IMG/VR virus record: IMGVR_UViG_3300021963_000023
Span: 124,001 to 188,000 of that record
DNA length: 64,000 nucleotides
Direction: 5' to 3' (one strand)
This document shows, in pieces, positions 1-64,000 of this stretch. Within the stretch, counting starts at the first letter, position 1. Every line of letters begins with the position of its first letter. Below the pieces are notes generated by a model that had not been told where the DNA came from, searched no databases, and saw nothing but the letters and a program-made list of their open reading frames with translations. Both the position numbers and the translations under genes were made by a program.

Positions 1-1
1 A

Positions 2-2248
2 ATATGTAGCATTGACAAAACAGGTATTGATTTCACAGTAGATGGAAATAGAGAAAAAATAATTAAAGCTCAAAATACTAAATTGGAGGCTTTAACTAAA
101 AATATGTTAGATAATAAAAATCTAAGAAAATTAGTTATTGGTAACCCAAAACAAATTGATGATTATATCATAAATGGATTTGTTGGTAAATCTAAATCAT
201 ATTTACCAAATCCATATAACGCGGGACAATTAACAACAGGTGTAACAGGAACAAATAAATTTATTGATTTATACATTGGACAACCTATTGAATTTTCAAC
301 ATATACCGGTGTAACAGCAAACAGATACAATAACATATATGCTGACTTTTTTAGAGTTAATAATATTGAAATAACGGAAGAGAATATCTACTCACATAGA
401 GAGCTTGCTAGAATATATGCTGGTTGGGTTAAAGATAATAAAGCAACCAATAATACTTTTATACCTACCAACGCATTATTTAAAACATATATAAAAACTG
501 AAATATTTGATCCACAGGATTCTAGAATTTCATTTTTTTTACAAAACCTTATAAAAAAGTTTAAAGATTTAGGTAAGGAAAAAAATAAAGAGAAAATAAC
601 ATTATACCATGGATATAACGAAGCTAAAACAACGAAATTAGATTTATATCAATATTTTAAATCGTTTAACGATAAGTGGATTGCTGGTAATGCGATTGGA
701 CAAAGACATTTAATGGATGAGTTTTTATTCTTAGATAGGGCTAATAGAGATATTGGTGATAAAGCATATGTAAGTTTAGAAAGAATTATTTCTCTAGGTA
801 GTGAGAAAAATGCAAAAATAGATTTATACAGTGCAATATCAACTTTGATACAGGGCACAAATTTTGATATGAGACCATTACCGGCTTACATTAATTTTTA
901 TGGTACCAATACTAGTAATAAAAAAAGAATTATACCATCTAAAAACTTAGCTAGAAATTTATTCGGAACATTTTTAGATGTTGACTATCAGGACTCATCA
1001 CCTAAAATCATATTACAATATATTAATAAGACATCTCAATACTTGGATATGTCTATAGTTAATAAGGACTATAAATTTAAGAGTGACAGTTTTGATATTA
1101 AGGATACAAATAATAATCCATTAATTGTTGAACCAAGAATATTCATGGAAACAGATACTGCTAATTCAAATAGGGTTGTATCTTTTGAAGTTAATTTTGG
1201 TGATCAAGCTCAGGGTGTTTTTAAAAGTATATCATTAGATCAAAGCACATATAAAAACACAACAGAAAGTGCCCTTGCTCAAGAAAGATTGGCAAGATCA
1301 CAAGGTGGTGGTGGATCACATTCCGTGGACATAGGATTATTTGACATTTATAAAACAGCATCATATCAATGTAGTGTTACTTGTATGGGTAATGTAATGT
1401 TACAACCAACAATGTATTTCTATTTAGCAAATGTTCCAATGTTTAATGGGACCTATTTAATATTTGATGTTAGTCACTCAATAAAAGCTGGACAATTTGA
1501 AACATCATTTACTGGTGTTAGAATTTCAAACAGCACGTTACCATCTCTTGATAGTACGTTTATGTCTAGTTATAGACCATTATTTAGTAGACTACTATCA
1601 TCTGCGGTTAAGAAGAAACAACAAAGTATTCAAAATCCCACAACAGAAAAAACAATTACAACCAAGGATAAACAAACTATTAGTATTGATCCAGGTTTCC
1701 CAGTTGGTGGCGAAGATCTAAATAAAATAATTATAAACCAATCTGGGTTGTTATATGATATTATACCATATAATGGTGCAAAAGTCGGTGGTGCAAATGA
1801 AAAGTATATTCAATACATTGAGCCTAAAAAGGGTGAATTCTGGCTTAGAACAAGGGTGGCATTATTTGGTGGTTCAAAATATGACCCAACAGGTGAATTA
1901 CAATTAATTAGTGGATGGAATGCTTATCCAAATGTTCTTAAAACATATAATGATATTAAAGACACCCTTTTTGATTATTATTCAGTAAGATTACAAATCA
2001 ACAATAATAAAGAAGAGATTTTTAAATATGATACGGAATTTCAGAACCCAGCTTTGGGTTTATCATACACTTTAATTACCGATATGAATCCATCTACCAA
2101 TAGATTTAATGGCCCAGTACATAACGGTCCAGCAATAAGTGATACTCAAGCTGGAGAGTATGGTATGTCAATGTGTGCTAAACTGATGAAAAAATTAAAA
2201 CTAAAGGAAGGGGATGTGGTGTATTTTAGGTTAATTAAAAGAAAATAG
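2..2248 (+). CDS. Large virion protein, baseplate hub (gp27/gpD-like) C-terminal region; 5'-truncated by window edge
   Basis: Frame is open from base 2 (ICSIDKTG...), upstream of the ORF-track TTG at 83. The segment MGNVMLQPTMYFYLANVPMFNGTYLIFDVSHSI...FETSFTGVR resembles the C-terminal barrel of contractile-tail hub proteins. Confidence 0.55.
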   Translation: MCSIDKTGIDFTVDGNREKIIKAQNTKLEALTKNMLDNKNLRKLVIGNPKQIDDYIINGFVGKSKSYLPNPYNAGQLTTGVTGTNKFIDLYIGQPIEFSTYTGVTANRYNNIYADFFRVNNIEITEENIYSHRELARIYAGWVKDNKATNNTFIPTNALFKTYIKTEIFDPQDSRISFFLQNLIKKFKDLGKEKNKEKITLYHGYNEAKTTKLDLYQYFKSFNDKWIAGNAIGQRHLMDEFLFLDRANRDIGDKAYVSLERIISLGSEKNAKIDLYSAISTLIQGTNFDMRPLPAYINFYGTNTSNKKRIIPSKNLARNLFGTFLDVDYQDSSPKIILQYINKTSQYLDMSIVNKDYKFKSDSFDIKDTNNNPLIVEPRIFMETDTANSNRVVSFEVNFGDQAQGVFKSISLDQSTYKNTTESALAQERLARSQGGGGSHSVDIGLFDIYKTASYQCSVTCMGNVMLQPTMYFYLANVPMFNGTYLIFDVSHSIKAGQFETSFTGVRISNSTLPSLDSTFMSSYRPLFSRLLSSAVKKKQQSIQNPTTEKTITTKDKQTISIDPGFPVGGEDLNKIIINQSGLLYDIIPYNGAKVGGANEKYIQYIEPKKGEFWLRTRVALFGGSKYDPTGELQLISGWNAYPNVLKTYNDIKDTLFDYYSVRLQINNNKEEIFKYDTEFQNPALGLSYTLITDMNPSTNRFNGPVHNGPAISDTQAGEYGMSMCAKLMKKLKLKEGDVVYFRLIKRK

Positions 2249-2286
2249 TAAATATTGAAGTATTTATTAGTATATATTTTAACATT

Positions 2287-2484
2287 ATGGAAAAAATAAA
2301 TAAATCGGTAGATCAGTTCTTAAACCCAAAGGTTTCAAGACAAGTATCAAATGACTCAATGGAGAGAGAAGAATGTGATTTACAAACTGGCGAATGCTAT
2401 GTTATTAGATCAAAAGATGGTATCGTTGAAAGAATAAATAAAAAATACATTACCGAAGACGGTAGACAACTATTACAAGACTAA
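2287..2484 (+). CDS. Small hypothetical protein (65 aa, CDLQTGEC motif)
   Basis: ATG preceded by TATTTATT motif at 2261; tightly packed with next gene. Confidence 0.7.
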   Translation: MEKINKSVDQFLNPKVSRQVSNDSMEREECDLQTGECYVIRSKDGIVERINKKYITEDGRQLLQD

Positions 2485-2488
2485 TACT

Positions 2489-3130
2489 ATGTTAGAACAA
2501 AAACTTTTGGAAGAAATAAATAGATATAAATCTATTAACAAAAACGCAAAATCACTTTATGTGATTAATGAGCAAGAATTACCAGCAGCTCCAGCACCTG
2601 AAGATGCTGCGCCAATAGAACCAGGTATGGATGCACTTCCAATGCCCCCAGCTGCACCATTAGAACCAGGAGCGGAAGCGTTACCAGATTCACCGGAAAC
2701 TAGTAGTACAGAAGAAGTTGATGTTACAGATTTAGTTAACATGACTAAAAACATTAAAAATGAGTTAGAAACATCAAAAGGTGAACACGGTAATGTTTTG
2801 CAACAAATGGACGCTGTATTCAGTAAACTAGATGATCTTGAAATGAAATTGGGTAATATGGATGCTGTTATAGCAAAAATTGACCAATTGGGTACCAAGG
2901 TAGACGGAATGAAACCTCAAACCCCTCAAGAAAAATTAGAAATGCGTTCTTTAGATTCATATCCATTTAACGAAAAACCTCAAGAGTTCTTCGCGCATAA
3001 GCAACAAGAAATGAGAGCTAGTGGGAAAAACGAATATGTTTTAACCAAAAGCGACATTCAAAACTACTCTAAAGAAGACTTAACACAATCATTTAACCCT
3101 TTTGAAGATGAAGAACAATCTCAGTTCTAA
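2489..3130 (+). CDS. Acidic/Pro-rich coiled-coil protein, possibly head scaffold-like
   Basis: 213 aa; N-terminal LLEEINRYK helix, PAAP/EP low-complexity linker, central coiled coil. Confidence 0.6.
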   Translation: MLEQKLLEEINRYKSINKNAKSLYVINEQELPAAPAPEDAAPIEPGMDALPMPPAAPLEPGAEALPDSPETSSTEEVDVTDLVNMTKNIKNELETSKGEHGNVLQQMDAVFSKLDDLEMKLGNMDAVIAKIDQLGTKVDGMKPQTPQEKLEMRSLDSYPFNEKPQEFFAHKQQEMRASGKNEYVLTKSDIQNYSKEDLTQSFNPFEDEEQSQF

Positions 3131-3488
3131 TGTAAACTTATTCCTAGGGTTGCAATGCCAATTTAAGATAATGCATTGGCAAACAAAGGGTTATGCTAGA
3201 CATCAAGCATTTGGTAACATTTATGATACCCTAGACGGCCTAATAGACACATATGTTGAGGTATCAATGGGTAAATTTGGTAGATTCGTTTTAGATGAGT
3301 CAACTAGAAATATTGAAATATTTAACTTACAAGATATTGAAATCGTTAAGTTTATTCAAAAAATAAAACAATTTTTAATTGATTTAGGTAAGGAATTATC
3401 CCCAGAAAGCGACACTGACTTATTAAATATAAAAGACGAAATGCTTGCTGAAGTTAATAAATTGGCATATCTTTTGACCTTAGAATAG
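3108..3488 (+). CDS. Ferritin/Dps-like four-helix protein (DUF5856-like)
   Basis: HWQTKGYARHQAFGNIYDTLDGLIDTYVE matches the Dps ferroxidase pattern HW..G...H..F...Y..L....D...E; ATG at 3108. Confidence 0.7.
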   Translation: MKNNLSSNVNLFLGLQCQFKIMHWQTKGYARHQAFGNIYDTLDGLIDTYVEVSMGKFGRFVLDESTRNIEIFNLQDIEIVKFIQKIKQFLIDLGKELSPESDTDLLNIKDEMLAEVNKLAYLLTLE

Positions 3489-3518
3489 TAATATAAAAAT
3501 ATTTTAAAAATAATTGAG

Positions 3519-3545
3519 ACCGGATTTTTTAATCCGGTTTTTTTT
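3519..3545 (+). terminator. Intrinsic terminator
   Basis: accggatt-tttt-aatccggt stem followed by T run. Confidence 0.85.
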
Positions 3546-3590
3546 ATGTATATTTTGATATAAGATTTTTAACAATTAAAAAAAACTATC

Positions 3591-4427
3591 ATGGCAACAG
3601 TAGATTCAGTACTTGCACAGTACGAAAAAAACAAAAACGCTACAAGTAGCAACGCAAACAAAATGTCGAGTGAAGACAGATTGAAAAGGTATTTCACAAC
3701 AGTCCTTCCTAAGGGAGTTAAATCTGGTGAAAAACGTATCAGAATTTTACCAACAGTAGATGGTGAAACACCATTTAAAGAAGGTTATTTCCACGAAATT
3801 CAAATTGATGGTAATTGGACTAAATTATATGATCCAGCTCAAGAAGGTAAACGTTCACCTTTGAATGAGGTTAAGGATGCATTATATGCAACTAAGGTTC
3901 AATCTGACGCTGAATTAGCTCGTCAATATCGTTCACGTAAGTTCTATATCGTTAAGGTTATCGATAGAGACAATGAGCAAGACGGACCAAAATTCTGGAG
4001 ATTTAAACATAACGCCAAAGGAGATGGTATTATGGATAAGATATTCCCGGTTTTCCAAAAGAAAGGTGACATTACTGATGTTCAAACAGGTAGAGATATC
4101 ACATTATTCTTAGCATTAACTAAATCTGGTAATGGTAAAGAATATACATCGATTAATTCGGTTATGCCAGAAGATCCATCTCCACTTCATGAAGATGCTG
4201 CTCAAGCTAGCGCATGGGTTAACGAGGAAACAACATGGAATGATGTTTATTCTAAAAAACCAGAAGAGTATCTAGAAATGGTAGCTAAAGGTGAGACACC
4301 AACTTGGGATACTGAAAACAAAAAGTGGGCGTCTAATTCTCAAGGTGAGGTGGTTTTTAGTGCACCTTCAGCGCCTATTGAAGACCCTCAAGAAGAAGAG
4401 GAAACAGATGAGAACTTACCGTTCTAA
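3591..4427 (+). CDS. Single-stranded DNA-binding protein, T4 gp32-like
   Basis: RIRILP...PF...FH; Y+VKVIDRDNEQDGPKFWRF; GRDITL; acidic tail ending EEEETDENLPF; lies next to recA. Confidence 0.8.
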   Translation: MATVDSVLAQYEKNKNATSSNANKMSSEDRLKRYFTTVLPKGVKSGEKRIRILPTVDGETPFKEGYFHEIQIDGNWTKLYDPAQEGKRSPLNEVKDALYATKVQSDAELARQYRSRKFYIVKVIDRDNEQDGPKFWRFKHNAKGDGIMDKIFPVFQKKGDITDVQTGRDITLFLALTKSGNGKEYTSINSVMPEDPSPLHEDAAQASAWVNEETTWNDVYSKKPEEYLEMVAKGETPTWDTENKKWASNSQGEVVFSAPSAPIEDPQEEEETDENLPF

Positions 4428-4482
4428 ATTAATTAAAGGGGTGGAGATAACGTCAGAAGCCCCATTTTAAAAAAACTATAAA

Positions 4483-5496
4483 ATGGCTATTAAGAAAAAA
4501 CAATTTAGCGACGAAGATATTCTAAAGGAATTTTCGACTAAGACAAAGTATAAAGAAACTAACCACTATTATTGCGGTCAACCATTCTTGGATGCTTGTG
4601 GTATGCCAGGTCCAGTTATGGGTGGTATTAATATGTTCTTAGGTCACTCTAACTCTTCTAAAACAACAGCAATGATTTTAGCTGCGGCTGATGCTCAAAA
4701 AAAGGGGCACCTACCTGTCTTTATTATTACTGAGAAGAAGTGGAATTGGGAACATGCGGTTCAATTAGGTCTTCAAGCTGAACAAGATGAAGATGGAGAA
4801 TGGCACGGTAATTTTATCTTTAATGACGGGTTTGATTACATTGAAGAAATCACTGAATTTATTAACAAATTGATTGATGCTCAAGCTAGTGGTAAACTTA
4901 ACAAATCAATATTAATTTGTTGGGACTCTGTTGGATCTGTACCATGTAAAATGACATTTGAAGGTAAAGGCGGTAAACAACATAATGCTTCTGCTTTAGC
5001 TGATAAAATTGGAATGGGAATTCATTCTAGAATTTCTAAATCAAAGAAAGAAGATTATCCAACAAAAGAAAATCCATTATATGTAACCATGATTGTTGTT
5101 AACCAACCGTGGGTGGAACTTCCAGATAATCCATTTGGACAACCAGAGATTAAAGCGAAGGGTGGCGAAGCGTTATGGTTAGCATCTTCAATTGTATTCT
5201 TATTTGGTAATCAAAAGAAAGCTGGTATCAATCACATTGATGCAGTTAAAGGTGGTAGAAAAGTTACATATGCAATCAGAACTAAAATCTCAATTCTTAA
5301 AAACCACGTAAATGGTTTAGCATATAGAGATGGTAAGATTATTGCTGTACCACAAGGATACATTCATGATACTAAAGAAGCTTTAGAAATTTATAAAAAA
5401 GATTATTCTGATTATTGGAATAAAGTTCTTAGTGGGTTTGGTGAAGGTGATATCGTGTTCTCAGAGTCTGAAGATGAAGAGATTGGAGGCGAATAG
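4483..5496 (+). CDS. recA: RecA/UvsX-like recombinase
   Basis: Walker A-like GHSNSSKTT, catalytic E (IITEKK), Walker B CWDSVGS, NQ and GG.AL motifs. Confidence 0.85.
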   Translation: MAIKKKQFSDEDILKEFSTKTKYKETNHYYCGQPFLDACGMPGPVMGGINMFLGHSNSSKTTAMILAAADAQKKGHLPVFIITEKKWNWEHAVQLGLQAEQDEDGEWHGNFIFNDGFDYIEEITEFINKLIDAQASGKLNKSILICWDSVGSVPCKMTFEGKGGKQHNASALADKIGMGIHSRISKSKKEDYPTKENPLYVTMIVVNQPWVELPDNPFGQPEIKAKGGEALWLASSIVFLFGNQKKAGINHIDAVKGGRKVTYAIRTKISILKNHVNGLAYRDGKIIAVPQGYIHDTKEALEIYKKDYSDYWNKVLSGFGEGDIVFSESEDEEIGGE

Positions 5497-5535
5497 GAAA
5501 TTTTATATTGTTTAACATTTAACACAACAGACGAA

Positions 5536-6561
5536 ATGTCTAACACATTATTGGTTGATGGAGATAATTTATTAACCATAGGTTTCTACGGACAAAAGAA
5601 TAGATTTTATAAGGGTCAACATATTGGGGGTTTATTCCACTTTATTGACACCCTTAGAAGATCTTTCGAAACATATCAGTTAGACAAAATTTGTGTATTT
5701 TGGGATGGTAAAGAAGGCTCTCTATCTAGAAAGAAAATTTACCATCACTACAAAGAAAACAGAAAGCAAAGAAACAGAACGGAAGAGGAAATTAATTCAT
5801 ATCAATATCAAAGAAATAGAATTAAAAAATACCTAGAAGAATTATACGTTAGGCAAGCCGAATTTGAATACTGTGAATCTGATGATTGTATTGCTTTCTA
5901 TGCTCAAACTTCCCCAACAGAAAAGAAAATAGTTTATTCTTCTGATAGAGACCTCGTACAATTAATTAATGATGAGGTTATATTATACAATCCATCTCAT
6001 AGAAAGGTGTATTCTAAAAATGACATGATGCCTTATGATCATGAAGAAGTACTAATCGAAAACGTAAAGCTCATAAAAATATTATGTGGCGATCCATCTG
6101 ACAACATATTTGGTATTAAAAATTTGGGAATAAAAAGACTCATTAGCCTCTTTCCTGAAATTAAAACAAAACAGTTAACCTTACAAGAAGTAAGAAATCA
6201 AGGTAATTTAATATTTGAATCTGATAAAGAGAATAAATTAATTCAAAACTTCCTAACTGGTGTTACTAAACTAGGTGTTTTTGGAGATGAATTCTTTGAG
6301 ATAAATAATAAAATGGTTTGTCTAGATGATCCAATATTAACAGATGAAGCCAAAATAGGTATCATATCCTTGATTAAGGAGAATTTGGACTCAGAAGGTA
6401 GGTCATATAAGAACACCATGAAGATGATGATGGAAGATGGTTTATTCAGCATATTACCTAAAGCGGATGATTCTTGGATAAAATTCCTAAACCCATTTCT
6501 AAGGTTAACACAGATAGAAAAAAATAAAAAAAAAATAATAAAATTTAATATTAAAAAGTAA
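5536..6561 (+). CDS. 5'-3' exonuclease / flap endonuclease (T4 RNase H / Pol I N-terminal type)
   Basis: LLVDGDNL, VFWDG, YKENR, ESDDCIA, SSDRDLVQL, GDPSDNIFGI motifs. Confidence 0.9.
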   Translation: MSNTLLVDGDNLLTIGFYGQKNRFYKGQHIGGLFHFIDTLRRSFETYQLDKICVFWDGKEGSLSRKKIYHHYKENRKQRNRTEEEINSYQYQRNRIKKYLEELYVRQAEFEYCESDDCIAFYAQTSPTEKKIVYSSDRDLVQLINDEVILYNPSHRKVYSKNDMMPYDHEEVLIENVKLIKILCGDPSDNIFGIKNLGIKRLISLFPEIKTKQLTLQEVRNQGNLIFESDKENKLIQNFLTGVTKLGVFGDEFFEINNKMVCLDDPILTDEAKIGIISLIKENLDSEGRSYKNTMKMMMEDGLFSILPKADDSWIKFLNPFLRLTQIEKNKKKIIKFNIKK

Positions 6562-6566
6562 CATTT

Positions 6567-7016
6567 ATGAATAGTAACTTACAAGACCCAAACAAATTTG
6601 AGTTTTTACTAACATTAGACGGGAATATCATTTGTCAAAGATTTTTCAATGTCAGAGATTATAATCCAAGAACCAGAAGATCAATAAATTTACATGAAGA
6701 AGTAAAATTTATTTGTACGGAAATTTCAGACGATTTAAAAATAAAAAGTTCCGATTATTTGAGTGAAAATCAGGCATTTTTTATGAATAACGACATTGTG
6801 GAAGACCCCAAAGAATTGGATGAGCAGTATTTTTTGTTGCAAATTAAACAAGGCGACGAGGTATTTATTGAAAGAATATTCCCTGCCCATTACTATCACC
6901 CAAAGGTTAGATATGCGGTAGATATCAGACCAAAACTGAGGAAGATTTTGGGAGATTTAACTGAAGTTTTGTCACTTAGTGATCCTGAGACGACTTACCT
7001 TCAGTACAAGCTTTAA
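6567..7016 (+). CDS. Hypothetical protein (149 aa)
   Basis: ATG ORF packed between exonuclease and helicase. Confidence 0.75.
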   Translation: MNSNLQDPNKFEFLLTLDGNIICQRFFNVRDYNPRTRRSINLHEEVKFICTEISDDLKIKSSDYLSENQAFFMNNDIVEDPKELDEQYFLLQIKQGDEVFIERIFPAHYYHPKVRYAVDIRPKLRKILGDLTEVLSLSDPETTYLQYKL

Positions 7017-7046
7017 TTTTTATTAATAATTTGAAATAACATATAT

Positions 7047-8432
7047 ATGAATGACATAAATTTTGGTCACTTAGGGGCTAACTATCAGTTATCTTTACTT
7101 AAGCTGATCATTGAAGACAGGAAGTTTTCGGAAACAATAATCGAGGTCATAGAGCCTGACTATTTTGATAATAGTGGAATGAAATTTATCGTTCAAAATA
7201 TAAAAGAATATTTTGAGACTTATGGTAAGACTGTGCCACAGTATAATGCGATCGAGGAACAAATAAAGGCTGAAAGCATTTCCGATACTAACAGAAAGTC
7301 AAATCTTGACATGTTATTAAATATTAAAAACCACGTCATTGAACTAGGAAGCATTCCCGGTACCAAGGATAGGGCTATAAAATTCTGTAAACAACAAGTA
7401 GTAAAGAAGGCAATTAAGAAAATTGAGGAAATTACTAAAAGGGGTGACTTTGAACAGTATAGTACTATTGAGAAAATTATTCAAGATGCCCTTCAGGTTG
7501 GCGTTATGGATCATGAAATCGAAGATGTGTTTGATAATGTCTTAATGGCACTACAAGCAGACAATAGAAGACCAATTCCAACGGGAGTTAATGGTATTGA
7601 TGGGTTATTAGATGGTGGATTAGGTAGAGGCGAATTAGGGGTTGTATTAGCTCCAACCGGTACCGGTAAAACAACATTATTAACCAAATTTTCAAATGAG
7701 GCATACAATTCTGGATACAATGTTGTACAGATATTTTTTGAAGATAACATTAATAACATTAAAAGAAAGCACTTTACAATTTGGACCGGTATATCTCCCA
7801 AGGATCAACCATTAGAAGCAGAGAAGATTGAAGAAATCGTTGCTGAAAGAAGAAAAGAATCCAAGGGTGAACTTAGGTTATTAAAACTACCAAGTGATTC
7901 TGTTACAATTTCTGAAATAAAATCTAAATTAAGAAAGCTACAATCTGATGGATTTAGAATAGATTTAGTAACTTTGGATTATGTTGATTGTATCACCCCA
8001 GAAAAAACGAATTATAATGAAGAGTGGAAAGGGGATGGGGCTATTATGAGACAGTTAGAATCCATGACATCTGAATTTGATGTGGCTATTTGGACAGCAA
8101 CACAAGGTAATAGAGAATCTATTAAAAGTGAGGTTGTAACAACAGATCAAATGGGTGGGTCAATTAAAAAAGCACAAATTGGTCACGTTGTTTTATCTAT
8201 TGGTAAAACGATAGAACAAAAAGAACAGAATCTGGCAACAATAACACTTTTAAAATCTAGAATAGGAAGAGATGGGGTAATTTTTAATAACTGCAAATTT
8301 AACAATGAGTTCTTAACTATTGACACAGATTTTCAAAATACATTACTTGGCTATAAAGAAGAAAAAGAAGAGCAAAAGAGAAACAGAACTAGCACTGTTT
8401 ACCAACAATTCTTAGAAAAAAATACAAACTAA
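7047..8432 (+). CDS. dnaB: Replicative DNA helicase, DnaB/gp41-like
   Basis: [21 protein letters not shown] Walker A; LDYVD Walker B; TATQGNR; KSRIG arginine finger. Confidence 0.92.
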
Positions 8433-8442
8433 AAATAAAAAA

Positions 8443-9420
8443 ATGACAGAAAAAATTTTAATGGACAATCCGGGACGTTTCGTTCTTTTCCCAATTCAGC
8501 ATGATGATTTATGGAGATTATTTAAGCAACAAGAAGCATGCTTTTGGACAGCAGAAGAAATTGATCTTGGACAAGATATATATGATTGGGACAACAAACT
8601 AAATGCTGATGAACAACATTTTGTAAAACATGTTTTGGCTTTTTTTGCGGCATCAGACGGAATTGTAAATGAAAATTTAGCAATGAATTTTGTTAATGAG
8701 GTTCAATATACTGAGGCAAAGTTTTTCTACTCATTTCAAATGATGATGGAAAACATTCACAGTGAAACATATTCATTGTTAATTGACTCATATATTAAAG
8801 ATAAAGAAGAACAACATAAATTGTTTAATGCTATTGATACTATACCAGCAATTAAGAAAAAAGCTGACTGGGCAATCAAATGGATTAATTCAGAATCATT
8901 TGTTGATAGACTAGTGGCATTTGCTGCGGTTGAAGGTATATTCTTTTCTGGTTCATTCTGTTCAATCTTCTGGTTAAAAAAACGTGGTTTAATGCCAGGT
9001 TTAACATTCTCTAATGAATTAATTTCTCGTGACGAGGGTATGCATTGTGATTATGCTTGTCATTTATTTAATAACCATATTGAAAAGAAAATATCAGAGA
9101 AAAGAGTTAAGGAGATTATTTGTGGAGCATTAGAAATTGAAAAGGAATTTATATTAGAAGCTTTACCAGTCCGTTTAATTGGTATGAATTCTGAATTAAT
9201 GGGTCAATACTTAGAATTTGTTACTGACAGATTGTTAGTTGCTTTAGGTTGTTCTAAAGTTTACAATTCAGAAAACCCATTTGACTTTATGCAAAATATT
9301 GCGTTACAGGGTAAAACAAACTTTTTTGAAAAAAGAGTTGCTGAATATCAAAAGGCTGGTGTAAATAAAACAAACGAGTCAGAAGATTTAAATTCTGCAT
9401 TTGGTGATGTTGATTTCTAA
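8443..9420 (+). CDS. nrdB: Ribonucleotide reductase class Ia beta subunit
   Basis: [46 protein letters not shown] di-iron motifs. Confidence 0.97.
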
Positions 9421-9441
9421 AAAAAATAATAGAATAGAAAA

Positions 9442-11871
9442 ATGAAAGTATTAAAGAGAGACGGTACGTTAGAAGAAATGAGATATGACAAAATCACTAA
9501 AAGAATTAGTGCAATTTGTGATGATTTAAATATGGATTATGTTGATCCAACATTCATAACATTAAAAGTTACTTCAGGAATTTATGATGGGATATCAACA
9601 ACTGAATTAGATGTGCTAGCTGCAGAAACCGCTGCAGCTATGGTAACCACACATCCAGATTATGCGAAATTGGCGGGAAGATTAGCGGTTACCAATTTAC
9701 ACAAAACAACACCAAAGAAATTCTCTCAAGCAATTAAGGAATTGCATTCATTTATTGAACCCAAAACTGGTAAGGAATCATCATTGATTGATGATAATGT
9801 TTACAAGTTTGTTATGGAAAATAAAGAAGTGATTGATGGGGCTATTGTTTTTAATAGGGATTTTGATTTTGAATATTTTGGTTTCAAGACGTTGGAAAGA
9901 TCATATCTATTAAAGATTGCAGACAGAGTTGTTGAAAGACCACAGTATCTATATATGCGAGTTGCTGTTGGTATTTGTGGTGGTGATGTGCAAATGGCAC
10001 TTAGAATTTATGATGATTTATCACAACATTTTTATACTCACGCAACACCAACATTATTTAACGCAGGGACTAAAAGAGCACAAATGTCTTCTTGTTTTTT
10101 AATCGGGAATAAAGGTGATGATATTGATGGTTTATTTGATACTATTAAAGACGTTGCAAAGATTTCTAAGTGGGCAGGAGGAATTGGTTTACACGTTCAT
10201 GATGTTAGAGCTAAAGGTTCATATATCAAGGGAACCGGTGGACAGTCTGACGGTTTATTACCAATGATGAAAACATATAACGAAGTTGCTCGTTGGATTA
10301 ACCAAGGAGGAAAACGTAAAGGTTCATTTGCAGTATACCTTGAACCATGGCACGCCGACATTTTTGAATTTATTGATTTAAGAAAAAATCATGGTAAAGA
10401 AGAAATGAGAGCAAGAGATTTATTCTTGGCTATGTGGACACCAGATTTATTTATGCAGCGTGTTGAATCAGATGGTGACTGGTCATTATTCTCTCCAGAC
10501 GAAGCGCCTGGCTTATCTGAGGTATATGATAGCCCAGAAAACAAAGCATTCACTATATTGTATGAATCTTACGAACAACAAGGTTTAGCTAGAAAAACCA
10601 TTAAAGCTAGAAAGTTAATGGATGCAATATTAACTGCACAAATAGAAACTGGAACACCTTATATGTTATATAAAGATCCGGCTAACTATAAATCAAATCA
10701 AAAAAATCTAGGTACAATTAAATCATCTAATTTATGTACTGAGATTATTGAATATAGTTCACCAACTGAACAAGCGGTTTGTAATCTAGCTTCAATTGCT
10801 TTACCAAAATATATTATAAATGGTGTGTTTAGTCATGAGATGTTATATGAGTACACATATCAAGTTGTAAAGAACTTAAATAATGTTATTAACTTAAATT
10901 TCTACCCAACAGAAGAAACAAAAACATCTAACTTTAAACATAGACCAATTGGTTTGGGTGTTCAAGGGTTAGCCGATGTTTTTTGTATGTTAGGTTTACC
11001 ATTTGAAAGTGAAGATGCTGACGTTTTACAGACAGATATATTTGAGACAATTTATTTTGCAGCAATGACATCATCAAATGATTTAGCAAAAGAATATGGT
11101 CCTTATGAATCTATTGTTGGTTCACCAATTGAAAAGGGTGTGTTTCAATTTGAAATGTGGGGATTAAAAGATAAAGATTTATCTGGTAGATGGGATTGGA
11201 AAAAATTAAGAAAAGAGGTTGTTAACAATGGTGTTAGAAATTCTTTATTAATTGCTCCTATGCCTACAGCATCAACTGCACAAATTCTTGGTAATAACGA
11301 AGCTTTTGAACCATTCACAACTAATATGTATTCAAGAAGAACATTAGGTGGCGAGTTTATCGTTGTGAACAAACATTTAGTTAACGAACTTCTAAATTTA
11401 GGTTTATGGAATGAAGAACTTAAAAGAAAGTTGATAATGGAAAATGGTTCAATTCAAAACATACCAGAAATTCCTGTACAAATAAAAGAGGTATATAAGA
11501 CTGTTTGGGAAATGTCTCAAAAGAGAATTTTACAAATGGCCGCAAATAGAAGTGTGTTTATTGACCAATCTCAATCATTGAACTTATTTATTGATAACGC
11601 AACAAAACCAAAGTTATTGGCTGCCCATTTATTTGGTTGGAAACTTGGATTAAAAACCGGTATGTATTATTTAAGAACCAGATCAGCGGTTGATGCCATT
11701 AAAGGGTTAGGTATTGATACATCTGCAGCAAAGCCTACAGAAACTCAATTACCTTCGGTAACGTACCAAACAACACAAAAATCAATAATAAGTGAAGATA
11801 CACCTGAAGCGGTAATGACCAATGAAAGACCAACAGACTCTCCGTTTGATTGTGAGGGATGTGGATCATAA
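9442..11871 (+). CDS. nrdA: Ribonucleotide reductase class Ia alpha subunit with ATP cone
   Basis: N-terminal VLKRDG ATP cone; TPTLFNAG; SSCF; SNLCTEI; GLKTGMYY; C-terminal CEGC pair; no intein. Confidence 0.97.
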   Translation: MKVLKRDGTLEEMRYDKITKRISAICDDLNMDYVDPTFITLKVTSGIYDGISTTELDVLAAETAAAMVTTHPDYAKLAGRLAVTNLHKTTPKKFSQAIKELHSFIEPKTGKESSLIDDNVYKFVMENKEVIDGAIVFNRDFDFEYFGFKTLERSYLLKIADRVVERPQYLYMRVAVGICGGDVQMALRIYDDLSQHFYTHATPTLFNAGTKRAQMSSCFLIGNKGDDIDGLFDTIKDVAKISKWAGGIGLHVHDVRAKGSYIKGTGGQSDGLLPMMKTYNEVARWINQGGKRKGSFAVYLEPWHADIFEFIDLRKNHGKEEMRARDLFLAMWTPDLFMQRVESDGDWSLFSPDEAPGLSEVYDSPENKAFTILYESYEQQGLARKTIKARKLMDAILTAQIETGTPYMLYKDPANYKSNQKNLGTIKSSNLCTEIIEYSSPTEQAVCNLASIALPKYIINGVFSHEMLYEYTYQVVKNLNNVINLNFYPTEETKTSNFKHRPIGLGVQGLADVFCMLGLPFESEDADVLQTDIFETIYFAAMTSSNDLAKEYGPYESIVGSPIEKGVFQFEMWGLKDKDLSGRWDWKKLRKEVVNNGVRNSLLIAPMPTASTAQILGNNEAFEPFTTNMYSRRTLGGEFIVVNKHLVNELLNLGLWNEELKRKLIMENGSIQNIPEIPVQIKEVYKTVWEMSQKRILQMAANRSVFIDQSQSLNLFIDNATKPKLLAAHLFGWKLGLKTGMYYLRTRSAVDAIKGLGIDTSAAKPTETQLPSVTYQTTQKSIISEDTPEAVMTNERPTDSPFDCEGCGS

Positions 11872-11920
11872 GATAATGGGTAATACCCATAAAGTACTAT
11901 TTTTGGTTTAGCGACCTTTT

Positions 11921-11960
11921 TCGCGACATTTTTTAATTAAAGTGTCGCGATTTTTTATTT
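11921..11960 (+). terminator. Intrinsic terminator ending the replication operon
   Basis: tcgcgacatt...agtgtcgcga stem followed by ttttttattt. Confidence 0.8.
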
Positions 11961-11993
11961 ATATTCATTTTAGTATTGTTTATATTTATTGGT

Positions 11994-12446
11994 ATGGCTA
12001 CAAGGTATGGATTAGACTTTCCGTTTAGAGATAGTACACTAGGTGACTATGTTAGAATGACCCTAACAAGAGACGAAGAAATTCGTGCTAACTTGATTCA
12101 TTTATTATTGACCAGAAAGGGTAGTAGATATTTTTTACCTGATTTTGGAACAAGACTATATGATTATATATTTGATATGAACGATGTGGTGACATATAAT
12201 AGTATTGAAGATGAGATTAGAGAAAGTATTAAAACCTATATCCCTAATTTAGAAATAAACTCAATAAAAATAACAAACCCAGAATTAGATCCCACAGAGG
12301 AGTCGAGTATTAGTGAAGATGAGGACATTAGATTATTTAGAACTGGTGATTCGTCCACAAAACCATATACCGCTAAAATAAGGATTGATTACACAACAAA
12401 CAACGGAGCTTTCTCTAGTTCAGACTTCGTAATTATTAATATCTAA
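11994..12446 (+). CDS. Baseplate wedge protein, gp25-like
   Basis: IRANLIHLLLTRKGSRYFLPDFGTRLYDYIF is a gp25 signature; ATG at 11994 after TATTTATT. Confidence 0.88.
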   Translation: MATRYGLDFPFRDSTLGDYVRMTLTRDEEIRANLIHLLLTRKGSRYFLPDFGTRLYDYIFDMNDVVTYNSIEDEIRESIKTYIPNLEINSIKITNPELDPTEESSISEDEDIRLFRTGDSSTKPYTAKIRIDYTTNNGAFSSSDFVIINI

Positions 12447-12447
12447 T

Positions 12448-14280
12448 ATGAGCAAAAAAATAGCATATACCAATAGAGATTTCGCCGGTTTAAGACAGGA
12501 CCTAGTAAATTTTACTAAAGAATATTATCCTGATATAATTCAGAATACTAATGACGCATCAATATATTCAGTATTGTTGGATTTGAATGCAGCAATTGCA
12601 GACAATCTACACTTTCATATTGATAGAGTTTGGCAAGAAACGATGCTTGATTTCGCACAACAAAAACAGTCGTTATTTCATATAGCTAAAACTTATGGAA
12701 TCAGAATTCCAGGATCTAGACCTTCAGTTGCATTATGCGATTTCAGCATAAATGTACCAGCAAAGGGTGATAAAGATGATGATAGATACGAAGGTATTTT
12801 AAGAGCCGGGGCTCAAGTTTCTGGAGGCGGTCAAATATTTGAAACAATTTCTGATATTGATTTTTCAAACCCATTCAACGAAAAGGGTGAAACAAATAGA
12901 TTAAAAATACCAAACTTTGATAATAATAATAAGTTAATTTCATATACCATTACCAAAAGAGAACCGGTTGTAAATGGAGTAACAAAAATATTTAGAAAAG
13001 CTATAAGTCAAAGAGACCAAAAGCCTTTTGTTAAAATTTATTTACCAGAAAAGAACGTTCTTGGTGTAACAACAATTATTCATAAAGAAGGAACCTCATT
13101 TGCTGGTAACCCCACAAGTAGTGAATTTATCACAGAACAAAATAAATGGTACGAAGTGCAATCTTTAGTTCAGGACAAAGTGTTTGTTCCTAGCAAAACT
13201 GCGGTGTCGGATAAAAAGAATTTTAAAGCTGGTGAATATATTAGAGTTAATAATAAATTTATAACAGAATATACACCAGAAGGGTTTTTCTTTTTAACCT
13301 TTGGCTCTGGTAATGTTGATCCACTAGATAATTTAGACAATTATATTACAAATAACCTAAAGGTTAATCTATCAACATATTTGAATAATATGTCATTAGG
13401 CGCAATACCAAAACAAGACACAACTCTATTCATCAAATATCGAATTGGAGGCGGTAAAGAGAGTAATTTAGGGGTTGGGGTGATAAACAACATAGAGAAC
13501 GTTGATTTTAGTATAAATGGCCCAAATCAGACTGTAAATGACCAAGTTCTACAATCTTTGGTTGTTACAAATATAACCCCAGCAGTTGGTGGATCTGATC
13601 AACCGGTATTAGAAGAGTTAAGAGGGATGATTGCATATAATTTTGCGGCTCAAAATAGAGCGGTAACATTAAATGACTATAAATCTATGATTGAAACCAT
13701 GCCATCTACATATGGGGCACCGGCCAAAGTTAATGTTATGGAAGAGGATAACAAGGTTAGAATCAAGTTGTTGTCATATGATGAGAATGGTAATTTAACC
13801 GACGTTGTGTCAAACACCTTAAAACAAAACATTGTATCATATCTTTCTGAATTTAGAATGATTAATGATTATATTGATATTGTTAGCGGTGAAGTAATTG
13901 ATCTAGGACTACAAATAGATATTCTCTTAGATAAGAACCAAAACCAAACAGAAGTACTTCGTGAAATCATCGGGGCTACCACATCTTATTTCTCAATTGA
14001 CAAAAGAAAAATGGGAGATCCATTATTTGTTGGTGAATTAATGAAAGAAGTAAATAACGTTCCTGGTGTTGTCAATGTTATTGATGTTAGAGTTTATAAT
14101 AAGATTGGTGGGGAATATTCATCATCTCAGGTTACTCAAAGCTACAAAGATGCTATTACTAAAGAAATTGCTCAAAGCAATATGACAGTATATATGAAAT
14201 CAAATCAAATATTTCAAATTAGATTCCCTCAAAAAGATATACAAATTAGGGTTATAACATTAGGAACGACTACATATTAA
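12448..14280 (+). CDS. Baseplate wedge protein, gp6 / baseplate J-like
   Basis: RDFAGLRQDL..., A.TYG.R, PAVGGSD, AQNRAVTLNDY motifs; follows gp25. Confidence 0.88.
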   Translation: MSKKIAYTNRDFAGLRQDLVNFTKEYYPDIIQNTNDASIYSVLLDLNAAIADNLHFHIDRVWQETMLDFAQQKQSLFHIAKTYGIRIPGSRPSVALCDFSINVPAKGDKDDDRYEGILRAGAQVSGGGQIFETISDIDFSNPFNEKGETNRLKIPNFDNNNKLISYTITKREPVVNGVTKIFRKAISQRDQKPFVKIYLPEKNVLGVTTIIHKEGTSFAGNPTSSEFITEQNKWYEVQSLVQDKVFVPSKTAVSDKKNFKAGEYIRVNNKFITEYTPEGFFFLTFGSGNVDPLDNLDNYITNNLKVNLSTYLNNMSLGAIPKQDTTLFIKYRIGGGKESNLGVGVINNIENVDFSINGPNQTVNDQVLQSLVVTNITPAVGGSDQPVLEELRGMIAYNFAAQNRAVTLNDYKSMIETMPSTYGAPAKVNVMEEDNKVRIKLLSYDENGNLTDVVSNTLKQNIVSYLSEFRMINDYIDIVSGEVIDLGLQIDILLDKNQNQTEVLREIIGATTSYFSIDKRKMGDPLFVGELMKEVNNVPGVVNVIDVRVYNKIGGEYSSSQVTQSYKDAITKEIAQSNMTVYMKSNQIFQIRFPQKDIQIRVITLGTTTY

Positions 14281-14326
14281 CGGATATTTTACTTATCTTT
14301 TTCTTAATGGAAAACGTATGAGTTTC

Positions 14327-14334
14327 TATTTATA
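14327..14334 (+). promoter_or_regulatory. TATTTATA motif (putative late promoter), representative site
   Basis: Same motif at 22267, 34206, 34877, 36523, 48233, minus strand 59134-59141; TATTTAT variants at 2261, 11983, 55050, 59223, 61818. Confidence 0.65.
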
Positions 14335-14340
14335 GTTAAT

Positions 14341-17300
14341 ATGATTCAGAAGCACAGAATTAATACACAATTACAGACGGACAAAAAGGTTGTTGTTGAA
14401 CTTAAGCAAGATTATGATCTTTTAGAGATCTTATCTTTAAAATTCACACAACAAGACGCTTATACCTCTTTATGTGCCGATTATGGTGTTGTTTGTGGTA
14501 GAATTACAGCAAACAATGGATTAGGTGTACCTAACGCTAGAGTTTCCATATTGGTTCCGTTATCAGATAAGGATGTGCTAGATCCGGTGGTTTCTGCTCT
14601 TTATCCATACAAATTATCAAGTGATAAGAATGCGGATGGTTATCGTTACAATTTACTACCAGCTAGAAAGCAACACGGTGGTCACACCCCAACAGGAACA
14701 TTTTTTGATCAAACAGATATATTAAGTAGAGAAGAATACCTTGAGGTATTTGAAAAATATTACAGATATACAGTTAAAACTAATTCTTCTGGTGATTTTA
14801 TGATCTGGGGAGTCCCATTAGGCGAACAACAATTACATGTTGATGTTGATTTATCAGATATGGGTTGTTTTTCTTTAAGACCCTTTGATTTTATAAGACT
14901 AGGTGAAGATGAAAACAAATTTGATAGATTTTTTAAATTTAAATCAGACACAGATTTAGACGGACTACCACAAATTGTTTCTTTTAATCAAACTGTAGAT
15001 ATTGCACCATTTTGGGGTAATGTTGATTTATGTCAAATTGGTATAACAAGGACAGATTTTGATTTGTCTAATTATGGTATTAAAATCGACCCTGTTTCAT
15101 TATTGTTGATCTCAACAGTAACCGATTCAAATGATGATGCGGTTAAAAGAAGTGGTGTAATTAGAAGAAAAAGTGGTTATAAATGTAATCTACAAACTAG
15201 TGATGGTAAAATTGAGGGTGTTAGGTTTACAGGAAAAAAAGTAAAAGGATCTGATGGTGTTACTTTATACCCAGAGTTAGAATATTTTAGTCCAGGTACA
15301 ATTGAAGAAGATGGTTCATCTATGGCTGTTGTATCAATGAACCTCGATTATATGTACACGAATGAGTTTGGTGAACAAGAATATACAAATGATTCAAATA
15401 AAGGTATAGCAACATCAGCAGTATCAAGATTTAAAATATCATTAAGTGATTCATCTCAAGGGTCAACCAAGGGTACAACATCTGCCGTTTATTTAACACC
15501 AAATATTAGAGAATTTAACAAGTATACTACTGGGGTGGCTAGTGAATATAGTGAAGCTATTTTATCTTCATATGTGTTTTCTGACGTTTTTGAAGATTAT
15601 TTAAAAGTACTAACACCAGATGGTGTTACACTAGAACCCTTAACAACGGGAGAAAGAAATCATAAAAAAGATTTAATTTTAGGTATAAATAATAATAACA
15701 TACCAGAAGATTATTTTTATAAATTTATCTATGGTAAGGTATACACGCCAACCTCTTTTCAGGGTTCACATTATGAGGTATCAGGAGTTGAAAGTTTCTT
15801 CGGGGCAACAAGAAGAGACGCATTTTTAGGTTTAAAAGAAATAAGACCTAATGTAGAAGATGATTGTACCGGAACAACAAACTATATACCAACAAACTTT
15901 GCATTCAGAAATAGAATAAAATTTTCGTTATTAGTTTCACAAGTATTATTATTTGTGCAATTTATTTTTTCAATTATATTAATAAAATTTGCGGAATTAA
16001 CTGGTAGTTTTTTCTGGACAGTGTCACAAGTTTTTTATGATATATATTTTGGTTGGCCATTTAACTGGAGACCATTTGAAAGATTTTCAGAACAACTAAA
16101 AGATTTAGCATATAGACTTTCAGATAGACTTACACAACAATTGTCTTTAACAATATATCCAGATTGTGAAGAATGTACAACAGATGATTCTGGAATTGTT
16201 AAAGACATTTCTAGTTCTAACAATTATTGTAGAATTGGTGAAGCTAATTTTCTTACCTCTGCTCCAGAATTATTGGGTGTTAAAAAGGTCTTATTAGTAA
16301 TCCCCAATACGTTATCGTCCAGTAGATATAAAAATCTATCAACAGATACCACACTTTTACCCGATAGATTTACCGGTCAATTTGCTAAAGATAATGAAGG
16401 TGGATGTAGTGGAACAACATCACCATCATATTCTGCATTAAATGGCCTTTCAGCATTAACAGCGACAATTCCTGACGACCCATCATCAAATTATAGATAT
16501 TATGCTGAATTTTATTCATCACCAACGTCCGGAACAGGTGGTTCTTTTACTCCGTTTATCGGTGCAATGAAAAACGTTCAAACTGATGCTTCAGATTTTA
16601 AAATAGAATCTTACTCGTATCCAAGTGGTGATCCCTTTCTTGATGTTTTTATGCCAACCATAATAACAAATGGAGGAGGTACTACTTCAGGTGGGGCCAA
16701 ATATATTGTTTTTTCAACACAAGAATGGTTAGATATAACTGGTGTTAACTTACAAGAATCTGGTATTTTACCTAATAACACAACAATAAGAATTTATGAT
16801 AGAGCAACAATTAAAGACCCTTCATTAGTTGGTACAACTTTAGATATTGAAACTGGTTGTCAAAAATATGATAAATTTTATAATGAAAGTAATGCTTATA
16901 AATATTTCTTTGGTACTGGAGCATATGGTTCACCAACAGATCCATTAAATCCACCAACATATTCAACTGGTTATCTTGAACAGTCAACTGCAACAGCACC
17001 AAGTGGTGCACATTCATTATTATCAACAATTTCTGGTGGGGCATCTACTAGAAGATTACCATATAAGCAATCATGGAGAAAAATCTCTAATTCAACATAT
17101 GATAGAAAAACAAAATCTGGATTAAGTGAGATAAGAGATGGTGTGTTTACTATTATTCCAGTAATTGATGGCGAGACAAAAAATGGAAGTCTTTTATTAG
17201 AGTGGTACAGAAGAAAACGTGTCGGCTTATTTTTCTGTGGTGGTATAACTAACTATTCATATATTGATAATTGGTTACATGGTTTATTATATTTCTTTAA

Positions 17301-18534
17301 ATTTGATTATAGAATTAAATGGGATGATATTGGTGTTTTAGATTTAAACCAACGAGGTTCAAAATATCCAAGAGAATTGGTTTTCTTTAATGTATTAGAT
17401 CAAAAGTTCTATTATAGAAGCACACCATATAATCCTACTACACAGACATTTATTGGTCAATCATATTCTGGATATAAAGAAATTCTACACCCTACAACAT
17501 TATATGACGTTGGTGTAAGAGATGAATTTTTTGATGAAATATGTTTTGATCCTATGGTAGACCCGAATTGTTCTGTTATTAGAGATCTAACAACAACATC
17601 ATATCAAGATCCCGGAAATGTAATTGAACACGTTATTAATTATAGAATGGATGTTTCTGCAGCAAAAGCGGATGTTGATACTTTCTTTACAAATAGTGGT
17701 TATAGTTTTGGTAATGTTATGGATGGTGATGCGTTACAATTAATATCAATAAATTGTGAAGCCGGTATTGAAGCGTTTGATTTGGATACCGTTCATTATT
17801 TTATGTTTAATGGCGAATTATTAGACCCAGAAGATACAACAAATATGGCCTATTTTAAACGTGGATCTAGTTGGGGGCCAACACCTATTGATTTTAAATT
17901 AGATCAAAATGGTGTATTGGTTAGATATTGTTTAAATTATAGATTAGGTGATTACACACAAAAAGTTCCTTTCTTTTTATGGGATAAAAAGGGTGAAGAA
18001 TTTGGCGCTGATGATGATCAACTATGGGATAGAACATCAATAGGTGTTCAAAAACTACAAAGAATGTTTTCAATTGGTTCTACAAGTAGCACAACAACAA
18101 ATTATTTAATGCCAGATGGTGAAGAGGAATACTTAATAAAACCAATGACAAGGGCTCACGATACAATTCCATTCTTAGGAAATTACCCAGATATGTTAGA
18201 AAGATTTGAAGTAATTGTTAGTGGGCAAACACCATCGAACCCTACAAGGTATGTTGAAGGTGATCTTTGGTTAAATGTAATATCGGGTACAACCAAGGAC
18301 CCAATAACAGGTAACATACATGTTATGGTTAGTGGTGCTTGGTCTTCAGCAATACCATATGTTAAAAATAGTAACGAAACATTTATATTTAAAACTGCTA
18401 AAAATTATTCTGGAAACAAACAAGTATTGTCAACACCATTTCATTTCTATTTTGGATTAAGACCAGGAAGTTCGTCTTATGATAAGTTTATAAAATATTA
18501 CGGGCCTAAAGGTGCGTTTACATCAGGAGAATAA
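14341..18534 (+). CDS. Large baseplate/tail-associated protein (1397 aa) with N-terminal carboxypeptidase-regulatory-like beta domain and an internal hydrophobic segment
   Basis: GVVCGRITANNGLGVPNARVSI...TNSSGDFMIWGVPLG pattern; position after gp6; TATTTATA upstream. Confidence 0.55.
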   Translation: MIQKHRINTQLQTDKKVVVELKQDYDLLEILSLKFTQQDAYTSLCADYGVVCGRITANNGLGVPNARVSILVPLSDKDVLDPVVSALYPYKLSSDKNADGYRYNLLPARKQHGGHTPTGTFFDQTDILSREEYLEVFEKYYRYTVKTNSSGDFMIWGVPLGEQQLHVDVDLSDMGCFSLRPFDFIRLGEDENKFDRFFKFKSDTDLDGLPQIVSFNQTVDIAPFWGNVDLCQIGITRTDFDLSNYGIKIDPVSLLLISTVTDSNDDAVKRSGVIRRKSGYKCNLQTSDGKIEGVRFTGKKVKGSDGVTLYPELEYFSPGTIEEDGSSMAVVSMNLDYMYTNEFGEQEYTNDSNKGIATSAVSRFKISLSDSSQGSTKGTTSAVYLTPNIREFNKYTTGVASEYSEAILSSYVFSDVFEDYLKVLTPDGVTLEPLTTGERNHKKDLILGINNNNIPEDYFYKFIYGKVYTPTSFQGSHYEVSGVESFFGATRRDAFLGLKEIRPNVEDDCTGTTNYIPTNFAFRNRIKFSLLVSQVLLFVQFIFSIILIKFAELTGSFFWTVSQVFYDIYFGWPFNWRPFERFSEQLKDLAYRLSDRLTQQLSLTIYPDCEECTTDDSGIVKDISSSNNYCRIGEANFLTSAPELLGVKKVLLVIPNTLSSSRYKNLSTDTTLLPDRFTGQFAKDNEGGCSGTTSPSYSALNGLSALTATIPDDPSSNYRYYAEFYSSPTSGTGGSFTPFIGAMKNVQTDASDFKIESYSYPSGDPFLDVFMPTIITNGGGTTSGGAKYIVFSTQEWLDITGVNLQESGILPNNTTIRIYDRATIKDPSLVGTTLDIETGCQKYDKFYNESNAYKYFFGTGAYGSPTDPLNPPTYSTGYLEQSTATAPSGAHSLLSTISGGASTRRLPYKQSWRKISNSTYDRKTKSGLSEIRDGVFTIIPVIDGETKNGSLLLEWYRRKRVGLFFCGGITNYSYIDNWLHGLLYFFKFDYRIKWDDIGVLDLNQRGSKYPRELVFFNVLDQKFYYRSTPYNPTTQTFIGQSYSGYKEILHPTTLYDVGVRDEFFDEICFDPMVDPNCSVIRDLTTTSYQDPGNVIEHVINYRMDVSAAKADVDTFFTNSGYSFGNVMDGDALQLISINCEAGIEAFDLDTVHYFMFNGELLDPEDTTNMAYFKRGSSWGPTPIDFKLDQNGVLVRYCLNYRLGDYTQKVPFFLWDKKGEEFGADDDQLWDRTSIGVQKLQRMFSIGSTSSTTTNYLMPDGEEEYLIKPMTRAHDTIPFLGNYPDMLERFEVIVSGQTPSNPTRYVEGDLWLNVISGTTKDPITGNIHVMVSGAWSSAIPYVKNSNETFIFKTAKNYSGNKQVLSTPFHFYFGLRPGSSSYDKFIKYYGPKGAFTSGE

Positions 18535-20288
18535 TGGAAAAGAAACAAATTATATTACCGGAAAAACGTTATGTTAAAGCACCCATTCAAGACGAGGTAG
18601 TTCGTATTGGGTTAGAAACAACTGAAGAATTATTACGCGAAGGTGATAGAAGTATTATTTTAGATTTGGAAGAATTATTTTCTGACGAAAGAAATGAAAG
18701 TAAGAATTATAAAATATATGGTAAGATAAAGATGGTTTTCAGAAACATGTATAGAGGTGAAGCCGTATATCCAAATTTACAGGATTATCTTTATTTACAT
18801 GGTGATGGTGGTTCAACAAACGATTGGAGTGGATATCTAGCTTATGATGAATTTGCATTTATAAGAAGAGATACATATAAACAAGATATTGATATTCCTG
18901 TTGTTAGCGGATCAACATATGGTACATACAACCATAACCAATTGACCACAGTACCAACAAGACCAGTCAATAAACACCAATCTATTTCTAATATGAACGC
19001 ACCATATCATAATTGGAATTTATATTTGAGTTATGTTTATTCTGGTGACACCACTTTCCCAATGAAATATACATTAAGTGGAGCAACAAAGGTTGAGGGA
19101 ACAAATATTAAAACATTTGTTAGTGGAGATGGTATTCCTTGTAGAGTTGAAAGTAAAACCGGTTATTATAAATTAATATCACCAATTAAACATGGTGTTA
19201 ATAATGGTGAGTTTGTTATCATTAGTGGAAAAACATATTCTGTTTCAAGTTTAGGCGATGACAAGTATGATTCTGAGAATTATGTTATTAATTTAAATAA
19301 AGCAGGATTTAGTGGTGTTACATTACCTGGTGTTATAACAATCAAGAGATGTATTGATGAAAGAAATATAACCGGAACCACATCAACATATTATGTTCAC
19401 AAACATAAAACATTAACAAAATCAACTGATTATATTTTAGATAAAGCTGGGTTTGAAAGTACAATTTTTGAAGAAGAAAAAAAATTATTATTTGAAAGTT
19501 TTGACGGTCACAACGATTTACTAGTTGAAAGAAATAGGATGGAGTCTTTAATATTTGATTTTAAAGATTATTTTATTTTAACTGGATTAACAAATAATTT
19601 AGGCTACACTCCTAGTGATGTTTATGTAACTACCATATTTAGAAACGGTTCTGGATATTTTGAATACCCGCCAAAGAATGGTTATAAATTTCATTTACAT
19701 AATGAATGGATAGACAACCATTTTGCACAAACCACAGGAATAACTGATTCATCAATGACTAAAAGTAGTTGGACGGTAAGTGGAACAACATTTTATTCTG
19801 GTAACTCATTAAGTGTTGGATCAATACTAACTGGTGCTTTTGTTGAATATAATCCTAGTGAATTAAAAGAAAGAATTATTTCTGAATCTATACATAAATT
19901 AGAGATACCAACAAATATATTTAATCACGAACAAGCTCAAACAGTTACCGGGTTCACTGGTAGTACATCAACAAATAAAATGGGGTTATATTATTACCCA
20001 CATAACAGAATTAAACTTAGACAATTATCTGGTTATATAGAAACATCTAGCACAACAAATATTGCTGATCTACCAGATAACGCAAGATATTTTCCAGATC
20101 AAGGATTATGGAAATGGAGAGATGTTTTTGATCATGGATATATAGATGAAGATGGTAATGGTACCGATTACCCGTTTGTAAATAATCAACATTATGTTAA
20201 AACTGATATAAATTTTTATTTTGGAAACGAAAGAGAGTATAATAATAAAACAGATGGGTTTAAAGGATTTGGTGACGTAAATTGTTAA
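18534..20288 (+). CDS. Putative virion structural protein (584 aa)
   Basis: Overlapping stop/start with previous gene; T/S/G-rich beta-type composition. Confidence 0.55.
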   Translation: MEKKQIILPEKRYVKAPIQDEVVRIGLETTEELLREGDRSIILDLEELFSDERNESKNYKIYGKIKMVFRNMYRGEAVYPNLQDYLYLHGDGGSTNDWSGYLAYDEFAFIRRDTYKQDIDIPVVSGSTYGTYNHNQLTTVPTRPVNKHQSISNMNAPYHNWNLYLSYVYSGDTTFPMKYTLSGATKVEGTNIKTFVSGDGIPCRVESKTGYYKLISPIKHGVNNGEFVIISGKTYSVSSLGDDKYDSENYVINLNKAGFSGVTLPGVITIKRCIDERNITGTTSTYYVHKHKTLTKSTDYILDKAGFESTIFEEEKKLLFESFDGHNDLLVERNRMESLIFDFKDYFILTGLTNNLGYTPSDVYVTTIFRNGSGYFEYPPKNGYKFHLHNEWIDNHFAQTTGITDSSMTKSSWTVSGTTFYSGNSLSVGSILTGAFVEYNPSELKERIISESIHKLEIPTNIFNHEQAQTVTGFTGSTSTNKMGLYYYPHNRIKLRQLSGYIETSSTTNIADLPDNARYFPDQGLWKWRDVFDHGYIDEDGNGTDYPFVNNQHYVKTDINFYFGNEREYNNKTDGFKGFGDVNC

Positions 20289-20289
20289 A

Positions 20290-21117
20290 ATGAAAATATT
20301 ATATAAAAATATTGATCAATCTTTGGTTTTTAATCCAGAAACAGAATTTAGAACAAATGCTGGCTGGGAAGAAAATTTTGCGGAAACACAAGATGCTTTA
20401 CTTAAATCTATTATTAACCCTTCCGAAAATTATGAAACGATTAGATATATTCACGAACCATATAATGTTTCCTTATCTGGTATAACAACATTACAATGTG
20501 ATATTTGGCTTTATTTTAATTTTCTTAACGGTAGTAACACATATACAAATGGTTTAGATTATAACTTTGTTGGTATTAGCCCACAAGAAAATGCTAAATT
20601 ATTAAAACATACTGTTAATAGTTTTTTTAGATTAGAATTTTATACAACACCATATAGAGAAACACAAAAATTGGTTTTTGCTAAAAACCTATCAATTCCA
20701 TTAGGCCAAAAAGTTTTCGATAACAATATAAAGGATAGAATTTTTATTCCTGTGTTTAATGGTAACAATTATAGAAATACTGAAAATATGTATTTGTTTT
20801 GGTTCCCAGACAATACGGTTTATACTGGAACCACTTTCTACATGACAGCCAGATTCTTCAATGCTGAAGATGGAACAATTCTTAGATTTTTAAATAGAGA
20901 TTTAACAGTTAATAATTCTGGCTTAATAGACGGAACTAGAGTTGGGGTAAACTCAAACCCAGTTAATTTTTATGAGATGAATCCGAACGTTAGTACAAAC
21001 CCAGAAGAAAATGTTTACTATAGGGTCACATTCAAGAGACCCGAACACACATATATAATAATGAGAGGTCTTGGTGGTAATTGTGATTTCACAGGAGGAT
21101 ATGCAATAAAACAATAA
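20290..21117 (+). CDS. Putative virion structural protein (275 aa)
   Basis: Operon context within baseplate block. Confidence 0.55.
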   Translation: MKILYKNIDQSLVFNPETEFRTNAGWEENFAETQDALLKSIINPSENYETIRYIHEPYNVSLSGITTLQCDIWLYFNFLNGSNTYTNGLDYNFVGISPQENAKLLKHTVNSFFRLEFYTTPYRETQKLVFAKNLSIPLGQKVFDNNIKDRIFIPVFNGNNYRNTENMYLFWFPDNTVYTGTTFYMTARFFNAEDGTILRFLNRDLTVNNSGLIDGTRVGVNSNPVNFYEMNPNVSTNPEENVYYRVTFKRPEHTYIIMRGLGGNCDFTGGYAIKQ

Positions 21118-21118
21118 A

Positions 21119-22261
21119 ATGAAAAAATTAAAATACGAAATATTAAGAAAAAACATTTTAAGTGTATCCCTAATATCACTTACAAGTAAGAACTGGACGT
21201 CAAGTGAAAATGCTACTATCCCTTGGACTGGTACAACATATATTGGCCCAGCTATTGGAGATGTTGTTTATAACAACAATATCATATCACCGTTAGTTAA
21301 GGGTTATTATAAATGGAACGGAACGACCTGGGTTTTGACCACAAAACAAAATGCTTATGATGATTACAATTTACCTCTATTCTTAGAAGCAAAAGCTGAT
21401 GAATTGGGGGTGATGGTTGGTTTTGATGGTGAGATTGAACAAGCGGAACAACTGTGTAATTTTGTTTATACCGCTAATACAGGAAATACCCTTACTGTAT
21501 ATAACTCAGCTAGTAATATAAAACTAAAAAGAATTATCGACGCCACATTTAGAATTAATTGGGGTGACGGATCGGCGACTCAATCTATAGGTATTTTAAG
21601 CGGTTTAACGAAGACTTATTCAACAGCTGGTACAAAGTCCGTTTCTATAACAATGACGGCCCCATGGAAGACAGAAACGGTCACAAAAGACATTAAGTTA
21701 CCATTAACTAGTAACACACCTACAGATCTAGCTTCTTTCACATATACTGGCTCGACATTACCATATTTTAATGTTACAGGTCAGACTTATTTACAGTCTG
21801 GTAGAACCCAGAATTATAATAACAATTATGATTATTCTGGAAATTCTTTTACAGGAACAACAACATTTTTGGCTTTAGGTAAAAGTAGAAAAATTGAGAA
21901 AAAATTATATGGTGGTAACACATACAGTGGTGTTACTGGAACAACAATTGCAATTGAGGGAACAACATATAATTGTGACAAGTATGTAATAGATGGCTTA
22001 ACATACCTTGATTTATCTGATGGAACAACGTATATTACTGGCAATACAGCAACATTTTTATCAGAAGCTCAATTCACCAAAAAATTAACCAGAAATGAAC
22101 ATTACTTAGGATTTGTATCAGAACCGGTTGTTTATTCTGACATTTTTGTTGAGAGAGGAAAAATGGGAGTGTCTGAATTTAACCTAAGATTAGGAGAAAT
22201 TGATAACATAGGAGAATTAGATATCTATGGAAATGGATTTTTTCTTGTGAAAAAACAATAA
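21119..22261 (+). CDS. Putative virion structural protein with PKD-like segment
   Basis: INWGDGS...TKTYSTAGTKSVSIT is PKD-like; operon context. Confidence 0.55.
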   Translation: MKKLKYEILRKNILSVSLISLTSKNWTSSENATIPWTGTTYIGPAIGDVVYNNNIISPLVKGYYKWNGTTWVLTTKQNAYDDYNLPLFLEAKADELGVMVGFDGEIEQAEQLCNFVYTANTGNTLTVYNSASNIKLKRIIDATFRINWGDGSATQSIGILSGLTKTYSTAGTKSVSITMTAPWKTETVTKDIKLPLTSNTPTDLASFTYTGSTLPYFNVTGQTYLQSGRTQNYNNNYDYSGNSFTGTTTFLALGKSRKIEKKLYGGNTYSGVTGTTIAIEGTTYNCDKYVIDGLTYLDLSDGTTYITGNTATFLSEAQFTKKLTRNEHYLGFVSEPVVYSDIFVERGKMGVSEFNLRLGEIDNIGELDIYGNGFFLVKKQ

Positions 22262-22285
22262 AATTATATTTATAAATAAAAGAAC

Positions 22286-23200
22286 ATGGCAGTAGGAAGT
22301 TACGGAACAATAAGACCGGCAGATGTGTCCCCAGAAGATGTAGAAATTATACTTCATTATGTGGCCAATAGAGCATCAACAACAGAACCAACATTAACAA
22401 AGTTGGATTCCGCTGATATTTTAACTCCAGTTTTTCATAATTCTGGAACCGGTGGAACATCTGGTACAGAAATTTTAGGTGGTTTATACAATCTTAGACT
22501 AAATAGTGACACATTTAGCGATTTAGGAATATATACATTACACCTTAGACCGAAGCAAATTAGAACTGAAATTACCGATTGTGGTGTTTTAGCATCACTA
22601 CCATCTGTCAGAGGATTGGTTATAGATTTGGGTAATGTTTTAACTGACGATAGAAATAATTTTGTTCCACAGGGTCTTGTTGGATATAGAGTTGAATATA
22701 TTGATAAATCAAACTCAAAAAAAGTTCCTAATTTTTATAGAATTGTCACATCTTCTTTTTATTGTGAACCAGTAACAACAAATTTAACAAATAGCACACA
22801 AAAAGCTATTAGATATAGATATTCAGATGCACCTACCAATTTGGTATTTTTAACCCTTACACCGTCTTCTGCACCTAGCAATCGACCAAATGTAACACCG
22901 TTCATTGGGGAGCCATCACAAAACATTATTTTAACTAACAGTTACTTTAACCCAACAACGGTTGAAGTTGAAATGGTTGAGCATGATGCATCAACACTTG
23001 CACACGCACTTTATGGTAATCAAAGTAAGGCGTTAAATTCTGGCGTTTATACAATTTATGACAAGAATAACAGTAACGCAATTTATAAACAGTTCAATCT
23101 TTATGAGGTTAAAGATGATCTTAACGAAACTCTATATGAAATTCGCGAAGAAAAAACTGATATAGACCAAACATTAAACTTTGACGATATTACCGAATAA
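22286..23200 (+). CDS. Putative virion structural protein (304 aa)
   Basis: TATTTATA upstream; coupled to next gene. Confidence 0.55.
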   Translation: MAVGSYGTIRPADVSPEDVEIILHYVANRASTTEPTLTKLDSADILTPVFHNSGTGGTSGTEILGGLYNLRLNSDTFSDLGIYTLHLRPKQIRTEITDCGVLASLPSVRGLVIDLGNVLTDDRNNFVPQGLVGYRVEYIDKSNSKKVPNFYRIVTSSFYCEPVTTNLTNSTQKAIRYRYSDAPTNLVFLTLTPSSAPSNRPNVTPFIGEPSQNIILTNSYFNPTTVEVEMVEHDASTLAHALYGNQSKALNSGVYTIYDKNNSNAIYKQFNLYEVKDDLNETLYEIREEKTDIDQTLNFDDITE

Positions 23201-26200
23201 TGGCAACAAAAAAAGTACCAAGTCAGGCTGCTAGTGGTTTCGAAACTTTTAGCGACAGTATTGTTGGAAGACAAATTACTGACGGTACTAGTCAATTAAC
23301 TAATACCAATTTTGCTCTAGATAGAGTTATTCCTGAAAAAGATGCGAAAAGTTTTAAAACGGCACCATTTTCTGATTTTCTTACATTAGAAGATCTTAAA
23401 ATAGAAAATGACGTTCCAACGACTGTCAAACAATCTAGTGGAGAAAAAAGACCAATAAGATTCAACCCAAATAAAACGGAGGGTTCAAAATCTTTATTTG
23501 GATCTCTTAGAGAACGTATTAGGGTATCGGTTGGTAGAATTCTTAAAAACTATCCAGCTGCAATTTATGTTGATTCAAGTGGTTTATCATCAACGTCAGA
23601 TTATTCAGCTGAAAATATTGTTTTTAATGCAACAAGTAATAAAACAACTTTTAATGTTAAATCAAGTAAATTCTTTAATCCATTTGATATAGTTTTATCT
23701 AAACCAACAGCAAATGATTTATTAACAGTTGATAACACAATTAGAAATTTATTCTCATCATATAACAAATATTCAATTATTATAAATGGTGAGGCATATA
23801 ATGTTTCAAAATATAGTGAGCCAACAACAAATAATATAATATCATTAGAAGTTTATGGGAAACCATTTACTGGTTCAACATATTCTACTAGCTATATTAT
23901 TAGACCAAACGATGCTGTTGTTGAAGAGTTTTATCTTGGGTTAGATGACTTAGAACAAACATTATTAAACAGGGATACATATCCAATATTTCAAGCATCA
24001 TTTAAAGTACCTAGAACTAGTTTAGATGAAACAAGAACAGACTTAATTAACGTTCTTGTTGAATGGCCAGTTTCTAATGATGGATGGAATCCACAAACAA
24101 CAGGTTTAAAATTTGATGCATATATAACTAGATTAAATGATCTTGCAACAGAAATTGATGATTATAAATCAAATTTAGTAACAAGATTTTTAGTTGCACC
24201 ACAATTATTTGAATTTGATACAGAAGATCAAAAAGTTGATAAAATTTTTCAACTATATGGTCAAAGTTTTGACAAGGTTAAATCCTTTATTGACAATATT
24301 GCATACATGAGAAATGTGTCATATGATTCAATAAACAATATACCAGATGTTTTTCTTAAAAATTTAGCAAATACATTAGGTTTAAATACCATTAATTTAT
24401 TTGATCAAAAAACATTAGAAGAACAAATATACAAAGCGTCTAAATCGGTTTATAACGGTTCATCAATCGGTAAAAACTTAGTGGATGGTGAATTAGAATT
24501 TTATAGAAGATTATTAGTTAATCTTGCTTTTATATATAAATCAAAAGGAACAAGAAGTAGTATTGAATTTTTCTTAAAATTCATTGGTGCTCCAGATCCT
24601 ATGGTTAAGATTAATGAGTACGTATACAATGTAAAAACTGCTCTTTCAAAAACATCAGTTGAAGATGATATCTTTAATGTTATCAATAATGTTGCTGTAA
24701 CCAATAAGGTAACATTTAATTCAACAACATATAAGTATAATTTAAGCGCTGCCACTGGGTTAACAAGTTTTAGTAATACTACTGACTACCCAATAGATAG
24801 TGACACTTATTTACCAAAAACACCAACAACAAATCAGGATAATATATTTTTCCAAATGGGTTCTGGTTGGCATAATGTTAGTTTAGATCACAGATCTTCA
24901 GATATTATAGATACGGATAGTTCTAAAGGTACCTTTGTGGATGGTGAATTTATATTAACAGGTAGAACAAAAACAATATTAACCAAATCAAAACCATATT
25001 CTTATGGTGAAGAGTTTTTTGATATATACAGAACTTTTCCTGGTTTAGATTATGGATATACATTAGAAAGTAAGATTGATAATGTTAAAAGTCAGGTTGT
25101 TGATGATTTAACTGGAACTGGATTAGTTTTAAATAGAAAAAATATTAGTGTATTTGTTAGCCCAGCTAACGCAAGTAACTATGACATTTGGAGAAAATCA
25201 AGAGAATTAGAAGTAGTATTTGGAAATAATAGTTTAGAGGTACAGAGTGAAATAAGTTTTGCAGAATATCTTGATAATACTTTTTCAACACAAGTAATCA
25301 ATTCAAATTTAGTAAAATATAAGAAAAATTATATTCATCTAGAAGATGTATATCAAGATTATATTAATCAATTGGTATCTTCTGGATATACACCATATGA
25401 TTTTATTGATTCAACAGACTTTGTTAATCAAATGAGCCCTTATTGGTCAAATGTTTTAGAACAAATAATACCAGCAACCACATTATGGATGGGTGGTAAC
25501 TTGATTGAAAACAACATATTTGCAAGACCCAAATATGCATATAGAAAACCATGTAAACCAATTGAAATAATTGAAAATCTTTATCCAAATTTTGAAACAT
25601 TTATTGAAGAAGATTTGGAAACTATTGTGGGTGATCCAAATAATCTTAGAGGTTTAATATATTTTACTGGCGTTACGTTTACATTAAAAATGGACATTGA
25701 TGGTATTGAATATAGTGGCACAACATCTCAAGTTAAAATAACCGGAAATACCTTGTTTGATACTGGGTATACTGCAACCAATAGTTGTGGTGTTTTGGCG
25801 AGTTCATCAACAACAATACCATTAATTTGTGATTATAAAAATTGGATTAAATTAAATTTAACAACAACTAAGAATCTTTGGAAAACGGCCGTTATTAATT
25901 TAGTTAATAAAATCAATTCAACATATAACGAACCTATTGCGGGCCACATACCAACTGTATCACCATATAGTGGTGTTACTTATGGTTGTACTTCACTTCC
26001 TGGTGGTTGTAATGGTTATACACAATTAATATCATATGAGTTTTTTACAGATAATGATGGTATTGAAAAGGTTAAATTTATTGCACATAGTAATTCGGAC
26101 TGTTCAGAAAAAAGATATTTAGATTTTTATTTTGATGCAAAATATGATTATAGCGATCCAAGGTGTAGCTTAGATATTGAATTTACAACAGTTTGTCCTG

Positions 26201-28047
26201 ACGGTGTTAATTATCCGGTTTATACTGGATCTACAGCATGTAAATTAAAATCTGATGTTATAGTTAATATTACGGGTGCAACTATTCAATCTGGGGAAAC
26301 TTACGATTGGGGAATTTATATTCAAAGAAGAGGTATTCCTGGAATAAACTCTTATAATGGTTATCATCCAACATATAGTGATACAACTTTAGCCAAGGTT
26401 AGTGGAACAACATGTCAATTTAAAATATCTAATGTTTACGAAGATGAAGAAATTGATTTATTATTTACTGACGCCGCTAACTGTGATAAAAAAATTAAAA
26501 TAAAAGGTTTAGCATTACAATATGTTGAGTTTCCAACAGAGTCACCAGATCAACCAACAGTAATTAATACCGGATTTACAATACATCCAAAAATACAATA
26601 TAGAAATTCATATAACTATGGATTAAAACATGATACAAAAGTATTGGTTGTAAGTGGTGCAACAATTAACGGATCAACAACCTCTGCTAATATTCAGACT
26701 TATATTAGTGCTGGAACATTAGTTAAAAAAGATGTTAAAGATTTAGTTGCTGGAAACGTTATTGTTTCTGCAACTTATTCATCTTGTTCAACACTATCAA
26801 GTACTTCATTTGAAATTGCTAAATTGAATAATAATTATTCATTCTCATATTCTTATACAACATATACAATATCTGATATTGACTTTTTAGGATCAGTTAA
26901 AACCAGTGTTATTAGTGGAAGAACCGTTAGTGGTACAACAATAGTATTTGAAGTTTTACCAACAACTAAATTTAGAATTTACACAAATAAAAACGTTAAT
27001 GAAACCACAGGATTAATAACAAAAAGAAGTGGCTACGCATTTGACAATAGATCACCAGAATTTTTACAAATTAAACCAGAGACGCCAATTGAACCATGTT
27101 GTGATTATCCTTCAGATTATTATGATACTGGTGATTATATTATAACAGAGAAGGGCCAACTTATTGAAGTTATTTCGGTTGATTTAAATTACTGTGATAT
27201 CAATATGTATTATAACATAAACATCACTACTGCAACATCAACTAGCCCAACTAATTTAATTACATTTAATGGTAATTCAAATTATTTAGCATTAGTTGAA
27301 CATCAATATATTGGATTTAATAGATTGGATGCATCATTACAACAATACTATGTTGATAATGTTTGTTGTACAGAAACACCATCAATTGCTTCATTAGAAA
27401 GAAATTATTCAAACTTATGTAGTGGAAACAACGCATATAATTGTGTTGGTTCATATCCAATTATAACACCAGCACCAACAAGAACACCAAACCCAACACC
27501 AACACCTAGTCCATCGGGAACGCCTGGGCCAACACCAACAAGAACCCCAACACCAACACCAAGCGCTAGTTCAACTCCAACACCAACACCAAGTTCTTCT
27601 CCAACCCCAACCCCATCGGTTACGGCAGCGGGTGACTTCTGTGCTGATATTGTGTTTACTGGACCGACAGCAACTCCAACAGCAACTGCAAATTTATTAT
27701 TTAGAATTAATTGGTCTATTAAGGGTGGCTCGTCTTCTGGTTTAGAAATTCTATCAGTATCCTCCGCAGTATTATTAAGTGAATCTTCATCAGGGGTTGA
27801 TAGAACTGGGTTTATCGATGTTACCCTATCAGATTTACCGTATACTGTAACTGGTAGGTGGAATAGTGGTTCGGGTAATATTGTAAGATATAATATTTGT
27901 GATATTACAAACGGAGGAGAAATATTCACCAGTAGTGCAATTAACAATATGAATATGGAAGAATCACACACGGTTTCTCCAACACCATATGAAATAAAAG
28001 TTAGTGTTGTAGGACAAAATAACACACCTATGTCATGCCCAATATAA
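23200..28047 (+). CDS. Large baseplate wedge/tail protein (gp7 / P2 gpI-like core) with degenerate Hint-like domain and C-terminal Pro/Thr linker
   Basis: IPDVFLKNLANTLG...YRRLLVNLAFIYKSKGTRSSIEFFLKFIG is the P2 gpI/gp7-type KGT motif; Hint-like blocks at aa 1141-1369; PT repeats near C-terminus. Confidence 0.6.
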   Translation: MATKKVPSQAASGFETFSDSIVGRQITDGTSQLTNTNFALDRVIPEKDAKSFKTAPFSDFLTLEDLKIENDVPTTVKQSSGEKRPIRFNPNKTEGSKSLFGSLRERIRVSVGRILKNYPAAIYVDSSGLSSTSDYSAENIVFNATSNKTTFNVKSSKFFNPFDIVLSKPTANDLLTVDNTIRNLFSSYNKYSIIINGEAYNVSKYSEPTTNNIISLEVYGKPFTGSTYSTSYIIRPNDAVVEEFYLGLDDLEQTLLNRDTYPIFQASFKVPRTSLDETRTDLINVLVEWPVSNDGWNPQTTGLKFDAYITRLNDLATEIDDYKSNLVTRFLVAPQLFEFDTEDQKVDKIFQLYGQSFDKVKSFIDNIAYMRNVSYDSINNIPDVFLKNLANTLGLNTINLFDQKTLEEQIYKASKSVYNGSSIGKNLVDGELEFYRRLLVNLAFIYKSKGTRSSIEFFLKFIGAPDPMVKINEYVYNVKTALSKTSVEDDIFNVINNVAVTNKVTFNSTTYKYNLSAATGLTSFSNTTDYPIDSDTYLPKTPTTNQDNIFFQMGSGWHNVSLDHRSSDIIDTDSSKGTFVDGEFILTGRTKTILTKSKPYSYGEEFFDIYRTFPGLDYGYTLESKIDNVKSQVVDDLTGTGLVLNRKNISVFVSPANASNYDIWRKSRELEVVFGNNSLEVQSEISFAEYLDNTFSTQVINSNLVKYKKNYIHLEDVYQDYINQLVSSGYTPYDFIDSTDFVNQMSPYWSNVLEQIIPATTLWMGGNLIENNIFARPKYAYRKPCKPIEIIENLYPNFETFIEEDLETIVGDPNNLRGLIYFTGVTFTLKMDIDGIEYSGTTSQVKITGNTLFDTGYTATNSCGVLASSSTTIPLICDYKNWIKLNLTTTKNLWKTAVINLVNKINSTYNEPIAGHIPTVSPYSGVTYGCTSLPGGCNGYTQLISYEFFTDNDGIEKVKFIAHSNSDCSEKRYLDFYFDAKYDYSDPRCSLDIEFTTVCPDGVNYPVYTGSTACKLKSDVIVNITGATIQSGETYDWGIYIQRRGIPGINSYNGYHPTYSDTTLAKVSGTTCQFKISNVYEDEEIDLLFTDAANCDKKIKIKGLALQYVEFPTESPDQPTVINTGFTIHPKIQYRNSYNYGLKHDTKVLVVSGATINGSTTSANIQTYISAGTLVKKDVKDLVAGNVIVSATYSSCSTLSSTSFEIAKLNNNYSFSYSYTTYTISDIDFLGSVKTSVISGRTVSGTTIVFEVLPTTKFRIYTNKNVNETTGLITKRSGYAFDNRSPEFLQIKPETPIEPCCDYPSDYYDTGDYIITEKGQLIEVISVDLNYCDINMYYNINITTATSTSPTNLITFNGNSNYLALVEHQYIGFNRLDASLQQYYVDNVCCTETPSIASLERNYSNLCSGNNAYNCVGSYPIITPAPTRTPNPTPTPSPSGTPGPTPTRTPTPTPSASSTPTPTPSSSPTPTPSVTAAGDFCADIVFTGPTATPTATANLLFRINWSIKGGSSSGLEILSVSSAVLLSESSSGVDRTGFIDVTLSDLPYTVTGRWNSGSGNIVRYNICDITNGGEIFTSSAINNMNMEESHTVSPTPYEIKVSVVGQNNTPMSCPI

Positions 28048-28062
28048 AATTAAAATAAATAA

Positions 28063-29772
28063 ATGTTAACAACCTTTACATATAGCGGGCATTATAACGG
28101 AAAACCTTCATGGCAAGGTAGTCTAAGCGGCGTTACATGTAATGTAAGATGGAATGGTACTGATTATTGGACAATAACATCGTGGCCATATGGTGGTGAA
28201 CCCAAGAATTATACAACAACAAATTCTCCGAGCAGTGGTTGGGTTATTAGTGGAACTACTAGTGTTAGTTCAATTACCCTTAATTTAGGTAGTTGTCCAC
28301 TACCACCTACTTCTACACCAACAAGAACACCAACACCAACACCATCGTCAAGTCCAACACCAACTCCAAGTGTGACACCTAATTGTAATTTCGGTGTGGG
28401 AGTAGTTGTATTAACAGCAACACCAACACCAACACCATCCGCAACTCCAAACTGTAATTTCGGTGTGGGAGTAGTTGTATTAACAGCAACACCAACGCCA
28501 ACAATAAGTCCTTCAACAACACCTAGTCCAACACCATCTGCTACACCTAATTGTAATTTTGGTGTGGGGGTAGTGGTATTAACTGCAACACCAACGCCAA
28601 CCCCGTCATCAAGCAGTACACCAACACCAACACCATCTGCCACACCTAATTGTAATTTTAATGTGGGGGTTTTTGTTGCAACTCCAACTCCAACAGCTAG
28701 TAACTCACCAAGTCCAACCCCTAGTACAACACCTAGTCCAACACCATCTGCTACACCTAATTGTGATTTTAATGTTGGTGTGATTGTATTAACAGCAACC
28801 CCAACTCCGTCAGCAAGTTCAACACCAATTCCTACTCCAACACCATCATCAAGCAGTACTCCGACTCCAACACCATCCGCAACTCCAAATTGTGATTTTG
28901 GTGTGGGTGTGATTGTATTAACCGCAACACCAACCCCAAGTGCTACACCATCACCAACTCCTAGTACTACACCAAGTCCTAGTGCAACACCATCACCAAC
29001 TCCGAGCGCAACTCCTAATTGCGATTTTGGAGTAGATATACTTGTTTTAACGGCAACGCCAACACCAACACAATCAGCAACACCAAATCCAACACCGAGT
29101 CCTAGCCCATCATCAACACCGGAACCAACACCATCCGCAACAGCAAATTGTGATTTTAATGTTGATGTATTTGTGGCAACACCTACACCAACAGCAACTA
29201 TTGCGCCAACACCAACACCGTCGTCGACACCATTCCCAACAAGTACACCAACAACAACACCTAGTCCAACACCAACAACAACTGTTGATTGTGCTTTGGA
29301 TACAACAGTTAATCCAGAGTTAACTGAGGTGGTAAACTGTTTAGCTAGTATGGAATTTATTGTTCAATACAGCCCAACTTTGGGGCCATGCCCTGGTGGT
29401 CATCAATGTAATGCCGCAACATTTTACTTAAGAGGTAATAACGTTACAATTGGTACAGTTTATTTAAGTAATAATGGATTTACCGATCAGCTTAATTACC
29501 CACCTGGAATTACTAGTGGCTTAGCTAGATATAATTCATTAACATTAACAACACAACAAGCTCAAAATATTGCTGCATCGTCAACTGGTGGTAACATAAG
29601 TTTCTCACTTGTTTGTGCAACACCAATAAATGTAAACTATGGTTATGGTTTTGGAGGTTGCCACACAAACGTAACTTGGATTACATTAAAACTTAATAAT
29701 GAAACAATCTATAGTGGTTGTCCAAATAATAATTTCTTAACTATAAACCCATGTACTGGGGTAATATCATAA
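28063..29772 (+). CDS. Mucin-like Pro/Thr-rich fibre/decoration protein with Cys-containing beta repeats
   Basis: 569 aa; 8 clear ATPNC(N/D)F(G/N)V.V.V(LT)ATPTP units separated by PT/PS linkers; Cys-rich C-terminal domain. Confidence 0.7.
28381..29310 (+). repeat. In-frame coding direct repeats (NC(N/D)FxVxVxV unit)
   Basis: Units start at 28381, 28450, 28549, 28648, 28759, 28888, 29017, 29146 and (degenerate) 29287; all spacings are multiples of 3. Confidence 0.9.
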
Positions 29773-29773
29773 T

Positions 29774-30052
29774 ATGGAAGTAATAATAACAAATAAAATT
29801 TTAACATATACAAATAACAATTATACCATTGATATAAATGATTTATTTACATTAAATAATACTATGGTTATGGTTAAAGAACTATTTACTTTAAACGATG
29901 AAATGTATATTAGCTATATTGATGATCAAGGTAATGGTTTGTTAATCGAGAAAGCAAATGATTTTATCGAAAATAATAAAAACTATTTTAATAGTGTAAC
30001 AAAATCGTTAATCACAACAAATAATGAATCAAATTGTGGTTGTGGTTGCTAA
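29774..30052 (+). CDS. Small hypothetical protein ending in NCGCGC
   Basis: 92-aa ATG ORF packed between fibre genes. Confidence 0.7.
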   Translation: MEVIITNKILTYTNNNYTIDINDLFTLNNTMVMVKELFTLNDEMYISYIDDQGNGLLIEKANDFIENNKNYFNSVTKSLITTNNESNCGCGC

Positions 30053-30064
30053 AAATAAATAATA

Positions 30065-33000
30065 ATGGCAAAGAAGTTTTATGTAAAGATTGTTTCTGGT
30101 ACTGATGCTGGTCCTTATAATATTTATTATGATCAGGTTAATTCAGCAAATCTTGCAACCAATTTCGATACGTCATTTATTGCCAGTGGTGTTACACGTA
30201 GTGAATTAATATCAAGCTTAGGTGTACACATTAGCGTTCCAGATGGTGCAGTTAAAATAATTGTTTATAATACGAATAGTAGAGTAATTGCGGAGTGCCA
30301 ATCAAATATTGATGAAACTTTTCTACCAACTCCATTACCAACACCAACGCCTTCGCCTAGTCCTTCACCAAGCCCAAGTCCTAGCCCTTCGCCAACTCCG
30401 AGTGCAACTCCGAATTGTGATTTTGGGGTAGATATTATTGTATTAACTGCAACACCTACACCAACTCCGTCCACAACACCAAATGCTACACCAGGCCCAA
30501 CGGCAGGACCAACTCCAGCACCAACATCAACACCAAGTTCAACACCTTCACCAACAACTAATTGTGCATTTTTAATTAATACAACAGTTAATCATGCGCC
30601 AACAGATATATCGTTAAGTCACAATAGAATAAATGAAAATTCAGCAATTGGAACACTAGTTGGTTATTTATCAACAACATCAGGTGATAGTGGTGATATA
30701 CACGCATATTCTGTGGTAAATTCAGCCCCTTTTAGTATTATTAGTGATGGATTATATAGTTCAATATCGTTCAATTATGAGGTAGCAACTTCATATACAG
30801 TGGCAATCCGCACCACTGATAGTGTTGGTCAAACATATGATAAACAATTTACGGTTTATGTTGATAATGTTAATGAGGCGCCATATGGTATAAACATTTC
30901 TGGATCAATACCTGAGAATAGTTCAATAGGAACAACCGCAGGTACGTTATCTACTTTAGATCCGGATGCTGGCGATACATTTACATATAGTTTTATTAAT
31001 ACCGGTTCATATCCGGATAATAATAGTTTTAATTTATCTTCTGGTGGAGTATTAACATCAACAGCTGTTTTTGATCTTGAAACAAAAAGTTCATATCTAT
31101 TAAATGTAAGAACAACAGATTCTGGAGGTTTAACATATGATGGTCTTGTGTCTGTATCAGTAACTAATGTCAATGAACCACCAACAGGAATTGATTTATC
31201 ATCATCTTCAATATCTGAAAATGTTCCAACGGGAACTACCATTGGTACCCTTTCAACATATGATCCCGATGCTGGTGATACATTTACATATACCCTTATT
31301 GATCCTCTTCAATATCCAGACAATGTAAATTTTACAATTACAGGGGCGGTTTTAAAATCTAAATCTGTATTTAATTATGAGACAAAAGATACATACCTTA
31401 TAGGAGTTAGGTCAACAGATGCTTTAGGTTCATATGCTGATGAATTAATATATATTTACATAACAGATGTTGTTATAACGGCATCTAGGTCTTCAACAAA
31501 TGTCACTTGTAATGGTGGATCAGATGGTACAATAACAATATCTAGTATTGTTGGTGGGACTGGTAGTTACACATATTCAAAAAATGGTAGTACCTATCAA
31601 TCAAGTAATGTATTTACAGGTTTAACAGCTCAAACATATGCATTATATGTTAAAGATTCATATGGTGAAGTTGGTCAATTAACATCTCTAGCAATAACAC
31701 AACCAACAATAGTAAGTTTTACAGCAACTGGAACAGCACCAACGTGTAATGGTGGTTCAGATGGTTCAATAACATTATCTAGTGTTAGTGGAGGTGTTTC
31801 GCCATACACGTATTCTAAAGATGGTTCAACATATCAATCTGGTTTATCATTTACAGGTTTAACAAATGGTACGTATACAACATATGTTAAAGATGCTAGT
31901 GGATGTGTTAGAACAAATACCACTGGTTTAAATAGAACACAAGTAAGCGCAACAATATCACAATCAAATGTGGCATGTTACAATGGAACAACAGGTTCAA
32001 TTACAGTAAGTAGCGGTACTGGTGGATCAGGGTCCGGTTATCAATCAAAAATTGGTTCTGGAGGAACATATGCGAATTTACCAGTAACATATTCTAGTTT
32101 ATCTTCTGGTGCATATACAATATTTGTTAAAGATAGTTCTGATTGTGTTAATAGTTTTAGTATAACAATAACTCAACCAGCGACTCCAGTTAGTGCTAAT
32201 CCAGATACGAATATCGCACCAACTTGTTACAACGATAGTGATGGACAAGTTGCGTTTTATGGTAGTGGAGGAACATCACCATATACATATTCAATAGATG
32301 GTACAAATTATCAATCTAGTTATATATTCAGCAATTTATCAAATGGTAATTATACTGGTTATGTGAAAGATGCTAATGGTTGTATTGCAACAATTGTAAG
32401 AAATATTAATAGAAGTGCACCATCAGCATCATATAGTATTAGTAATGTTTCATGTAATGGTGGATCAAATGGTTCAATAGTTGTAAGTAGCGGTACTGGT
32501 GGATCAGGGGCTGGTTATCAAGCCAAAAAAGGTTCTGGAGGAACATATGCAAGTTTACCAGTAACCTATTCTAGTTTATCTGCGGGAACGTATACAATAT
32601 ATATTAAAGATAATTCAGGTTGTATTCAAACATACAATCAAACAATAACACAACCAAGTGCTGTATCAATATCGGTATCTGGTACAAATCCAACATGTTG
32701 GAACGGTAGTAATGGTTCAGTATCTGCTTCAGGTTCTGGCGGAACGGGTAGTTACACTTATTCAAAAGATGGAACAAACTATCAATCTAGCGGAACTTTT
32801 AGTAGTTTGGGTACTGGATATTATACAATCTATGTTAAAGACAGCAATGGTTGTATAACATATGATTATGTGTTATTATCTAAATCCGAACCAAATGCAA
32901 CAATATCTGTAACCAATCCAGTTTGTAACGCAGGAACGGGAACGATCGTTGTTTCTGGTGGTTCTGGAGGTTCAGGTTCGGGATACCAAGCAAAAAATGG

Positions 33001-34186
33001 TTCTGGTGGTACGTATGCGAACTTACCAGTAACCTATTCATCATTAGGTGGTGGCGCGTATACAATTTTCATTAAAGATGGCGCTGGTTGTGAACAATCA
33101 TATTCAGCAACTGTAACCATACCATCGGCAGTATCTGGTTCTTTTATTGGTGCGTCTTTTCCAACTTGTTCTTATTCATCAAATGGATCATTAACAGTTC
33201 AAGGTGGTGGCGGTACACCAAACGCATCCGGATACAAATATTCTATTAGTAGTAATGGTGGTTCATATTCCGCATATACCATATTTAAATCGTCACATAC
33301 GTTTAGTAGTTTAGTAAGTGGTAGTCACTCAATAATAGTTTTAGATAATGAGAGTTGTTATACAATTATTACATATAACCTAACAGTATCTGCTCCAGAA
33401 CTTGGAACAGTAACAACTACAAACGTTACTTGTAATGGTGGTTCAAATGGTGAAATTTCTGTGGTAAGTTTAATAGGTGGGTCATCACCTAGACAAGTTT
33501 CAATAGATGGAGAGACATTTCATTATCCACCTAAAGCATTTAGTAGTTTATATGCTGGGGAATATACATTATATGTAAGAGACGGGAATGGTTGTGAGAG
33601 TCAATATTACAGAACAATAAGTCAACCAAGCGCGCAAACAGTATCATTAAGTGTTGTAACAGCCCCAACCTGTGCAAGTGGTGTTGATGGAGTTATGGCT
33701 TTATCTTCTTCTGGTGGTGTGTTCCCTAAAACATATCGATTATATGAGGATACATCATTCCCTTATAATACTTGTGGAGGGGACTTGATTGGTACATATG
33801 GAACGGGTACATATGGTACAACATTTAATGTATCTGATTTAACTCCTGGAGGGTATTGTTTAGAAGTAACGGATGCGAATGGTTGTGTAACTAATAGTGG
33901 GGTGGTTGTATTAACACAATCTGCGGTTTATTACGCTTATCAAGTAATTAGATGTTCTAATGGTCAATATTCATCAATGACATCACCACATTTATTACCT
34001 AGTCAATTCTTAGGTGGCCTCAAGGCTGTTAAAATTAATGATGTATGTTGGCAGATCGATTATTATGCGACGACAACCTGTACACAAGAGACCCTTCATT
34101 TAATTGATGGTGAATATTCAGGATATTACGAAACATGTACTAGTTGTACAAGTGGTGGGCCTGGAGGAGGACAACAATACTTATAA
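30065..34186 (+). CDS. Adhesin-like virion protein: PT linker + 3 cadherin-like repeats + 10 SprB-type repeats + Cys-rich C-terminal domain
   Basis: Cadherin motifs (NEAP..I...ENS.IGT.G.L...DPDAGDTFTY...F(D/N)YE....VRTTD.G); SprB-type units (T.VTCNGGSDG.I.....GG...YTYS.DG..YQ....F..L..G.Y...VKD..GC); no signal peptide. Confidence 0.85.
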   Translation: MAKKFYVKIVSGTDAGPYNIYYDQVNSANLATNFDTSFIASGVTRSELISSLGVHISVPDGAVKIIVYNTNSRVIAECQSNIDETFLPTPLPTPTPSPSPSPSPSPSPSPTPSATPNCDFGVDIIVLTATPTPTPSTTPNATPGPTAGPTPAPTSTPSSTPSPTTNCAFLINTTVNHAPTDISLSHNRINENSAIGTLVGYLSTTSGDSGDIHAYSVVNSAPFSIISDGLYSSISFNYEVATSYTVAIRTTDSVGQTYDKQFTVYVDNVNEAPYGINISGSIPENSSIGTTAGTLSTLDPDAGDTFTYSFINTGSYPDNNSFNLSSGGVLTSTAVFDLETKSSYLLNVRTTDSGGLTYDGLVSVSVTNVNEPPTGIDLSSSSISENVPTGTTIGTLSTYDPDAGDTFTYTLIDPLQYPDNVNFTITGAVLKSKSVFNYETKDTYLIGVRSTDALGSYADELIYIYITDVVITASRSSTNVTCNGGSDGTITISSIVGGTGSYTYSKNGSTYQSSNVFTGLTAQTYALYVKDSYGEVGQLTSLAITQPTIVSFTATGTAPTCNGGSDGSITLSSVSGGVSPYTYSKDGSTYQSGLSFTGLTNGTYTTYVKDASGCVRTNTTGLNRTQVSATISQSNVACYNGTTGSITVSSGTGGSGSGYQSKIGSGGTYANLPVTYSSLSSGAYTIFVKDSSDCVNSFSITITQPATPVSANPDTNIAPTCYNDSDGQVAFYGSGGTSPYTYSIDGTNYQSSYIFSNLSNGNYTGYVKDANGCIATIVRNINRSAPSASYSISNVSCNGGSNGSIVVSSGTGGSGAGYQAKKGSGGTYASLPVTYSSLSAGTYTIYIKDNSGCIQTYNQTITQPSAVSISVSGTNPTCWNGSNGSVSASGSGGTGSYTYSKDGTNYQSSGTFSSLGTGYYTIYVKDSNGCITYDYVLLSKSEPNATISVTNPVCNAGTGTIVVSGGSGGSGSGYQAKNGSGGTYANLPVTYSSLGGGAYTIFIKDGAGCEQSYSATVTIPSAVSGSFIGASFPTCSYSSNGSLTVQGGGGTPNASGYKYSISSNGGSYSAYTIFKSSHTFSSLVSGSHSIIVLDNESCYTIITYNLTVSAPELGTVTTTNVTCNGGSNGEISVVSLIGGSSPRQVSIDGETFHYPPKAFSSLYAGEYTLYVRDGNGCESQYYRTISQPSAQTVSLSVVTAPTCASGVDGVMALSSSGGVFPKTYRLYEDTSFPYNTCGGDLIGTYGTGTYGTTFNVSDLTPGGYCLEVTDANGCVTNSGVVVLTQSAVYYAYQVIRCSNGQYSSMTSPHLLPSQFLGGLKAVKINDVCWQIDYYATTTCTQETLHLIDGEYSGYYETCTSCTSGGPGGGQQYL
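30590..31471 (+). repeat. Three tandem cadherin-like repeats
   Basis: Units begin NHAPTDI, NEAPYGI, NEPPTGI. Confidence 0.8.
31480..33920 (+). repeat. Ten tandem SprB-type repeats (~80 aa each)
   Basis: Cys-Asn/Gly starts TCNGGSDG, TCNGGSDG, ACYNGTTG, TCYNDSDG, SCNGGSNG, TCWNGSNG, VCNAGTG, TCSYSSNG, TCNGGSNG, TCASGVDG. Confidence 0.8.
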
Positions 34187-34229
34187 AAAAAACAAAATAA
34201 ACAGATATTTATAATAAAAAAAGAAGACA

Positions 34230-34805
34230 ATGCAAATTACATTCACATTAAGTCCAAGTTATACAGGATCAACATACGTTGCTGGTCCTTTTAATATTTC
34301 AGGTACAACCAGCGCAGGAACAACCTATTGGTTAGTAACTGGTGTTACAAAATCACAATTAACAACTGGTCACACAATAACCACAGCATATGAAACTCTA
34401 ACAGGTGGAACTATTGCTAGTACTGGAACATGCACAACAACTCAACCATGGTATGTTACAACACCATCACCGACACCGACACCAACAGCAACAGAAAGTG
34501 GTGTAGCATTAACAGCGGTAGGGCTTCAAGGTCCATATCAAACTTGTGCAAACGCATGTTCAGCATATAATTCAAACCCGTCATTTACACAATTCTATAT
34601 GACAACAAATGACTTTAATGGATTGGCGTCACTTAATGGCACATTGTACACACAAAATATTGCTAGTCCAAGTAACTATGTAAATGCTGGATGGTATTAT
34701 CATAATTCTAGTTATATTATAGAGGTTGGGCAAAGTGGTGTTGTTCAGGCTACTATGTATCAATGTCAACCAAATGGACAATGCGGCGGAGGTGTTATAA
34801 ATTAA
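34230..34805 (+). CDS. Small virion fibre/decoration protein with PT linker
   Basis: N-terminal domain (AGPFNISG) resembles N-terminus of 30065 (AGPYNIYY); PT linker; Cys-containing C-terminus; own TATTTATA. Confidence 0.6.
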   Translation: MQITFTLSPSYTGSTYVAGPFNISGTTSAGTTYWLVTGVTKSQLTTGHTITTAYETLTGGTIASTGTCTTTQPWYVTTPSPTPTPTATESGVALTAVGLQGPYQTCANACSAYNSNPSFTQFYMTTNDFNGLASLNGTLYTQNIASPSNYVNAGWYYHNSSYIIEVGQSGVVQATMYQCQPNGQCGGGVIN

Positions 34806-34828
34806 TTAGGTTCAATTTTAATATTATT

Positions 34829-34856
34829 AAAACCCCTTTATTTAAAGGGGTTTTTT
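34829..34856. terminator. Intrinsic terminator (possibly bidirectional)
   Basis: aaaaccccttta/taaaggggtttt perfect stem flanked by A and T runs. Confidence 0.85.
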
Positions 34857-34889
34857 ATTTAAATTTTTAATTATTGTATTTATAGTAAT

Positions 34890-36503
34890 ATGGGATTAAA
34901 CATAAGATTATACGGGATAAATTCACCGAAGGCTTTTACCTTATCATATAAAACTGGTAAAACTGCTGGTAATGAGTCTGTTATAGCAACAGGGTACACA
35001 TCTTATGGTTCATTATATCCCACTAGTATATCAAGAAATTATACAAATGATCCAATTATTTTTACAAATGCATCTTTTGATACACAATATTGGTTTAAGT
35101 TAACATATACTGGAGATACTGGTGATGTAAATTATTACGTTCAAAATATATTTACAAATGAAGCTGAAGTTTATGATAATTGTATAAATTGTTGTTACTT
35201 CCCTAATGTTGGAACAGCATCTTTTGTACCACCACCAACTGCAACACCAGCCGCCACACCAGGACCAACACCAGGACCAACACCAGGACCAACACCAGGA
35301 CCAACACCAGGTGCTACACCAGCAGCTACACCAGCCGCAACTCCTGCAGCTACCCCTGCAGCAACACCAGCTCCAACGGCAACGGCAACGACACCAGGAG
35401 CAACACCAGGACCAACAGCGGGACCAACTCCTGGGCCAACAGCGGGAGCAACACCACTGCCAACACCAACAGTTACTGCAACAGCATTACCTGGAACTTG
35501 TTATACTATGGTTTTCCCAACATCAGTTACAACTTTTGACGGAAAAACATTATATATAAATTATCAAAAAACAGATGATACATATGCTTCTTGGCCATAT
35601 TCACAATATGAAGATTCTGGATCAAACAGCCCTAGCATAACAATTAAAATATGTTCTAAAACATATCCAACTCTTAAATATGGTCCATCAGGTGATCAAC
35701 TTGTACCGGATGCGAACTTTACTATTACTTCTGGTGCAGGTTGTACAACTAGCACCAATTGCGGAGGTAGCGATCCAGTAACACCACCACCAACAGCAAC
35801 AGCCCCAGTAATTACGAATGCTAGTGGTGATTGTTATAAATGGTCAGTTAGTGATGGAAATAGTAATTCAGGAATGACAGTAACGTATACACCGTTAAAT
35901 ACTAACACACCAATAACAACTAATGTTAACATGGTTGAAAGTGATACACAATATTATTATATATGTTCTAAAACTATAGCGGATTTCAGATCGGGTGGTA
36001 ACCAAACAGTATTCCCATCAATACAAGATGGAACATGTAGTTTAGTTGATGGGGTATTTAGTGGTTGTCAAACACCTGCACCAGGACCAACACCAGGACC
36101 AACACCAGGATCAACACCAGCACCAACGCCAACACAAACGGCAGCACCAGGAACACCATGTATTTCAATAACCGAATATTCGTCACAACAGAATACTGAA
36201 TGTCTACTTAATACTGTACCATATTATTATACCACAATTACAGCATTATTAACCAATGGTAATGGTAATGCAATGAATGCTGTTGGTGATGTGTATGCTT
36301 ATGTTAGTGTTACGGAAAATTTCCTTTATCAGCAGGAAAGAACAGTTAATTATGATATTAAAATATTGAATGGAACAAGTTCAGCACAACTTACCGTTGT
36401 AACAGAAATACCAGTAGATAATGGACAAGGTAATTGTGAAAATGAAAGAAGAACAATAAATTCTTATAGTACACAGGCTGGATACAGTATATGTACACCT
36501 TAA
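34890..36503 (+). CDS. Pro/Thr/Ala-rich multidomain fibre/decoration protein
   Basis: TPGP/TPAA linkers separating small Cys-containing domains; own TATTTATA. Confidence 0.65.
   Translation: MGLNIRLYGINSPKAFTLSYKTGKTAGNESVIATGYTSYGSLYPTSISRNYTNDPIIFTNASFDTQYWFKLTYTGDTGDVNYYVQNIFTNEAEVYDNCINCCYFPNVGTASFVPPPTATPAATPGPTPGPTPGPTPGPTPGATPAATPAATPAATPAATPAPTATATTPGATPGPTAGPTPGPTAGATPLPTPTVTATALPGTCYTMVFPTSVTTFDGKTLYINYQKTDDTYASWPYSQYEDSGSNSPSITIKICSKTYPTLKYGPSGDQLVPDANFTITSGAGCTTSTNCGGSDPVTPPPTATAPVITNASGDCYKWSVSDGNSNSGMTVTYTPLNTNTPITTNVNMVESDTQYYYICSKTIADFRSGGNQTVFPSIQDGTCSLVDGVFSGCQTPAPGPTPGPTPGSTPAPTPTQTAAPGTPCISITEYSSQQNTECLLNTVPYYYTTITALLTNGNGNAMNAVGDVYAYVSVTENFLYQQERTVNYDIKILNGTSSAQLTVVTEIPVDNGQGNCENERRTINSYSTQAGYSICTP
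35256..35311 (+). repeat. Perfect 12-bp tandem repeat ACACCAGGACCA x4.7 (TPGP)
   Basis: Copies at 35256, 35268, 35280, 35292 plus a partial; the same unit recurs near 36080-36110. Confidence 0.9.
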
Positions 36504-36534
36504 TAATAAAATTAAAAAAAGATATTTATAGTAT

Positions 36535-37698
36535 ATGGCATATACAGCATTAGTAGGTTTAGGATCACAAATTGGTGTGGGAATTACATCGGTAAAATTA
36601 TATCAATGTGGTACTAATTGTACTAGCTGTACGTCAATAACAAACTATACTAATGTTGCTGTTTCATCTTTTAATTCACCGGGCTTATTGGTTACAGGAA
36701 TAACTGATGGTTCAACATGTATTAAAGCAGAACCAGTTGGTGTTTGTAGCGGCTCAACACAGTGTATTATAGTTTCTGGTATACCAGGACCAACACCTAG
36801 TCCAACAGTACCTCCAGCAACACCAGGAACAACACCAGCAGCTACACCAGCAGCTACACCAGCACCTACACCAGCTCCAACGGCAACAGTAACAACACCT
36901 GGTGCAACACCAGCTCCAACGGCAACGGCAACAGTACCAGCCGCAACACCAACACCAACAGCAACGGCGTTACCTGGTTGTGGTTCTACAGTAACCGGCA
37001 CTTACAATCTAAGTGGATTTACAACACAAACAGTTAATTTAAATTTCTCTGGAGCTGTGAATGGTGGACTGATTACTGTACATTATACAGCAAATTCAAG
37101 ACCTGATAGATTCTCAATTAAAAAGAACGGATTAAGTATTGTTGCAAATAGTGGATGGGTTGGTTCAGACTCTAATTATTCAGGGCCATGGGATCTAAAT
37201 GGAATAGAGGATGCAGATGGTGACGGTTACATGACGTTTACTTATGACAATTCAGCAACTTACCAATTATTAGTTGATGTGGGTAATGCAAACCCATCTA
37301 ATATTTTAGATGATTCTTGGTCTGTAACATTTAACTGTGCTCCAGGACCAACACCAACACCAACAACACCACCACTTTATGGTTATTTCAGAAGTACAAA
37401 TAGAACACTTACCAGTGAATTCTGTGTAAACCCTGGATTCATAACAAGTGCACAGTGGTATAGTACGGGAAGTACCTTAAGTACCGCAATTGGATATAAT
37501 ATAGTTTATTCAGACACAAATTACACGGTATTTAATGGAAGTAGTTTATGGTATGCCGTAACTCAAGATGGTTCGTTTAACACATACACCGGTGGACAAT
37601 TTAACGCAGTTCAAATTGATTCAAATGGGTATATTATTTCAACAGCACTTATAAATTGTAGCAGCGGCGGAGGCGGCGGTGGTGGTGGTTTAACATAA
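36535..37698 (+). CDS. Pro/Thr/Ala-rich multidomain fibre/decoration protein with Gly-rich tail
   Basis: Cys-rich N-terminal domain, TPAA linker, beta-rich domain; own TATTTATA. Confidence 0.65.
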   Translation: MAYTALVGLGSQIGVGITSVKLYQCGTNCTSCTSITNYTNVAVSSFNSPGLLVTGITDGSTCIKAEPVGVCSGSTQCIIVSGIPGPTPSPTVPPATPGTTPAATPAATPAPTPAPTATVTTPGATPAPTATATVPAATPTPTATALPGCGSTVTGTYNLSGFTTQTVNLNFSGAVNGGLITVHYTANSRPDRFSIKKNGLSIVANSGWVGSDSNYSGPWDLNGIEDADGDGYMTFTYDNSATYQLLVDVGNANPSNILDDSWSVTFNCAPGPTPTPTTPPLYGYFRSTNRTLTSEFCVNPGFITSAQWYSTGSTLSTAIGYNIVYSDTNYTVFNGSSLWYAVTQDGSFNTYTGGQFNAVQIDSNGYIISTALINCSSGGGGGGGGLT

Positions 37699-37715
37699 AA
37701 TTAATGATATAAAAT

Positions 37716-39836
37716 ATGAGCTTTTTAAATAGTAATAATTCAGAGTTCTTGTCAGCAAGAATAACAAAAAAGGGTAGACAATCTATCGCTGAAGGTAATT
37801 TTAATATAAAATATTTTCAGATTGGAGATTCCGAATTTGACTATAATGTTAAATTTGGTGGATTTACCGGTGCAATAACTGGTGGGACAAGAGCTCCACA
37901 TCAAAGAATATTGGCACCAGTTGATGGTGATCAACATGTTAAATATCCTTACTTAATAGATGCAAATGAATTATTAAACTTTGGTAATGCTGCACAACAA
38001 TCATATGTTGACACATTAAAAAATCCAATGGGGCCAGCGGGATTTGTTTCACAATATATTCCATATAATGCTAGTCCATGTACTGGATCAACGGTTGAAT
38101 GTTTAAGTAAAAAAATAGATTTATCTGTAATTGGTGGCGGAAGTATTTTATCGGTTACCGGTGCAACAGATTTTTCTGAATGTCAATATATTACATTAGT
38201 TTTTAAAGCAGATTTTGTTGGATCGGAATATACTATAAGTGGAAACACTCAAAGTTTAGTTTATAAAATAAGTGGCACCAGTACAAATGAAATTTATTTG
38301 GATAGAAATATGCCAAATTTTTCAGGTCAAACAGGAACCGTTAGAGTTGTATGTAACAAATGTAAATTAGATCATCCACAAGATACATTAGTCGCTGATG
38401 TTTGTTCACCACTTCAACCGGATAATTTAGCACAACACGATCCATGGCAATTAGAATTAGTTTGGACAGAAGAACCAGCTGGTTTGGATACAACATCCGA
38501 TGATGAATATATTTCCGGATATACTGGTTCACAACTTGCATCATTAAAAGAATATCTTGGATATACCACAAATACTGGACAAACATTTACAAATACAACT
38601 GGTGGAACAATAACTAATCCAACTTCGTATACAAATACATTTGGAGAAAAAATTGATATAACACCATCTAAACAAAGAGCTATCGCTGTTATTCATTATT
38701 CTGAATTGGGGGACATTGTTAATGACCCAGAAAGATTTTTTAAATATGATGACTATATAGCTCATGGAACACTAGATAACGAAACATTATATGGAGAACA
38801 AATATCTGATGCGGAATATTTCCAGGTTTATATCCCATTTTTATTATATCATAGAAATACCGGTTCTACAATTGGAGCAGTATTTACTATGGGTACAACT
38901 GATTATTATGTATCATCGGCTTTAAATACAAAACCCAATACTAACAATCTTAAATTTAGATATCTAGTAGATCAACAAGGTGTTAATGTTGGTAAAGTTT
39001 TTGTTGATAAAAAAATTATTGTTTTTGATGATCAAGAATTAGTTGCTGCTTTAGATTATAAATCAAATAGAAAATGGACATTACCTGCACCAAGGTTTAG
39101 TACAGTACCGGTTGACTTACCAACGTTCTATGATTTAGATCAAGTAATTTCAACAGGTCAAACTGCTTGGGTAACATACATGTTTCAAAATACATCTACA
39201 ACAGGTATCACTGGTATGCATTGCAATTACTATGGTGAAATTACCGGATCAACAAATTCTAACATTGGATTTAAATTTAATACTGGTGAATTCAAATTTT
39301 TAAGTAGCACTTCTCAATTTGATGGATTTACTGCTAATAAGTTTTATGGTTTAGTACAAGTTACAACAACAGGTCAACGGCCATCTCCTAACGGTTGGAA
39401 AAGAATCGATTTAACATCTCAAATTTCTGGACATACTGTTGGTAATTTAATAAATAAAGTAAACATGTGTGGTTATCAGTTTGTAGTTACTGGCGATATG
39501 GTTAGTGCTGGATCAATATATGATTTAGAATCGTTCTTAGGTGGTTTACCAGATAAAACGCAAACAACCTTACCACAATTTGGTGACACTCAACCATTTC
39601 CAGGTAGTATAAAGTTAACTAGAGCAACAGACGTGCAAGTTTTAAATTTCATGGTAAATCTACCATCATCTCAATTTATTACAACGCAAAACCCTACCTA
39701 CGTAACAGGACAACAAAAAAGAATTACTGAAGTTGCTTTATTAAATGATAATAAAGAACCATTAGTAATGGCTAAATGTCCAAAACCAGTTCAAAGAATT
39801 GGAAATCAAGTATTTTCTGTTAGGTTGGATTTCTAA
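37716..39836 (+). CDS. Baseplate/tail-collar fibre attachment protein (P2 gpH N-terminal / DUF3751-like motifs at both ends)
   Basis: N-terminal ITKKGRQSIAEG...YFQIGDSE and C-terminal ITEVALLNDNKEPLVMAK..KP match the two halves of the tail-collar domain. Confidence 0.55.
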   Translation: MSFLNSNNSEFLSARITKKGRQSIAEGNFNIKYFQIGDSEFDYNVKFGGFTGAITGGTRAPHQRILAPVDGDQHVKYPYLIDANELLNFGNAAQQSYVDTLKNPMGPAGFVSQYIPYNASPCTGSTVECLSKKIDLSVIGGGSILSVTGATDFSECQYITLVFKADFVGSEYTISGNTQSLVYKISGTSTNEIYLDRNMPNFSGQTGTVRVVCNKCKLDHPQDTLVADVCSPLQPDNLAQHDPWQLELVWTEEPAGLDTTSDDEYISGYTGSQLASLKEYLGYTTNTGQTFTNTTGGTITNPTSYTNTFGEKIDITPSKQRAIAVIHYSELGDIVNDPERFFKYDDYIAHGTLDNETLYGEQISDAEYFQVYIPFLLYHRNTGSTIGAVFTMGTTDYYVSSALNTKPNTNNLKFRYLVDQQGVNVGKVFVDKKIIVFDDQELVAALDYKSNRKWTLPAPRFSTVPVDLPTFYDLDQVISTGQTAWVTYMFQNTSTTGITGMHCNYYGEITGSTNSNIGFKFNTGEFKFLSSTSQFDGFTANKFYGLVQVTTTGQRPSPNGWKRIDLTSQISGHTVGNLINKVNMCGYQFVVTGDMVSAGSIYDLESFLGGLPDKTQTTLPQFGDTQPFPGSIKLTRATDVQVLNFMVNLPSSQFITTQNPTYVTGQQKRITEVALLNDNKEPLVMAKCPKPVQRIGNQVFSVRLDF

Positions 39837-39876
39837 AAGGCTTTACAATAATTTTATTTTTCCATATAATTGATAT

Positions 39877-40479
39877 ATGGAAGTAAAACTTAAAAATAAG
39901 TCCAAAATCCTTGGACTAGACATTAGTACAAAAACTATTGGGTTTGCATTATTTGATTTAACAGGTAAGAATTTGTTAGAGTTAACACATTTTTCGCCTA
40001 AGATTAAACCACAACCTGAAGACAAATTAGAAGAACTCCTTAAGAAAGCAGAAGCTTTTCATAAAAAGCTAGAAGATTATAAAGACATGGGTATAATTAA
40101 GGTTATTATCGAAGAACCTTTATTAAATTCAAATAACGTCTATACTGTGGGCACACTACTACGTTACAACACAATGGTATGTAGATCTGTTTATGATATT
40201 TTTGGTATTGTACCAACTTTTATTTCCACATATAATGCAAGAAAATATGCATTTCCTGATTTAGTTGGGCCAAATGATAAAGGTAGAAATGTTTTATTTG
40301 GTGGTTACGCAAAAGACATTGATAAGAAACATGTTATTTGGGAACACGTAAATGCTGTATGCCCAGATGTTAAATGGTTATATGGTAAATTAAATGCATT
40401 AAAGAAAGAAAATTATGATATGGCTGATGCAGCGACTGCTGTTATTGGTCACATTAATATGTTAAAAGCAACAGAATAA
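39877..40479 (+). CDS. ruvC: RuvC-like Holliday junction resolvase
   Basis: ILGLDISTKTIGFA, IIEEP, DMADA acidic catalytic pattern. Confidence 0.75.
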   Translation: MEVKLKNKSKILGLDISTKTIGFALFDLTGKNLLELTHFSPKIKPQPEDKLEELLKKAEAFHKKLEDYKDMGIIKVIIEEPLLNSNNVYTVGTLLRYNTMVCRSVYDIFGIVPTFISTYNARKYAFPDLVGPNDKGRNVLFGGYAKDIDKKHVIWEHVNAVCPDVKWLYGKLNALKKENYDMADAATAVIGHINMLKATE

Positions 40480-40500
40480 ATTTATATAAAAAAAAATAAA

Positions 40501-40704
40501 ATGACAGAGCAAAAAACGTTTAAAAGAATGACTGACGGTAAGATCGTCTTAGAGGATGTAATTTATGATAGTAGTTTTGGTAAAAGATCAATGATAACAA
40601 ATCCAAACACGGGTAATAGAATTGACTCGATTAAAATAGGTGAAACATCATATTATCCGGTTGGCCAGGTAAAGAAAAAAAATACGGCAACCAATGTTTC
40701 ATAA
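40501..40704 (+). CDS. Small hypothetical protein (67 aa)
   Basis: ATG ORF with A-rich leader. Confidence 0.6.
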   Translation: MTEQKTFKRMTDGKIVLEDVIYDSSFGKRSMITNPNTGNRIDSIKIGETSYYPVGQVKKKNTATNVS

Positions 40705-40731
40705 CTAAATAAAATTTACTTATATTTAAGT

Positions 40732-40807
40732 AAGTAGGCGGAAATGTAGTGAATAACTGCATTTTGGTTGGTTCCCCAGAGGGTGGTGTCTCTGGGGATT
40801 TTTTTTT
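40732..40807 (+). ncRNA. Candidate ~75-nt small RNA or attenuator (two hairpins, second is a terminator)
   Basis: CTTATATTT promoter motif at 40719; hairpin 40742-40764; terminator hairpin 40773-40798 + T9; no ORF. Confidence 0.4.
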
Positions 40808-40834
40808 GTCAAATATTTTATCTATATTTAAACC

Positions 40835-41776
40835 ATGGCCAAAATTGACACCGAATTCGAACCTATTATTGAAATCCTGGAAGATATGCTAGGAGATTAC
40901 AAGATGCATAATGACAACAAGGGTCAGATATCCTTTGATTGTCCAGTGTGTTCCCATGAAATCAAGGGATTAGACGAAGGTGATGGTAAGGGCAATCTAG
41001 AAATAAATTACAAATTGGGGGTATATAAATGTTGGTCTTGTAGTGAAACAAATAATACAAAAGGCCAATTATATCGACTTATTAAAAAATATGGTAATAA
41101 GAAACAGATTCAGTTTTATGAATTAATGAGACCAGAAGAAGTTGATCCCACATTACCTAAACCAAAGATACTCAGAGGATTACCTAAAGAATTTATTTCA
41201 TTTGCAACAGTATCGTTAGGGTTGAAGCTAACACATTATTATAAGAAAGCATACAATTACATCAGAAGTAGAAACATAACTGATGAAATGTTAGTAAAAT
41301 ATAACATTGGATTTGCATATGATGGTGAATATGCTAATAGAATCATTATCCCATCATATGATTCAGAGAATAAATTAAATTATTTTATTGCTAGGTCATA
41401 TATCCCTAGAACTAAAATGAAATATAAAAATCCTGATGTTCAAAAAGAGGTTATTATTTTTAATGAACATTTAATTAACTGGGACAAACCAATTTATTTA
41501 GTTGAAGGTGCTTTTGATAGTATTTTTGTTCCAAATTCAATACCGTTATTAGGTAAAGTGATGGGTGAATTTTTATATTCTAAAATATATGAAAAAGCAA
41601 AAGAATTAATAATAGTATTAGATGGGGATGCGTGGAATGACGCAGAAAGATTATTTCATAGGTTAAATAATGGGAAACTATTTTTAAAAGTATGGGTAGT
41701 TAAAATGCCAGAAGATAAAGATATAGCCGACTTACAAGGAAATTTTGAAAATTTAAATAAAATACAATTAGACTAA
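40835..41776 (+). CDS. dnaG: DNA primase (Zn finger + TOPRIM)
   Basis: CPVC...CWSC zinc-binding domain; LVEGAFD and LDGDA TOPRIM motifs. Confidence 0.85.
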   Translation: MAKIDTEFEPIIEILEDMLGDYKMHNDNKGQISFDCPVCSHEIKGLDEGDGKGNLEINYKLGVYKCWSCSETNNTKGQLYRLIKKYGNKKQIQFYELMRPEEVDPTLPKPKILRGLPKEFISFATVSLGLKLTHYYKKAYNYIRSRNITDEMLVKYNIGFAYDGEYANRIIIPSYDSENKLNYFIARSYIPRTKMKYKNPDVQKEVIIFNEHLINWDKPIYLVEGAFDSIFVPNSIPLLGKVMGEFLYSKIYEKAKELIIVLDGDAWNDAERLFHRLNNGKLFLKVWVVKMPEDKDIADLQGNFENLNKIQLD

Positions 41777-41777
41777 C

Positions 41778-42545
41778 ATGGATTTACTATTAGAATTAAA
41801 CAAATTTGATCACATCAAGTATCATGACGAACCTCACCATTATTATATTGGTGATCGATTGTTAACATCTGCCACAACATTTATTGGGCAGTTTAAAAAC
41901 AAATTCGATAGTGATGGTCAATCAGAAAAATATGCAAACAAGCATGGTTTAGTAAAGGAAGAGGTGCTTGCTGAATGGGATCATAAAAGAGATTATAGCA
42001 CAATTAAAGGTAGTGCTGTGCATGATTATGCTGAGAACCATTGGAACAACAAAATATTTCCATACGATCCGGCCCCAGCATTAAACAGATTTGGTGAGGA
42101 TATTGTTAAGCCAGCATATGACAAGTGTGTTAAACTATTTGATCAATTCTATCAAGATAGCCGTGCTAATCTAGTACCAATTAAAAATGAGTTTATTGTT
42201 GGCGATGAAGAGTTAGGTGTTTGTGGAATGATAGATCAATTGTTTTGGAATAAAAAAACAAATCAGTTACAAATCTGGGATTGGAAAACAAATAAAGCAA
42301 TTAACACTAAGAGTGCCTTTGGTAATAGATTCAAAAGACCAATCTCACACCTAGAAGAATGTGAATTCAATAGCTATAGCTTACAGACAAGTCTTTACAA
42401 ATATATGATTGAAAAAAATACCAACCTTAAGATTGGTGATTTATATTTCGTTTGGTTCTTTGAAGGAAACGAGACATACAAAGTATTCAAATGTCTAGAT
42501 ATGCGTAAAGAAATTGAGGATATGTTTAAATACGGAGCATCATGA
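41778..42545 (+). CDS. PD-(D/E)XK exonuclease (lambda exo / Cas4-like fold)
   Basis: KGSAVHDYAE; EF.V; GMIDQLF; IWDWKT; QTSLY. Confidence 0.8.
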   Translation: MDLLLELNKFDHIKYHDEPHHYYIGDRLLTSATTFIGQFKNKFDSDGQSEKYANKHGLVKEEVLAEWDHKRDYSTIKGSAVHDYAENHWNNKIFPYDPAPALNRFGEDIVKPAYDKCVKLFDQFYQDSRANLVPIKNEFIVGDEELGVCGMIDQLFWNKKTNQLQIWDWKTNKAINTKSAFGNRFKRPISHLEECEFNSYSLQTSLYKYMIEKNTNLKIGDLYFVWFFEGNETYKVFKCLDMRKEIEDMFKYGAS

Positions 42546-43360
42546 TAAAAAAAATAATACACATTGCGGATTTACATATTCGCACAATACAAATGCATGA
42601 TTTGTATAAAGAACAGTTTGAAAAACTGTTAGATGAATTAAGTGTAAAATTCTTAGAATGGACAGATGAAGGTATATCGCACAACGAAATTAGAATTATT
42701 ATTGCAGGTGACATCGCACATCAAAAAATTAATATCTCGAATGAGCAACTTCTTTTAACTAGTTGGTTCTTAAGAGAATTAACTCGTTTTGGTAAAGTTG
42801 TTATTATTCCAGGTAATCATGATTTCTTAGAGAACAACACCCAAAGATTGGATAGTATCACACCTGTTGTTGAGCTATTAGACAATGATAATATTTTTTA
42901 CTTTAAAGATATGGGAGTTTATCCTGATGTAAATGTTAACTGGGTTGTGTATTCACTATATCAACACAATCAGAGGCCAGAGTTTAAGAATACAGAAGAT
43001 AAATTGAACGTTGGTTTATTTCATGGCGCAATTCAAGGGATGTCAACCGATCTTGGTTTTAAATTCGAAGATGGATATGACCGTTTAAACTTTGTTGGTT
43101 TGGATTTACTACTATGTGGTGATATTCATAAAAGACAAACATTTAAACTACCTGGTGGTGGATTGGCTGTGATGATTGGATCATTAATACAACAAAACTT
43201 TGGTGAAACAATTAATCATCATGGGTATGGTGTATATGATGTTGATACAAATGAGTATCAATTTAGCAATTTGCAAAATGATAAACCTTTTATGCATTTC
43301 AGCATATCAGATATAAAAGATATAGAAAATGAAAAAGAAAATCTCATTAATGCTGGATGA
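42542..43360 (+). CDS. sbcD: SbcD/Mre11/gp47-like metallophosphoesterase (short, 272 aa)
   Basis: HIADLH, AGD, PGNHD, LFHG, GDIH motifs; GS..QQNFGE. Confidence 0.9.
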   Translation: MIKKIIHIADLHIRTIQMHDLYKEQFEKLLDELSVKFLEWTDEGISHNEIRIIIAGDIAHQKINISNEQLLLTSWFLRELTRFGKVVIIPGNHDFLENNTQRLDSITPVVELLDNDNIFYFKDMGVYPDVNVNWVVYSLYQHNQRPEFKNTEDKLNVGLFHGAIQGMSTDLGFKFEDGYDRLNFVGLDLLLCGDIHKRQTFKLPGGGLAVMIGSLIQQNFGETINHHGYGVYDVDTNEYQFSNLQNDKPFMHFSISDIKDIENEKENLINAG

Positions 43361-43787
43361 TGAATTTGTCCGTTATTGTGAATTAAATAAAATTCTTGAT
43401 GTTGATTCCCTTGCTAAGAAAACATTTCAAAGAGGATTCACCATTCTTAAATTTGGTGAAACACCGGTAACATCAAAAGGTAAAGAAACAATTATTGAAA
43501 AAGAGGTTATAGTTGAAGTTGAGAAGATTGTTGAAGTGGAAAAAATTATTGAGATAATAAAAGAAGTTCCAGTACAAATGAAAGGTGATACTCAGATAAT
43601 AACGAAAGAGATAATAAAAGAAGTTCCTATTGAGAAGATAATTTTCAATGATGAGGAAAACAACAAGTTAAAAGAAGAAAATAAAAAATTAAAAGATGAA
43701 TTAAATAAAATCACAGAATCCCTTGAAAAAATGAATAAAGCGAAATATCTTAAGGGAAGTGATCTTAATAATTTGTACGAAGAATAA
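43329..43787 (+). CDS. Hypothetical protein with VEKIVE/EVPV repeats and C-terminal coiled coil
   Basis: EKEVIVEVEKIVEVEKIIEIIKEVPV low-complexity repeat. Confidence 0.7.
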   Translation: MKKKISLMLDDEFVRYCELNKILDVDSLAKKTFQRGFTILKFGETPVTSKGKETIIEKEVIVEVEKIVEVEKIIEIIKEVPVQMKGDTQIITKEIIKEVPIEKIIFNDEENNKLKEENKKLKDELNKITESLEKMNKAKYLKGSDLNNLYEE

Positions 43788-43798
43788 AAATTAAATAT

Positions 43799-44113
43799 AT
43801 GATTAGTATTATTGTTTTGTGGGCGTTCATTGGATATGGCATGACCACTATTTTAGTTTATGGTTCAATTTTTGATATGCCAAGAGCATGGATAAAAAAA
43901 AACTCAAAGTTTTTTGGGGATTTGATTAAATGCGTAATGTGCACATCAACATGGGTTGGGTTTTTTATGTCGATATGCCTAGGTGGATTAACCACAAGAA
44001 TTTTAGACACTCATTGGGCACCATCAATATTTTTTGATGGTTTAGCTACTTGTGGAATGGTCTGGGCTATTAACGGGATTATCGAATTTTTTGAAGAATC
44101 CAGAATTAAGTAA
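43799..44113 (+). CDS. Small membrane protein (DUF1360-like, CxxC)
   Basis: Three hydrophobic segments; LIKCVMCTSTWVG. Confidence 0.6.
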   Translation: MISIIVLWAFIGYGMTTILVYGSIFDMPRAWIKKNSKFFGDLIKCVMCTSTWVGFFMSICLGGLTTRILDTHWAPSIFFDGLATCGMVWAINGIIEFFEESRIK

Positions 44114-44150
44114 TTTTGGTTTTTTAAACTTAAAAATGTAATTTTAAATT

Positions 44151-46487
44151 ATGAGCAATCCTTTTATAAAAGTTGAATGGGAAGACGTTTCGGAAAACTT
44201 TACACCGGAGCGCGTTAAGCGCGTTAAAACATACTTTCAAACAAAGTATAACACAACGCATGTACAAGTTATAACCAAAACGTTAAGCCAAAAGCAAGAC
44301 ACCAGACTTAAAACTCTAGAGGTTAGTGATAACATATTGGACAATCAGTTTCAAAAGAAATTAATGAAAGATTTCTTAACAGAGAATGATGTTCAAATTA
44401 AATGGGAACTAGTTGATAGATTAGATAATCGTGTTAATGCAGAAATAAATAAAGAAAATGAAAACAAAGTTAGATACAATAAGTGGTTTATTAAAAAAGT
44501 TGAATTCTCCAATTTTCTTTCCTTTGGTGATAATAACGCTATTGATTTTACAAGTCTGGGCGGGATTACGGTAATTGAATCTAATCCTAGAAACTTTGGT
44601 GGTAAGTCAACGTCTAGTGTTGATCTATTAATGTTTTTGTTTTTTAATTCAACAACCAAAACAAAAACTAACGCTGAGATTTTTAATAAATTTACTGATG
44701 TTGATACCGTGTCTGTTAAAGGATACATTACAATCGATGGAGATGAATATGTTATTGTTAGAACATTAACAAGAAAGAAATCAAGATCTGGTGATTATAC
44801 AGTTAAAAGTGAATTGGAATTCTTTAAAGAAAAAGAAGATGGTGAATTAGAAAATTTAACTGGAGAACAAAGAAGAGAGACCGAAACATTTATTGCATCA
44901 GCAATTGGAACAGAAGAAGATTTTTTATCTACTATTCTTACAACAGGATACAACCTAGAAGAACTTATAGAATCTAAACCAACAGCTAGAGGTCAAATTC
45001 TAACTAAATTTTTGGGATTAGAATCTTTAAAACAAAAAGAAGAGGTATGTAGAAACATCTATAATGACTGGGCCAAAAAATTAATTGGTAACACATATAA
45101 TGTTACTCAGTTACAAAATGACATTATCACCTATAATGAAAATATAGTTACTTCTAACAATGAAATAACAACGCATACTAGATTATTGGGTGAATATGGA
45201 ACTACACACAAACATTTAGAAGAGAGAAAAGAACACATCTTAGGATTAAGATCTAATGATATTGACCAGGAATTAATTAGAACCAATCCAGCGTCAGTAG
45301 AAAAAGAAATAGGTCAATTAAATTCCCTAAAAGCTTCTAGTCAACAAAACGCTGATGCCATTCTTATTGTAGAACCATCACAATACTACTTAGAGGCTGA
45401 TCATAAAACTGCTCAAAAAGAATTGAACGATTTATTGGTTGAAGGTAAGGTAACATTTGATAATATTGGTAGAAGCGAAAAATCTATTAAACAGTTCGAA
45501 GAAGGTAAAACCTGCCCAACATGTAATCGCGCATTAGATGAGGTTGATCATACTGAGGAAATTGCAAAACTTAGACAAGACATTGAAGATCTTAAGAAAA
45601 AACAAGACGAGTTAAAAGTTTCCGCTGATGAAGTGCAATCCAAGGTTACTGCGTTTAGTGTTCTTAAAGAGGAGTTTGATACTTACGAAAGAAATAAACT
45701 TCGTAAAGAGAGATATGAATTAGAAGTTGAGCAGAAACAAGTTGAGATAAACGCTAAACAACTTAAGTTAGACAACTATGAATCCAATCGAAAAAAATTA
45801 GAAGACAATCAAAAGATAGATACCGAATTGGTTACATTAAAAAGTCAGATAGAAAGTATAAATGGCGATATCAGAATTTCAAATACAACCATTGAGAGAA
45901 ATAAAAATAATATCACATCAATGGATGAAAAAATTGGTATTGCTAATGATCTAATTGCTAAAATTAAAGCTGAAGAAGAACTACAAGGTGTGTTTAAAAC
46001 ATATCTATTAGTTTATGGTAAGAATGGTATATCAAAAACAATCTTGAAGAATATGATACCGCTTATCAATCAGGAATTAAGTAGATTATTATCTGAAAGC
46101 TGTTACTTTATTTTAGAGCTGAACATTAATGATAAAAATGAGTTGGATTTCATAATGATTGACTCTGAAACAAGAATTATTAAACCATTGAACGCTGGAT
46201 CTGGCTATGAAAGAACAATCGCATCATTGGCATTAAGAAGCGTTTTAACGAAGGTTTCTTCTTTACCTAAGCCGAACATCGTTGTGATGGATGAAGTCTT
46301 TGGTAAGGTCGCAGATGAGAATCTAGAGATGGTTGGGGAGTTCTTCAAGAAGATCAAGAATTACTTTGAACATATCTTCGTTATTTCACATAACCCATTG
46401 ATTAGAAATTGGTCAGATAACCTGATTATGATTAAGAAAGAGGAAAACGTATCATCAATAGAATACATTTCCACCAAAATTTCTTAA
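44151..46487 (+). CDS. sbcC: SbcC/Rad50/gp46-like SMC ATPase with ~110-aa N-terminal extension
   Basis: EFSNFLSFG; Walker A NFGGKST; coiled coil with CPTC Zn hook; signature GSGYE; Walker B VMDEVF; ISH. Confidence 0.92.
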   Translation: MSNPFIKVEWEDVSENFTPERVKRVKTYFQTKYNTTHVQVITKTLSQKQDTRLKTLEVSDNILDNQFQKKLMKDFLTENDVQIKWELVDRLDNRVNAEINKENENKVRYNKWFIKKVEFSNFLSFGDNNAIDFTSLGGITVIESNPRNFGGKSTSSVDLLMFLFFNSTTKTKTNAEIFNKFTDVDTVSVKGYITIDGDEYVIVRTLTRKKSRSGDYTVKSELEFFKEKEDGELENLTGEQRRETETFIASAIGTEEDFLSTILTTGYNLEELIESKPTARGQILTKFLGLESLKQKEEVCRNIYNDWAKKLIGNTYNVTQLQNDIITYNENIVTSNNEITTHTRLLGEYGTTHKHLEERKEHILGLRSNDIDQELIRTNPASVEKEIGQLNSLKASSQQNADAILIVEPSQYYLEADHKTAQKELNDLLVEGKVTFDNIGRSEKSIKQFEEGKTCPTCNRALDEVDHTEEIAKLRQDIEDLKKKQDELKVSADEVQSKVTAFSVLKEEFDTYERNKLRKERYELEVEQKQVEINAKQLKLDNYESNRKKLEDNQKIDTELVTLKSQIESINGDIRISNTTIERNKNNITSMDEKIGIANDLIAKIKAEEELQGVFKTYLLVYGKNGISKTILKNMIPLINQELSRLLSESCYFILELNINDKNELDFIMIDSETRIIKPLNAGSGYERTIASLALRSVLTKVSSLPKPNIVVMDEVFGKVADENLEMVGEFFKKIKNYFEHIFVISHNPLIRNWSDNLIMIKKEENVSSIEYISTKIS

Positions 46488-46529
46488 TTTGAAAAACATT
46501 AATTATATTTGCTTAAACAATTAATAGAT

Positions 46530-47201
46530 ATGACACCTAAAGATTTAAATAGTTTTGGTCTATATGCTAAAGACCGTGGGATTAGTTCCCTTGATATGCA
46601 TTATTTTAATAAGAATGTAGAAAATAGTTTAACACCATATATTCTTGAAGAAAGAACTTTGAATGTTACTGTTATGGATGTATTCAGCCGATTGATGATG
46701 GAAAGAATTATATGGGTGGCCGGTGAAGTTAATGACCATATGTCTACGGTTGTGCAAGCTCAATTAATGTTTCTGGATAGTTTAGACAACAATGATATCA
46801 CTATACATATTGATAGCCCAGGTGGTTCTGTTAAATCAGGGTTATCTATGGTTGATGTCATGGAGTACATTAAATCTGATATTAGAACAATCAATACCGG
46901 TATGGCAGCATCAATGGGATCTATCCTATTAGGTGCAGGAACAAAAGGTAAACGCGGATCATTGAGATTTTCTAGAACGATGCTACATCAATCATCTGGT
47001 GGGTTTAGAGGAAATATTCAAGATGCCAAAATTGATATGGTAGAGTGGGAAAAATTAAATAATATTTTATTTGATTTGTTAGGTACTTATTGTGGTAAGA
47101 CCGGTGATCAAGTTAAACAAGATGCCACTAGAGACTTATGGTTAGATTCTCAAGACGCTTTATCATATGGAATCATTGATGAAATAGTTAAGAAGAAATA
47201 A
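46530..47201 (+). CDS. clpP: ATP-dependent Clp protease proteolytic subunit
   Basis: IDSPGG, GMAASMG (catalytic Ser), MLHQ (His), RD (Asp); N-terminal LTPYILEER..DVFSRLMMERII is Bacteroidota-like; ATG at 46530. Confidence 0.93.
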   Translation: MTPKDLNSFGLYAKDRGISSLDMHYFNKNVENSLTPYILEERTLNVTVMDVFSRLMMERIIWVAGEVNDHMSTVVQAQLMFLDSLDNNDITIHIDSPGGSVKSGLSMVDVMEYIKSDIRTINTGMAASMGSILLGAGTKGKRGSLRFSRTMLHQSSGGFRGNIQDAKIDMVEWEKLNNILFDLLGTYCGKTGDQVKQDATRDLWLDSQDALSYGIIDEIVKKK

Positions 47202-47230
47202 TAATTTTTTTATCTTCATTTTTTAGTCTG

Positions 47231-47262
47231 AGGGGAGTCTTAAAAAGGCTTCCCTTTTTTTT
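47231..47262 (+). terminator. Intrinsic terminator after clpP
   Basis: aggggagtctt/aaggcttccct stem + T run. Confidence 0.8.
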
Positions 47263-47284
47263 ATTTTATTCATATACTTATAAT

Positions 47285-47360
47285 AGACCTTGTGGTTGAA
47301 GTCGAAGTGTCCTTGAGGCATTTGAGTTGGAATTGATACCAACGAATTCGGGTTCAAATA
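47285..47360 (+). promoter_or_regulatory. Structured 5' leader RNA; first 15 nt complementary to 3' UTR at 48187-48201
   Basis: Hairpins gtgtc/ggcat, gttgg/ccaac and gaat/gttc; closing helix atttga/tcaaat; long-range complement agaccttgtggttga / ttaatcacaaggtct. Confidence 0.55.
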
Positions 47361-47378
47361 CAAAAAAATATAAGGAAA

Positions 47379-48182
47379 ATGAAAATAAGAATTTCAGCTA
47401 ACACTGGTCTATTCGCTACATCATTAGCAAGACCAGAGTCTTACATTACCAAGGGTAAAAAAAGACTTAAACAAAACACAGATACCGTTTATCTTAAAAA
47501 CGGGGATGAGTTCGAAATCGAACTTTACAATCCCACACAAAATAAAGTTTTAGCAAAAATCGAGTTGAATGGTAATTCCATTGGTAATGGTATTATACTT
47601 CGTCCTGGTGAACGTGTATTCCTAGAAAGGTACTTGGATGAGGCAAAGAAGTTTTTGTTCGACACGTATGTTGTAAACGGGGATAATAATGAAGTACAAC
47701 AAGCTATCGCCAACAATGGTGACGTTGTTATTAAATTCTATGATGAGGTAAAGATATCAACATATAATATTAATAGCGGTACCATAACACTTAATAACCC
47801 AAATTTTGGTTGGGGAAGTACAACAACTGGTAGTCCATGGTATGGTAATTCAACATTTACAACGTCAGGAACAAACGTGTATTATAATTCCACATTAACA
47901 AGTGGTACTAATTCATTTTTTAATAATGATAATAAAATAAAGAAATCATCAAGACAAGTTGAAACTGGTAGGGTGGAAAAAGGGATGGATTCAAGCCAAT
48001 CCTTTACGTATGATAATTCATCATTTAATACGTACCCATTGGCCACCAATTGGTGGAAAATTAAGCCAGAATCAACTAAGTTAAAAACCATAGAAGATTT
48101 GATCACATATTGCGGGGAATGCGGCAGTAAAAAGAAAAAAGATAACCATAAGTTTTGTCCACATTGCGGGTCAAAATTCTAA
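47379..48182 (+). CDS. Hypothetical protein: beta-rich N-domain, S/T/N linker, C-terminal Zn ribbon
   Basis: VYLKNGDEFEIELYNP...LRPGERVFLERY domain; C-terminal CGECG...FCPHCG. Confidence 0.8.
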   Translation: MKIRISANTGLFATSLARPESYITKGKKRLKQNTDTVYLKNGDEFEIELYNPTQNKVLAKIELNGNSIGNGIILRPGERVFLERYLDEAKKFLFDTYVVNGDNNEVQQAIANNGDVVIKFYDEVKISTYNINSGTITLNNPNFGWGSTTTGSPWYGNSTFTTSGTNVYYNSTLTSGTNSFFNNDNKIKKSSRQVETGRVEKGMDSSQSFTYDNSSFNTYPLATNWWKIKPESTKLKTIEDLITYCGECGSKKKKDNHKFCPHCGSKF

Positions 48183-48207
48183 TAAATTAATCACAAGGTC
48201 TTACTTT

Positions 48208-48232
48208 GAGGTCGCTTTTCGCGACCTCTTTG
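48208..48232 (+). terminator. Intrinsic terminator
   Basis: gaggtcgc/gcgacctc perfect stem followed by tttg. Confidence 0.75.
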
Positions 48233-48253
48233 TATTTATAGTAAAAGATAAAC

Positions 48254-48592
48254 ATGAAGACCAACAAAACAAACATTTTATTAGTATTAATAGCTTGTTT
48301 AGCGGCATATAGTATTTTCCAAGGAAGTAAGATTAGAACCGATGTAGCCGGATATAATACTAAAATTGATTCGCTTCAAACTCAAATTGACTCAGTTCAG
48401 ATAGTCAATGAAAAATTAACTGAACAAATTTTTACTATTGATAAGGAGATCGATAAAGTAGATGCCAATGTCAATAATGTAACTAAAAACATAACTATTA
48501 TTAAAAACCAAACAAATGAAAAAATTGATTCTGTTAGCAATTATAACTTTAGTGACCTTGAAAAGTTTTTCACAGACCGTTACAAAAACTAA
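48254..48592 (+). CDS. N-terminal TM + coiled-coil protein (i-spanin-like)
   Basis: Single TM then heptad coiled coil; TATTTATA upstream; overlaps next gene by 77 nt. Confidence 0.55.
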   Translation: MKTNKTNILLVLIACLAAYSIFQGSKIRTDVAGYNTKIDSLQTQIDSVQIVNEKLTEQIFTIDKEIDKVDANVNNVTKNITIIKNQTNEKIDSVSNYNFSDLEKFFTDRYKN

Positions 48593-48932
48593 CGTAGACA
48601 CTATCGTGGCGTTAAAAGTGCCAGTAGCAAAGCTTGTAATAAAAGACTTAATTAAAGGTGATGGTGCAATAGCTGAGATCCACGAATTAACCAAGGTTGT
48701 ATCATTAAAGGATGAGCAAATTGGGTTATTTAAACAAAAAGACTCCCTAAAAGACCAGAAAATTGGTAACCTAGAGGTTATCATCACTAAGAAAGATGAA
48801 CAATTTTCCTTAGAAAGAATGAAGTCTGAAAGTTTATTAAAAGAATTAAAAGGTCAAAGAACAAAAACGTTCTTTTATAAGGTTGGATCATTTGTTGGGA
48901 TTATAGCAACATCATTATTATTGCTTAAGTAA
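48516..48932 (+). CDS. Secreted coiled-coil protein with Sec/SPI signal peptide
   Basis: MKKLILLAIITLVTLKSFS|Q signal with Gln at +1; C-terminal hydrophobic stretch. Confidence 0.6.
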   Translation: MKKLILLAIITLVTLKSFSQTVTKTNVDTIVALKVPVAKLVIKDLIKGDGAIAEIHELTKVVSLKDEQIGLFKQKDSLKDQKIGNLEVIITKKDEQFSLERMKSESLLKELKGQRTKTFFYKVGSFVGIIATSLLLLK

Positions 48933-48933
48933 T

Positions 48934-49578
48934 ATGAAAAAATTATTAGACGTTCGTAATATTTTAATAGTAACATTAGCAGCATCCACGGCGCTGGTGG
49001 CTATAAATCCAAGGGGAATTATGCCAAACAGAACGGTGTATCATCAAAAAATAGACTCTATTCCTTATCCTGTCCATGATACTGTTCCCTATGAGGTTCA
49101 GGTCGAGGTAGAAGTTGAGGTCCCAGTTGAGGTTCAAGTTGAGAAACTAGTTGAAGTTCCGGTGTATCAAAAAATTGATACCGCTGAGATTTTAAAGGTA
49201 TACACAGCAAAAACCGAACATAAAGATGTTATTAAACTTCCAAATAATCAAGGAACCGTTGCTGTTACTGATGTTATTTCTGAAAATAAGGTGGTATCTA
49301 GAACTATTGATAGTGAAATTAAACCCAAAACGGTTAAGGATACCATTTATACCCAAGAACCACCTAAAACAACTTATTATTTAGGGTTTGATGGTAAATT
49401 TGACGACCCTAACTATATTAAACTTCTTGGAGTTGGCTTTATAATTAAAGACAAAAAAGAAAGAATTTATAGAATCACTGGCGGTGTTGAAAATAGGATC
49501 TCAATAGATAGAACAACCGGTGGTTTCACTCCATATATTGGTGGTGGGGTTTACTGGAAAATCGGCAGTAAAAAATAA
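48934..49578 (+). CDS. Membrane-anchored protein with VEVEVPV repeats
   Basis: N-terminal TM; YEVQVEVEVEVPVEVQVEKLVEVPV; C-terminal beta strands ending GGGVYWKI. Confidence 0.6.
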   Translation: MKKLLDVRNILIVTLAASTALVAINPRGIMPNRTVYHQKIDSIPYPVHDTVPYEVQVEVEVEVPVEVQVEKLVEVPVYQKIDTAEILKVYTAKTEHKDVIKLPNNQGTVAVTDVISENKVVSRTIDSEIKPKTVKDTIYTQEPPKTTYYLGFDGKFDDPNYIKLLGVGFIIKDKKERIYRITGGVENRISIDRTTGGFTPYIGGGVYWKIGSKK

Positions 49579-49610
49579 TTTAACATCTCTGTATTAAGAT
49601 GAATTTTATA

Positions 49611-49620
49611 CTTATATTTG
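49611..49620 (+). promoter_or_regulatory. CTTATATTTG (Bacteroidota -7-type promoter), representative site
   Basis: Matches TAnnTTTG; related YTTATATTW at 5503, 40719, 46503, 56628, 57145, 59186, 60099. Confidence 0.6.
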
Positions 49621-49623
49621 GGT

Positions 49624-50073
49624 ATGGGTTCATATATCCTTTTCATTTTTGGGGCGTTTGAAGATCACGACGATCTTGAATTTTTCTGTTTAGAGCACTT
49701 CACCAAGGTATCTGAATCTGGAATCAAATTTGTTATTGAAAGCGGTGGAAATTGTGTTATCATCTTTGATACTGAAAAAGATAAGGAAACACTATCTAAA
49801 GACGTTAAGGAAACGTTATCAATTGAACATATTAAATTTTATTTAATGTTTGAAAAAGACAAGGTGTTTCTTGCTGAATTACCCGAAAATCTAAATAATT
49901 TCATTTTTAAACCTGCAGAAACGGAAGACGATGACTCAATACCGTTCAAAATTAAAATAACATATATTGATACAAACTATGATTTGGACGACATATTAGA
50001 TAAGATCCAAGTCACCGGTATTGAGAGTTTAACAGAAGGAGAAAAAAAATTCTTGGACGAATTTGGAAAATAA
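49624..50073 (+). CDS. Hypothetical protein with DUF6576-like C-terminal motif
   Basis: C-terminal LDDILDKIQVTGIESLTEGEKKFL; TATATTTG promoter at 49613. Confidence 0.6.
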   Translation: MGSYILFIFGAFEDHDDLEFFCLEHFTKVSESGIKFVIESGGNCVIIFDTEKDKETLSKDVKETLSIEHIKFYLMFEKDKVFLAELPENLNNFIFKPAETEDDDSIPFKIKITYIDTNYDLDDILDKIQVTGIESLTEGEKKFLDEFGK

Positions 50074-50111
50074 ATTTATTTTACGTATTTTAGCATAATA
50101 ATAACCTCTAC

Positions 50112-50924
50112 ATGAAAAAGTCTGCACCCATCGTTAAAACTGAAGAAATTCAGTACTACCTAAAGGATTTAAAGAGAATCCCTGTCATCTCTCACGAAAG
50201 AGAGTATGAAATTTTTAAAAGCTTAAAAGAAGACAAGGGTCTGAGTAAGACGGATCGACAGAAATTAATTGATGAGGTTATTACTGGTAACTTACGTTTT
50301 GTTATATCGGTGGCTAAAACATATCAGAATCAAGGATTAGATATTGGTGATTTAATATCTGAAGGTAATATTGGTTTAATAAAAGCAATTGAAAGATATG
50401 ATCTAACATCTGGATTTAAATTTATTTCATATGCGGTGTGGTGGATTAAACAACAGATATTATATTCATTAAATGAGTACTCAAGAACTATTAGAGTACC
50501 GTCTAATGTAATTCAAGATGCACAAAAAGCTAAAAAAATTGATGCTAAAGATGAGGACAAATATTTTATTGAATATTCTCAGGTTGCATTAACGGGTATC
50601 CCAACAACAATAGATTTATTCAGAGAAATAAATGAAGATGGTGACACATTAATAGAGATGATCGCCAACCCTAATTCTGAAATGCCAGATGCTATTGCGA
50701 ATAGTGCTGAAGATCTTAAGCATAGAATAAAGTATATGATGTCTTTTCTAGATGAAAGAGAACGGGCTATTATTGATGGTTATTTTGGACTACTTGGTAG
50801 TGAAAAAAATCTAGAAGATCTAGGTGAAGAGTTTGGTTGTACTAAAGAAAGAATTAGACAATTGAAGGATAAAGCAATAAAAAAACTTAGAAACGAGAGC
50901 TTTTCTCTCCTAAAATATTTATAA
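50112..50924 (+). CDS. RNA polymerase sigma factor, sigma-70 family (RpoD/RpoS-like)
   Basis: Region 1.2 (YYLKDL), region 2 NLRFVISVAK...GDLISEGNIGLIKAIERYD...FISYAVWWIKQ, region 4 LEDLGEEFGCTKERIRQL. Confidence 0.92.
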   Translation: MKKSAPIVKTEEIQYYLKDLKRIPVISHEREYEIFKSLKEDKGLSKTDRQKLIDEVITGNLRFVISVAKTYQNQGLDIGDLISEGNIGLIKAIERYDLTSGFKFISYAVWWIKQQILYSLNEYSRTIRVPSNVIQDAQKAKKIDAKDEDKYFIEYSQVALTGIPTTIDLFREINEDGDTLIEMIANPNSEMPDAIANSAEDLKHRIKYMMSFLDERERAIIDGYFGLLGSEKNLEDLGEEFGCTKERIRQLKDKAIKKLRNESFSLLKYL

Positions 50925-50935
50925 ACTAAACAAAC

Positions 50936-51238
50936 ATGGAAAACATTATTGAATTAATAAAAAAACATAAGATTAAACTATTAACACTTTTAGTTGTAAT
51001 CTTCTTTTTTAAATCTTGTGGAGGCTCTCGTGATCTTAAAAATTTAAACAATAAACATAAGATTGAATTGGATGAGATTAAAAAAAATAATGAGTTAGAG
51101 AAAAATAAAGCATATAAAGAGGGACAAATTAATGCGTTTGATGTTGTCATTGATGACGTTTCAAAAATTGATAGACCACCTGTGTTAATGAATTTACATA
51201 ATAAGTGGATCAGTGATAGAGACAAAGTAAAAAAATAG
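50936..51238 (+). CDS. Putative lipoprotein (o-spanin-like candidate)
   Basis: KKHKIKLLTLLVVIFFFKS|C lipobox-like signal; short helical body. Confidence 0.5.
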   Translation: MENIIELIKKHKIKLLTLLVVIFFFKSCGGSRDLKNLNNKHKIELDEIKKNNELEKNKAYKEGQINAFDVVIDDVSKIDRPPVLMNLHNKWISDRDKVKK

Positions 51239-51243
51239 ATTAA

Positions 51244-52452
51244 ATGAAACATTGGATAGAGAAAAATTATAAAACATTAATAATTGCCGCGTTTTTGGTT
51301 CCGATCATTACTGTGGCAATTGTTTCTATTTCACACGTTACCAAATGGTATGGTATATCTAATCCAGTTAGCTGGGCTTTATATTTGTCTATTGGTATTG
51401 AAATAGCTGCGCTATCAGCATTAGCTGCAATATCTGCGAACATGGGTAACAAGGTATACTTCCCATTTGCGGTTGTGACAATAGTACAATTTATAGGTAA
51501 TATCTATTTTGCTTATTCATATATTGATATCAACGGACAACCATTTAAAGATTGGGTTGGTTTAGTTTCACCTCTAGTTGAATTTATGGGTGTTGAGGCA
51601 AACGACTTTGTGGGTCATAAAAGATTTCTTGCGTTTTTTGCTGGTGGTATGTTACCAATTATTTCTTTATCATTCCTTCACATGTTGGTCAAATTTACAG
51701 AAGAGGATAGAATGAGAGGGCTCGAAAATGATATTGATAAAAAAATTCAAGACAATGTTCTATCTGCTGATGTTGAAGATGAAAACAGTAGACTTAAATT
51801 ATCACAAAGAGATTTGGAAATCTTAGAAAAACATTTAGCTAATCCTAACCCACCAAATGAAGCACTAAAACAAGCGGCAGAAAAACATAGTGAGTTGTTT
51901 AAAGATAAACAAAGAGATTTGTTAGCTGAGATGATGCAAAATGATCAAGAGCTTGGTTTATATGATGAACCATTTGACAATCCATTAATTAAAGAAGATA
52001 AAGAAGATGTTTCTGATTGGGATGTAACCTTAATGGATGGATTAGATGAAGACGAATCATTCTTTACTGATGAGGAGATTGAAAATATTTTACAACAACA
52101 ACCAACAGAAGAGGAAGTACAACAAAATTTTTCCACTATAACCCCTAAAATTGAAAATAATTTCCAGCAAGATTTTGTTCCTGGGTTATCTGATGAGGAG
52201 GTAATGGAAATGAATCAAGATGAGTACGAAAGAAAATTAGATACAGATGATGATTTTGATGGGTTTGTTCCTGAACCATTTGCCACACCAGAAGAAGTTG
52301 AAAAATTTAATTTAGACGAATCAATTAAAGAATATTTTGATGAGAAGGAAGAAGACCCGGCAATAGAAATAATTGATAATGAGATTTTATCAGATGAGCT
52401 TTATGAAGAGGTTGACGATTCTGATGAGGATGACCTAAAAAAAAAATCATAG
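51244..52452 (+). CDS. Four-TM membrane protein with long acidic C-terminal tail (holin-like candidate)
   Basis: 4 hydrophobic segments in first ~150 aa; D/E-rich tail; ends KKKS across an A10 run. Confidence 0.6.
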   Translation: MKHWIEKNYKTLIIAAFLVPIITVAIVSISHVTKWYGISNPVSWALYLSIGIEIAALSALAAISANMGNKVYFPFAVVTIVQFIGNIYFAYSYIDINGQPFKDWVGLVSPLVEFMGVEANDFVGHKRFLAFFAGGMLPIISLSFLHMLVKFTEEDRMRGLENDIDKKIQDNVLSADVEDENSRLKLSQRDLEILEKHLANPNPPNEALKQAAEKHSELFKDKQRDLLAEMMQNDQELGLYDEPFDNPLIKEDKEDVSDWDVTLMDGLDEDESFFTDEEIENILQQQPTEEEVQQNFSTITPKIENNFQQDFVPGLSDEEVMEMNQDEYERKLDTDDDFDGFVPEPFATPEEVEKFNLDESIKEYFDEKEEDPAIEIIDNEILSDELYEEVDDSDEDDLKKKS

Positions 52453-52685
52453 AGAGTCCTTTACCTACAGAAACACCTTTACCCACGGAAACATTAAACC
52501 CAACTAGTACACCAGAACCAACTAGTACAATGTTTCCAACTGATACACCAGTACCAACGCCAACATTAACGGAGACGCCAACTCCAACACCAACAAATTT
52601 TGTTGAAGACACACCAAGGATATTAATTGGTGGTTTTAAAACGATACAAAGAAATGTTAGAAATTCTAGACGCAGGAGCTTTTAA
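52434..52685 (+). CDS. Pro/Thr-rich -1-frame extension of 51244 gene (candidate frameshift product; not in ORF track)
   Basis: -1 frame opens right after TGA at 52431 and reads IIESPLPTETPLPTETLNPTSTPEPTSTMFPTDTPVPTPTLTETPTPTPTNFVED...RRRSF*; no start codon near its 5' end. Confidence 0.6.
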   Translation, partial: PKKKIIESPLPTETPLPTETLNPTSTPEPTSTMFPTDTPVPTPTLTETPTPTPTNFVEDTPRILIGGFKTIQRNVRNSRRRSF

Positions 52686-53268
52686 ACCCAAAACAAAAAA
52701 TAAGAAATATAAGAAATCACAAATCCTTTTATATGACACTAAAAGGAAATATGATGATTTTATTAAAATGTTAAAATATAGAAGAAATGGGAATTATGAT
52801 GACATCCCTCATTTTTGTGTTACAAAAAGTGGTAAGGTTTATAAAATATTGGACCCCGAATATTCTTCAACAACTTTTAACAATAATAATGTAGATCGAA
52901 AGCAAATTAAAATTGCGGTTGAAAATCTGGGGTGGTTAAATAAAAATACAATCACCGGGGTATATAACAACTGGATTAATGACCCATTTAGGGGCACGCC
53001 ACACGTTAGAGGATGGAGAGGATACTTCTATTGGGATTTGTACACAGAAGACCAATTAAACACCTTAGCTGAGCTTTGTTTTGTACTATGTGTTAAATAT
53101 AGTATTACCTATCGCTGCGTCCCATCGTCAGGATATATTGAAAACGCAAAAAACATTGATGGAATAGTCAGTAAATCAAATTTCTTTGATATTTATACAG
53201 ATATAAACCCTTCGTTTAATTTTAATATATTTGAAGAAAATGTCAAACAAGCAGAATCTAGGATATGA
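52654..53268 (+). CDS. N-acetylmuramoyl-L-alanine amidase (Amidase_2/PGRP-fold), degenerate Zn ligands
   Basis: IPHFCVTKSGKVY, IAVEN, LYTEDQLNTLAELCFVLC helix, D.NP; first His motif replaced by LLYDT. Confidence 0.6.
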   Translation: MLEILDAGAFKPKTKNKKYKKSQILLYDTKRKYDDFIKMLKYRRNGNYDDIPHFCVTKSGKVYKILDPEYSSTTFNNNNVDRKQIKIAVENLGWLNKNTITGVYNNWINDPFRGTPHVRGWRGYFYWDLYTEDQLNTLAELCFVLCVKYSITYRCVPSSGYIENAKNIDGIVSKSNFFDIYTDINPSFNFNIFEENVKQAESRI

Positions 53269-53728
53269 TGGTATAAAAAGGATGCTCAATACAATGAGAA
53301 CCCTTAGTGAAAACACAGCATCAAAAGCAATCCTAAAAGAAGAAGAAGAACAGAAAGTAAACAACTTAGTAATAGGTAATAACGTTGAAATCAAAGTCCA
53401 TAGCTCAGACCAACAAGATCTTGAGGTAACTGAGGAAGAAAAAAACTCCCTAAATCAATTAATTGAGAACTTTAAGACTCAGGTTAGCGAAATCGCATCC
53501 TTTGATGAGGGATTTAATATATACACCAATAGTGTTAGATTAGATGGCTCGGTAGGTGAGGATCTAGGCTTTGTATTTATTGCTGGTGAAGAAAGAGGCT
53601 TGTACATTAATGCTGATATGTTGAAAATGGATAACGAAATGGCTTCAGTATTGGAAAAACTAAATAAGTTTCAACACACATATGAAGATGTGGTTAATGA
53701 AATGATGAATACCAGAAAAACAAATTAA
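53240..53728 (+). CDS. Hypothetical protein (head-associated candidate)
   Basis: ATG at 53240; N-terminal IKRMLNTMR amphipathic helix. Confidence 0.65.
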   Translation: MSNKQNLGYDGIKRMLNTMRTLSENTASKAILKEEEEQKVNNLVIGNNVEIKVHSSDQQDLEVTEEEKNSLNQLIENFKTQVSEIASFDEGFNIYTNSVRLDGSVGEDLGFVFIAGEERGLYINADMLKMDNEMASVLEKLNKFQHTYEDVVNEMMNTRKTN

Positions 53729-53729
53729 A

Positions 53730-53969
53730 ATGGCTTTAAATAACGAAGATAAAAAAGAGATAGAAAAAATTGTTAAGAAGGAAATTACAAACTTCTTAGA
53801 CACAACTAAAGCTCATGACATTGTTGTTAAAATCATTCAAAAAGAGCTGGGTGTTAGAAAAATCGATGATAAAATTATTGATCTATCAACTAAGGTTGTT
53901 GTTGAGTTGTTCAAGACTTTATGGCAAAGAAAAGGATTCTGGGAGTCTGCTCTTAAAAGCGTAAAATAA
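53730..53969 (+). CDS. Small hypothetical helical protein (79 aa)
   Basis: Coupled ORF. Confidence 0.7.
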   Translation: MALNNEDKKEIEKIVKKEITNFLDTTKAHDIVVKIIQKELGVRKIDDKIIDLSTKVVVELFKTLWQRKGFWESALKSVK

Positions 53970-55060
53970 TGCTAGAAAACGAAAAAAAATCAAAACCAAA
54001 TTTAAAAGGTGAGATGGATGAGCTACAAAGGGCTTCTCAAGATCTTAGCCGTGATTATGGTATTGATGTGGGTGTTAATGAATTAGTCAAAGCATTTAAT
54101 TCCTCAACAGAGGAAACAATCTCTAAAGATATTTGGGAAAAATTACAAAACACAGAATCCAATGAAGTAGAAAAGGGTGACTTTAAAGCCGTTGAGGAAA
54201 TCGCTAAAAAATATGATAAAACAAACCCTAAAATATTAGCAAAGGCTTTAAAATCAGGTAAGTACAATAGACCTTTAATTATTAATATAGGTGACAATTA
54301 CATTTTAGTTGCTGGTAACACAAGACTATGTACTGCTGCTGCTATGGGAATGAAACCCAAGGTGTTTATTGGTAAGGTTAATATAGGTGGTAATGATGTT
54401 GATATAAATGAGATAAAAAATCTAAAAGGTAATCAAAAAGACATGGTTTATGGAATAGTAAACATTGTTAAGAAGGTTGTTGATATGGATAATAGGAGAA
54501 AGATTGCTGATGACATGATTAAACAATTCAAAAGAGAGAACATTGATTTTAATTATGATGAATTTTTAAATATGTGTGGATGTAATAAAAAAGTGGAAGC
54601 CAAAGAAATGACTGGCGCTGATTCATCTGGAGCTTTTAGTGCTCCTGCTTTCGGTGGTAAAAAAACAGTTGTTAACAAAATACACAATATGACTGAGGAA
54701 GAAGAATTAGATGAGATAACCGATGCTAGTTCTTCTGGTTCATATGATGTACCATTGTTTGGTGGTACCAAGGGACGTAAAAACCCATTGAGTATTGGTG
54801 GACCGGATAGTATATATAAAGGTAGAGCAGTTAAGGATAAAAAATTTCCTAAATGGGGAGGACCCGGTGGTAAATTTGTTAAAATAAAAGACAAATGTAA
54901 AAAGTTTCCTTATTGTACACAAGGTGATATGAGTGCTTTAGATTTGATGGAATCACAAGAGATTAAATCAGCAATTGGGGAAACAGCAAAGAAATACGGG
55001 TTATCAAATAAAGAAGTTAGCGATTTAGTATTAAATCAGATTAAAGAGATATTTATTTAG
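53969..55060 (+). CDS. ParB/Srx-like nuclease-fold domain protein with additional low-complexity modules
   Basis: RPLIINIGDNYILVAGNTRLCTA is ParB-like; twin EMTGADSSGAF / EITDASSSGSY motif. Confidence 0.5.
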   Translation: MLENEKKSKPNLKGEMDELQRASQDLSRDYGIDVGVNELVKAFNSSTEETISKDIWEKLQNTESNEVEKGDFKAVEEIAKKYDKTNPKILAKALKSGKYNRPLIINIGDNYILVAGNTRLCTAAAMGMKPKVFIGKVNIGGNDVDINEIKNLKGNQKDMVYGIVNIVKKVVDMDNRRKIADDMIKQFKRENIDFNYDEFLNMCGCNKKVEAKEMTGADSSGAFSAPAFGGKKTVVNKIHNMTEEEELDEITDASSSGSYDVPLFGGTKGRKNPLSIGGPDSIYKGRAVKDKKFPKWGGPGGKFVKIKDKCKKFPYCTQGDMSALDLMESQEIKSAIGETAKKYGLSNKEVSDLVLNQIKEIFI

Positions 55061-55061
55061 T

Positions 55062-56603
55062 ATGGAAAACATAAATTTAAAAGATATTATTGAAGAGACC
55101 ATAAGAAAAGAGGTTAAAAGAGCTATTTTAGAGAGCACAACCCCTAAAGAAGTCTATATCATAAAAAATAAAAAGGGTGAACCAGTTGAAGTTTGTCAGA
55201 CTCAAGAAGAGGCTGAAGAAAAGAAAGCGGGATATGAATCAAAGCACCCAGAACAAGAATTAATAATAGAACCAGGTGAGGAACCAACGTTCGACGAATT
55301 AGACGCAATGTCAGAAAAATTAGATAACATGGAAAATACCGAAGAAAAATCAAAACAACATAAAGGCCATTTCACAATGGAACAAGTAATGAAATTAGCT
55401 GAAAAAGCTGGTGAAACAATGCCAGATGCGAAAGGAGATTTCGAAGAACTATGTGAAACACACGGTGAAAAAATCCCTGCACAAAATGTTTTTGATGTTT
55501 TAGAAGATTATGACATGTCAGAGTTAATGTCTAAGATTAAGGTTAAAAATGCAGAACCTAAAGAAGGGCAATTTATGTCTCCAGAAATATCTGTAGATGA
55601 GTTATATGGTAATCAAGATAACCTTGATGTTGATCACGATGGTGAAATTGAAGCAAGTGATTTAGCCGCATTGAGAAAAGGTGAGCATGCAGAAGAAGAG
55701 GACTGTGATGAGTGTGGTGGTGGATCAATGGAGGAAAGTAAAGGTAAAAAAACATATTACCACGTATTAGAAGATGGGGGTTATGGTGATATAGGGTATC
55801 AAGGTGTTTATGACACTGAAGAAGAGGCTAAAAGTAGAGTACATAGCTTAGCTGATATGTTCCCTAATTCTTCCTTTTATTTTGAAGCTTCAAATAGTGA
55901 AAAGGAACCTTATAGTGTTACGTCTTCAAAATATAATCCTGACGATGATATAGATGAGGAAGAAGCTGAGGTTTGTGAAACATGTGGTAAGGAAATGTGT
56001 GAGTGCGGTTCAGGAATTTATGAGTCTAAAAAATCAGTTAGATTAAGCGAATCTGAACTTGTTAAGTTAATTTCAGGTATGGTTAACGAAGCGGTACCAG
56101 GTTTAACTGCTTTCCAAAAAGCACACAAAGAAAGTGGATCACAAAACAAACAAGCCCTTTCAGATGTAGAAAAAAGAATTAAAGATTATTTGACATTCGA
56201 CGGTAATGATAACCCAGAATTTCCTGGGCATAACGAAGGTGATGTTGAAGCGAGACAATCCACTGGTGATGAGGCTGATGAGATTGCAGATAATAGAGGT
56301 GGTGGTTTAGAAGATTTAGATTATGATGTTGAACCATCAGATAAGTTTAAAGAAAGATTAGAAATGTCTCTTAAGGGTGATGTTAAAATGGGTAATGCTC
56401 AGAAAGACGTTGCGAACGTTATTCCTAGTGACTTAGGAGATAAGATGATCAAGAAGGTTAAAAGAAGAAAAGAAGCTAAAGAAGCGGCTCCTATGTATGT
56501 TAAAGACCCTGCTCCAATTAAGAATGTTAATGAATCAGCAGTAATATCTGAGGAAATTAAAAGAATGAAGGAGATGCTTATGTACAACAAAAAAACTCAA
56601 TAA
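55062..56603 (+). CDS. Very acidic protein with EF-hand-like loop, prohead core/scaffold-like
   Basis: LDVDHDGEIEASDLAALRK EF-hand/dockerin-like loop; CxxC motifs; terminal EEIKRMKEML helix. Confidence 0.5.
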   Translation: MENINLKDIIEETIRKEVKRAILESTTPKEVYIIKNKKGEPVEVCQTQEEAEEKKAGYESKHPEQELIIEPGEEPTFDELDAMSEKLDNMENTEEKSKQHKGHFTMEQVMKLAEKAGETMPDAKGDFEELCETHGEKIPAQNVFDVLEDYDMSELMSKIKVKNAEPKEGQFMSPEISVDELYGNQDNLDVDHDGEIEASDLAALRKGEHAEEEDCDECGGGSMEESKGKKTYYHVLEDGGYGDIGYQGVYDTEEEAKSRVHSLADMFPNSSFYFEASNSEKEPYSVTSSKYNPDDDIDEEEAEVCETCGKEMCECGSGIYESKKSVRLSESELVKLISGMVNEAVPGLTAFQKAHKESGSQNKQALSDVEKRIKDYLTFDGNDNPEFPGHNEGDVEARQSTGDEADEIADNRGGGLEDLDYDVEPSDKFKERLEMSLKGDVKMGNAQKDVANVIPSDLGDKMIKKVKRRKEAKEAAPMYVKDPAPIKNVNESAVISEEIKRMKEMLMYNKKTQ

Positions 56604-56646
56604 CGCTTTTTTTCCGTTTCTTTTATCCTTATATTAAAGGTATGTT

Positions 56647-57102
56647 ATGGATATGAGAAAAGATCAAAGTTATTTAGAGTTTATTGCATCTGAAAATTTT
56701 CGCAATCAAGCCGAAGTTTGGTATAAAGCCTATAATATTATTAGGGAAAAAACGGAATTATTTCATGATTTTGTTAACTCACTTTATGAGGCTATAGACG
56801 AGACCTATCTGGGTCAAGATATTGTTATCACCGAATATCAACAAAAACAACACTTTGAGTGGTGTTGGAAAAAAGTTATCCACAATTTCGAAAAAGAATC
56901 AATCTATTTCAAAGAAACCGGTCAACACTATTCATATATGTGGAACTTCTTTAATGAAGCTTACTATATGAATGACAATACACAAAACAGGATCAAAGAG
57001 TATTTCCGAAGATTATTCCAATTTGACTACAAGAAAACCAGATCCGAGCTTGATATGCTTACTGAAATTTATAAGATTTTAGATTCAAATATCAAAAAGT
57101 AG
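56647..57102 (+). CDS. Hypothetical protein (151 aa)
   Basis: ATG ORF after CTTATATTA motif. Confidence 0.75.
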   Translation: MDMRKDQSYLEFIASENFRNQAEVWYKAYNIIREKTELFHDFVNSLYEAIDETYLGQDIVITEYQQKQHFEWCWKKVIHNFEKESIYFKETGQHYSYMWNFFNEAYYMNDNTQNRIKEYFRRLFQFDYKKTRSELDMLTEIYKILDSNIKK

Positions 57103-57174
57103 AAAAATATCTCGTTTTTCACTTTAAAAAACCAATATTTTTAATTATATTTTATTAAATAAAACAAATTTTTA

Positions 57175-57363
57175 ATGGAAACTTTAAAGAAAATAAAAGA
57201 TTTGGTTGAAAAAATGTCCGTTGATACTGAGAAGGTTTTTACCAAAGGTAATCGAAGTGCATCTATACGCGCCAGAAAACATTCCCAAGAGCTTAAAGCT
57301 ATGATTGGAGTATACAGAAAAGAAATCTTAGAAGAAATAAAAAGACATGATGAAAATAGTTAG
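57175..57363 (+). CDS. Histone H1-like nucleoid protein, Hc1 family
   Basis: KGNRSASIRARKHSQELKAM...YRKE matches the Hc1-family GNKAAG.RARK...EL pattern. Confidence 0.75.
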   Translation: METLKKIKDLVEKMSVDTEKVFTKGNRSASIRARKHSQELKAMIGVYRKEILEEIKRHDENS

Positions 57364-57529
57364 CATATTTTTTTGCATACTTAGTGCCATATTTTTACTA
57401 AGGTATGTTTCACAGTTTTTACTTGCCCTGCGAGATGAAAACCCAAAACCAATAACGATTAATAAGGTTACTGAAATATTTATTTATATAGCAGTTTCCT
57501 ATATTATAACATTTTTAATCACATTATAG
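57347..57529 (+). CDS. Small two-TM membrane protein
   Basis: Two hydrophobic segments in 60 aa. Confidence 0.6.
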   Translation: MMKIVSIFFCILSAIFLLRYVSQFLLALRDENPKPITINKVTEIFIYIAVSYIITFLITL

Positions 57530-58002
57530 TGTACGAATTAATTTCAAACCTCAGACCATATTTTCATTCATTAAGAGAAATAGACAGAAATGTTAGTTTA
57601 GATATAAAGATCCCAACAACATGGAGACTAGAACACGTACAACAGGTTGTTGGACAGTACAAGTCAATGTCATTAAAAGTTCAAGATAAAAACGATAAGT
57701 ATCAATTGGTATCGCTGGTATCATTAGCAACACAAGAAGGATATGATACAGCAAGATCTTGTGCCAGTGAAATCATTAAACACAATATTGAACTAGAACA
57801 AAAAGAAAAACTTTTTAAAGAAAAGGTTAGAGAACTAGAAATGTTATTTAGAAGTGAATCATTAGATAAATTAAAAGATATAAATTTTTTAGAAGAACAT
57901 GGGCAAGAAAATTCAACAGGGATTGGATTGGTTATCGAAGGAGATGGAGAAGGATCAAAAGGAGATCCAGAACCACAGAAAAAAGTTAGTACACCAGATT
58001 AA
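57529..58002 (+). CDS. Hypothetical protein (157 aa)
   Basis: GTG start overlapping previous TAG. Confidence 0.65.
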   Translation: MYELISNLRPYFHSLREIDRNVSLDIKIPTTWRLEHVQQVVGQYKSMSLKVQDKNDKYQLVSLVSLATQEGYDTARSCASEIIKHNIELEQKEKLFKEKVRELEMLFRSESLDKLKDINFLEEHGQENSTGIGLVIEGDGEGSKGDPEPQKKVSTPD

Positions 58003-58102
58003 ATCACTTGATAAGCGTGAGATGTTTGCAATAAAACCAAAAAAGAAAATATCTATTTGGGATAAGATATTAATTATTTTTGGATATGGAAAAAAAGGGT
58101 GA
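57899..58102 (+). CDS. Small basic hypothetical protein
   Basis: ATG ORF overlapping the 3' end of the previous gene. Confidence 0.6.
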   Translation: MGKKIQQGLDWLSKEMEKDQKEIQNHRKKLVHQIKSLDKREMFAIKPKKKISIWDKILIIFGYGKKG

Positions 58103-58319
58103 TCTATTTAATCAGCTAGCAATCATATCAGATTTGTTAGAGAAATGTAATTTAACTTCCGTAAGTCAAACTATTGTTATTGAAGTCCCAAAATCCGAAT
58201 TCGATAGAATATATAAAATAATACAATCAAAAGTTAGATTTACAGACGTCTTCCCAAAAGATAGTTTTAATGTTAAGATCGGTGTGGTTGATATTGTTTT
58301 TAATATGAGTAATGTCTAA
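58086..58319 (+). CDS. Small hypothetical protein
   Basis: ATG at 58086; converges on the minus-strand gene. Confidence 0.6.
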   Translation: MEKKGDLFNQLAIISDLLEKCNLTSVSQTIVIEVPKSEFDRIYKIIQSKVRFTDVFPKDSFNVKIGVVDIVFNMSNV

Positions 58320-58977
58320 GAAGTTCGCTTCTTTTAAATCCACCGTTAATTTCTAAAACATCATACAAATATTTCTTATTAGCCTTAGTTACGGGTCTAG
58401 TAAAAATGAAATTGGCTTTACCTCTTGAAAGCATTTCAGTTCTCAGTAAAAGAAATAATCTTAATCCGTCGTTAATGTTTTTATTCTGATAAACCCAGAA
58501 TGTATTATCAACTTGTACAAAAATTTTATTATTTAAAATAAAAATTGTTCCTGGTTCTTTTATATCCCAAATAATATCAAACATCTCATCATAATGTATA
58601 TGTTTGTTTTGTTGACCATCATATATCTTCTCCTCTTCCCACCAAGGTATTAAATCTTTAATTCTATGGTTTTCAAATCCTTTACATGGATCAACCTCTT
58701 GATTTCTACCTAATTTATCTTGTCGAAAAACCTTTTCTTCTGTAGACCATCTATTTTTGGGGTATATCAATACTAATTCAAACTCTAATTTAGTTCTAGC
58801 TCTTCCTCTATTTTCAGCACAATATAATGGTTTTTCCTTAGCTTTACAGGTTCTCCAATATTCATGAATAGTCGTCAACTTACTAGAAGAGTGTAATATT
58901 TTTTTTCGTTTAAACGTCTTAGTTTTAGGGTCCATTATCATGACCACTATCATATATTTAGGTTTTTTACCACTCAT
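58300..58977 (-). CDS. Hypothetical basic protein (225 aa)
   Basis: Long minus-strand ORF filling a gap with no + strand gene; start coupled (ATGA) to upstream small gene. Confidence 0.75.
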   Translation of the reverse strand: MSGKKPKYMIVVMIMDPKTKTFKRKKILHSSSKLTTIHEYWRTCKAKEKPLYCAENRGRARTKLEFELVLIYPKNRWSTEEKVFRQDKLGRNQEVDPCKGFENHRIKDLIPWWEEEKIYDGQQNKHIHYDEMFDIIWDIKEPGTIFILNNKIFVQVDNTFWVYQNKNINDGLRLFLLLRTEMLSRGKANFIFTRPVTKANKKYLYDVLEINGGFKRSELLRHYSY

Positions 58978-59126
58978 ATTACTTTCTGAATAAGGGAATA
59001 GGCGCCATATCCGGCTAGGGCTAATAGAATAACCAAGACAATAATCGCAACTTTTTCAAAGGTGCCCATCTTGGTCATCATCTGATGTTTTAGTGATTTA
59101 TTTCCTTTACAATTATTACATCCCAT
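58974..59126 (-). CDS. 50-aa CxxC + single-TM protein (not in ORF track)
   Basis: MGCNNCKGNKSLKHQMMTKMGTFEKVAIIVLVILLALAGYGAYSLIQKVI*; TATTTATA 7 nt upstream on minus strand; stop overlaps next ATG. Confidence 0.7.
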   Translation of the reverse strand: MGCNNCKGNKSLKHQMMTKMGTFEKVAIIVLVILLALAGYGAYSLIQKVI

Positions 59127-59256
59127 GGTAAAATATAAATAATTAATATTAAAAAAACAAATATTTTAGAATTTAAAAAAAAATACTTATATTAGTGTTA
59201 ATAAAATTGATGGATAGTAAAATATTTATCATAATTAGTAACTTAAATTTAATTTT

Positions 59257-59781
59257 ATGGGTAAATGGTATGTAATAAAGGTTATGCCAGGTAAGGAAAG
59301 ACAGTTATCTGAGCAATTCAACACTCAAATAACTATGGGTAACATTGGGTATATCAGTAGGTTTGTCTGCCCATTAGAAAAAGAGTTTGCTGTGGTTAAA
59401 AAGAAAAAAACAATAAGAGAAAAGGTAATATATAATGGTTATTTATATTTTGAGTCTGAGGTTTCACTGACAGACGACCAATTAAAGACAATAGCCGCAA
59501 ACCCATCTGTTATGGGTATGTTGGGTGACAGAACACCTAGAAGAATGAGAGAAAGCGATATTGATAAGATCTTAAAGGACGATACATTAGAAAAACATAA
59601 AGAAAGCAAAACATTAAAGTTTATTATAGGTGAACACGTTATTATTACATCTGGGCCATTTTCTTCTTTTAATGGTGTAATTACATCTTTAAAGGGTGAT
59701 AAGGTTGATTTAACAGTTAAGGTGTTTGGTAGAGAAACGTTGGTTGAGGTTAATATAGATCAAATTTCAAAAATATATTAA
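59257..59781 (+). CDS. nusG: Transcription elongation factor NusG (NGN + KOW)
   Basis: KWYVIKVMPGKE; YNGYLYFE; PSVMGMLG; GEHVIITSGPFSSFNG..; V.VFGRET.VE. Confidence 0.92.
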   Translation: MGKWYVIKVMPGKERQLSEQFNTQITMGNIGYISRFVCPLEKEFAVVKKKKTIREKVIYNGYLYFESEVSLTDDQLKTIAANPSVMGMLGDRTPRRMRESDIDKILKDDTLEKHKESKTLKFIIGEHVIITSGPFSSFNGVITSLKGDKVDLTVKVFGRETLVEVNIDQISKIY

Positions 59782-60075
59782 ATGGACATGGAGATTCTTG
59801 TTTATTTGCAGAGGGTTAAAAATTACTTAAAAACAAATGAAGAGGCCAATAAGTATTTCATTGGTAATTCGGATGTTGAAGAATTTTATAAACAATTGGC
59901 ATCAGTCTCTGTTGAAAACTTTGAAAAAAATGGGCAACCTGAATTAACAAAAGAGCAGTTTGAATTATTAAGAATTGCAGCTATTGCAACAACCATTAGC
60001 AAACAAAGAGTATTCTATAGTGATGATAAATTATTTTTATATTTAGACGACTATCCTGGAATTTGTATGAATTAA
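59782..60075 (+). CDS. Hypothetical protein (97 aa)
   Basis: Coupled to nusG. Confidence 0.7.
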   Translation: MDMEILVYLQRVKNYLKTNEEANKYFIGNSDVEEFYKQLASVSVENFEKNGQPELTKEQFELLRIAAIATTISKQRVFYSDDKLFLYLDDYPGICMN

Positions 60076-60112
60076 ATTTTAAAAATCAATTTATTTTCTT
60101 TATATTAGAGTT

Positions 60113-61174
60113 ATGAAACTACCCCAAGACTTTATTTTGTATGAAACTTCATATGGTAACGATATACCATGTGAACAGTTATTTCTAACGCATTTTAATG
60201 CAATACCATCGAAGCTCGCAAACAAAACGTTATATGATCCTAAAATAATGGATTACCTAAAAGAAAATGGGTTTATTGAAATGGTAAGGGTGTCTTCTTC
60301 AAAACGAGACGACAATTGTTGGGAATCTCTATTATTAAATGATGATAAAAAACTTTTCATAGACATCTCAACAAGAGCTGATAGTAAAAACGATTTAGTT
60401 GGTGTTGAGTTTATATACAATATAGCATTAGGGGAATTGGGTACTCAAATTAATTTAAATGAAATTAAAAAATTTGAGAGACAGAAAAGAAAAGCGAATA
60501 TTAATTTAGTTAAAAGTGAAATGGGTCATATGGATACTGAAGAATATGATTTACATATTCCAGATATTGATCTAAGATTAAACTATGGCGAAGAATTTAC
60601 TAAGGTAAATGATGTGATTGTTCAAAGGTTAAATAAACCAAATGACAAGGGAATTATTTTACTTCATGGAGATCCCGGAACCGGTAAGACTTCATATATA
60701 AAATACTTAACCAAATTAATTAAGGATAAGGTTATTTTATTTATTCCACCATCAATGGCGGAGATGTTATCTGAACCAAGTTTTATTCCATTTTTAATGG
60801 ATCACAGAAATAGTATTTTGATTATTGAAGACGCTGAAAGGGTTATCTCAGATAGAGAAGGTAATGGTTCACCAGCTGGTGTTTCAAACATATTAAACCT
60901 AACCGATGGAATCCTTGGGGATTGTTTGAATATCCAAGTTATTGCCACTTTTAACATGAAAAAGGAGAAAATCGATCAAGCGTTACTTAGAAAGGGTAGA
61001 TTAATTGCTGAGCATAAGTTTGAAAAATTATCAATAGAAGAAACCAACAAATTATTAAAACATTTAAAAAAAGATCACGTTTCAGAGGAAGGAATGGTAC
61101 TTTCTGATATATATAATATAGAAGTTGAAGTTCATAAATCAACTAAAAATAAAGGTACAAAAATAGGATTTTAA
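60113..61174 (+). CDS. AAA+ ATPase (single module)
   Basis: LLHGDPGTGKTS Walker A; IIEDAE Walker B; LLNLTDG-like; ATFN; ALLRKGR SRH. Confidence 0.9.
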   Translation: MKLPQDFILYETSYGNDIPCEQLFLTHFNAIPSKLANKTLYDPKIMDYLKENGFIEMVRVSSSKRDDNCWESLLLNDDKKLFIDISTRADSKNDLVGVEFIYNIALGELGTQINLNEIKKFERQKRKANINLVKSEMGHMDTEEYDLHIPDIDLRLNYGEEFTKVNDVIVQRLNKPNDKGIILLHGDPGTGKTSYIKYLTKLIKDKVILFIPPSMAEMLSEPSFIPFLMDHRNSILIIEDAERVISDREGNGSPAGVSNILNLTDGILGDCLNIQVIATFNMKKEKIDQALLRKGRLIAEHKFEKLSIEETNKLLKHLKKDHVSEEGMVLSDIYNIEVEVHKSTKNKGTKIGF

Positions 61175-61177
61175 ATT

Positions 61178-61483
61178 ATGGAAAATATTACATCAGAACA
61201 ATTAAAAAAATTACAATCAAACGGTGACGCAATTTTGGTGGACTACTTCGCCAAATGGTGTGGTCCATGCAAAACACTTATGCCAAGATTATCAGCATTA
61301 CAAAGTGAATACCCCAATATAAAGTTTGTTTCTATAGATGTGGATGAGAATATGCCACACGCTGTTGAAGCTGGTATCAGATCGGTACCAACAGTGATAT
61401 TTTATAAAGGTGAAGAACAGGTAGATCGCTCAACTGGTGCAAATGCTGATTCTTATTATAAAGATATTTTAAACACTTTATAA
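61178..61483 (+). CDS. trxA: Thioredoxin
   Basis: DYFAKWCGPCK; IRSVPT. Confidence 0.92.
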   Translation: MENITSEQLKKLQSNGDAILVDYFAKWCGPCKTLMPRLSALQSEYPNIKFVSIDVDENMPHAVEAGIRSVPTVIFYKGEEQVDRSTGANADSYYKDILNTL

Positions 61484-61484
61484 A

Positions 61485-61757
61485 ATGCAATATACTGTTA
61501 ACATATTCACATTAGAAGGTTGTTCTCATTGTAAAACATTAAAAGAAGAACTAAAAAAACAATCAATACCCTATACTGAATTTGAGGTTAATAAATTTAG
61601 AAAGATTTATGACAGTATTTTAGCAATTACAAAAGAAGATGCGCTACCAACAGTATACTTACAAAATCCGGAGACAGACTCCGGTCCAGTTTTCGTTGCC
61701 GGCAGGGATTTTAACACAAAAGAGGAAGCAATAGAGAAGATTCGAAAATATATTTAG
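61485..61757 (+). CDS. Glutaredoxin-like protein
   Basis: IFTLEGCSHCK; ALPTV. Confidence 0.8.
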   Translation: MQYTVNIFTLEGCSHCKTLKEELKKQSIPYTEFEVNKFRKIYDSILAITKEDALPTVYLQNPETDSGPVFVAGRDFNTKEEAIEKIRKYI

Positions 61758-61767
61758 AAAAAACTAG

Positions 61768-61795
61768 AAGGGATTTAAAAAAAATCCCTTTTTTT
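61768..61795 (+). terminator. Intrinsic terminator
   Basis: aagggattt/aaatccctt stem + T run. Confidence 0.8.
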
Positions 61796-61844
61796 ATGCC
61801 AAGAACTATAATAAAAGTATTTATGTAAAAGACTTTACTTTTAC

Positions 61845-64000
61845 ATGGCTTTACAACAAATTAATTGGTTACAGATTGACACAACTACAGTCCCATCCGG
61901 ATCGGTAATAGATTTGGGTGCGATTTCTGGGTCTTTGCATGCAGTGTATGCTGATAACTTATTTATTTCTGGGCAAACCCTTCAACAATATATTGAAAAT
62001 TCTGGTACGGCCCAGTTAAACCTATATAGTGCGTCATTAAAGGCCGCAATTGAGACCACTGGGTCAAACCTTACAGTTAAGGGTAATCTCCTTGTTAAAG
62101 GGACTACAACGGCCGTTAATTCGACCACAGTTGCTATTGGAGATAACGTTATTGAGTTAAACGGTACCGAAGCAACAAATGGCGGTCTTTTAATTAAAGA
62201 TCCAACATCACCTAACACAATTTCTGGTTCCCTACTTTGGGACACAACTTTAGATTATTGGAAAGCGGGTCAATTAGGTAGCGAAGAGAGATTGATTAGA
62301 CAAAGTGATTTTACATCACTATCTTCTTCATTATCTAGCTCAATAAACACATTATCTGGTTCATTATCACATTCTATTAGTCTACTTTCGAGTTCACTAT
62401 CAAGTTCAATTACAATACTATCATCTTCATTTTCAGCATCTATTGCTAATTTAGAAGATACCAATATTTGGCAACCAACGGGGTCATTCTACGGAACTTC
62501 TCAAAATATTAAAATTACTGGTAGTGGAGCACTTCTTAACTCACCGGATGGTGCGGTTACAGGAAAATATGCATTAGAGGTTTCACAATCAATACATGCT
62601 GCCAATATAAATGTTGGTATTCCAACATCTAATGATTGGAAAACAAGTTTGGATGGTTCATATTTTAATAACTTTGATAAAAATACAGATGTTTCTGAAA
62701 TATTAAGATTTGTTGCTGGATTATTATCGGCTTCAGCTCCTGATGCGTCACCAAATACGAAGGGATATGGTGGTTATACAAAAAATAACGTTAACACCAC
62801 AACAGGTACGGTAACGGTTGGTAGTATTCCACAAAATTCAACGAACACAACAATCACTTACTTACAAGGTAAGGGATTTGCAACAACTGGAAGCACAATT
62901 TTTAGTGGTGTAACACCAATTTATACACAAACAAATTATGGTCACACATTCACAAGTGTATCATCAGGAACAACAATTGTATCATCTTCGGTTGATTCAC
63001 AATTATTTGGTTTAGGTACATTAAGTAGCGGTACTCCAACCTCGCTTAAAGTTTCGGGTTCATTTACTTTTAAGTTTAAAAATAATAGTTCAAAAACAGA
63101 TACATCAACATCAGGTTCACAATCTTTAATTACACAAACTGGTGCAGGAACAACGAGTGGAGTCTCGTTAGCAAGAATTAACACCGCAAATAACGCGGTA
63201 ATACCTCCAGCATATCAGGATGGTAAATTTGCAACAGTATTCTCACCATCATTATATGGTGCAAGCAGTGATGTTAGTTCAAGTGGATATTATCACATAT
63301 CAAGTTCAATTAGTATTGCGAGTGGATCGAGTCCATTTACCACACCAATTGATAGTTATACCGAAGTATTCTACGCACCATTAACAACAATATCAACAAA
63401 CATTCCGGCACAAACACCAACATTTAGTGGTGTAAGTGTTAATGCAATATCGGCGGTTTCTCGTTCATTGAGTGGAGCACCTTATTTAAGTTCAGCAACA
63501 TATACAATATCGGGGTCAGTATTAGGACTATTTAATCCTTTATATTATGCTGGTACGGGAATTACAACAATTACAGATTCAGATTCCTTAGTAACTGAGT
63601 CGGGCGGAATATTAACAGTATCAACTGCTGGAGGAACAATACAAACTGCAAATGCGGTTTATGATTCAACAGGTGTAACCGCTAGAAGTACAGGAACGGT
63701 ACCATATGAAACCGATATTGTAAAAGTATATACAACATCATCGTTTGTACCGGGTACATCTGACGAAAATATAAATCAAACAGGTTTAGGTACAACATCA
63801 TTCTCATTATATATTAATGGTTTGAATAAAGCGGGAAGTACAACAACAAACACATCAACAGTTTCATATCATACCGCAGGTAATTTTGGACAACCAGCAG
63901 CAAGTGGTAGTTTAGCTTATTATGGTAAGACACAGGGTACAGATACATCAACAACATTAGTTGAATCATTTACAGGAGAAAACAATAGACTACAAGTTAA
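61845..64000 (+). CDS. Tail fibre-like protein, 3'-truncated by window edge (not in ORF track)
   Basis: ATG at 61845 after TATTTATG; frame open to window end; GSNLTVKGNLLVKGTTTAVNSTTVAIGDNVIELN fibre motif; Ser-rich 11-residue coiled coil. Confidence 0.75.
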   Translation, partial: MALQQINWLQIDTTTVPSGSVIDLGAISGSLHAVYADNLFISGQTLQQYIENSGTAQLNLYSASLKAAIETTGSNLTVKGNLLVKGTTTAVNSTTVAIGDNVIELNGTEATNGGLLIKDPTSPNTISGSLLWDTTLDYWKAGQLGSEERLIRQSDFTSLSSSLSSSINTLSGSLSHSISLLSSSLSSSITILSSSFSASIANLEDTNIWQPTGSFYGTSQNIKITGSGALLNSPDGAVTGKYALEVSQSIHAANINVGIPTSNDWKTSLDGSYFNNFDKNTDVSEILRFVAGLLSASAPDASPNTKGYGGYTKNNVNTTTGTVTVGSIPQNSTNTTITYLQGKGFATTGSTIFSGVTPIYTQTNYGHTFTSVSSGTTIVSSSVDSQLFGLGTLSSGTPTSLKVSGSFTFKFKNNSSKTDTSTSGSQSLITQTGAGTTSGVSLARINTANNAVIPPAYQDGKFATVFSPSLYGASSDVSSSGYYHISSSISIASGSSPFTTPIDSYTEVFYAPLTTISTNIPAQTPTFSGVSVNAISAVSRSLSGAPYLSSATYTISGSVLGLFNPLYYAGTGITTITDSDSLVTESGGILTVSTAGGTIQTANAVYDSTGVTARSTGTVPYETDIVKVYTTSSFVPGTSDENINQTGLGTTSFSLYINGLNKAGSTTTNTSTVSYHTAGNFGQPAASGSLAYYGKTQGTDTSTTLVESFTGENNRLQV

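What the first reader, a model, noticed from the sequence alone, without database searches (positions are those of the whole stretch)
30065..34186. Phage virion protein built from Bacteroidota surface-adhesin parts (cadherin + SprB repeats)
Seen: 3 cadherin-like and 10 SprB-type repeats, with no signal peptide and no T9SS C-terminal sorting domain, inside the structural gene block. SprB repeats 3, 5 and 7 share the insertion SG.GGSG.GYQ.K.GSGGTYA.LPVTYSSL and alternate with YTYS.DG-type units, which indicates duplication of a two-repeat block. Established: SprB is the Flavobacterium gliding adhesin, and cadherin repeats are Ca2+-dependent spacers. Inference: a captured host adhesin re-used as a long Ca2+-stiffened virion fibre for biofilm/particle attachment or for engaging gliding cells.
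Basis: partly seen in the sequence, partly recalled or inferred. Interest (0 to 1): 0.6.

Follow-up and report, generated by a model that had tools for sequence, protein, structure and literature searches.

The report
Jumbo-phage fibre of cadherin and SprB repeats
A 1373-residue protein of an uncultivated freshwater jumbo phage is a string of about 15 small beta-sandwich domains borrowed long ago from Bacteroidota surface adhesins, and it is most likely the phage's long host-binding fibre with an exchangeable tip, which is a fresh variant of a known theme, not a new kind of thing.

Summary
ORF 30065-34186 (+) encodes 1373 aa. It matches Pfam SprB (108 bits, cut-off 28) and Cadherin (64 bits, cut-off 28.8). 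It has three cadherin repeats and ten ~80-aa SprB-type units, no signal peptide and no T9SS sorting domain. Units R3/R5/R7 form a subfamily (67-68% identity, DNA period ~474 nt).

The contig is a 251-kb IMG/VR virus record with a T4-type capsid gene, a tail sheath gene and 22 tRNAs. The gene lies in a baseplate-to-fibre block that starts with a gp6-like wedge gene.

More than 50 metagenomic phage relatives keep the same N-terminal 80-aa domain and the same gene order. Their C-terminal tip is the least conserved part, and in some it is swapped for a domain that this phage carries in a neighbouring gene. That is the signature of a receptor-binding fibre.

Cellular T9SS adhesins match at only 31-36% identity over the whole SprB part (34-58% for single units). 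Phage units cluster together on a tree. So this is an old acquisition, not a fresh capture.

Ca2+-ligand motifs are conserved, but only in the three cadherin repeats.

SprB-like units already occur in proteomically verified tail proteins of cultured Flavobacteriia phages.

Virion location, host and ligand remain unproven.

The parts
30065..34186 (+). Whole gene, 1373 aa (P0001): the fibre-like protein
30065..30322 (+). N-terminal domain (aa 1-86), a small beta-sandwich and the proposed virion-attachment module. It is always at residue 1 in relatives and is single-copy in this genome.
30323..30592 (+). Two Pro/Thr/Ser-rich linkers (aa 87-116, 130-165), each followed by a short Cys-containing hydrophobic strand motif ([13 protein letters not shown] aa 117-129; NCAFLINTTV aa 166-175)
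30593..31480 (+). Three cadherin (EC) repeats (aa 177-272, 273-372, 373-472) with conserved xEN, DPDAGD, TD and NVNE.P positions
31481..33934 (+). Ten SprB-type units R1-R10. Amino-acid starts: 473, 552, 629, 712, 788, 869, 945, 1026, 1114, 1194; R10 ends at 1290. Each has a conserved Cys pair. R10 was modelled as an Ig-like sandwich.
31949..33139 (+). The alternating part R3-R7. B-type units R3, R5 and R7 (67-68% identical) alternate with A-type units R4 and R6. The DNA repeat period is ~474 nt.
33935..34183 (+). C-terminal Cys-rich domain (aa 1291-1373), the proposed binding tip. It is the least conserved segment and is replaced in many relatives.
12448..14280 (+). Baseplate wedge (gp6-like) gene that opens the structural block
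23200..28047 (+). 1615-aa protein with a C-terminal PT linker. Its homologues (1813-1999 aa) sit next to, or two short genes before, the fibre gene in relatives.
28063..29772 (+). P0002, 569 aa: 8-9 tandem copies of a PT linker plus the NC(D/N)F.VGV motif that is also present in P0001
35472..35807 (+). Residues 195-306 of the 537-aa neighbour (gene 34890-36503). They are homologous to the alternative tip carried by P0001 relatives P0017, P0019, P0027, P0031 and P0037.

Best explanation
P0001 is most likely a virion fibre of an uncultivated freshwater jumbo myovirus with a T4-type core, whose host is probably a member of the Bacteroidota.

Proposed working:
- The 80-aa N-terminal beta-sandwich plugs the protein into the baseplate or tail.
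- Two Pro/Thr-rich linkers act as flexible hinges.
- Three cadherin repeats, probably rigidified by Ca2+ at their junctions, and ten Ig-like SprB-type units form a thin beads-on-a-string stalk. Its length would be roughly 60-80 nm, an estimate from domain counts.
- The 83-residue disulfide-rich C-terminal domain is the exchangeable tip that contacts a host surface ligand during adsorption.

Shown: the domain content, the lack of secretion signals, the gene context, conservation across a phage family, tip variability and tip swapping, and the Ig-like fold of unit R10.

Inferred: presence in the virion, the attachment site, Ca2+ binding, oligomeric state, the ligand and the host.
For: Phage identity:
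- The contig is a virus record, 251 kb and about 75% complete.
- It has a Gp23-type capsid gene, a tail sheath gene and 22 tRNAs.

Gene context:
- A gp6-like baseplate wedge lies at 12448-14280.
- The block ends at a RuvC-like resolvase and a primase.
- In the nearest cultured phage with a related wedge (Flavobacterium phage immuto), tail fibre and spike genes follow the wedge at a similar distance.

The family:
- Full-length orthologues at 69-81% identity sit on contigs up to 268 kb, and the three loci examined (L001-L003) show the same gene order.
- The N-domain is 83% conserved, the stalk 56-86% and the tip 55%.
- The tip is replaced in many kin, while the last unit R10 is kept in every relative whose C-terminus was examined.
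- The alternative tip is homologous (E 1e-20 to 1e-25) to part of this phage's own gene 34890-36503.
- The N-domain profile finds 327 cluster representatives. In nearly all of the 150 listed the domain starts at residue 1. Of ten scanned with Pfam, one carries Cadherin, two or three SprB, one VWA and five no known domain. The domain is single-copy here.

Precedent:
- A SprB-type unit occurs in phrog_26672. Its members are virion proteins placed second after the tape measure gene in Cellulophaga and Polaribacter phages, verified by MS/MS in Cellulophaga phage phi19:1.

Fold:
- R10 plus the tip were modelled at pLDDT 90. R10 is an Ig-like sandwich with Z 9.6.

Cadherin repeats:
- They match CELSR1, protocadherin and cadherin-23 repeats at E 3e-34.
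- Several Ca2+-ligand positions, clearest in EC2 and EC3, are at least 90% conserved in 68 relatives.

Host hint:
- There is no Shine-Dalgarno enrichment (4.7% against 8.7% background).
- An A-rich patch lies at -13 to -11 and at -3. This is the Bacteroidota style of translation initiation as I know it from the literature.
Against: - There is no direct proof that the protein is in the virion. The phage is uncultivated and known only from metagenomes.
- The phrog_26672 match covers one domain type only (profile positions 207-277), so the 'virion structural protein' label does not transfer to the whole protein.
- The immediate neighbours have no recognisable family, so the block is called structural from one wedge gene plus gene order.
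- Classical tail fibres are trimeric beta-helical or coiled-coil rods. This protein is a chain of Ig-like domains, like capsid decoration proteins.
- A homotrimer test of the N-terminal part gave no verdict.
- The tip fold could not be searched on its own.
- The host phylum rests on indirect signals.
Confidence: 0.6

Rival explanations
1. It is a capsid, neck or whisker decoration (Hoc-like). It would serve non-specific adherence to particles, mucus-like polymers or biofilm, and would not recognise a specific receptor.
For: The protein is a chain of Ig-like and cadherin domains, as in phage decoration proteins; this comparison rests on my own knowledge of T4 Hoc. There is no trimerisation signal, and the trimer test gave no verdict. 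Weak fold hits include the Ig-like decoration protein of the phage N4 capsid.
Against: The gene is 74 kb from the capsid gene and lies inside the baseplate/fibre block. The tip is exchanged between fibre genes, which is typical of receptor-binding proteins. The N-domain is single-copy, and its protein keeps the same place in the baseplate/fibre gene block in the three related loci examined.
Confidence: 0.2
2. The fibre engages the host's own moving gliding adhesins (SprB/RemA-type) through like-with-like contacts between SprB or cadherin repeats. The gliding machinery would then carry the phage along or towards the cell surface.
For: SprB and RemA are thought to act as phage receptors in Flavobacterium johnsoniae (PMC9804748). 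The fibre shares domain types with such adhesins. Cadherins are known for homophilic binding (established knowledge).
Against: Nothing here tests binding. The stalk units are conserved while the non-SprB tip varies, which points to the tip as the specificity element. Identity to cellular units is low. The host is unknown, and so is whether it glides.
Confidence: 0.1
3. It is not a virion part. It would be a phage-encoded protein made during infection and freed at lysis, or an accessory gene that merely sits among structural genes.
For: There is no proteomic evidence. All neighbouring genes are unannotated.
Against: It has no signal peptide or T9SS domain for export. It keeps its place within the baseplate/fibre block in the three related loci examined. 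Its modular N-anchor, stalk and tip build matches fibres.
Confidence: 0.07

Closest known systems
phrog_26672: virion structural proteins of Flavobacteriia siphoviruses (Cellulophaga phage phi19:1 gp98, Nekkels_1 gp50, Polaribacter phage P12002L gp28)
   Same: They share a SprB-type ~70-aa Ig-like unit (P0001 hits profile positions 207-277 six times, E 2.6e-47). They are phage proteins of Bacteroidota hosts, placed in the tail-tip region, and phi19:1 gp98 is MS/MS-verified in virions.
   Different: Those proteins are 679-709 aa, with the shared unit as a small part of a different protein. They do not reach the Pfam SprB threshold. They have no cadherin repeats, no N-domain, no PT linkers and no ten-unit array. 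They come from ~50-kb siphoviruses, not from a jumbo myovirus.
SprB, the gliding-motility adhesin of Flavobacterium johnsoniae, and related T9SS repeat adhesins of Bacteroidota
   Same: The same repeat family (Pfam PF13573), with 34-58% identity for the best single units. All are long filaments of tandem beta-sandwich units.
   Different: P0001 has no signal peptide and no T9SS type A or type B C-terminal domain. It is encoded by a phage and is far shorter (1373 aa against 1,900-2,400 aa for the cellular hits found here). It has its own N-terminal anchor and C-terminal tip. Phage units form separate clades.
Cadherin extracellular repeats (CELSR1, protocadherins, cadherin-23) and bacterial cadherin-like adhesins
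   Same: Three repeats match at E 3e-34, with the xEx, DxDxG(D/N), D.E, TD and N-x-N-E-x-P positions aligned to the Ca2+-ligand motifs.
   Different: The linker motif is N-V-N-E-(A/P)-P, not D-x-N-D-N-x-P. EC1 lacks the DxD motif. There are only three repeats. Ca2+ binding was not measured.
Ig-like domain proteins on phage particles (T4 Hoc and similar; general knowledge, not tested here)
   Same: Tandem Ig-like domains are displayed on a virion, with a terminal domain that fixes them to the particle.
   Different: The gene lies in the baseplate/fibre block, not near head genes. It has 13 repeat domains plus a swappable tip. The anchor is N-terminal.
Cadherin-like domain proteins of Caulobacter and Brevundimonas jumbo phages (for example CcrRogue gp306)
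   Same: The cadherin part matches at 28-35% identity over ~300 aa. These are also large phages.
   Different: They have no SprB units. In CcrRogue the gene sits among replication genes. Their function is unknown as well.

Membership tests
Pfam SprB repeat (PF13573) | Score above the gathering cut-off of 28 bits | tested here: met
   108.3 bits in 6 stretches. Seven units hit on the DNA scan. The other three are joined by internal homology.
SprB-type T9SS gliding adhesin (as a protein, not a domain) | N-terminal Sec signal peptide | tested here: not met
   Residues 2-11 are a strand of a folded domain. Relatives have D/Q in that stretch. No dedicated predictor was available.
SprB-type T9SS gliding adhesin (as a protein, not a domain) | T9SS C-terminal sorting domain (type A TIGR04183/PF18962 or type B PF13585) | tested here: not met
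   No hit in Pfam or NCBIfam. The cellular control P0052 hits TIGR04183.
SprB-type T9SS gliding adhesin (as a protein, not a domain) | Encoded in a Bacteroidota chromosome | tested here: not met
   The contig is a virus record with capsid, sheath and baseplate genes.
Pfam Cadherin (PF00028) | Score above the gathering cut-off of 28.8 bits | tested here: met
   64.4 bits in 2 stretches. The third repeat is 37-46% identical to the other two. PDB cadherins match at E 3e-34.
Ca2+-binding cadherin repeat | Ca2+-ligand motifs at the repeat junctions | tested here: inconclusive
   xEN, DPDAGD, D/N.ET, TD and NVNE.P are present, and many of these positions are at least 90% conserved in 68 relatives. 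The linker differs from DxNDN and EC1 lacks DxD. Binding was not measured.
Phage receptor-binding fibre | Gene in the tail/baseplate module | tested here: met
   A gp6-like wedge lies 17.6 kb upstream, in one block of same-strand genes that ends at RuvC and primase genes. The order is analogous in Flavobacterium phage immuto.
Phage receptor-binding fibre | Conserved N-terminal anchor with a variable, mosaic C-terminal tip | tested here: met
   N-domain 83% against tip 55% among orthologues. The tip is swapped for a domain found in a neighbouring gene.
Phage receptor-binding fibre | Presence in the virion and binding to the host | not testable with these tools
   The phage is uncultivated. The only evidence is domain-level kinship to the tail protein family phrog_26672, one member of which (phi19:1 gp98) is MS/MS-verified in virions.
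Phage receptor-binding fibre | Homotrimeric assembly | tested here: inconclusive
   The three-copy prediction of residues 1-132 gave no verdict.
phrog_26672 | Match over the whole 679-position profile | tested here: not met
   P0001 matches only positions ~207-277, repeatedly. True members match positions 1-679.

The most novel reading that the evidence does not exclude
The fibre uses its SprB-type and cadherin units for like-with-like binding to the host's own moving gliding adhesins. A gliding Bacteroidota cell would then reel in the phage, comparable in logic to phages that ride a rotating flagellum. A family-wide N-terminal adaptor would let these jumbo phages mount many different adhesin arrays on one baseplate socket.
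Probability: 0.08. Interest if true: 0.8.

Novelty: new variant of a known kind. Interest (0 to 1): 0.42.

Why it matters
Freshwater jumbo phages of Bacteroidota are abundant but uncultivated, and how they find their hosts is unknown. Near-identical copies of this gene turn up in metagenomes filed under 20 study codes, most labelled freshwater.

The gene offers a defined, modular candidate for the adsorption apparatus, made of an anchor, hinges, a stalk and a swappable tip. The N-domain profile is a practical marker for finding such fibres in metagenomes. The tip domains are candidates for host-range prediction and for fishing hosts out of samples with labelled protein.

It also documents long-term sharing of adhesin domain families between Bacteroidota surfaces and their phages.

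It does not reveal a new principle. Ig-like domain arrays on phage particles and mosaic fibre tips are well known.

Tried and rejected
- Megablast of the gene against 50,697 phage records found no match.
- Profile comparison of the N-domain with the N-termini of the neighbours P0004 and gene 36535-37698 showed no relation (probability 2.5% and 0.1%).
- Fold search of the N-domain model (pLDDT 74) found only generic beta-sandwiches with Z below 5, so no specific family can be named.
- Fold searches of the R10-plus-tip model were filled by Ig-like matches to R10.
- The Atlas search of the tip gave scores of 0.78-0.81, within the range of chance.
- The three-copy complex prediction of residues 1-132 returned no verdict. 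It is not evidence either way.
- I tried to link the contig to the published 'moraphage' lineage (PMC12619734) through its DnaK or glutamine synthetase genes. Neither gene is on this 75%-complete contig, so the link stays open.
- Sequence search of three neighbouring large proteins against the PDB found nothing. The SprB part also has no PDB sequence match.
- The context of the cadherin-like gene in Caulobacter phage CcrRogue was uninformative.
- Cluster look-ups gave no organism names.
- RNA-library contigs match inside the gene without mismatches in three runs. DNA carry-over cannot be excluded, so this is not counted as proof of expression.
- The antisense ORF 30856-31242 (128 aa) lies wholly inside the gene, was not searched against any family library, and was not pursued.
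Full report
**The observation**

Window 30065-34186 (+) is a single open frame of 1373 codons. Pfam finds the SprB repeat (E 1.3e-31, 108.3 bits, cut-off 28, six stretches) and the Cadherin domain (E 1.3e-17, 64.4 bits, cut-off 28.8, two stretches).

Cutting the C-terminal two thirds at a recurring Cys gives ten units of 76-97 residues that align along their whole length. Seven of them are also hit by the 37-position Pfam model on a DNA scan. R7, R8 and R10 are joined by internal homology.

Three cadherin repeats (aa ~177-272, 273-372, 373-472) are 37-53% identical to each other.

R3, R5 and R7 are 67-68% identical to each other, and R2, R4 and R6 are 46-53%. A 213-nt DNA repeat recurs at spacings of 477 and 468 nt, which is every second unit.

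The 'insertion' is a variant motif only three residues longer.

No T9SS sorting domain is found by Pfam or NCBIfam, while a cellular hit used as a control does show one. The N-terminus is a strand of a folded domain, not a signal peptide.

**What the contig is**

The window is bases 124001-188000 of a single 251,149-bp contig with 32% G+C. The tools class it as an IMG/VR virus record, linear and about 75% complete.

- It has a T4 Gp23-type capsid gene at ~80 kb, a tail sheath gene at ~111 kb and 22 tRNA genes.
- In the window, replication and nucleotide genes (exonuclease, DnaB-like helicase, ribonucleotide reductase) are followed by a gp6-like baseplate wedge gene at 12448-14280.
- Then come thirteen same-strand genes, nine of them longer than 300 residues. 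None matches Pfam or NCBIfam, and PHROGs gives only weak hits to one family of unknown function.
- The block ends at a RuvC-like resolvase, a primase and SbcCD-like genes.
- The nearest cultured phage with a related wedge protein (26% identity) is Flavobacterium phage vB_FspM_immuto. There, tail fibre and tail spike genes follow the wedge 9-15 kb downstream.

P0001 therefore lies where fibres are expected. This rests on position, not on recognised neighbours.

**Architecture**

In order along the protein:
- aa 1-86: a small beta-sandwich (model pLDDT 74; only generic fold matches, Z below 5).
- aa 87-176: two Pro/Thr/Ser linkers, each followed by a short Cys-bearing hydrophobic motif ([23 protein letters not shown]).
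- aa 177-472: three cadherin repeats.
- aa 473-1290: ten SprB-type units.
- aa 1291-1373: a Cys-rich domain.

R10 plus the tip was modelled with pLDDT 90. R10 is an Ig-like sandwich (best Z 9.6, rmsd 2.5 Å over 80 residues). The tip is a second small beta domain that I could not search alone.

The cadherin part matches animal cadherin repeats (CELSR1, E 3e-34). The xEN, DPDAGD, D/N.ET, TD and NVNE.P positions align with the Ca2+-ligand motifs, and many of these positions, clearest in EC2 and EC3, are at least 90% conserved in 68 relatives.

Ca2+ stiffening is therefore plausible, but only for about 300 of 1373 residues. The linker motif is not canonical, and nothing was measured.

**The family**

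A search of 5.8 billion proteins gives over 5,700 hits. Eleven cluster representatives, all from metagenomes, are full-length orthologues (69-81% identity, 1370-1376 aa, same Pfam pair). Some lie on contigs of 135-268 kb. One lies on a 268-kb freshwater contig with the same order of neighbours.

More distant members (40-67%) keep the position next to a 1,900-2,000-aa protein. One 636-kb contig holds the locus twice, ~311 kb apart. That is a concatemer, so the full genome is near 311 kb.

Near-identical DNA of the gene is found in runs filed under 20 study codes, most labelled freshwater, lake or estuary.

Among the orthologues:
- the N-domain is 83% conserved;
- the cadherin repeats are 77-86%;
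- most units are 80-86%;
- R3 is 56% and R4 is 63%;
- the tip is only 55%.

In many relatives the tip is absent and another domain follows the conserved last unit. That alternative tip is homologous (37-49% identity, E 1e-20 to 1e-25) to residues 195-306 of this phage's own 537-aa protein, encoded two genes downstream. Two relatives carry the N-terminus of the upstream neighbour P0002 instead of the N-domain.

A profile of the N-domain finds 327 cluster representatives among 1.84 billion. In almost all of the 150 listed it lies at residue 1, on proteins of 64-1718 aa. Of ten scanned with Pfam, one carries Cadherin, two or three SprB, one VWA and five no known domain. In this genome it occurs once.

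A conserved N-terminal plug, a variable stalk and a shuffled tip are the hallmark of phage receptor-binding fibres (established knowledge).

**Repeat history**

Each unit of P0001 is most similar to the unit at the same position in orthologues, so the A/B alternation predates the split of these phages. There is one exception. R3 of P0001 is 44-49% identical to R3 of P0012 and P0015, but 66-69% identical to their R5 and R7. This indicates replacement or conversion of one unit.

The best cellular unit is 34-58% identical, against 57-84% in distant phage kin.

A FastTree of 70 phage and 207 cellular units needs 4 changes of label, against 62 on average for shuffled labels (minimum 53). All first units form one clade, all last units another, and the inner units form one clade of 53 with weak support (65). 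The tree uses ~80 columns and a chosen subset of proteins, so its deep branches are not reliable.

The reading is an old acquisition from Bacteroidota-type adhesins, followed by expansion inside phages. It is not capture of a host adhesin gene. The direction of transfer is inferred from the far wider spread of the repeat in cells.

**Host**

Upstream of 172 starts there is no Shine-Dalgarno enrichment (4.7% against 8.7% background). There is an A-rich patch at -13 to -11 (59-68% A) and at -3 (58%). To my knowledge this is the Bacteroidota pattern.

Low G+C, the related wedge protein in a Flavobacterium phage, and the Bacteroidota-restricted repeat family agree with this. None of it is proof.

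**What is already known**

P0001 hits phrog_26672 ('virion structural protein') at E 2.6e-47, but only on profile positions ~207-277, six times.

The true members are 679-709-aa proteins of Cellulophaga phages phi19:1 and Nekkels and of Polaribacter phage P12002L. They are encoded second after the tape measure gene. Phi19:1 gp98 is annotated from MS/MS of virions. They do not reach the Pfam SprB threshold.

So this kind of unit is already present in proven tail proteins of Flavobacteriia phages. The ten-unit array fused to cadherin repeats, PT hinges and the N-domain is not described. Full-text searches for SprB repeats in phages found nothing relevant.

A 2025 paper describes aquatic jumbo 'moraphages' with predicted Flavobacteriia hosts (PMC12619734). 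I could not tell whether this contig belongs to them.

SprB and RemA are thought to be phage receptors in F. johnsoniae (PMC9804748). This keeps the 'engaging gliding cells' idea alive, but only as a speculation.

**Expression**

Contigs from four freshwater metatranscriptome libraries match the gene. In three runs, pieces of 134-224 nt match without mismatches. DNA in those libraries cannot be excluded.

**Verdict**

The best explanation (confidence about 0.6) is a baseplate-attached, beads-on-a-string host-binding fibre with an exchangeable tip. The main rival is a decoration or adherence fibre.

It is a new variant of a known kind, of moderate interest. Its main value is as a handle on adsorption and host range in an abundant, uncultivated group of freshwater jumbo phages.

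Noticed in passing
window 28063-29772 (+), P0002: A 569-aa protein holds 8 strict copies plus 1 degenerate copy of a Pro/Thr linker followed by TPNC(D/N)F(G/N)VGV(V/I)V(L)TA. The DNA tandem period is 99-129 nt. The same motif occurs twice in P0001 and in many relatives just after the N-domain. Its role is unknown; strand pairing or disulfide links between fibre proteins are possible.
   Followed up: partly
window 23200-37698: Six consecutive genes all carry Pro/Thr-rich linkers, while the baseplate genes upstream carry none. G+C rises to 0.35-0.385 over roughly the same stretch (window 28000-38000), perhaps because of the linker codons.
   Followed up: partly
window 34890-36503 (+), residues 195-306: This domain of a neighbouring gene serves as the C-terminal tip of P0001 relatives in other phages. 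It shows tip shuffling between different fibre genes.
   Followed up: yes
window 31949-32197 (unit R3): R3 is far less like R3 of some orthologues (44-49%) than like their R5 and R7 (66-69%). One unit was replaced or converted within the array.
   Followed up: partly
C-termini of genes 29774-30052, 30065-34186, 34230-34805 and 36535-37698: The proteins end in Gly- or Cys-rich tails (NCGCGC; GGPGGGQQYL; CGGGVIN; SSGGGGGGGGLT). This is unexplained.
   Followed up: no
whole contig G000 (start-codon upstream regions): There is no Shine-Dalgarno signal. An A-rich patch lies at -13 to -11 and at -3, which fits Bacteroidota-style translation initiation.
   Followed up: partly
G000:C1:45593-50489 and 246799-246889 (outside the window): A cluster of 21 tRNA genes on the minus strand, plus one more near the contig end.
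   Followed up: no
L003/L004 (JGI contig of 636,496 bp): The fibre locus occurs twice, ~311 kb apart, on one contig. This is an assembled concatemer and suggests a genome of ~311 kb for a related phage. It fits the 75% completeness estimate for the 251-kb contig.
   Followed up: partly
window 30856-31242 (-): An antisense ORF of 128 aa lies wholly inside the fibre gene. It was not searched against any family library. It is probably a chance frame.
   Followed up: no
window 29774-30052 (+), P0003: A 92-aa gene directly upstream is kept at the same place in the 268-kb relative L001, but is absent in L002 and L003. It might be an assembly helper for the fibre.
   Followed up: no

Follow-up and report, generated by a model that had tools for sequence, protein, structure and literature searches.

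Hundreds of uncultivated large freshwater phages carry a conserved gene whose predicted messenger RNA pairs its first bases with a stretch just after its stop codon and carries a three-armed fold in its leader. A 9- to 19-bp helix between the 5' and 3' flanks exceeds chance in at least 69 of the 91 distinct homologous loci that we compared. The RNA element matches no Rfam family and, by inference from its architecture, probably protects or gates the message. We identified it in a 64,000-nt stretch (hereafter the window), corresponding to positions 124,001 to 188,000 of a 251-kb IMG/VR viral contig (IMGVR_UViG_3300021963_000023). An earlier note, made from the sequence alone, had described complementary ends, a structured leader, flanking terminators, and a beta-rich protein with a C-terminal CxxC..CxxC ribbon. 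The complementarity that it reported is present and confirmed by comparison with relatives. The unit comprises the following features:

47230..47256 (+), terminator-like hairpin (12 pairs followed by a T run) of the upstream ClpP-like gene (46509-47201; Pfam PF00574, E 2.5e-55), bounding the unit on the left
47273..47280 (+), promoter-like motif TATACTTA, 4 nt upstream of the first paired base, with a predicted transcription start at about 47285
47285..47299 (+), 5' arm of the long-range helix P0, AGACCTTGTGGTTGA; the conserved core is 47286-47296 and the inner 3 nt overlap P1
47297..47356 (+), three-way-junction leader: P1, 47297-47300 and 47302-47306 with 47347-47351 and 47353-47356; P2, hairpin 47307-47321; J2/3, UUGA at 47322-47325; P3, hairpin 47326-47343; J3/1, GAA at 47344-47346
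47357..47378 (+), A-rich linker with the SD-like UAUAAGG at 47369-47375, which can also pair with CCUUGUG of the 5' arm
47379..48182 (+), ORF of 267 aa with a predicted beta-sandwich core, a disordered loop, and a C-terminal CxxC...CxxC zinc ribbon
48187..48201 (+), 3' arm of P0, TTAATCACAAGGTCT, beginning 4 nt after the stop codon, which is part of a tandem TAA TAA
48208..48236 (+), intrinsic-terminator-like hairpin (48208-48228; 8 pairs, 6 of them G-C) with a U-rich tail, the predicted 3' end of the transcript

A conserved helix between the 5' and 3' flanks

The two 15-nt arms pair through 13 Watson-Crick and 2 G.U pairs. Taken alone, this pairing is not beyond chance: 54 of 100 shuffled sequences gave at least two matches to a 15-mer with up to three mismatches, and the pair is one of many 13-nt, 92% inverted repeats in 2.5 kb. 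However, it ranks first among the flank pairings of 56 ORFs in the window (score 33, next 26, median 17), and it is therefore not a general feature of the genes of this phage. In a thermodynamic fold of the whole predicted 952-nt transcript, P0 belongs to the minimum-free-energy structure, with pair probabilities of about 1.0 for nt 2-10.

Chance is ruled out by conservation and covariation, the comparative test that the earlier note had proposed. Successive IMG/VR scans gave 17, then 80 (of 291 confirmed), then 59 phage loci. After removal of duplicates, 91 loci had both flanks, with 38-100% protein identity to the window. Many relatives lie on contigs of 100-400 kb. The 16 other loci of the first search (protein identity 45-81%) all keep both arms at the same places, although their upstream and downstream genes differ. 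Among the 91 loci, the best ungapped helix between the region upstream of the start and the 75 nt after the stop exceeds the 99th percentile of shuffled 3' flanks in 69, and most of the remainder have shorter helices (9-10 bp) at the same position. The helix is most often 12-14 bp long and begins mostly 5-12 nt after the stop codon. P0 is nevertheless dispensable for some relatives: one clade (loci L130, L131, L146, L148, and L162 in our numbering) and the loci L135 and L165 keep the leader fold but show no convincing 3' arm.

The arm sequences are almost invariant within the window's own clade but differ wholesale between at least six clades:

Clade A: 5' arm GACCUUGUGGUU, 3' arm AAUCACAAGGUC
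Clade B: 5' arm AAAGCCUCGUGUGGC, 3' arm GCCACACGAGGCUUU
Clade C: 5' arm GGAACCUCGU, 3' arm ACGAGGUUCC
Clade C: 5' arm GGAACCUCAC, 3' arm GUGAGGUUCC
Clade D: 5' arm GAGCCUCGCUCU, 3' arm AGAGCGAGGCUC
Clade E: 5' arm GAAACACCCAUAAC, 3' arm GUUAUGGGUGUUUC
Clade F: 5' arm AGCCUGGCA, 3' arm UGUCAGGCU

Each 5' flank pairs well only with the 3' flanks of its own clade, with scores of 23-36, whereas pairing between clades falls to background (13-24). Within the helices, non-Watson-Crick positions flanked by pairs are 32 G.U (13 distinct classes) and 1 U.G, and none is A.C or C.A. As a DNA-level repeat should show both kinds equally, and an RNA from the opposite strand should show A.C, this identifies an RNA helix on the sense strand. 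We also considered that the arms might be terminal repeats of a mobile gene cassette or paired sites for a DNA-binding protein, as the unit sits in different gene neighborhoods in different phages and repeats recognized by one protein would also covary. We rejected this reading as very unlikely on the strand bias of the mismatches. Furthermore, the arms keep a fixed register with the promoter-like motif, the stop codon, and the terminator, and the leader is far more conserved than the coding sequence, which does not fit recent mobility.

The boundaries of the transcript are predicted from sequence patterns. A motif of the form TAnnYTT[AT] (TATACTTA in the window, TATATTTA in many relatives) precedes the 5' arm in all clades, although the upstream genes differ. 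Of 84 helices, 70 have such a motif upstream, and in 47 of these the first paired base lies 4-5 nt after it. The same motif is found 13-21 nt before the ORF starts at 11981, 22265, and 49607. It resembles the -7 element of Bacteroidota promoters, in agreement with the scarcity of SD-like motifs in the window (6 of 52 ORFs) and with the A-rich, G-poor sequence upstream of start codons. The helix would thus be flush with the 5' end. In some loci, however, it extends 3-7 nt upstream of the predicted start, which reflects either chance pairing in A/T-rich sequence or a 5' end made by processing. In clades A, C, and F, a hairpin followed by a U run comes 1-9 nt after the 3' arm, whereas clades B, D, and E have none. 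On these patterns, the unit, with a predicted 94-nt leader and a short 3' UTR, resembles a moron-like autonomous transcription unit, with its own promoter-like motif and terminator around a single gene found in varying genomic contexts.

Direct evidence for transcription is thin. Short Logan contigs assembled from four freshwater metatranscriptomes cover 47301-48197, inside the predicted transcript, and nothing bridges into the neighboring genes. These runs were selected with this gene, depth is about 2-10, the contigs could include DNA, no single piece spans the unit, and no pile-up of contig beginnings or ends was seen. Two public contigs of roughly 1 kb encoding relatives (L159 and L160) do not start or end at the predicted transcript ends: L159 begins inside the leader and L160 includes the upstream terminator.

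The leader and the encoded protein

An alignment of 53 distinct leaders, folded with RNAalifold, gives a three-way junction directly next to the 5' arm, with a conserved UUGA(G) between P2 and P3. A covariance model of this fold finds exactly one copy in the window (E 2.7e-21) and matches 57 of 67 loci at E<=0.01, including the leaders of clades B, C, D, and F. With filters off, it gives weak matches at the homologous place in clade E and the L130 clade. On the model-fitted alignment, 98.7% of cells pair and 16 of 19 pairs show changes on both sides, whereas partners slid by 1-3 columns pair in only 35-44% of cells. Although this alignment is fitted to the structure, the alignment made with MAFFT alone already showed compensatory changes in 15 of 26 predicted pairs.

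Two of the leader hairpins proposed in the earlier note, gtgtc/ggcat and gttgg/ccaac, correspond to the covarying helices P2 and P3. Its third element, gaat/gttc closed by atttga/tcaaat, is not the conserved fold: 77.7% of cells pair and only one pair shows a double change. The conserved closing helix is P1. The hairpin that the note placed in the first codons (47404-47436) exists in the window (z = -3.1) but is absent at that place in relatives.

In agreement with the note, which could assign no known RNA family, Rfam gave no match at gathering score in the whole window, and at E<=10 on 47200-48300 only chance-level hits outside the leader fold. The strand order of the junction is that of a type III hammerhead, but the catalytic core CUGANGA/GAAA is absent, the junctions reading UUGA(G) and GAA in all clades. 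Three-way junctions with conserved junction nucleotides also occur in riboswitches, in which a conserved ligand-binding fold is coupled to an expression platform (a terminator or an SD-sequestering alternative). Here, no expression platform is evident, no ligand can be inferred, and the partially supported alternative pairing described below does not involve the junction.

The protein has more than 2247 homologous clusters in the large protein collection, none with an informative functional name, and 1502 representative clusters at E<=0.001. The genome collection holds the gene only on metagenome-assembled contigs that look like binned phage DNA, giving no host assignment. Pfam hits of the window protein are below threshold, but 102 of 116 relatives hit Zn_Ribbon_1 at E<=0.01. 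Pfam and PHROGs give only the zinc ribbon, and a PDB sequence-profile search finds only zinc-ribbon tails. An AlphaFold2 model from 14 sequences was too poor to use (pLDDT 51.8), whereas 116 sequences gave a confident one (mean pLDDT 84.6). It predicts a beta-sandwich core built from residues 20-125, 193-204, and 222-230, a disordered N/S/T/G-rich loop of about 60 residues (about 130-190), and a C-terminal zinc ribbon with a lysine-rich insert. Foldseek finds no PDB chain matching the fold (best E 0.23). Searches of BFVD and the ESM Atlas return only uncharacterized viral proteins. The BFVD matches are a phage paralogue with SHOCT in place of the ribbon (E 2.8e-19) and proteins of giant viruses, iridoviruses, nudiviruses, baculoviruses, and nimaviruses (E 6e-9 to 1e-3, TM 0.24-0.50).

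These data bear on the possibility that the protein, with its zinc ribbon and lysine-rich tail, binds the three-way junction or the P0/P1 stack of its own mRNA and represses or times its translation, as do phage T4 gp32 and ribosomal-protein leaders. The leader is specific to this one gene and coinherited with it across all clades, its junction nucleotides are conserved beyond what pairing requires, and the zinc ribbon weakly resembles RNA-binding zinc-ribbon proteins of ribosomes (E 0.02-1). However, there is no evidence that the protein binds nucleic acid, the core fold has no PDB match, and a sister family lacks the ribbon. Autoregulation is only a tentative alternative.

Possible roles of the paired ends

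Comparative analysis establishes the covarying sense-strand helix between the start of the leader and the start of the 3' UTR, and the covarying three-way junction specific to this gene; promoter use, the transcript ends, any effect on decay or translation, and the function are inferred. The interpretation of the earlier note is partly supported: an RNA helix joining the two ends of a predicted monocistronic mRNA and a structured leader of no known family are supported by comparison of homologous loci, whereas its functional proposals (RNase III-type processing, circularization, autoregulation, a dedicated RNA-protein module) remain hypotheses. Circularization is unlikely, because a terminator hairpin lies beyond the 3' arm in most loci.

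We consider protection of the 5' end and marking of the full-length message the most likely role, although with no more than even confidence. In this view, P0 buries the 5' terminus in a helix that can form only once the 3' UTR has been made. Full-length messages would be shielded from 5'-end-dependent or leader-directed ribonucleases while their start region stays open, resulting in a long-lived, well-translated mRNA. In known 5' stabilizers, a helix flush with the 5' end is the feature that matters. The three-way junction is a separate module that must have a role of its own, because it persists in relatives lacking a convincing P0, and it may be a protein-binding or ribosome-recruiting element.

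[quoted passage not shown] In the phage unit, the 5' arm lies at the predicted 5' terminus and not inside the leader, the support comes from wide covariation and not from mutagenesis, and the host is probably a Bacteroidota-type bacterium. In Staphylococcus aureus, pairing of the 5' and 3' regions of icaR mRNA and RNAIII affects translation, delaying that of hld in RNAIII (PMC3868564; PMC7821165). The icaR 3' UTR carries an anti-SD that blocks the ribosome binding site and creates an RNase III site, and so represses; here, the 3' arm is SD-like and pairs with an anti-SD-like 5' end, so that if anything it would derepress. In the 5'-terminal stem-loops of ompA, ermC, and phage SP82, a helix at or within a few nt of the 5' end blocks 5'-end-dependent decay, but these are local hairpins, whereas the partner strand here lies about 900 nt away, after the stop codon. 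In flaviviruses, influenza viruses, and bunyaviruses, conserved complementary terminal sequences also bracket the coding region; those are genomic RNAs whose panhandles serve replication or promoter function, whereas this is a predicted mRNA of a DNA phage with a terminator hairpin beyond the 3' arm.

P0 might alternatively be a processing stem cut by RNase III to release or mature the mRNA from longer transcripts, like the stems flanking ribosomal RNAs. It is a long-range helix bracketing a whole gene, it abuts P1 with no spacer on the 5' strand, it extends upstream of the predicted start in some loci, and clades B and E have no separate terminator after the 3' arm. However, RNase III substrates need about two turns (around 20 bp) of near-continuous double-stranded RNA, for which P0 alone is short; about 22 bp are reached only if it stacks on P1. 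The promoter-like motif immediately upstream with fixed spacing, and the upstream terminator present in many loci, argue for a primary 5' end. We regard this reading as unlikely.

A third partner is also possible. On the leader alignment, RNAalifold pairs CCUUGUG of the 5' arm with the SD-like UAUAAGG just upstream of the AUG. This pairing could block initiation on the nascent RNA until the 3' arm, with its longer complement, captures the 5' arm and frees the start region. Across 56 distinct leaders, 90% of these cells pair, against 40-52% in slid controls, and three of seven pairs change on both sides, although most of the 90% reflects invariant columns within one large clade. In clade B, the 5' arm, the 3' arm, and the pre-AUG segment changed together (CCUCGUG, CACGAGG, ACGAGA). 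The sequestered fold is within 1.1 kcal/mol of the leader's minimum free energy, and the 3' arm duplex is far stronger (-21.3 against -6.8 kcal/mol). A recent preprint shows that anti-SD-like sequences can act on ribosome binding sites over hundreds of nt in B. subtilis (PMC12697547), and SD-like motifs are rare in this genome. Conversely, clades D and E have P0 but no complementarity between the arm and the pre-AUG region, and in the window's leader-only ensemble the SD-like bases are still about 50-80% unpaired. This start-region gate is a doubtful, minority hypothesis. Equally doubtful, though not excluded, is its extension to a three-partner switch, in which translation would start only on completed transcripts, with stop and start codons held side by side in a bacterial closed loop; in clade B, the same helix, followed by a U run, might even act as the terminator stem. 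Autoregulation, the gate, and RNase III processing are not mutually exclusive. A subclade-specific antiterminator, in which the 5' arm would pair with the 5' half of the terminator, was rejected because the terminators are unrelated between subclades.

The review that we consulted describes only three bacterial mRNAs with pairing between their two ends, hbs, icaR, and RNAIII (PMC7821165), and we found none described in a phage. In this unit, natural variation across many phage lineages already supplies the compensatory-mutation evidence, and the helix sits at the predicted 5' terminus and directly after the stop codon. It offers a compact system for asking how end-to-end pairing affects mRNA decay and translation, a question made sharper by the likely hosts, which make little use of Shine-Dalgarno pairing. 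The leader motif could be added to RNA family databases, and it flags for study a very widespread, uncharacterized phage protein whose predicted fold recurs in uncharacterized proteins of giant and other large DNA viruses.

Possible alternative pairings and variation of the long-range helix

Within the leader, the junction UUGA is identical to the outer 5' strand of the closing helix P1, and both can pair with the UCAA of the P1 3' strand. The segments concerned in the window are as follows:
47297-47300, outer 5' strand of P1
47322-47325, junction UUGA
47353-47356, UCAA of the P1 3' strand
The inner 3 nt of the 15-bp long-range helix (P0) also overlap P1. Alternative conformers are possible around the P0/P1 boundary.

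In the homologous loci of clade B (L100-L113), no hairpin terminator follows the 3' arm. Instead, at about 5-40 nt after the stop codon, the strong 15-18 bp long-range helix is followed directly by a U-rich run and then by the next promoter-like motif. The long-range helix itself might serve as a terminator stem. The relatives L130, L131, L146, L148, L162, L165, and L135 keep the three-way-junction leader but have no convincing 3' arm, and in the L130 clade a terminator follows the stop codon directly.

Predicted fold and distribution of the encoded protein

The predicted fold of the protein encoded at 47379-48182 matches only uncharacterised proteins of giant viruses, iridoviruses (ICP-18), nudiviruses, baculoviruses (P22.2), and white spot syndrome virus (wsv390). 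A phage sister family carries SHOCT in place of the zinc ribbon. A fold shared between phages and large eukaryotic DNA viruses may deserve a study of its own. In the genome collection, the only hits are metagenome-assembled contigs. The very large ones, L164 (a 254-kb contig binned as Bacteroidetes) and L165 (a 425-kb contig binned as Pacearchaeota), are probably jumbo-phage contigs placed in cellular bins.

Promoter-like motifs, start regions, and neighbouring genes

A promoter-like motif, TATA[CT]TTAT or TATTTATA, recurs 13-21 nt before ORF starts (window 11981, 22265, 47273, and 49607; also 48233-48240). It looks like a Bacteroidota-type -7 element and implies very short leaders for most genes, against 94 nt for the gene described here. 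Among the 52 ORFs of the whole window, only 6 have an SD-like 4-mer upstream, and G is depleted and A enriched before start codons. The well-spaced UAAGGA before 47379 is exceptional in this genome.

Three neighbouring genes of the window encode the following products:
44151-46487, an SbcC/Rad50-like ATPase (weak Pfam hit)
46509-47201, a ClpP-family protease
50112-50924, a sigma-70-family factor (regions 2 and 4)
The sigma factor may read the phage's own promoters.

What the first reader, a model, noticed from the sequence alone, without database searches (positions are those of the whole stretch)
52431..52685. Candidate programmed -1 frameshift or transcriptional slippage on an A10 run, adding a Pro/Thr tail to a 4-TM lysis-cluster protein
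Seen: the 51244 ORF ends ...GAC CTA AAA AAA AAA TCA TAG across A10 (52437-52446), which contains the slippery heptamer A AAA AAA. The -1 frame is closed by TGA immediately before the run (52431) and then reads ~80 codons of clearly protein-like sequence (IIESPLPTETPLPTETLNPTSTPEPTS...TPTPTPTNFVED...RRRSF, stop 52683-52685). It has no start codon near its 5' end, and it fills the otherwise empty gap up to the amidase gene. Established: phages use -1 shifts to make two isoforms (tail chaperone G/GT), and A9+ runs cause polymerase slippage. Inference: 402-aa and ~480-aa isoforms of a holin-like protein are made, which would be an unusual setting for recoding.
Basis: partly seen in the sequence, partly recalled or inferred. 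Interest (0 to 1): 0.72.

Follow-up and report, generated by a model that had tools for sequence, protein, structure and literature searches.

The report
Conserved A10 recoding site, phage membrane protein
A run of ten A's at the end of a membrane-protein gene, next to the cell-wall-cutting enzyme of an uncultivated aquatic jumbo phage, is kept letter for letter across a large phage clade; it almost certainly lets the phage make a short (402 aa) and a long (480 aa) version of the protein from one gene.

Summary
ORF 51244-52452 (402 aa) ends CTA AAA AAA AAA TCA TAG across an A10 run (52437-52446). The -1 frame is closed by TGA at 52431 and then open to 52685. Three independent metagenome assemblies give A10 with no indel, so it is not an assembly error.

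The comparative evidence is strong:
- About 47 distinct lineages of related jumbo phages keep an A9-A11 run at this junction. None of 135 Lys codons in the run is AAG, against 19% elsewhere in these genes.
- In 41 distinct contexts the tail lies in the -1 frame, and the 0-frame stop comes 0-12 nt after the run.
- The tail evolves as a protein: changes at codon positions 1/2/3 number 11/8/113 in the window's group.
- 28 of 39 tails have no ATG, and 6 have no start codon of any kind.
- Six lineages have the tail in frame and still keep the run.

No downstream RNA structure exists. A hairpin abuts the 5' edge of the run (window z = -2.4; enriched across the family). Best explanation: programmed recoding, mainly RNA-polymerase slippage adding one A, as in Citrobacter tssM1 and Thermus dnaX; ribosomal -1 slippage is not excluded. 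No RNA or protein data could be obtained.

The "holin" label rests only on the conserved adjacency to an Amidase_2 gene; the 4-TM domain has a DUF2637-like fold. This is a new member of a known kind.

The parts
51244..52452 (+). Frame-0 ORF, 402 aa: the short isoform. It has an N-terminal 4-TM domain, a variable acidic region, and ends ...DDLKKKS.
   Evidence: More than 4,485 relatives, and nearly all end KKK/KKN plus 0-2 residues.
51244..51723 (+). Conserved N-terminal membrane domain: four long helices plus one short helix. The fold is DUF2637-like.
   Evidence: Almost invariant in close relatives. The family has 582 clusters at 50% identity. AlphaFold2 pLDDT 92.5. Best AFDB matches are DUF2637, TM-score 0.5-0.62. 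No Pfam, PHROG or PDB match.
52409..52436 (+). RNA hairpin whose 3' arm ends at the base before the A-run.
   Evidence: strand folding: -6.8 kcal/mol, z -2.43. Equivalent hairpins with different arm sequences occur in most -1 lineages. They are more stable than at other positions of the same genes and more stable than synonymous recodings.
52431..52433 (+). TGA that closes the -1 frame just upstream of the run.
   Evidence: In relatives the -1 frame is closed mostly 2-9 codons (up to 26) before the run.
52437..52446 (+). A10 slippery run: the recoding site.
   Evidence: A10 with no indel in three assemblies. A10 (37) or A11 (8) in 45 distinct contexts, with 0 of 135 Lys codons AAG. The run is kept in the in-frame lineages too.
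52450..52452 (+). Frame-0 stop TAG, 3 nt after the run.
   Evidence: In relatives the frame-0 stop lies 0-12 nt after the run.
52446..52685 (+). -1-frame tail: 79 codons after the run plus the stop. It is Pro/Thr-rich and ends RNVRNSRRRSF. Joined to the ORF it gives the 480-aa long isoform.
   Evidence: 43 distinct homologous tails. Third-position bias 11/8/113, synonymous:non-synonymous 107:25, in the window's group. No conserved start codon.
52654..53268 (+). N-acetylmuramoyl-L-alanine amidase (Amidase_2) gene. Its first 32 nt overlap the end of the tail.
   Evidence: Pfam. Conserved start 'MLEI...' lying inside the tail's R-N-V codons. It is the next gene in 81 of 83 loci.
50112..50924 (+). 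Phage sigma-70 family factor, conserved two genes upstream (context only).
   Evidence: Pfam. Synteny. No RNA polymerase gene was found in the 251 kb record.

Best explanation
The A10 run is a programmed recoding site that gives two C-terminal isoforms of one membrane protein.

Standard decoding gives the 402-aa form, which stops 3 nt after the run. A fraction of the RNA polymerases slip on the ten rA:dT pairs and add one A (or drop two). Ordinary translation of those mRNAs then continues into the -1 frame and gives a 480-aa form. This long form carries a Pro/Thr linker and a basic end (...RNVRNSRRRSF). A nascent-RNA hairpin that ends exactly at the first A probably helps the slip, in the manner of a terminator hairpin. 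The polymerase is probably the host's multisubunit enzyme, directed by a phage sigma factor.

Ribosomes translating the long form run across the start codon of the amidase gene, so slippage may also tune endolysin translation.

Shown here: the sequence layout, its reproducibility, nucleotide-level conservation of the run, protein-level selection on the tail, absence of an independent start, and absence of a downstream frameshift stimulator.

Inferred: that RNA polymerase rather than the ribosome does the slipping, the proportion of long form, and any role in lysis timing.
For: (1) The run length is real. Three independent assemblies give A10 with 0 gaps. A co-occurring strain has A11 by substitution, with the same frame layout.
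(2) The run is A10 or A11 in 45 distinct contexts across a clade with 100/100 support and long branches. None of 135 Lys codons in the run is AAG, against 19% elsewhere in these genes.
(3) The frame relation is fixed. In 41 contexts the tail is at -1, the frame-0 stop lies 0-12 nt after the run, and the -1 frame is closed just upstream.
(4) The tail is a protein under selection: changes at codon positions 1/2/3 total 708/557/2235, and the other two frames show the reverse pattern. It has shared motifs.
(5) There is no independent initiation. 28 of 39 tails lack any ATG before the amidase overlap, and 6 lack ATG, GTG and TTG altogether.
(6) The run is always 9 nt or more, longer than the 7 nt a ribosomal slip needs, and it occurs in two different codon phases. 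That length matches the 9-10 bp RNA:DNA hybrid (PMC5009743).
(7) There is no downstream structure: mean z -0.33, and the window's 70 nt fold at -1.3 kcal/mol. The genome does not use Shine-Dalgarno sites.
(8) A hairpin abuts the run, the geometry described for stem-loop-stimulated slippage (Penno 2015, as cited in PMC5009743).
(9) Six in-frame lineages keep the run. In three of them both other frames stop within 0-4 codons. This parallels Thermus dnaX and Yersinia tssM3.
(10) A direct precedent exists. In C. rodentium tssM1, A11 before the stop gives 20-25% long form by RNAP slippage.
Against: There is no RNA-level or protein-level evidence. The one RNA run laid on the region had no contig across the run, and only assembled contigs, not raw reads, were available.

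A_AAA_AAA is also a good ribosomal -1 slip site, and poly(A) lets ribosomes slide (PMC4363877), so the ribosome could contribute or even dominate.

The hairpin evidence is statistical. The window's p against synonymous recodings is only 0.066, the lineages are not independent, and RNAalifold found no column-wise consensus.

E. coli RNAP is reported to slip less readily on A runs than on T runs (abstract of PMC6260861), and the slippage behaviour of a Bacteroidota RNAP is unknown.

The terminal motif of the tail is dual-coding with the amidase N-terminus, so that part of its conservation is ambiguous.
Confidence: 0.6

Rival explanations
1. The same two isoforms are made, but by the ribosome: -1 programmed frameshifting on A_AAA_AAA, or sliding on the poly(A) tract, on mRNA that is uniformly A10.
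For: The heptamer A_AAA_AAA is present in a usable phase in both codon phases seen. Ribosomes slide on iterated AAA codons in E. coli (PMC4363877, listed). A nearby frame-0 stop is typical of frameshift cassettes. All comparative evidence for two isoforms fits this mechanism equally well.
Against: There is no downstream stem-loop or pseudoknot in any consistent form. An upstream SD-like stimulator is not possible, because the genome does not use SD sites. Seven A's would suffice, yet no lineage has fewer than nine. The conserved structure lies upstream and abuts the run, where it can act on the polymerase but not on the ribosome's mRNA entry channel.
Confidence: 0.22
2. DNA-level phase variation. 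Replication slippage switches the gene between A10 (short form only) and A11 (fused long form) in different virions. The tail is kept by selection on the minority 'ON' genomes, with no recoding during expression.
For: Length variants exist in assemblies: L083 has A11 where L004 has A10, giving an in-frame fusion; L084 has A12, also fused; L085 has A9. Homopolymers of this length are known hot spots for replication slippage.
Against: Such variants are rare: 3 of the 120 best protein clusters, none in three metagenomes, and none among 77 viral contigs. Contingency loci normally show broad length polymorphism with both states common, whereas here the run is held at 10-11 with one frame relation over a deep tree. 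The stable in-frame lineages restored the frame outside the run and kept it at A9-A10.
Confidence: 0.08
3. Nothing functional: a sequencing or assembly indel in a single fused gene, a decaying pseudogene tail, or an independent small gene starting at ATG 52530.
For: Homopolymers are error-prone in sequencing. There is an ATG at 52530. No expression data exist.
Against: A10 is reproduced in three assemblies and in dozens of independently assembled relatives. The tail shows a strong excess of synonymous changes and stays open for 51-152 codons in nearly all lineages. ATG 52530 is absent from L021, and 28 of 39 tails have no ATG.
Confidence: 0.03

Closest known systems
Citrobacter rodentium tssM1 / Yersinia pseudotuberculosis tssM3 transcriptional frameshifting (PMC4256274)
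   Same: Both concern an inner-membrane protein gene with a poly-A run (A11) a few bases before a premature stop. RNAP adds A's, giving a short and a long C-terminal variant (20-25% long), and both forms and their ratio matter. A homologue has the in-frame layout, in which slippage gives the short form. The family here shows the same out-of-frame/in-frame split.
   Different: In tssM the poly-A is rare among homologues: only two genes were found to have it. Here the run is kept across a whole clade, with hundreds of 50%-identity clusters in the wider family. The setting here is a phage gene next to an endolysin, not a secretion system. No experiments exist here. A hairpin abuts the run here.
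Thermus thermophilus dnaX (tau/gamma by transcriptional slippage; reviewed in PMC5009743)
   Same: Slippage on an A run. Stops lie close by in both non-zero frames, so that every slipped transcript gives the short product. This is the layout seen in the in-frame lineages L014, L039 and L042.
   Different: In the window itself the layout is the reverse: slippage is needed for the long product.
Shigella flexneri spa13 transcriptional slippage (reviewed in PMC5009743)
   Same: Slippage gives 25-30% of a product with a 112-aa C-terminal extension. The end of the extension overlaps the start of the next gene (spa32), and slippage affects that gene's expression. Here the 79-aa extension overlaps the amidase start by 32 nt.
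   Different: An effect on expression of the downstream amidase is only a hypothesis here.
Stem-loop-stimulated transcriptional slippage in a Roseiflexus IS element (Penno et al. 2015, as described in PMC5009743)
   Same: A nascent-RNA hairpin lies immediately 5' of the slippery motif, with terminator-like geometry.
   Different: That motif is T5C5 and yields a specific one-base deletion, with a strong GC hairpin. Here the motif is a long A run, the hairpins are modest (-4 to -9 kcal/mol), and the productive change is a one-base insertion. I could not read the primary paper, because it is not held.
Phage tail-assembly chaperone G/GT -1 frameshift and the lambda S105/S107 holin/antiholin dual start
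   Same: These are phage genes that make two products sharing one end in a set ratio. S105/S107 is the classic way of making two isoforms of a lysis membrane protein.
   Different: G/GT uses ribosomal slippage on a heptamer. S105/S107 differ at the N-terminus through two start codons. Neither uses a long homopolymer. My literature searches found no described recoding site in a holin or other lysis-cassette membrane protein.

Membership tests
Programmed transcriptional slippage sites (poly-A/T run; tssM1, dnaX of Thermus, spa13) | A homopolymeric A or T run of about 9 or more inside a coding sequence | tested here: met
   A10 at 52437-52446; A9-A11 in all long-form relatives.
Programmed transcriptional slippage sites (poly-A/T run; tssM1, dnaX of Thermus, spa13) | An alternative-frame extension that is conserved as protein and cannot be translated on its own | tested here: met
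   Codon-position bias 708/557/2235; 28 of 39 tails lack an ATG and 6 lack any start codon.
Programmed transcriptional slippage sites (poly-A/T run; tssM1, dnaX of Thermus, spa13) | The run is conserved at nucleotide level beyond what the protein requires | tested here: met
   0 of 135 Lys codons in the run are AAG, against 19% elsewhere. The flanking partial codons also contribute A's. The run persisted over a deep tree.
Programmed transcriptional slippage sites (poly-A/T run; tssM1, dnaX of Thermus, spa13) | mRNA population heterogeneous in run length while the DNA is homogeneous | not testable with these tools
   The only read-laying run gave assembled contigs. The RNA run X17 had no contig across 51438-52658. 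The DNA side is homogeneous in three runs.
Programmed transcriptional slippage sites (poly-A/T run; tssM1, dnaX of Thermus, spa13) | Two protein products detected, with a junction peptide | not testable with these tools
   No proteomic data are available.
Canonical -1 programmed ribosomal frameshift cassette | Slippery heptamer X_XXY_YYZ in the correct phase | tested here: met
   A_AAA_AAA in frame 0 (CTA AAA AAA). It is also usable in the phase-2 relatives.
Canonical -1 programmed ribosomal frameshift cassette | Stimulatory stem-loop or pseudoknot 5-9 nt downstream, or an SD-like element upstream | tested here: not met
   Downstream 70 nt: mean z -0.33 over 45 contexts; window MFE -1.3 kcal/mol, z +1.39. 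SD-like motifs are not used in this genome.
Stem-loop-stimulated transcriptional slippage (Penno 2015 type) | A nascent-RNA hairpin directly 5' of the slippery motif | tested here: met
   Window hairpin 52409-52436: -6.8 kcal/mol, z -2.43, gap 0. Family: mean -4.9 against -1.8 kcal/mol at control positions, and 61% of contexts in the best decile. Against synonymous recodings the mean is -2.3 kcal/mol. The lineages are not independent, so this is a family-level tendency.
Stem-loop-stimulated transcriptional slippage (Penno 2015 type) | Slippage efficiency depends on the hairpin | not testable with these tools
   This needs a reporter assay with hairpin-disrupting and compensatory mutations.
Holins | Gene adjacent to the endolysin gene; a membrane protein with a charged cytoplasmic C-terminus | tested here: met
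   The amidase is the next gene in 81 of 83 loci. Helical membrane domain. Charged C-terminal region. At 402-480 aa it is much larger than typical holins.
Holins | Sequence or fold membership in a described holin family | tested here: not met
   No holin family in Pfam or PHROGs at meaningful E-values. No PDB match. The nearest folds are DUF2637.
Holins | Timed, lethal membrane permeabilisation that releases the endolysin | not testable with these tools
   This needs expression and lysis assays.
DUF2637 (PF10935) membrane domain | Match to the family profile, or a clearly shared fold | tested here: inconclusive
   Foldseek against AFDB clusters: several DUF2637 proteins with TM by query 0.51-0.62 and rmsd 3.4-5.6 A, but E-values of 0.08-0.3. 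No member of the 78-sequence alignment hits PF10935.
Phase-variable (contingency) homopolymer locus | Frequent run-length polymorphism among close strains, with ON and OFF states both common | tested here: not met
   No indel in three metagenomes. 3 length variants among 120 protein clusters. Run length 10-11 in 45 contexts. Rare variants cannot be excluded, because only contigs were available.

The most novel reading that the evidence does not exclude
The recoding site is a lysis-timing or dosage device specific to a large clade of aquatic jumbo phages that infect Bacteroidota. RNA-polymerase slippage is tuned by the hairpin and by whether the tail lies out of frame or in frame. It sets the ratio of a short and a long form of the membrane protein that gates the endolysin (a holin/antiholin-like pair differing at the C-terminus). 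Because only long-form ribosomes cross the amidase start codon, it also couples endolysin translation to that ratio. That would be the first holin-type regulator made by transcriptional recoding, and the first case in which slippage links two lysis genes.
Probability: 0.15. Interest if true: 0.85.

Novelty: new member of a known kind. Interest (0 to 1): 0.62.

Why it matters
Slippage on poly-A runs to make two length variants is known from a handful of bacterial genes, usually as isolated cases. Here the same device is fixed across a deep and very abundant clade of uncultivated freshwater and marine jumbo phages: more than 4,400 relatives at 90% clustering, and 582 clusters at 50% for the membrane domain.

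That has three consequences:
- **Annotation.** Gene callers will systematically truncate this protein and leave a 200-nt 'empty' gap before the endolysin gene.
- **A natural experiment for the recoding field.** The family offers dozens of independent sequence contexts, out-of-frame and in-frame layouts, one or two runs per gene, and hairpins of different strength, all of which can be put straight into reporters.
- **An untested regulatory idea.** It places a recoding event in a phage gene next to the endolysin gene, where isoform ratios are the classic way of setting lysis time.

It also concerns hosts (Bacteroidota) whose transcription and translation signals differ from those of E. coli, and for which I found no recoding data in the papers searched.

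Tried and rejected
- **Megablast against GenBank phages:** no match. A tblastn search found only one uncultured 462 kb phage at 31% identity, so no cultured relative or host could be named.
- **Pfam and PHROGs on the 4-TM protein and the tail:** nothing meaningful. A TacA1 hit of 20.6 bits lies just under its cut-off, on a short conserved helix.
- **PDB fold search:** nothing.
- **RNAalifold on an ungapped alignment of the 30 nt before the run:** no consensus pairs, because arm positions and loop sizes differ. I replaced it with energy-based controls.
- **Off-frame open-length test over all ORFs of the genome:** uninformative, because neighbouring genes often overlap stops in another frame.
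- **The other A10 at an ORF 3' end (window 6526-6535):** there is no room for an alternative frame, so it is not a second site.
- **Outer-membrane spanin (Rz1-like, Pro-rich, embedded gene) as an explanation for the tail:** rejected. The tail has no Cys or lipobox and usually no start codon.
- **Another genetic code:** not indicated. The frame-0 stops after the run are a mix of TAG and TAA, and ORFs read normally under table 11.
- **Tail truncations ending '...DDKK(S)' (L047, L063, L067, L072) as a possible second slippery run:** these are simple shortenings with only six A's, followed directly by the amidase gene.
- **RNA evidence:** RNA run X17 has no contig over the run. The accession of the A11 contig (ERR3687836) is not mentioned in any held paper, so I cannot say whether it is RNA or DNA.
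- **Primary paper on hairpin-stimulated slippage (PMC4413344):** not held. I relied on the review instead.
- **Complex prediction (tail against amidase):** not run, because gene adjacency alone is not sufficient reason.
Full report
**1. The observation**

ORF 51244-52452 encodes 402 aa and ends GAC CTA AAA AAA AAA TCA TAG. The A10 run occupies 52437-52446. The -1 frame has TGA at 52431-52433 and is then open for 83 codons to the stop at 52683-52685. It reads PKKKIIESPLPTETPLPTET...TPTPTPTNFVEDTPRILIGGFKTIQRNVRNSRRRSF.

An Amidase_2 gene follows (Pfam E 1.3e-6). Its true start is ATG 52654, because the N-terminus 'MLEI...' is conserved in relatives. The tail therefore overlaps the amidase gene by 32 nt, and without recoding about 200 nt before the amidase gene would be untranslated.

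The window is part of a 251 kb virus record estimated 75% complete, with 32% G+C.

**2. It is not an assembly artefact**

Twenty public runs hold near-identical sequence. Contigs of three independent DNA metagenomes cross the run with no gap and no listed insertion or deletion (X1 record 4, X2 record 17, X3 record 26).

A second strain in X1 differs at 52435, 52436, 52448 and 52456. That turns the site into GAC GAA AAA AAA AAA TAA: an A11 run made by substitution, with the same length and the same frame layout. This is exactly the context of locus L003.

**3. Chance**

One A10 in a genome of this composition is not remarkable. There are three A10 and one T10, against 5.6 and 1.9 expected, and most lie between genes. 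The only other A10 at an ORF 3' end (window 6526) has no alternative frame behind it. The case therefore rests on comparison with relatives.

**4. Relatives**

The protein has more than 4,485 relatives in metagenomes. Its first ~155 residues are almost invariant among close relatives, while the acidic remainder is variable. Nearly all relatives end ...KKKS...KKKF...EKKK...EKKN or ...LKKNF directly before the stop.

I fetched 80 viral contigs and analysed the DNA. Among 45 distinct sequence contexts:
- The run is A10 in 37 and A11 in 8. The A11 runs arise by substitution and leave the length unchanged.
- The run starts in codon phase 2 (35 contexts) or phase 3 (10 contexts).
- In 41 contexts the frame-0 stop lies 0-12 nt after the run.
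- In those contexts the -1 frame is closed a few codons upstream and open for 51-152 codons downstream in nearly all lineages. One lineage has a shortened tail of 34-35 codons.
- The +1 frame is mostly open for only about 20-40 codons.
- None of the 135 Lys codons inside the runs is AAG, although AAG makes up 19% of Lys codons elsewhere in the same genes.

A maximum-likelihood tree of four neighbouring conserved proteins puts all run-bearing genes in one clade (support 100/100). A sister clade of short-form genes (230-306 aa) lacks the run. The wider family of the membrane domain has 582 clusters at 50% identity, and the KKK/KKN ending reaches down to about 41% identity.

**5. The tail is a protein, and it is not a separate gene**

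There are 43 distinct tails. Most share an internal block (LYWEkDDxNPNQvIYDLENNktIIPtSEEE) and a basic end (RNVGNTQRRRFR and variants). The window's lineage has a Pro/Thr-rich linker in place of the internal block.

The last ~11 codons are dual-coding with the conserved amidase N-terminus, so I excluded them from the selection test. In the remainder, single-difference codons fall at positions 1/2/3 as 708/557/2235. For the window's own group the counts are 11/8/113, with 107 synonymous against 25 non-synonymous changes. Reading the same columns in either other frame reverses the ratio.

28 of 39 distinct -1 tails contain no ATG before the overlap, and six contain no ATG, GTG or TTG at all. One of these is L021, a close relative of the window (77% identity). 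The window's ATG 52530 is not conserved. The tail can therefore only be reached from the upstream ORF.

**6. In-frame lineages**

Six lineages have the tail in frame 0: L014/L015, L039/L043, L042, L088, L089 and L090. Yet all keep an A9-A10 run at the junction.

On the tree, the three of these lineages that it includes lie at separate places, each nested among -1 neighbours. The frame was restored by a change next to the run, not inside it.

In L014, and at the first runs of L039 and L042, both alternative frames stop within 0-4 codons of the run. Any slipped transcript there would give a short form ending just after KKK. So both layouts can yield the same pair of products, presumably in inverse proportions.

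Rare length variants also exist in single contigs:
- L083: A11, fused in frame.
- L084: A12, fused in frame.
- L085: A9, reading into a junk +1 frame.

**7. Mechanism**

- **No downstream structure.** The 70 nt after the run show no conserved structure (mean z -0.33). In the window they are essentially unstructured (-1.3 kcal/mol).
- **No Shine-Dalgarno sites.** Only 4% of ORFs have an SD-like 4-mer upstream, below the 9.7% background, and positions -13 to -10 are A-rich. To my knowledge that is typical of Bacteroidota-type initiation. It fits the predicted Flavobacteriia hosts of a recently described aquatic jumbo-phage lineage (PMC12619734), though I did not test whether this genome belongs to that lineage. 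The two usual stimulators of bacterial -1 ribosomal frameshifting are therefore both missing.
- **An upstream hairpin.** A hairpin ends at, or within 3 nt of, the first A in most -1 lineages. It is built from different arm sequences: CATCATC/GATGATG, CTTCC/GGAAG, CTTCGTCA/TGACGAAG, CTTTATCTG/CAGATGAAG.
  - Its mean energy is -4.9 kcal/mol, against -1.8 at other positions of the same genes. 61% of contexts fall in the best decile.
  - For synonymous recodings of the same ten codons the mean is -2.3 kcal/mol (Wilcoxon 1e-9, but the lineages are not independent).
  - In the window the hairpin spans 52409-52436: -6.8 kcal/mol, z -2.43.
  - Four of the five in-frame contexts I examined lack such a hairpin.
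- **Geometry and polymerase.** A hairpin directly 5' of a homopolymer as long as the RNA:DNA hybrid is the geometry described for stem-loop-stimulated RNA-polymerase slippage (review PMC5009743). No RNA polymerase gene was found in the record, but a sigma factor sits two genes upstream. A host-type multisubunit polymerase is therefore the likely enzyme; this is inference.
- **Run length.** The run never falls below nine, although seven A's would do for the ribosome.

Together these points favour transcriptional slippage. Editing the window sequence gives 402 aa for A10, 480 aa for A11 or A8, and 420-421 aa with a junk end for A9 or A12. Ribosomal slippage or sliding on poly(A) (PMC4363877) cannot be excluded and may contribute.

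**8. Precedents**

- *Citrobacter rodentium* tssM1: an inner-membrane protein whose stop is preceded by A11. RNAP slippage yields 20-25% full-length protein, and both forms and their ratio are needed. *Yersinia* tssM3 has the in-frame layout, where slippage makes the short form (PMC4256274).
- *Thermus* dnaX uses slippage with stops in both other frames.
- *Shigella* spa13 slippage adds a 112-aa extension whose end overlaps the start of the next gene and affects its expression. This parallels the tail/amidase overlap here, although the effect on the amidase is only a hypothesis.
- I found no paper describing recoding in a holin or other lysis-cassette membrane protein. The aquatic jumbo-phage paper does not mention frameshifting.

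**9. What the protein is**

The gene order sigma factor, small ORF, 4-TM gene, amidase, orf165, orf79 is conserved in all 83 loci examined. The pairing with the amidase gene is therefore ancient.

The N-terminal domain folds with high confidence (pLDDT 92.5) into four long helices plus one short helix. The best structural matches are DUF2637 membrane domains (TM-score 0.51-0.62) with weak E-values. Nothing in the PDB matches, and no sequence-level family does, holins included.

The positive-inside rule applied to the model suggests that both N- and C-termini are cytoplasmic, which would put the acidic region and the tail in the cytoplasm; this is inference. 'Candidate holin or lysis regulator' is a reasonable guess from context, because the amidase has no signal peptide or TM segment that I could see. 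It is not established.

**10. Verdict**

The interpretation, two isoforms by recoding at the A-run, is strongly supported by comparative evidence, and transcriptional slippage is the more likely mechanism. It is a new, unusually widespread member of a known kind of recoding. Direct RNA and protein evidence is still missing.

Noticed in passing
window 6526-6535: A second A10 run lies in the last codons (...IEKNKKKIIKFNIKK*) of a 341-aa ORF (5536-6561) between replication-type genes. The next gene starts at 6567, so there is no alternative-frame extension. It does not look like a recoding site.
   Followed up: yes
window 52627-52685: The mechanical ORF list starts the amidase at TTG 52627. Relatives show that the conserved start is ATG 52654 ('MLEI...'), which lies inside the tail's R-N-V codons. 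The last 32 nt of the tail are dual-coding, and both frames are conserved there.
   Followed up: yes
whole genome G000 (window = C1:124001-188000): Genes lack Shine-Dalgarno motifs (4% against a 9.7% background) and have A-rich positions -13 to -10. I recall this as Bacteroidota-type initiation. No RNA polymerase gene was found, but there is one clear sigma-70 factor (50112-50924) and one weak second match. The genome may belong to, or be near, the 'moraphage' lineage of aquatic jumbo phages (PMC12619734); I did not test this.
   Followed up: partly
L039/L043 (gene nt 767 and 1046) and L042 (gene nt 794 and 1353): These in-frame relatives carry two A10 runs in the same gene, bracketing the Pro/Thr-rich or middle segment. 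That could allow three or more isoforms. The second runs do not have immediate stops in the other frames.
   Followed up: partly
window 51778-51891 (residues 179-216 of the 402-aa protein): A conserved helical motif (SRLKLSxxDLEILEKHLxNPxPPNEALKxAAE) scores just under the Pfam cut-off for the antitoxin family TacA1 (20.6 against 21 bits). Many relatives have this hit precomputed. It may be a real small domain in the cytoplasmic region, or a chance match.
   Followed up: no
window 50936-51238: The 100-aa ORF between the sigma factor and the 4-TM gene has an N-terminal hydrophobic segment ending ...FFFKSCGG (a possible lipoprotein-like signal), followed by a coiled-coil-like region. Its position is conserved but its sequence diverges fast: tblastn detects it in only 17 of 83 loci. 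It could be another envelope or lysis component.
   Followed up: no
window 52320-52399 (run X1): A co-occurring strain replaces 78 nt of the acidic region with 30 other nt, a net change of 48 nt that keeps frame 0. The acidic region tolerates in-frame indels, in contrast with the invariant run a few codons downstream.
   Followed up: partly
L047, L063, L067, L072 (tails of 34-35 codons): One lineage has lost most of the tail, including the basic end. The shortened tail stops at ...DDKK(S), directly before the amidase start, yet the A11 run and the -1 layout are retained.
   Followed up: partly
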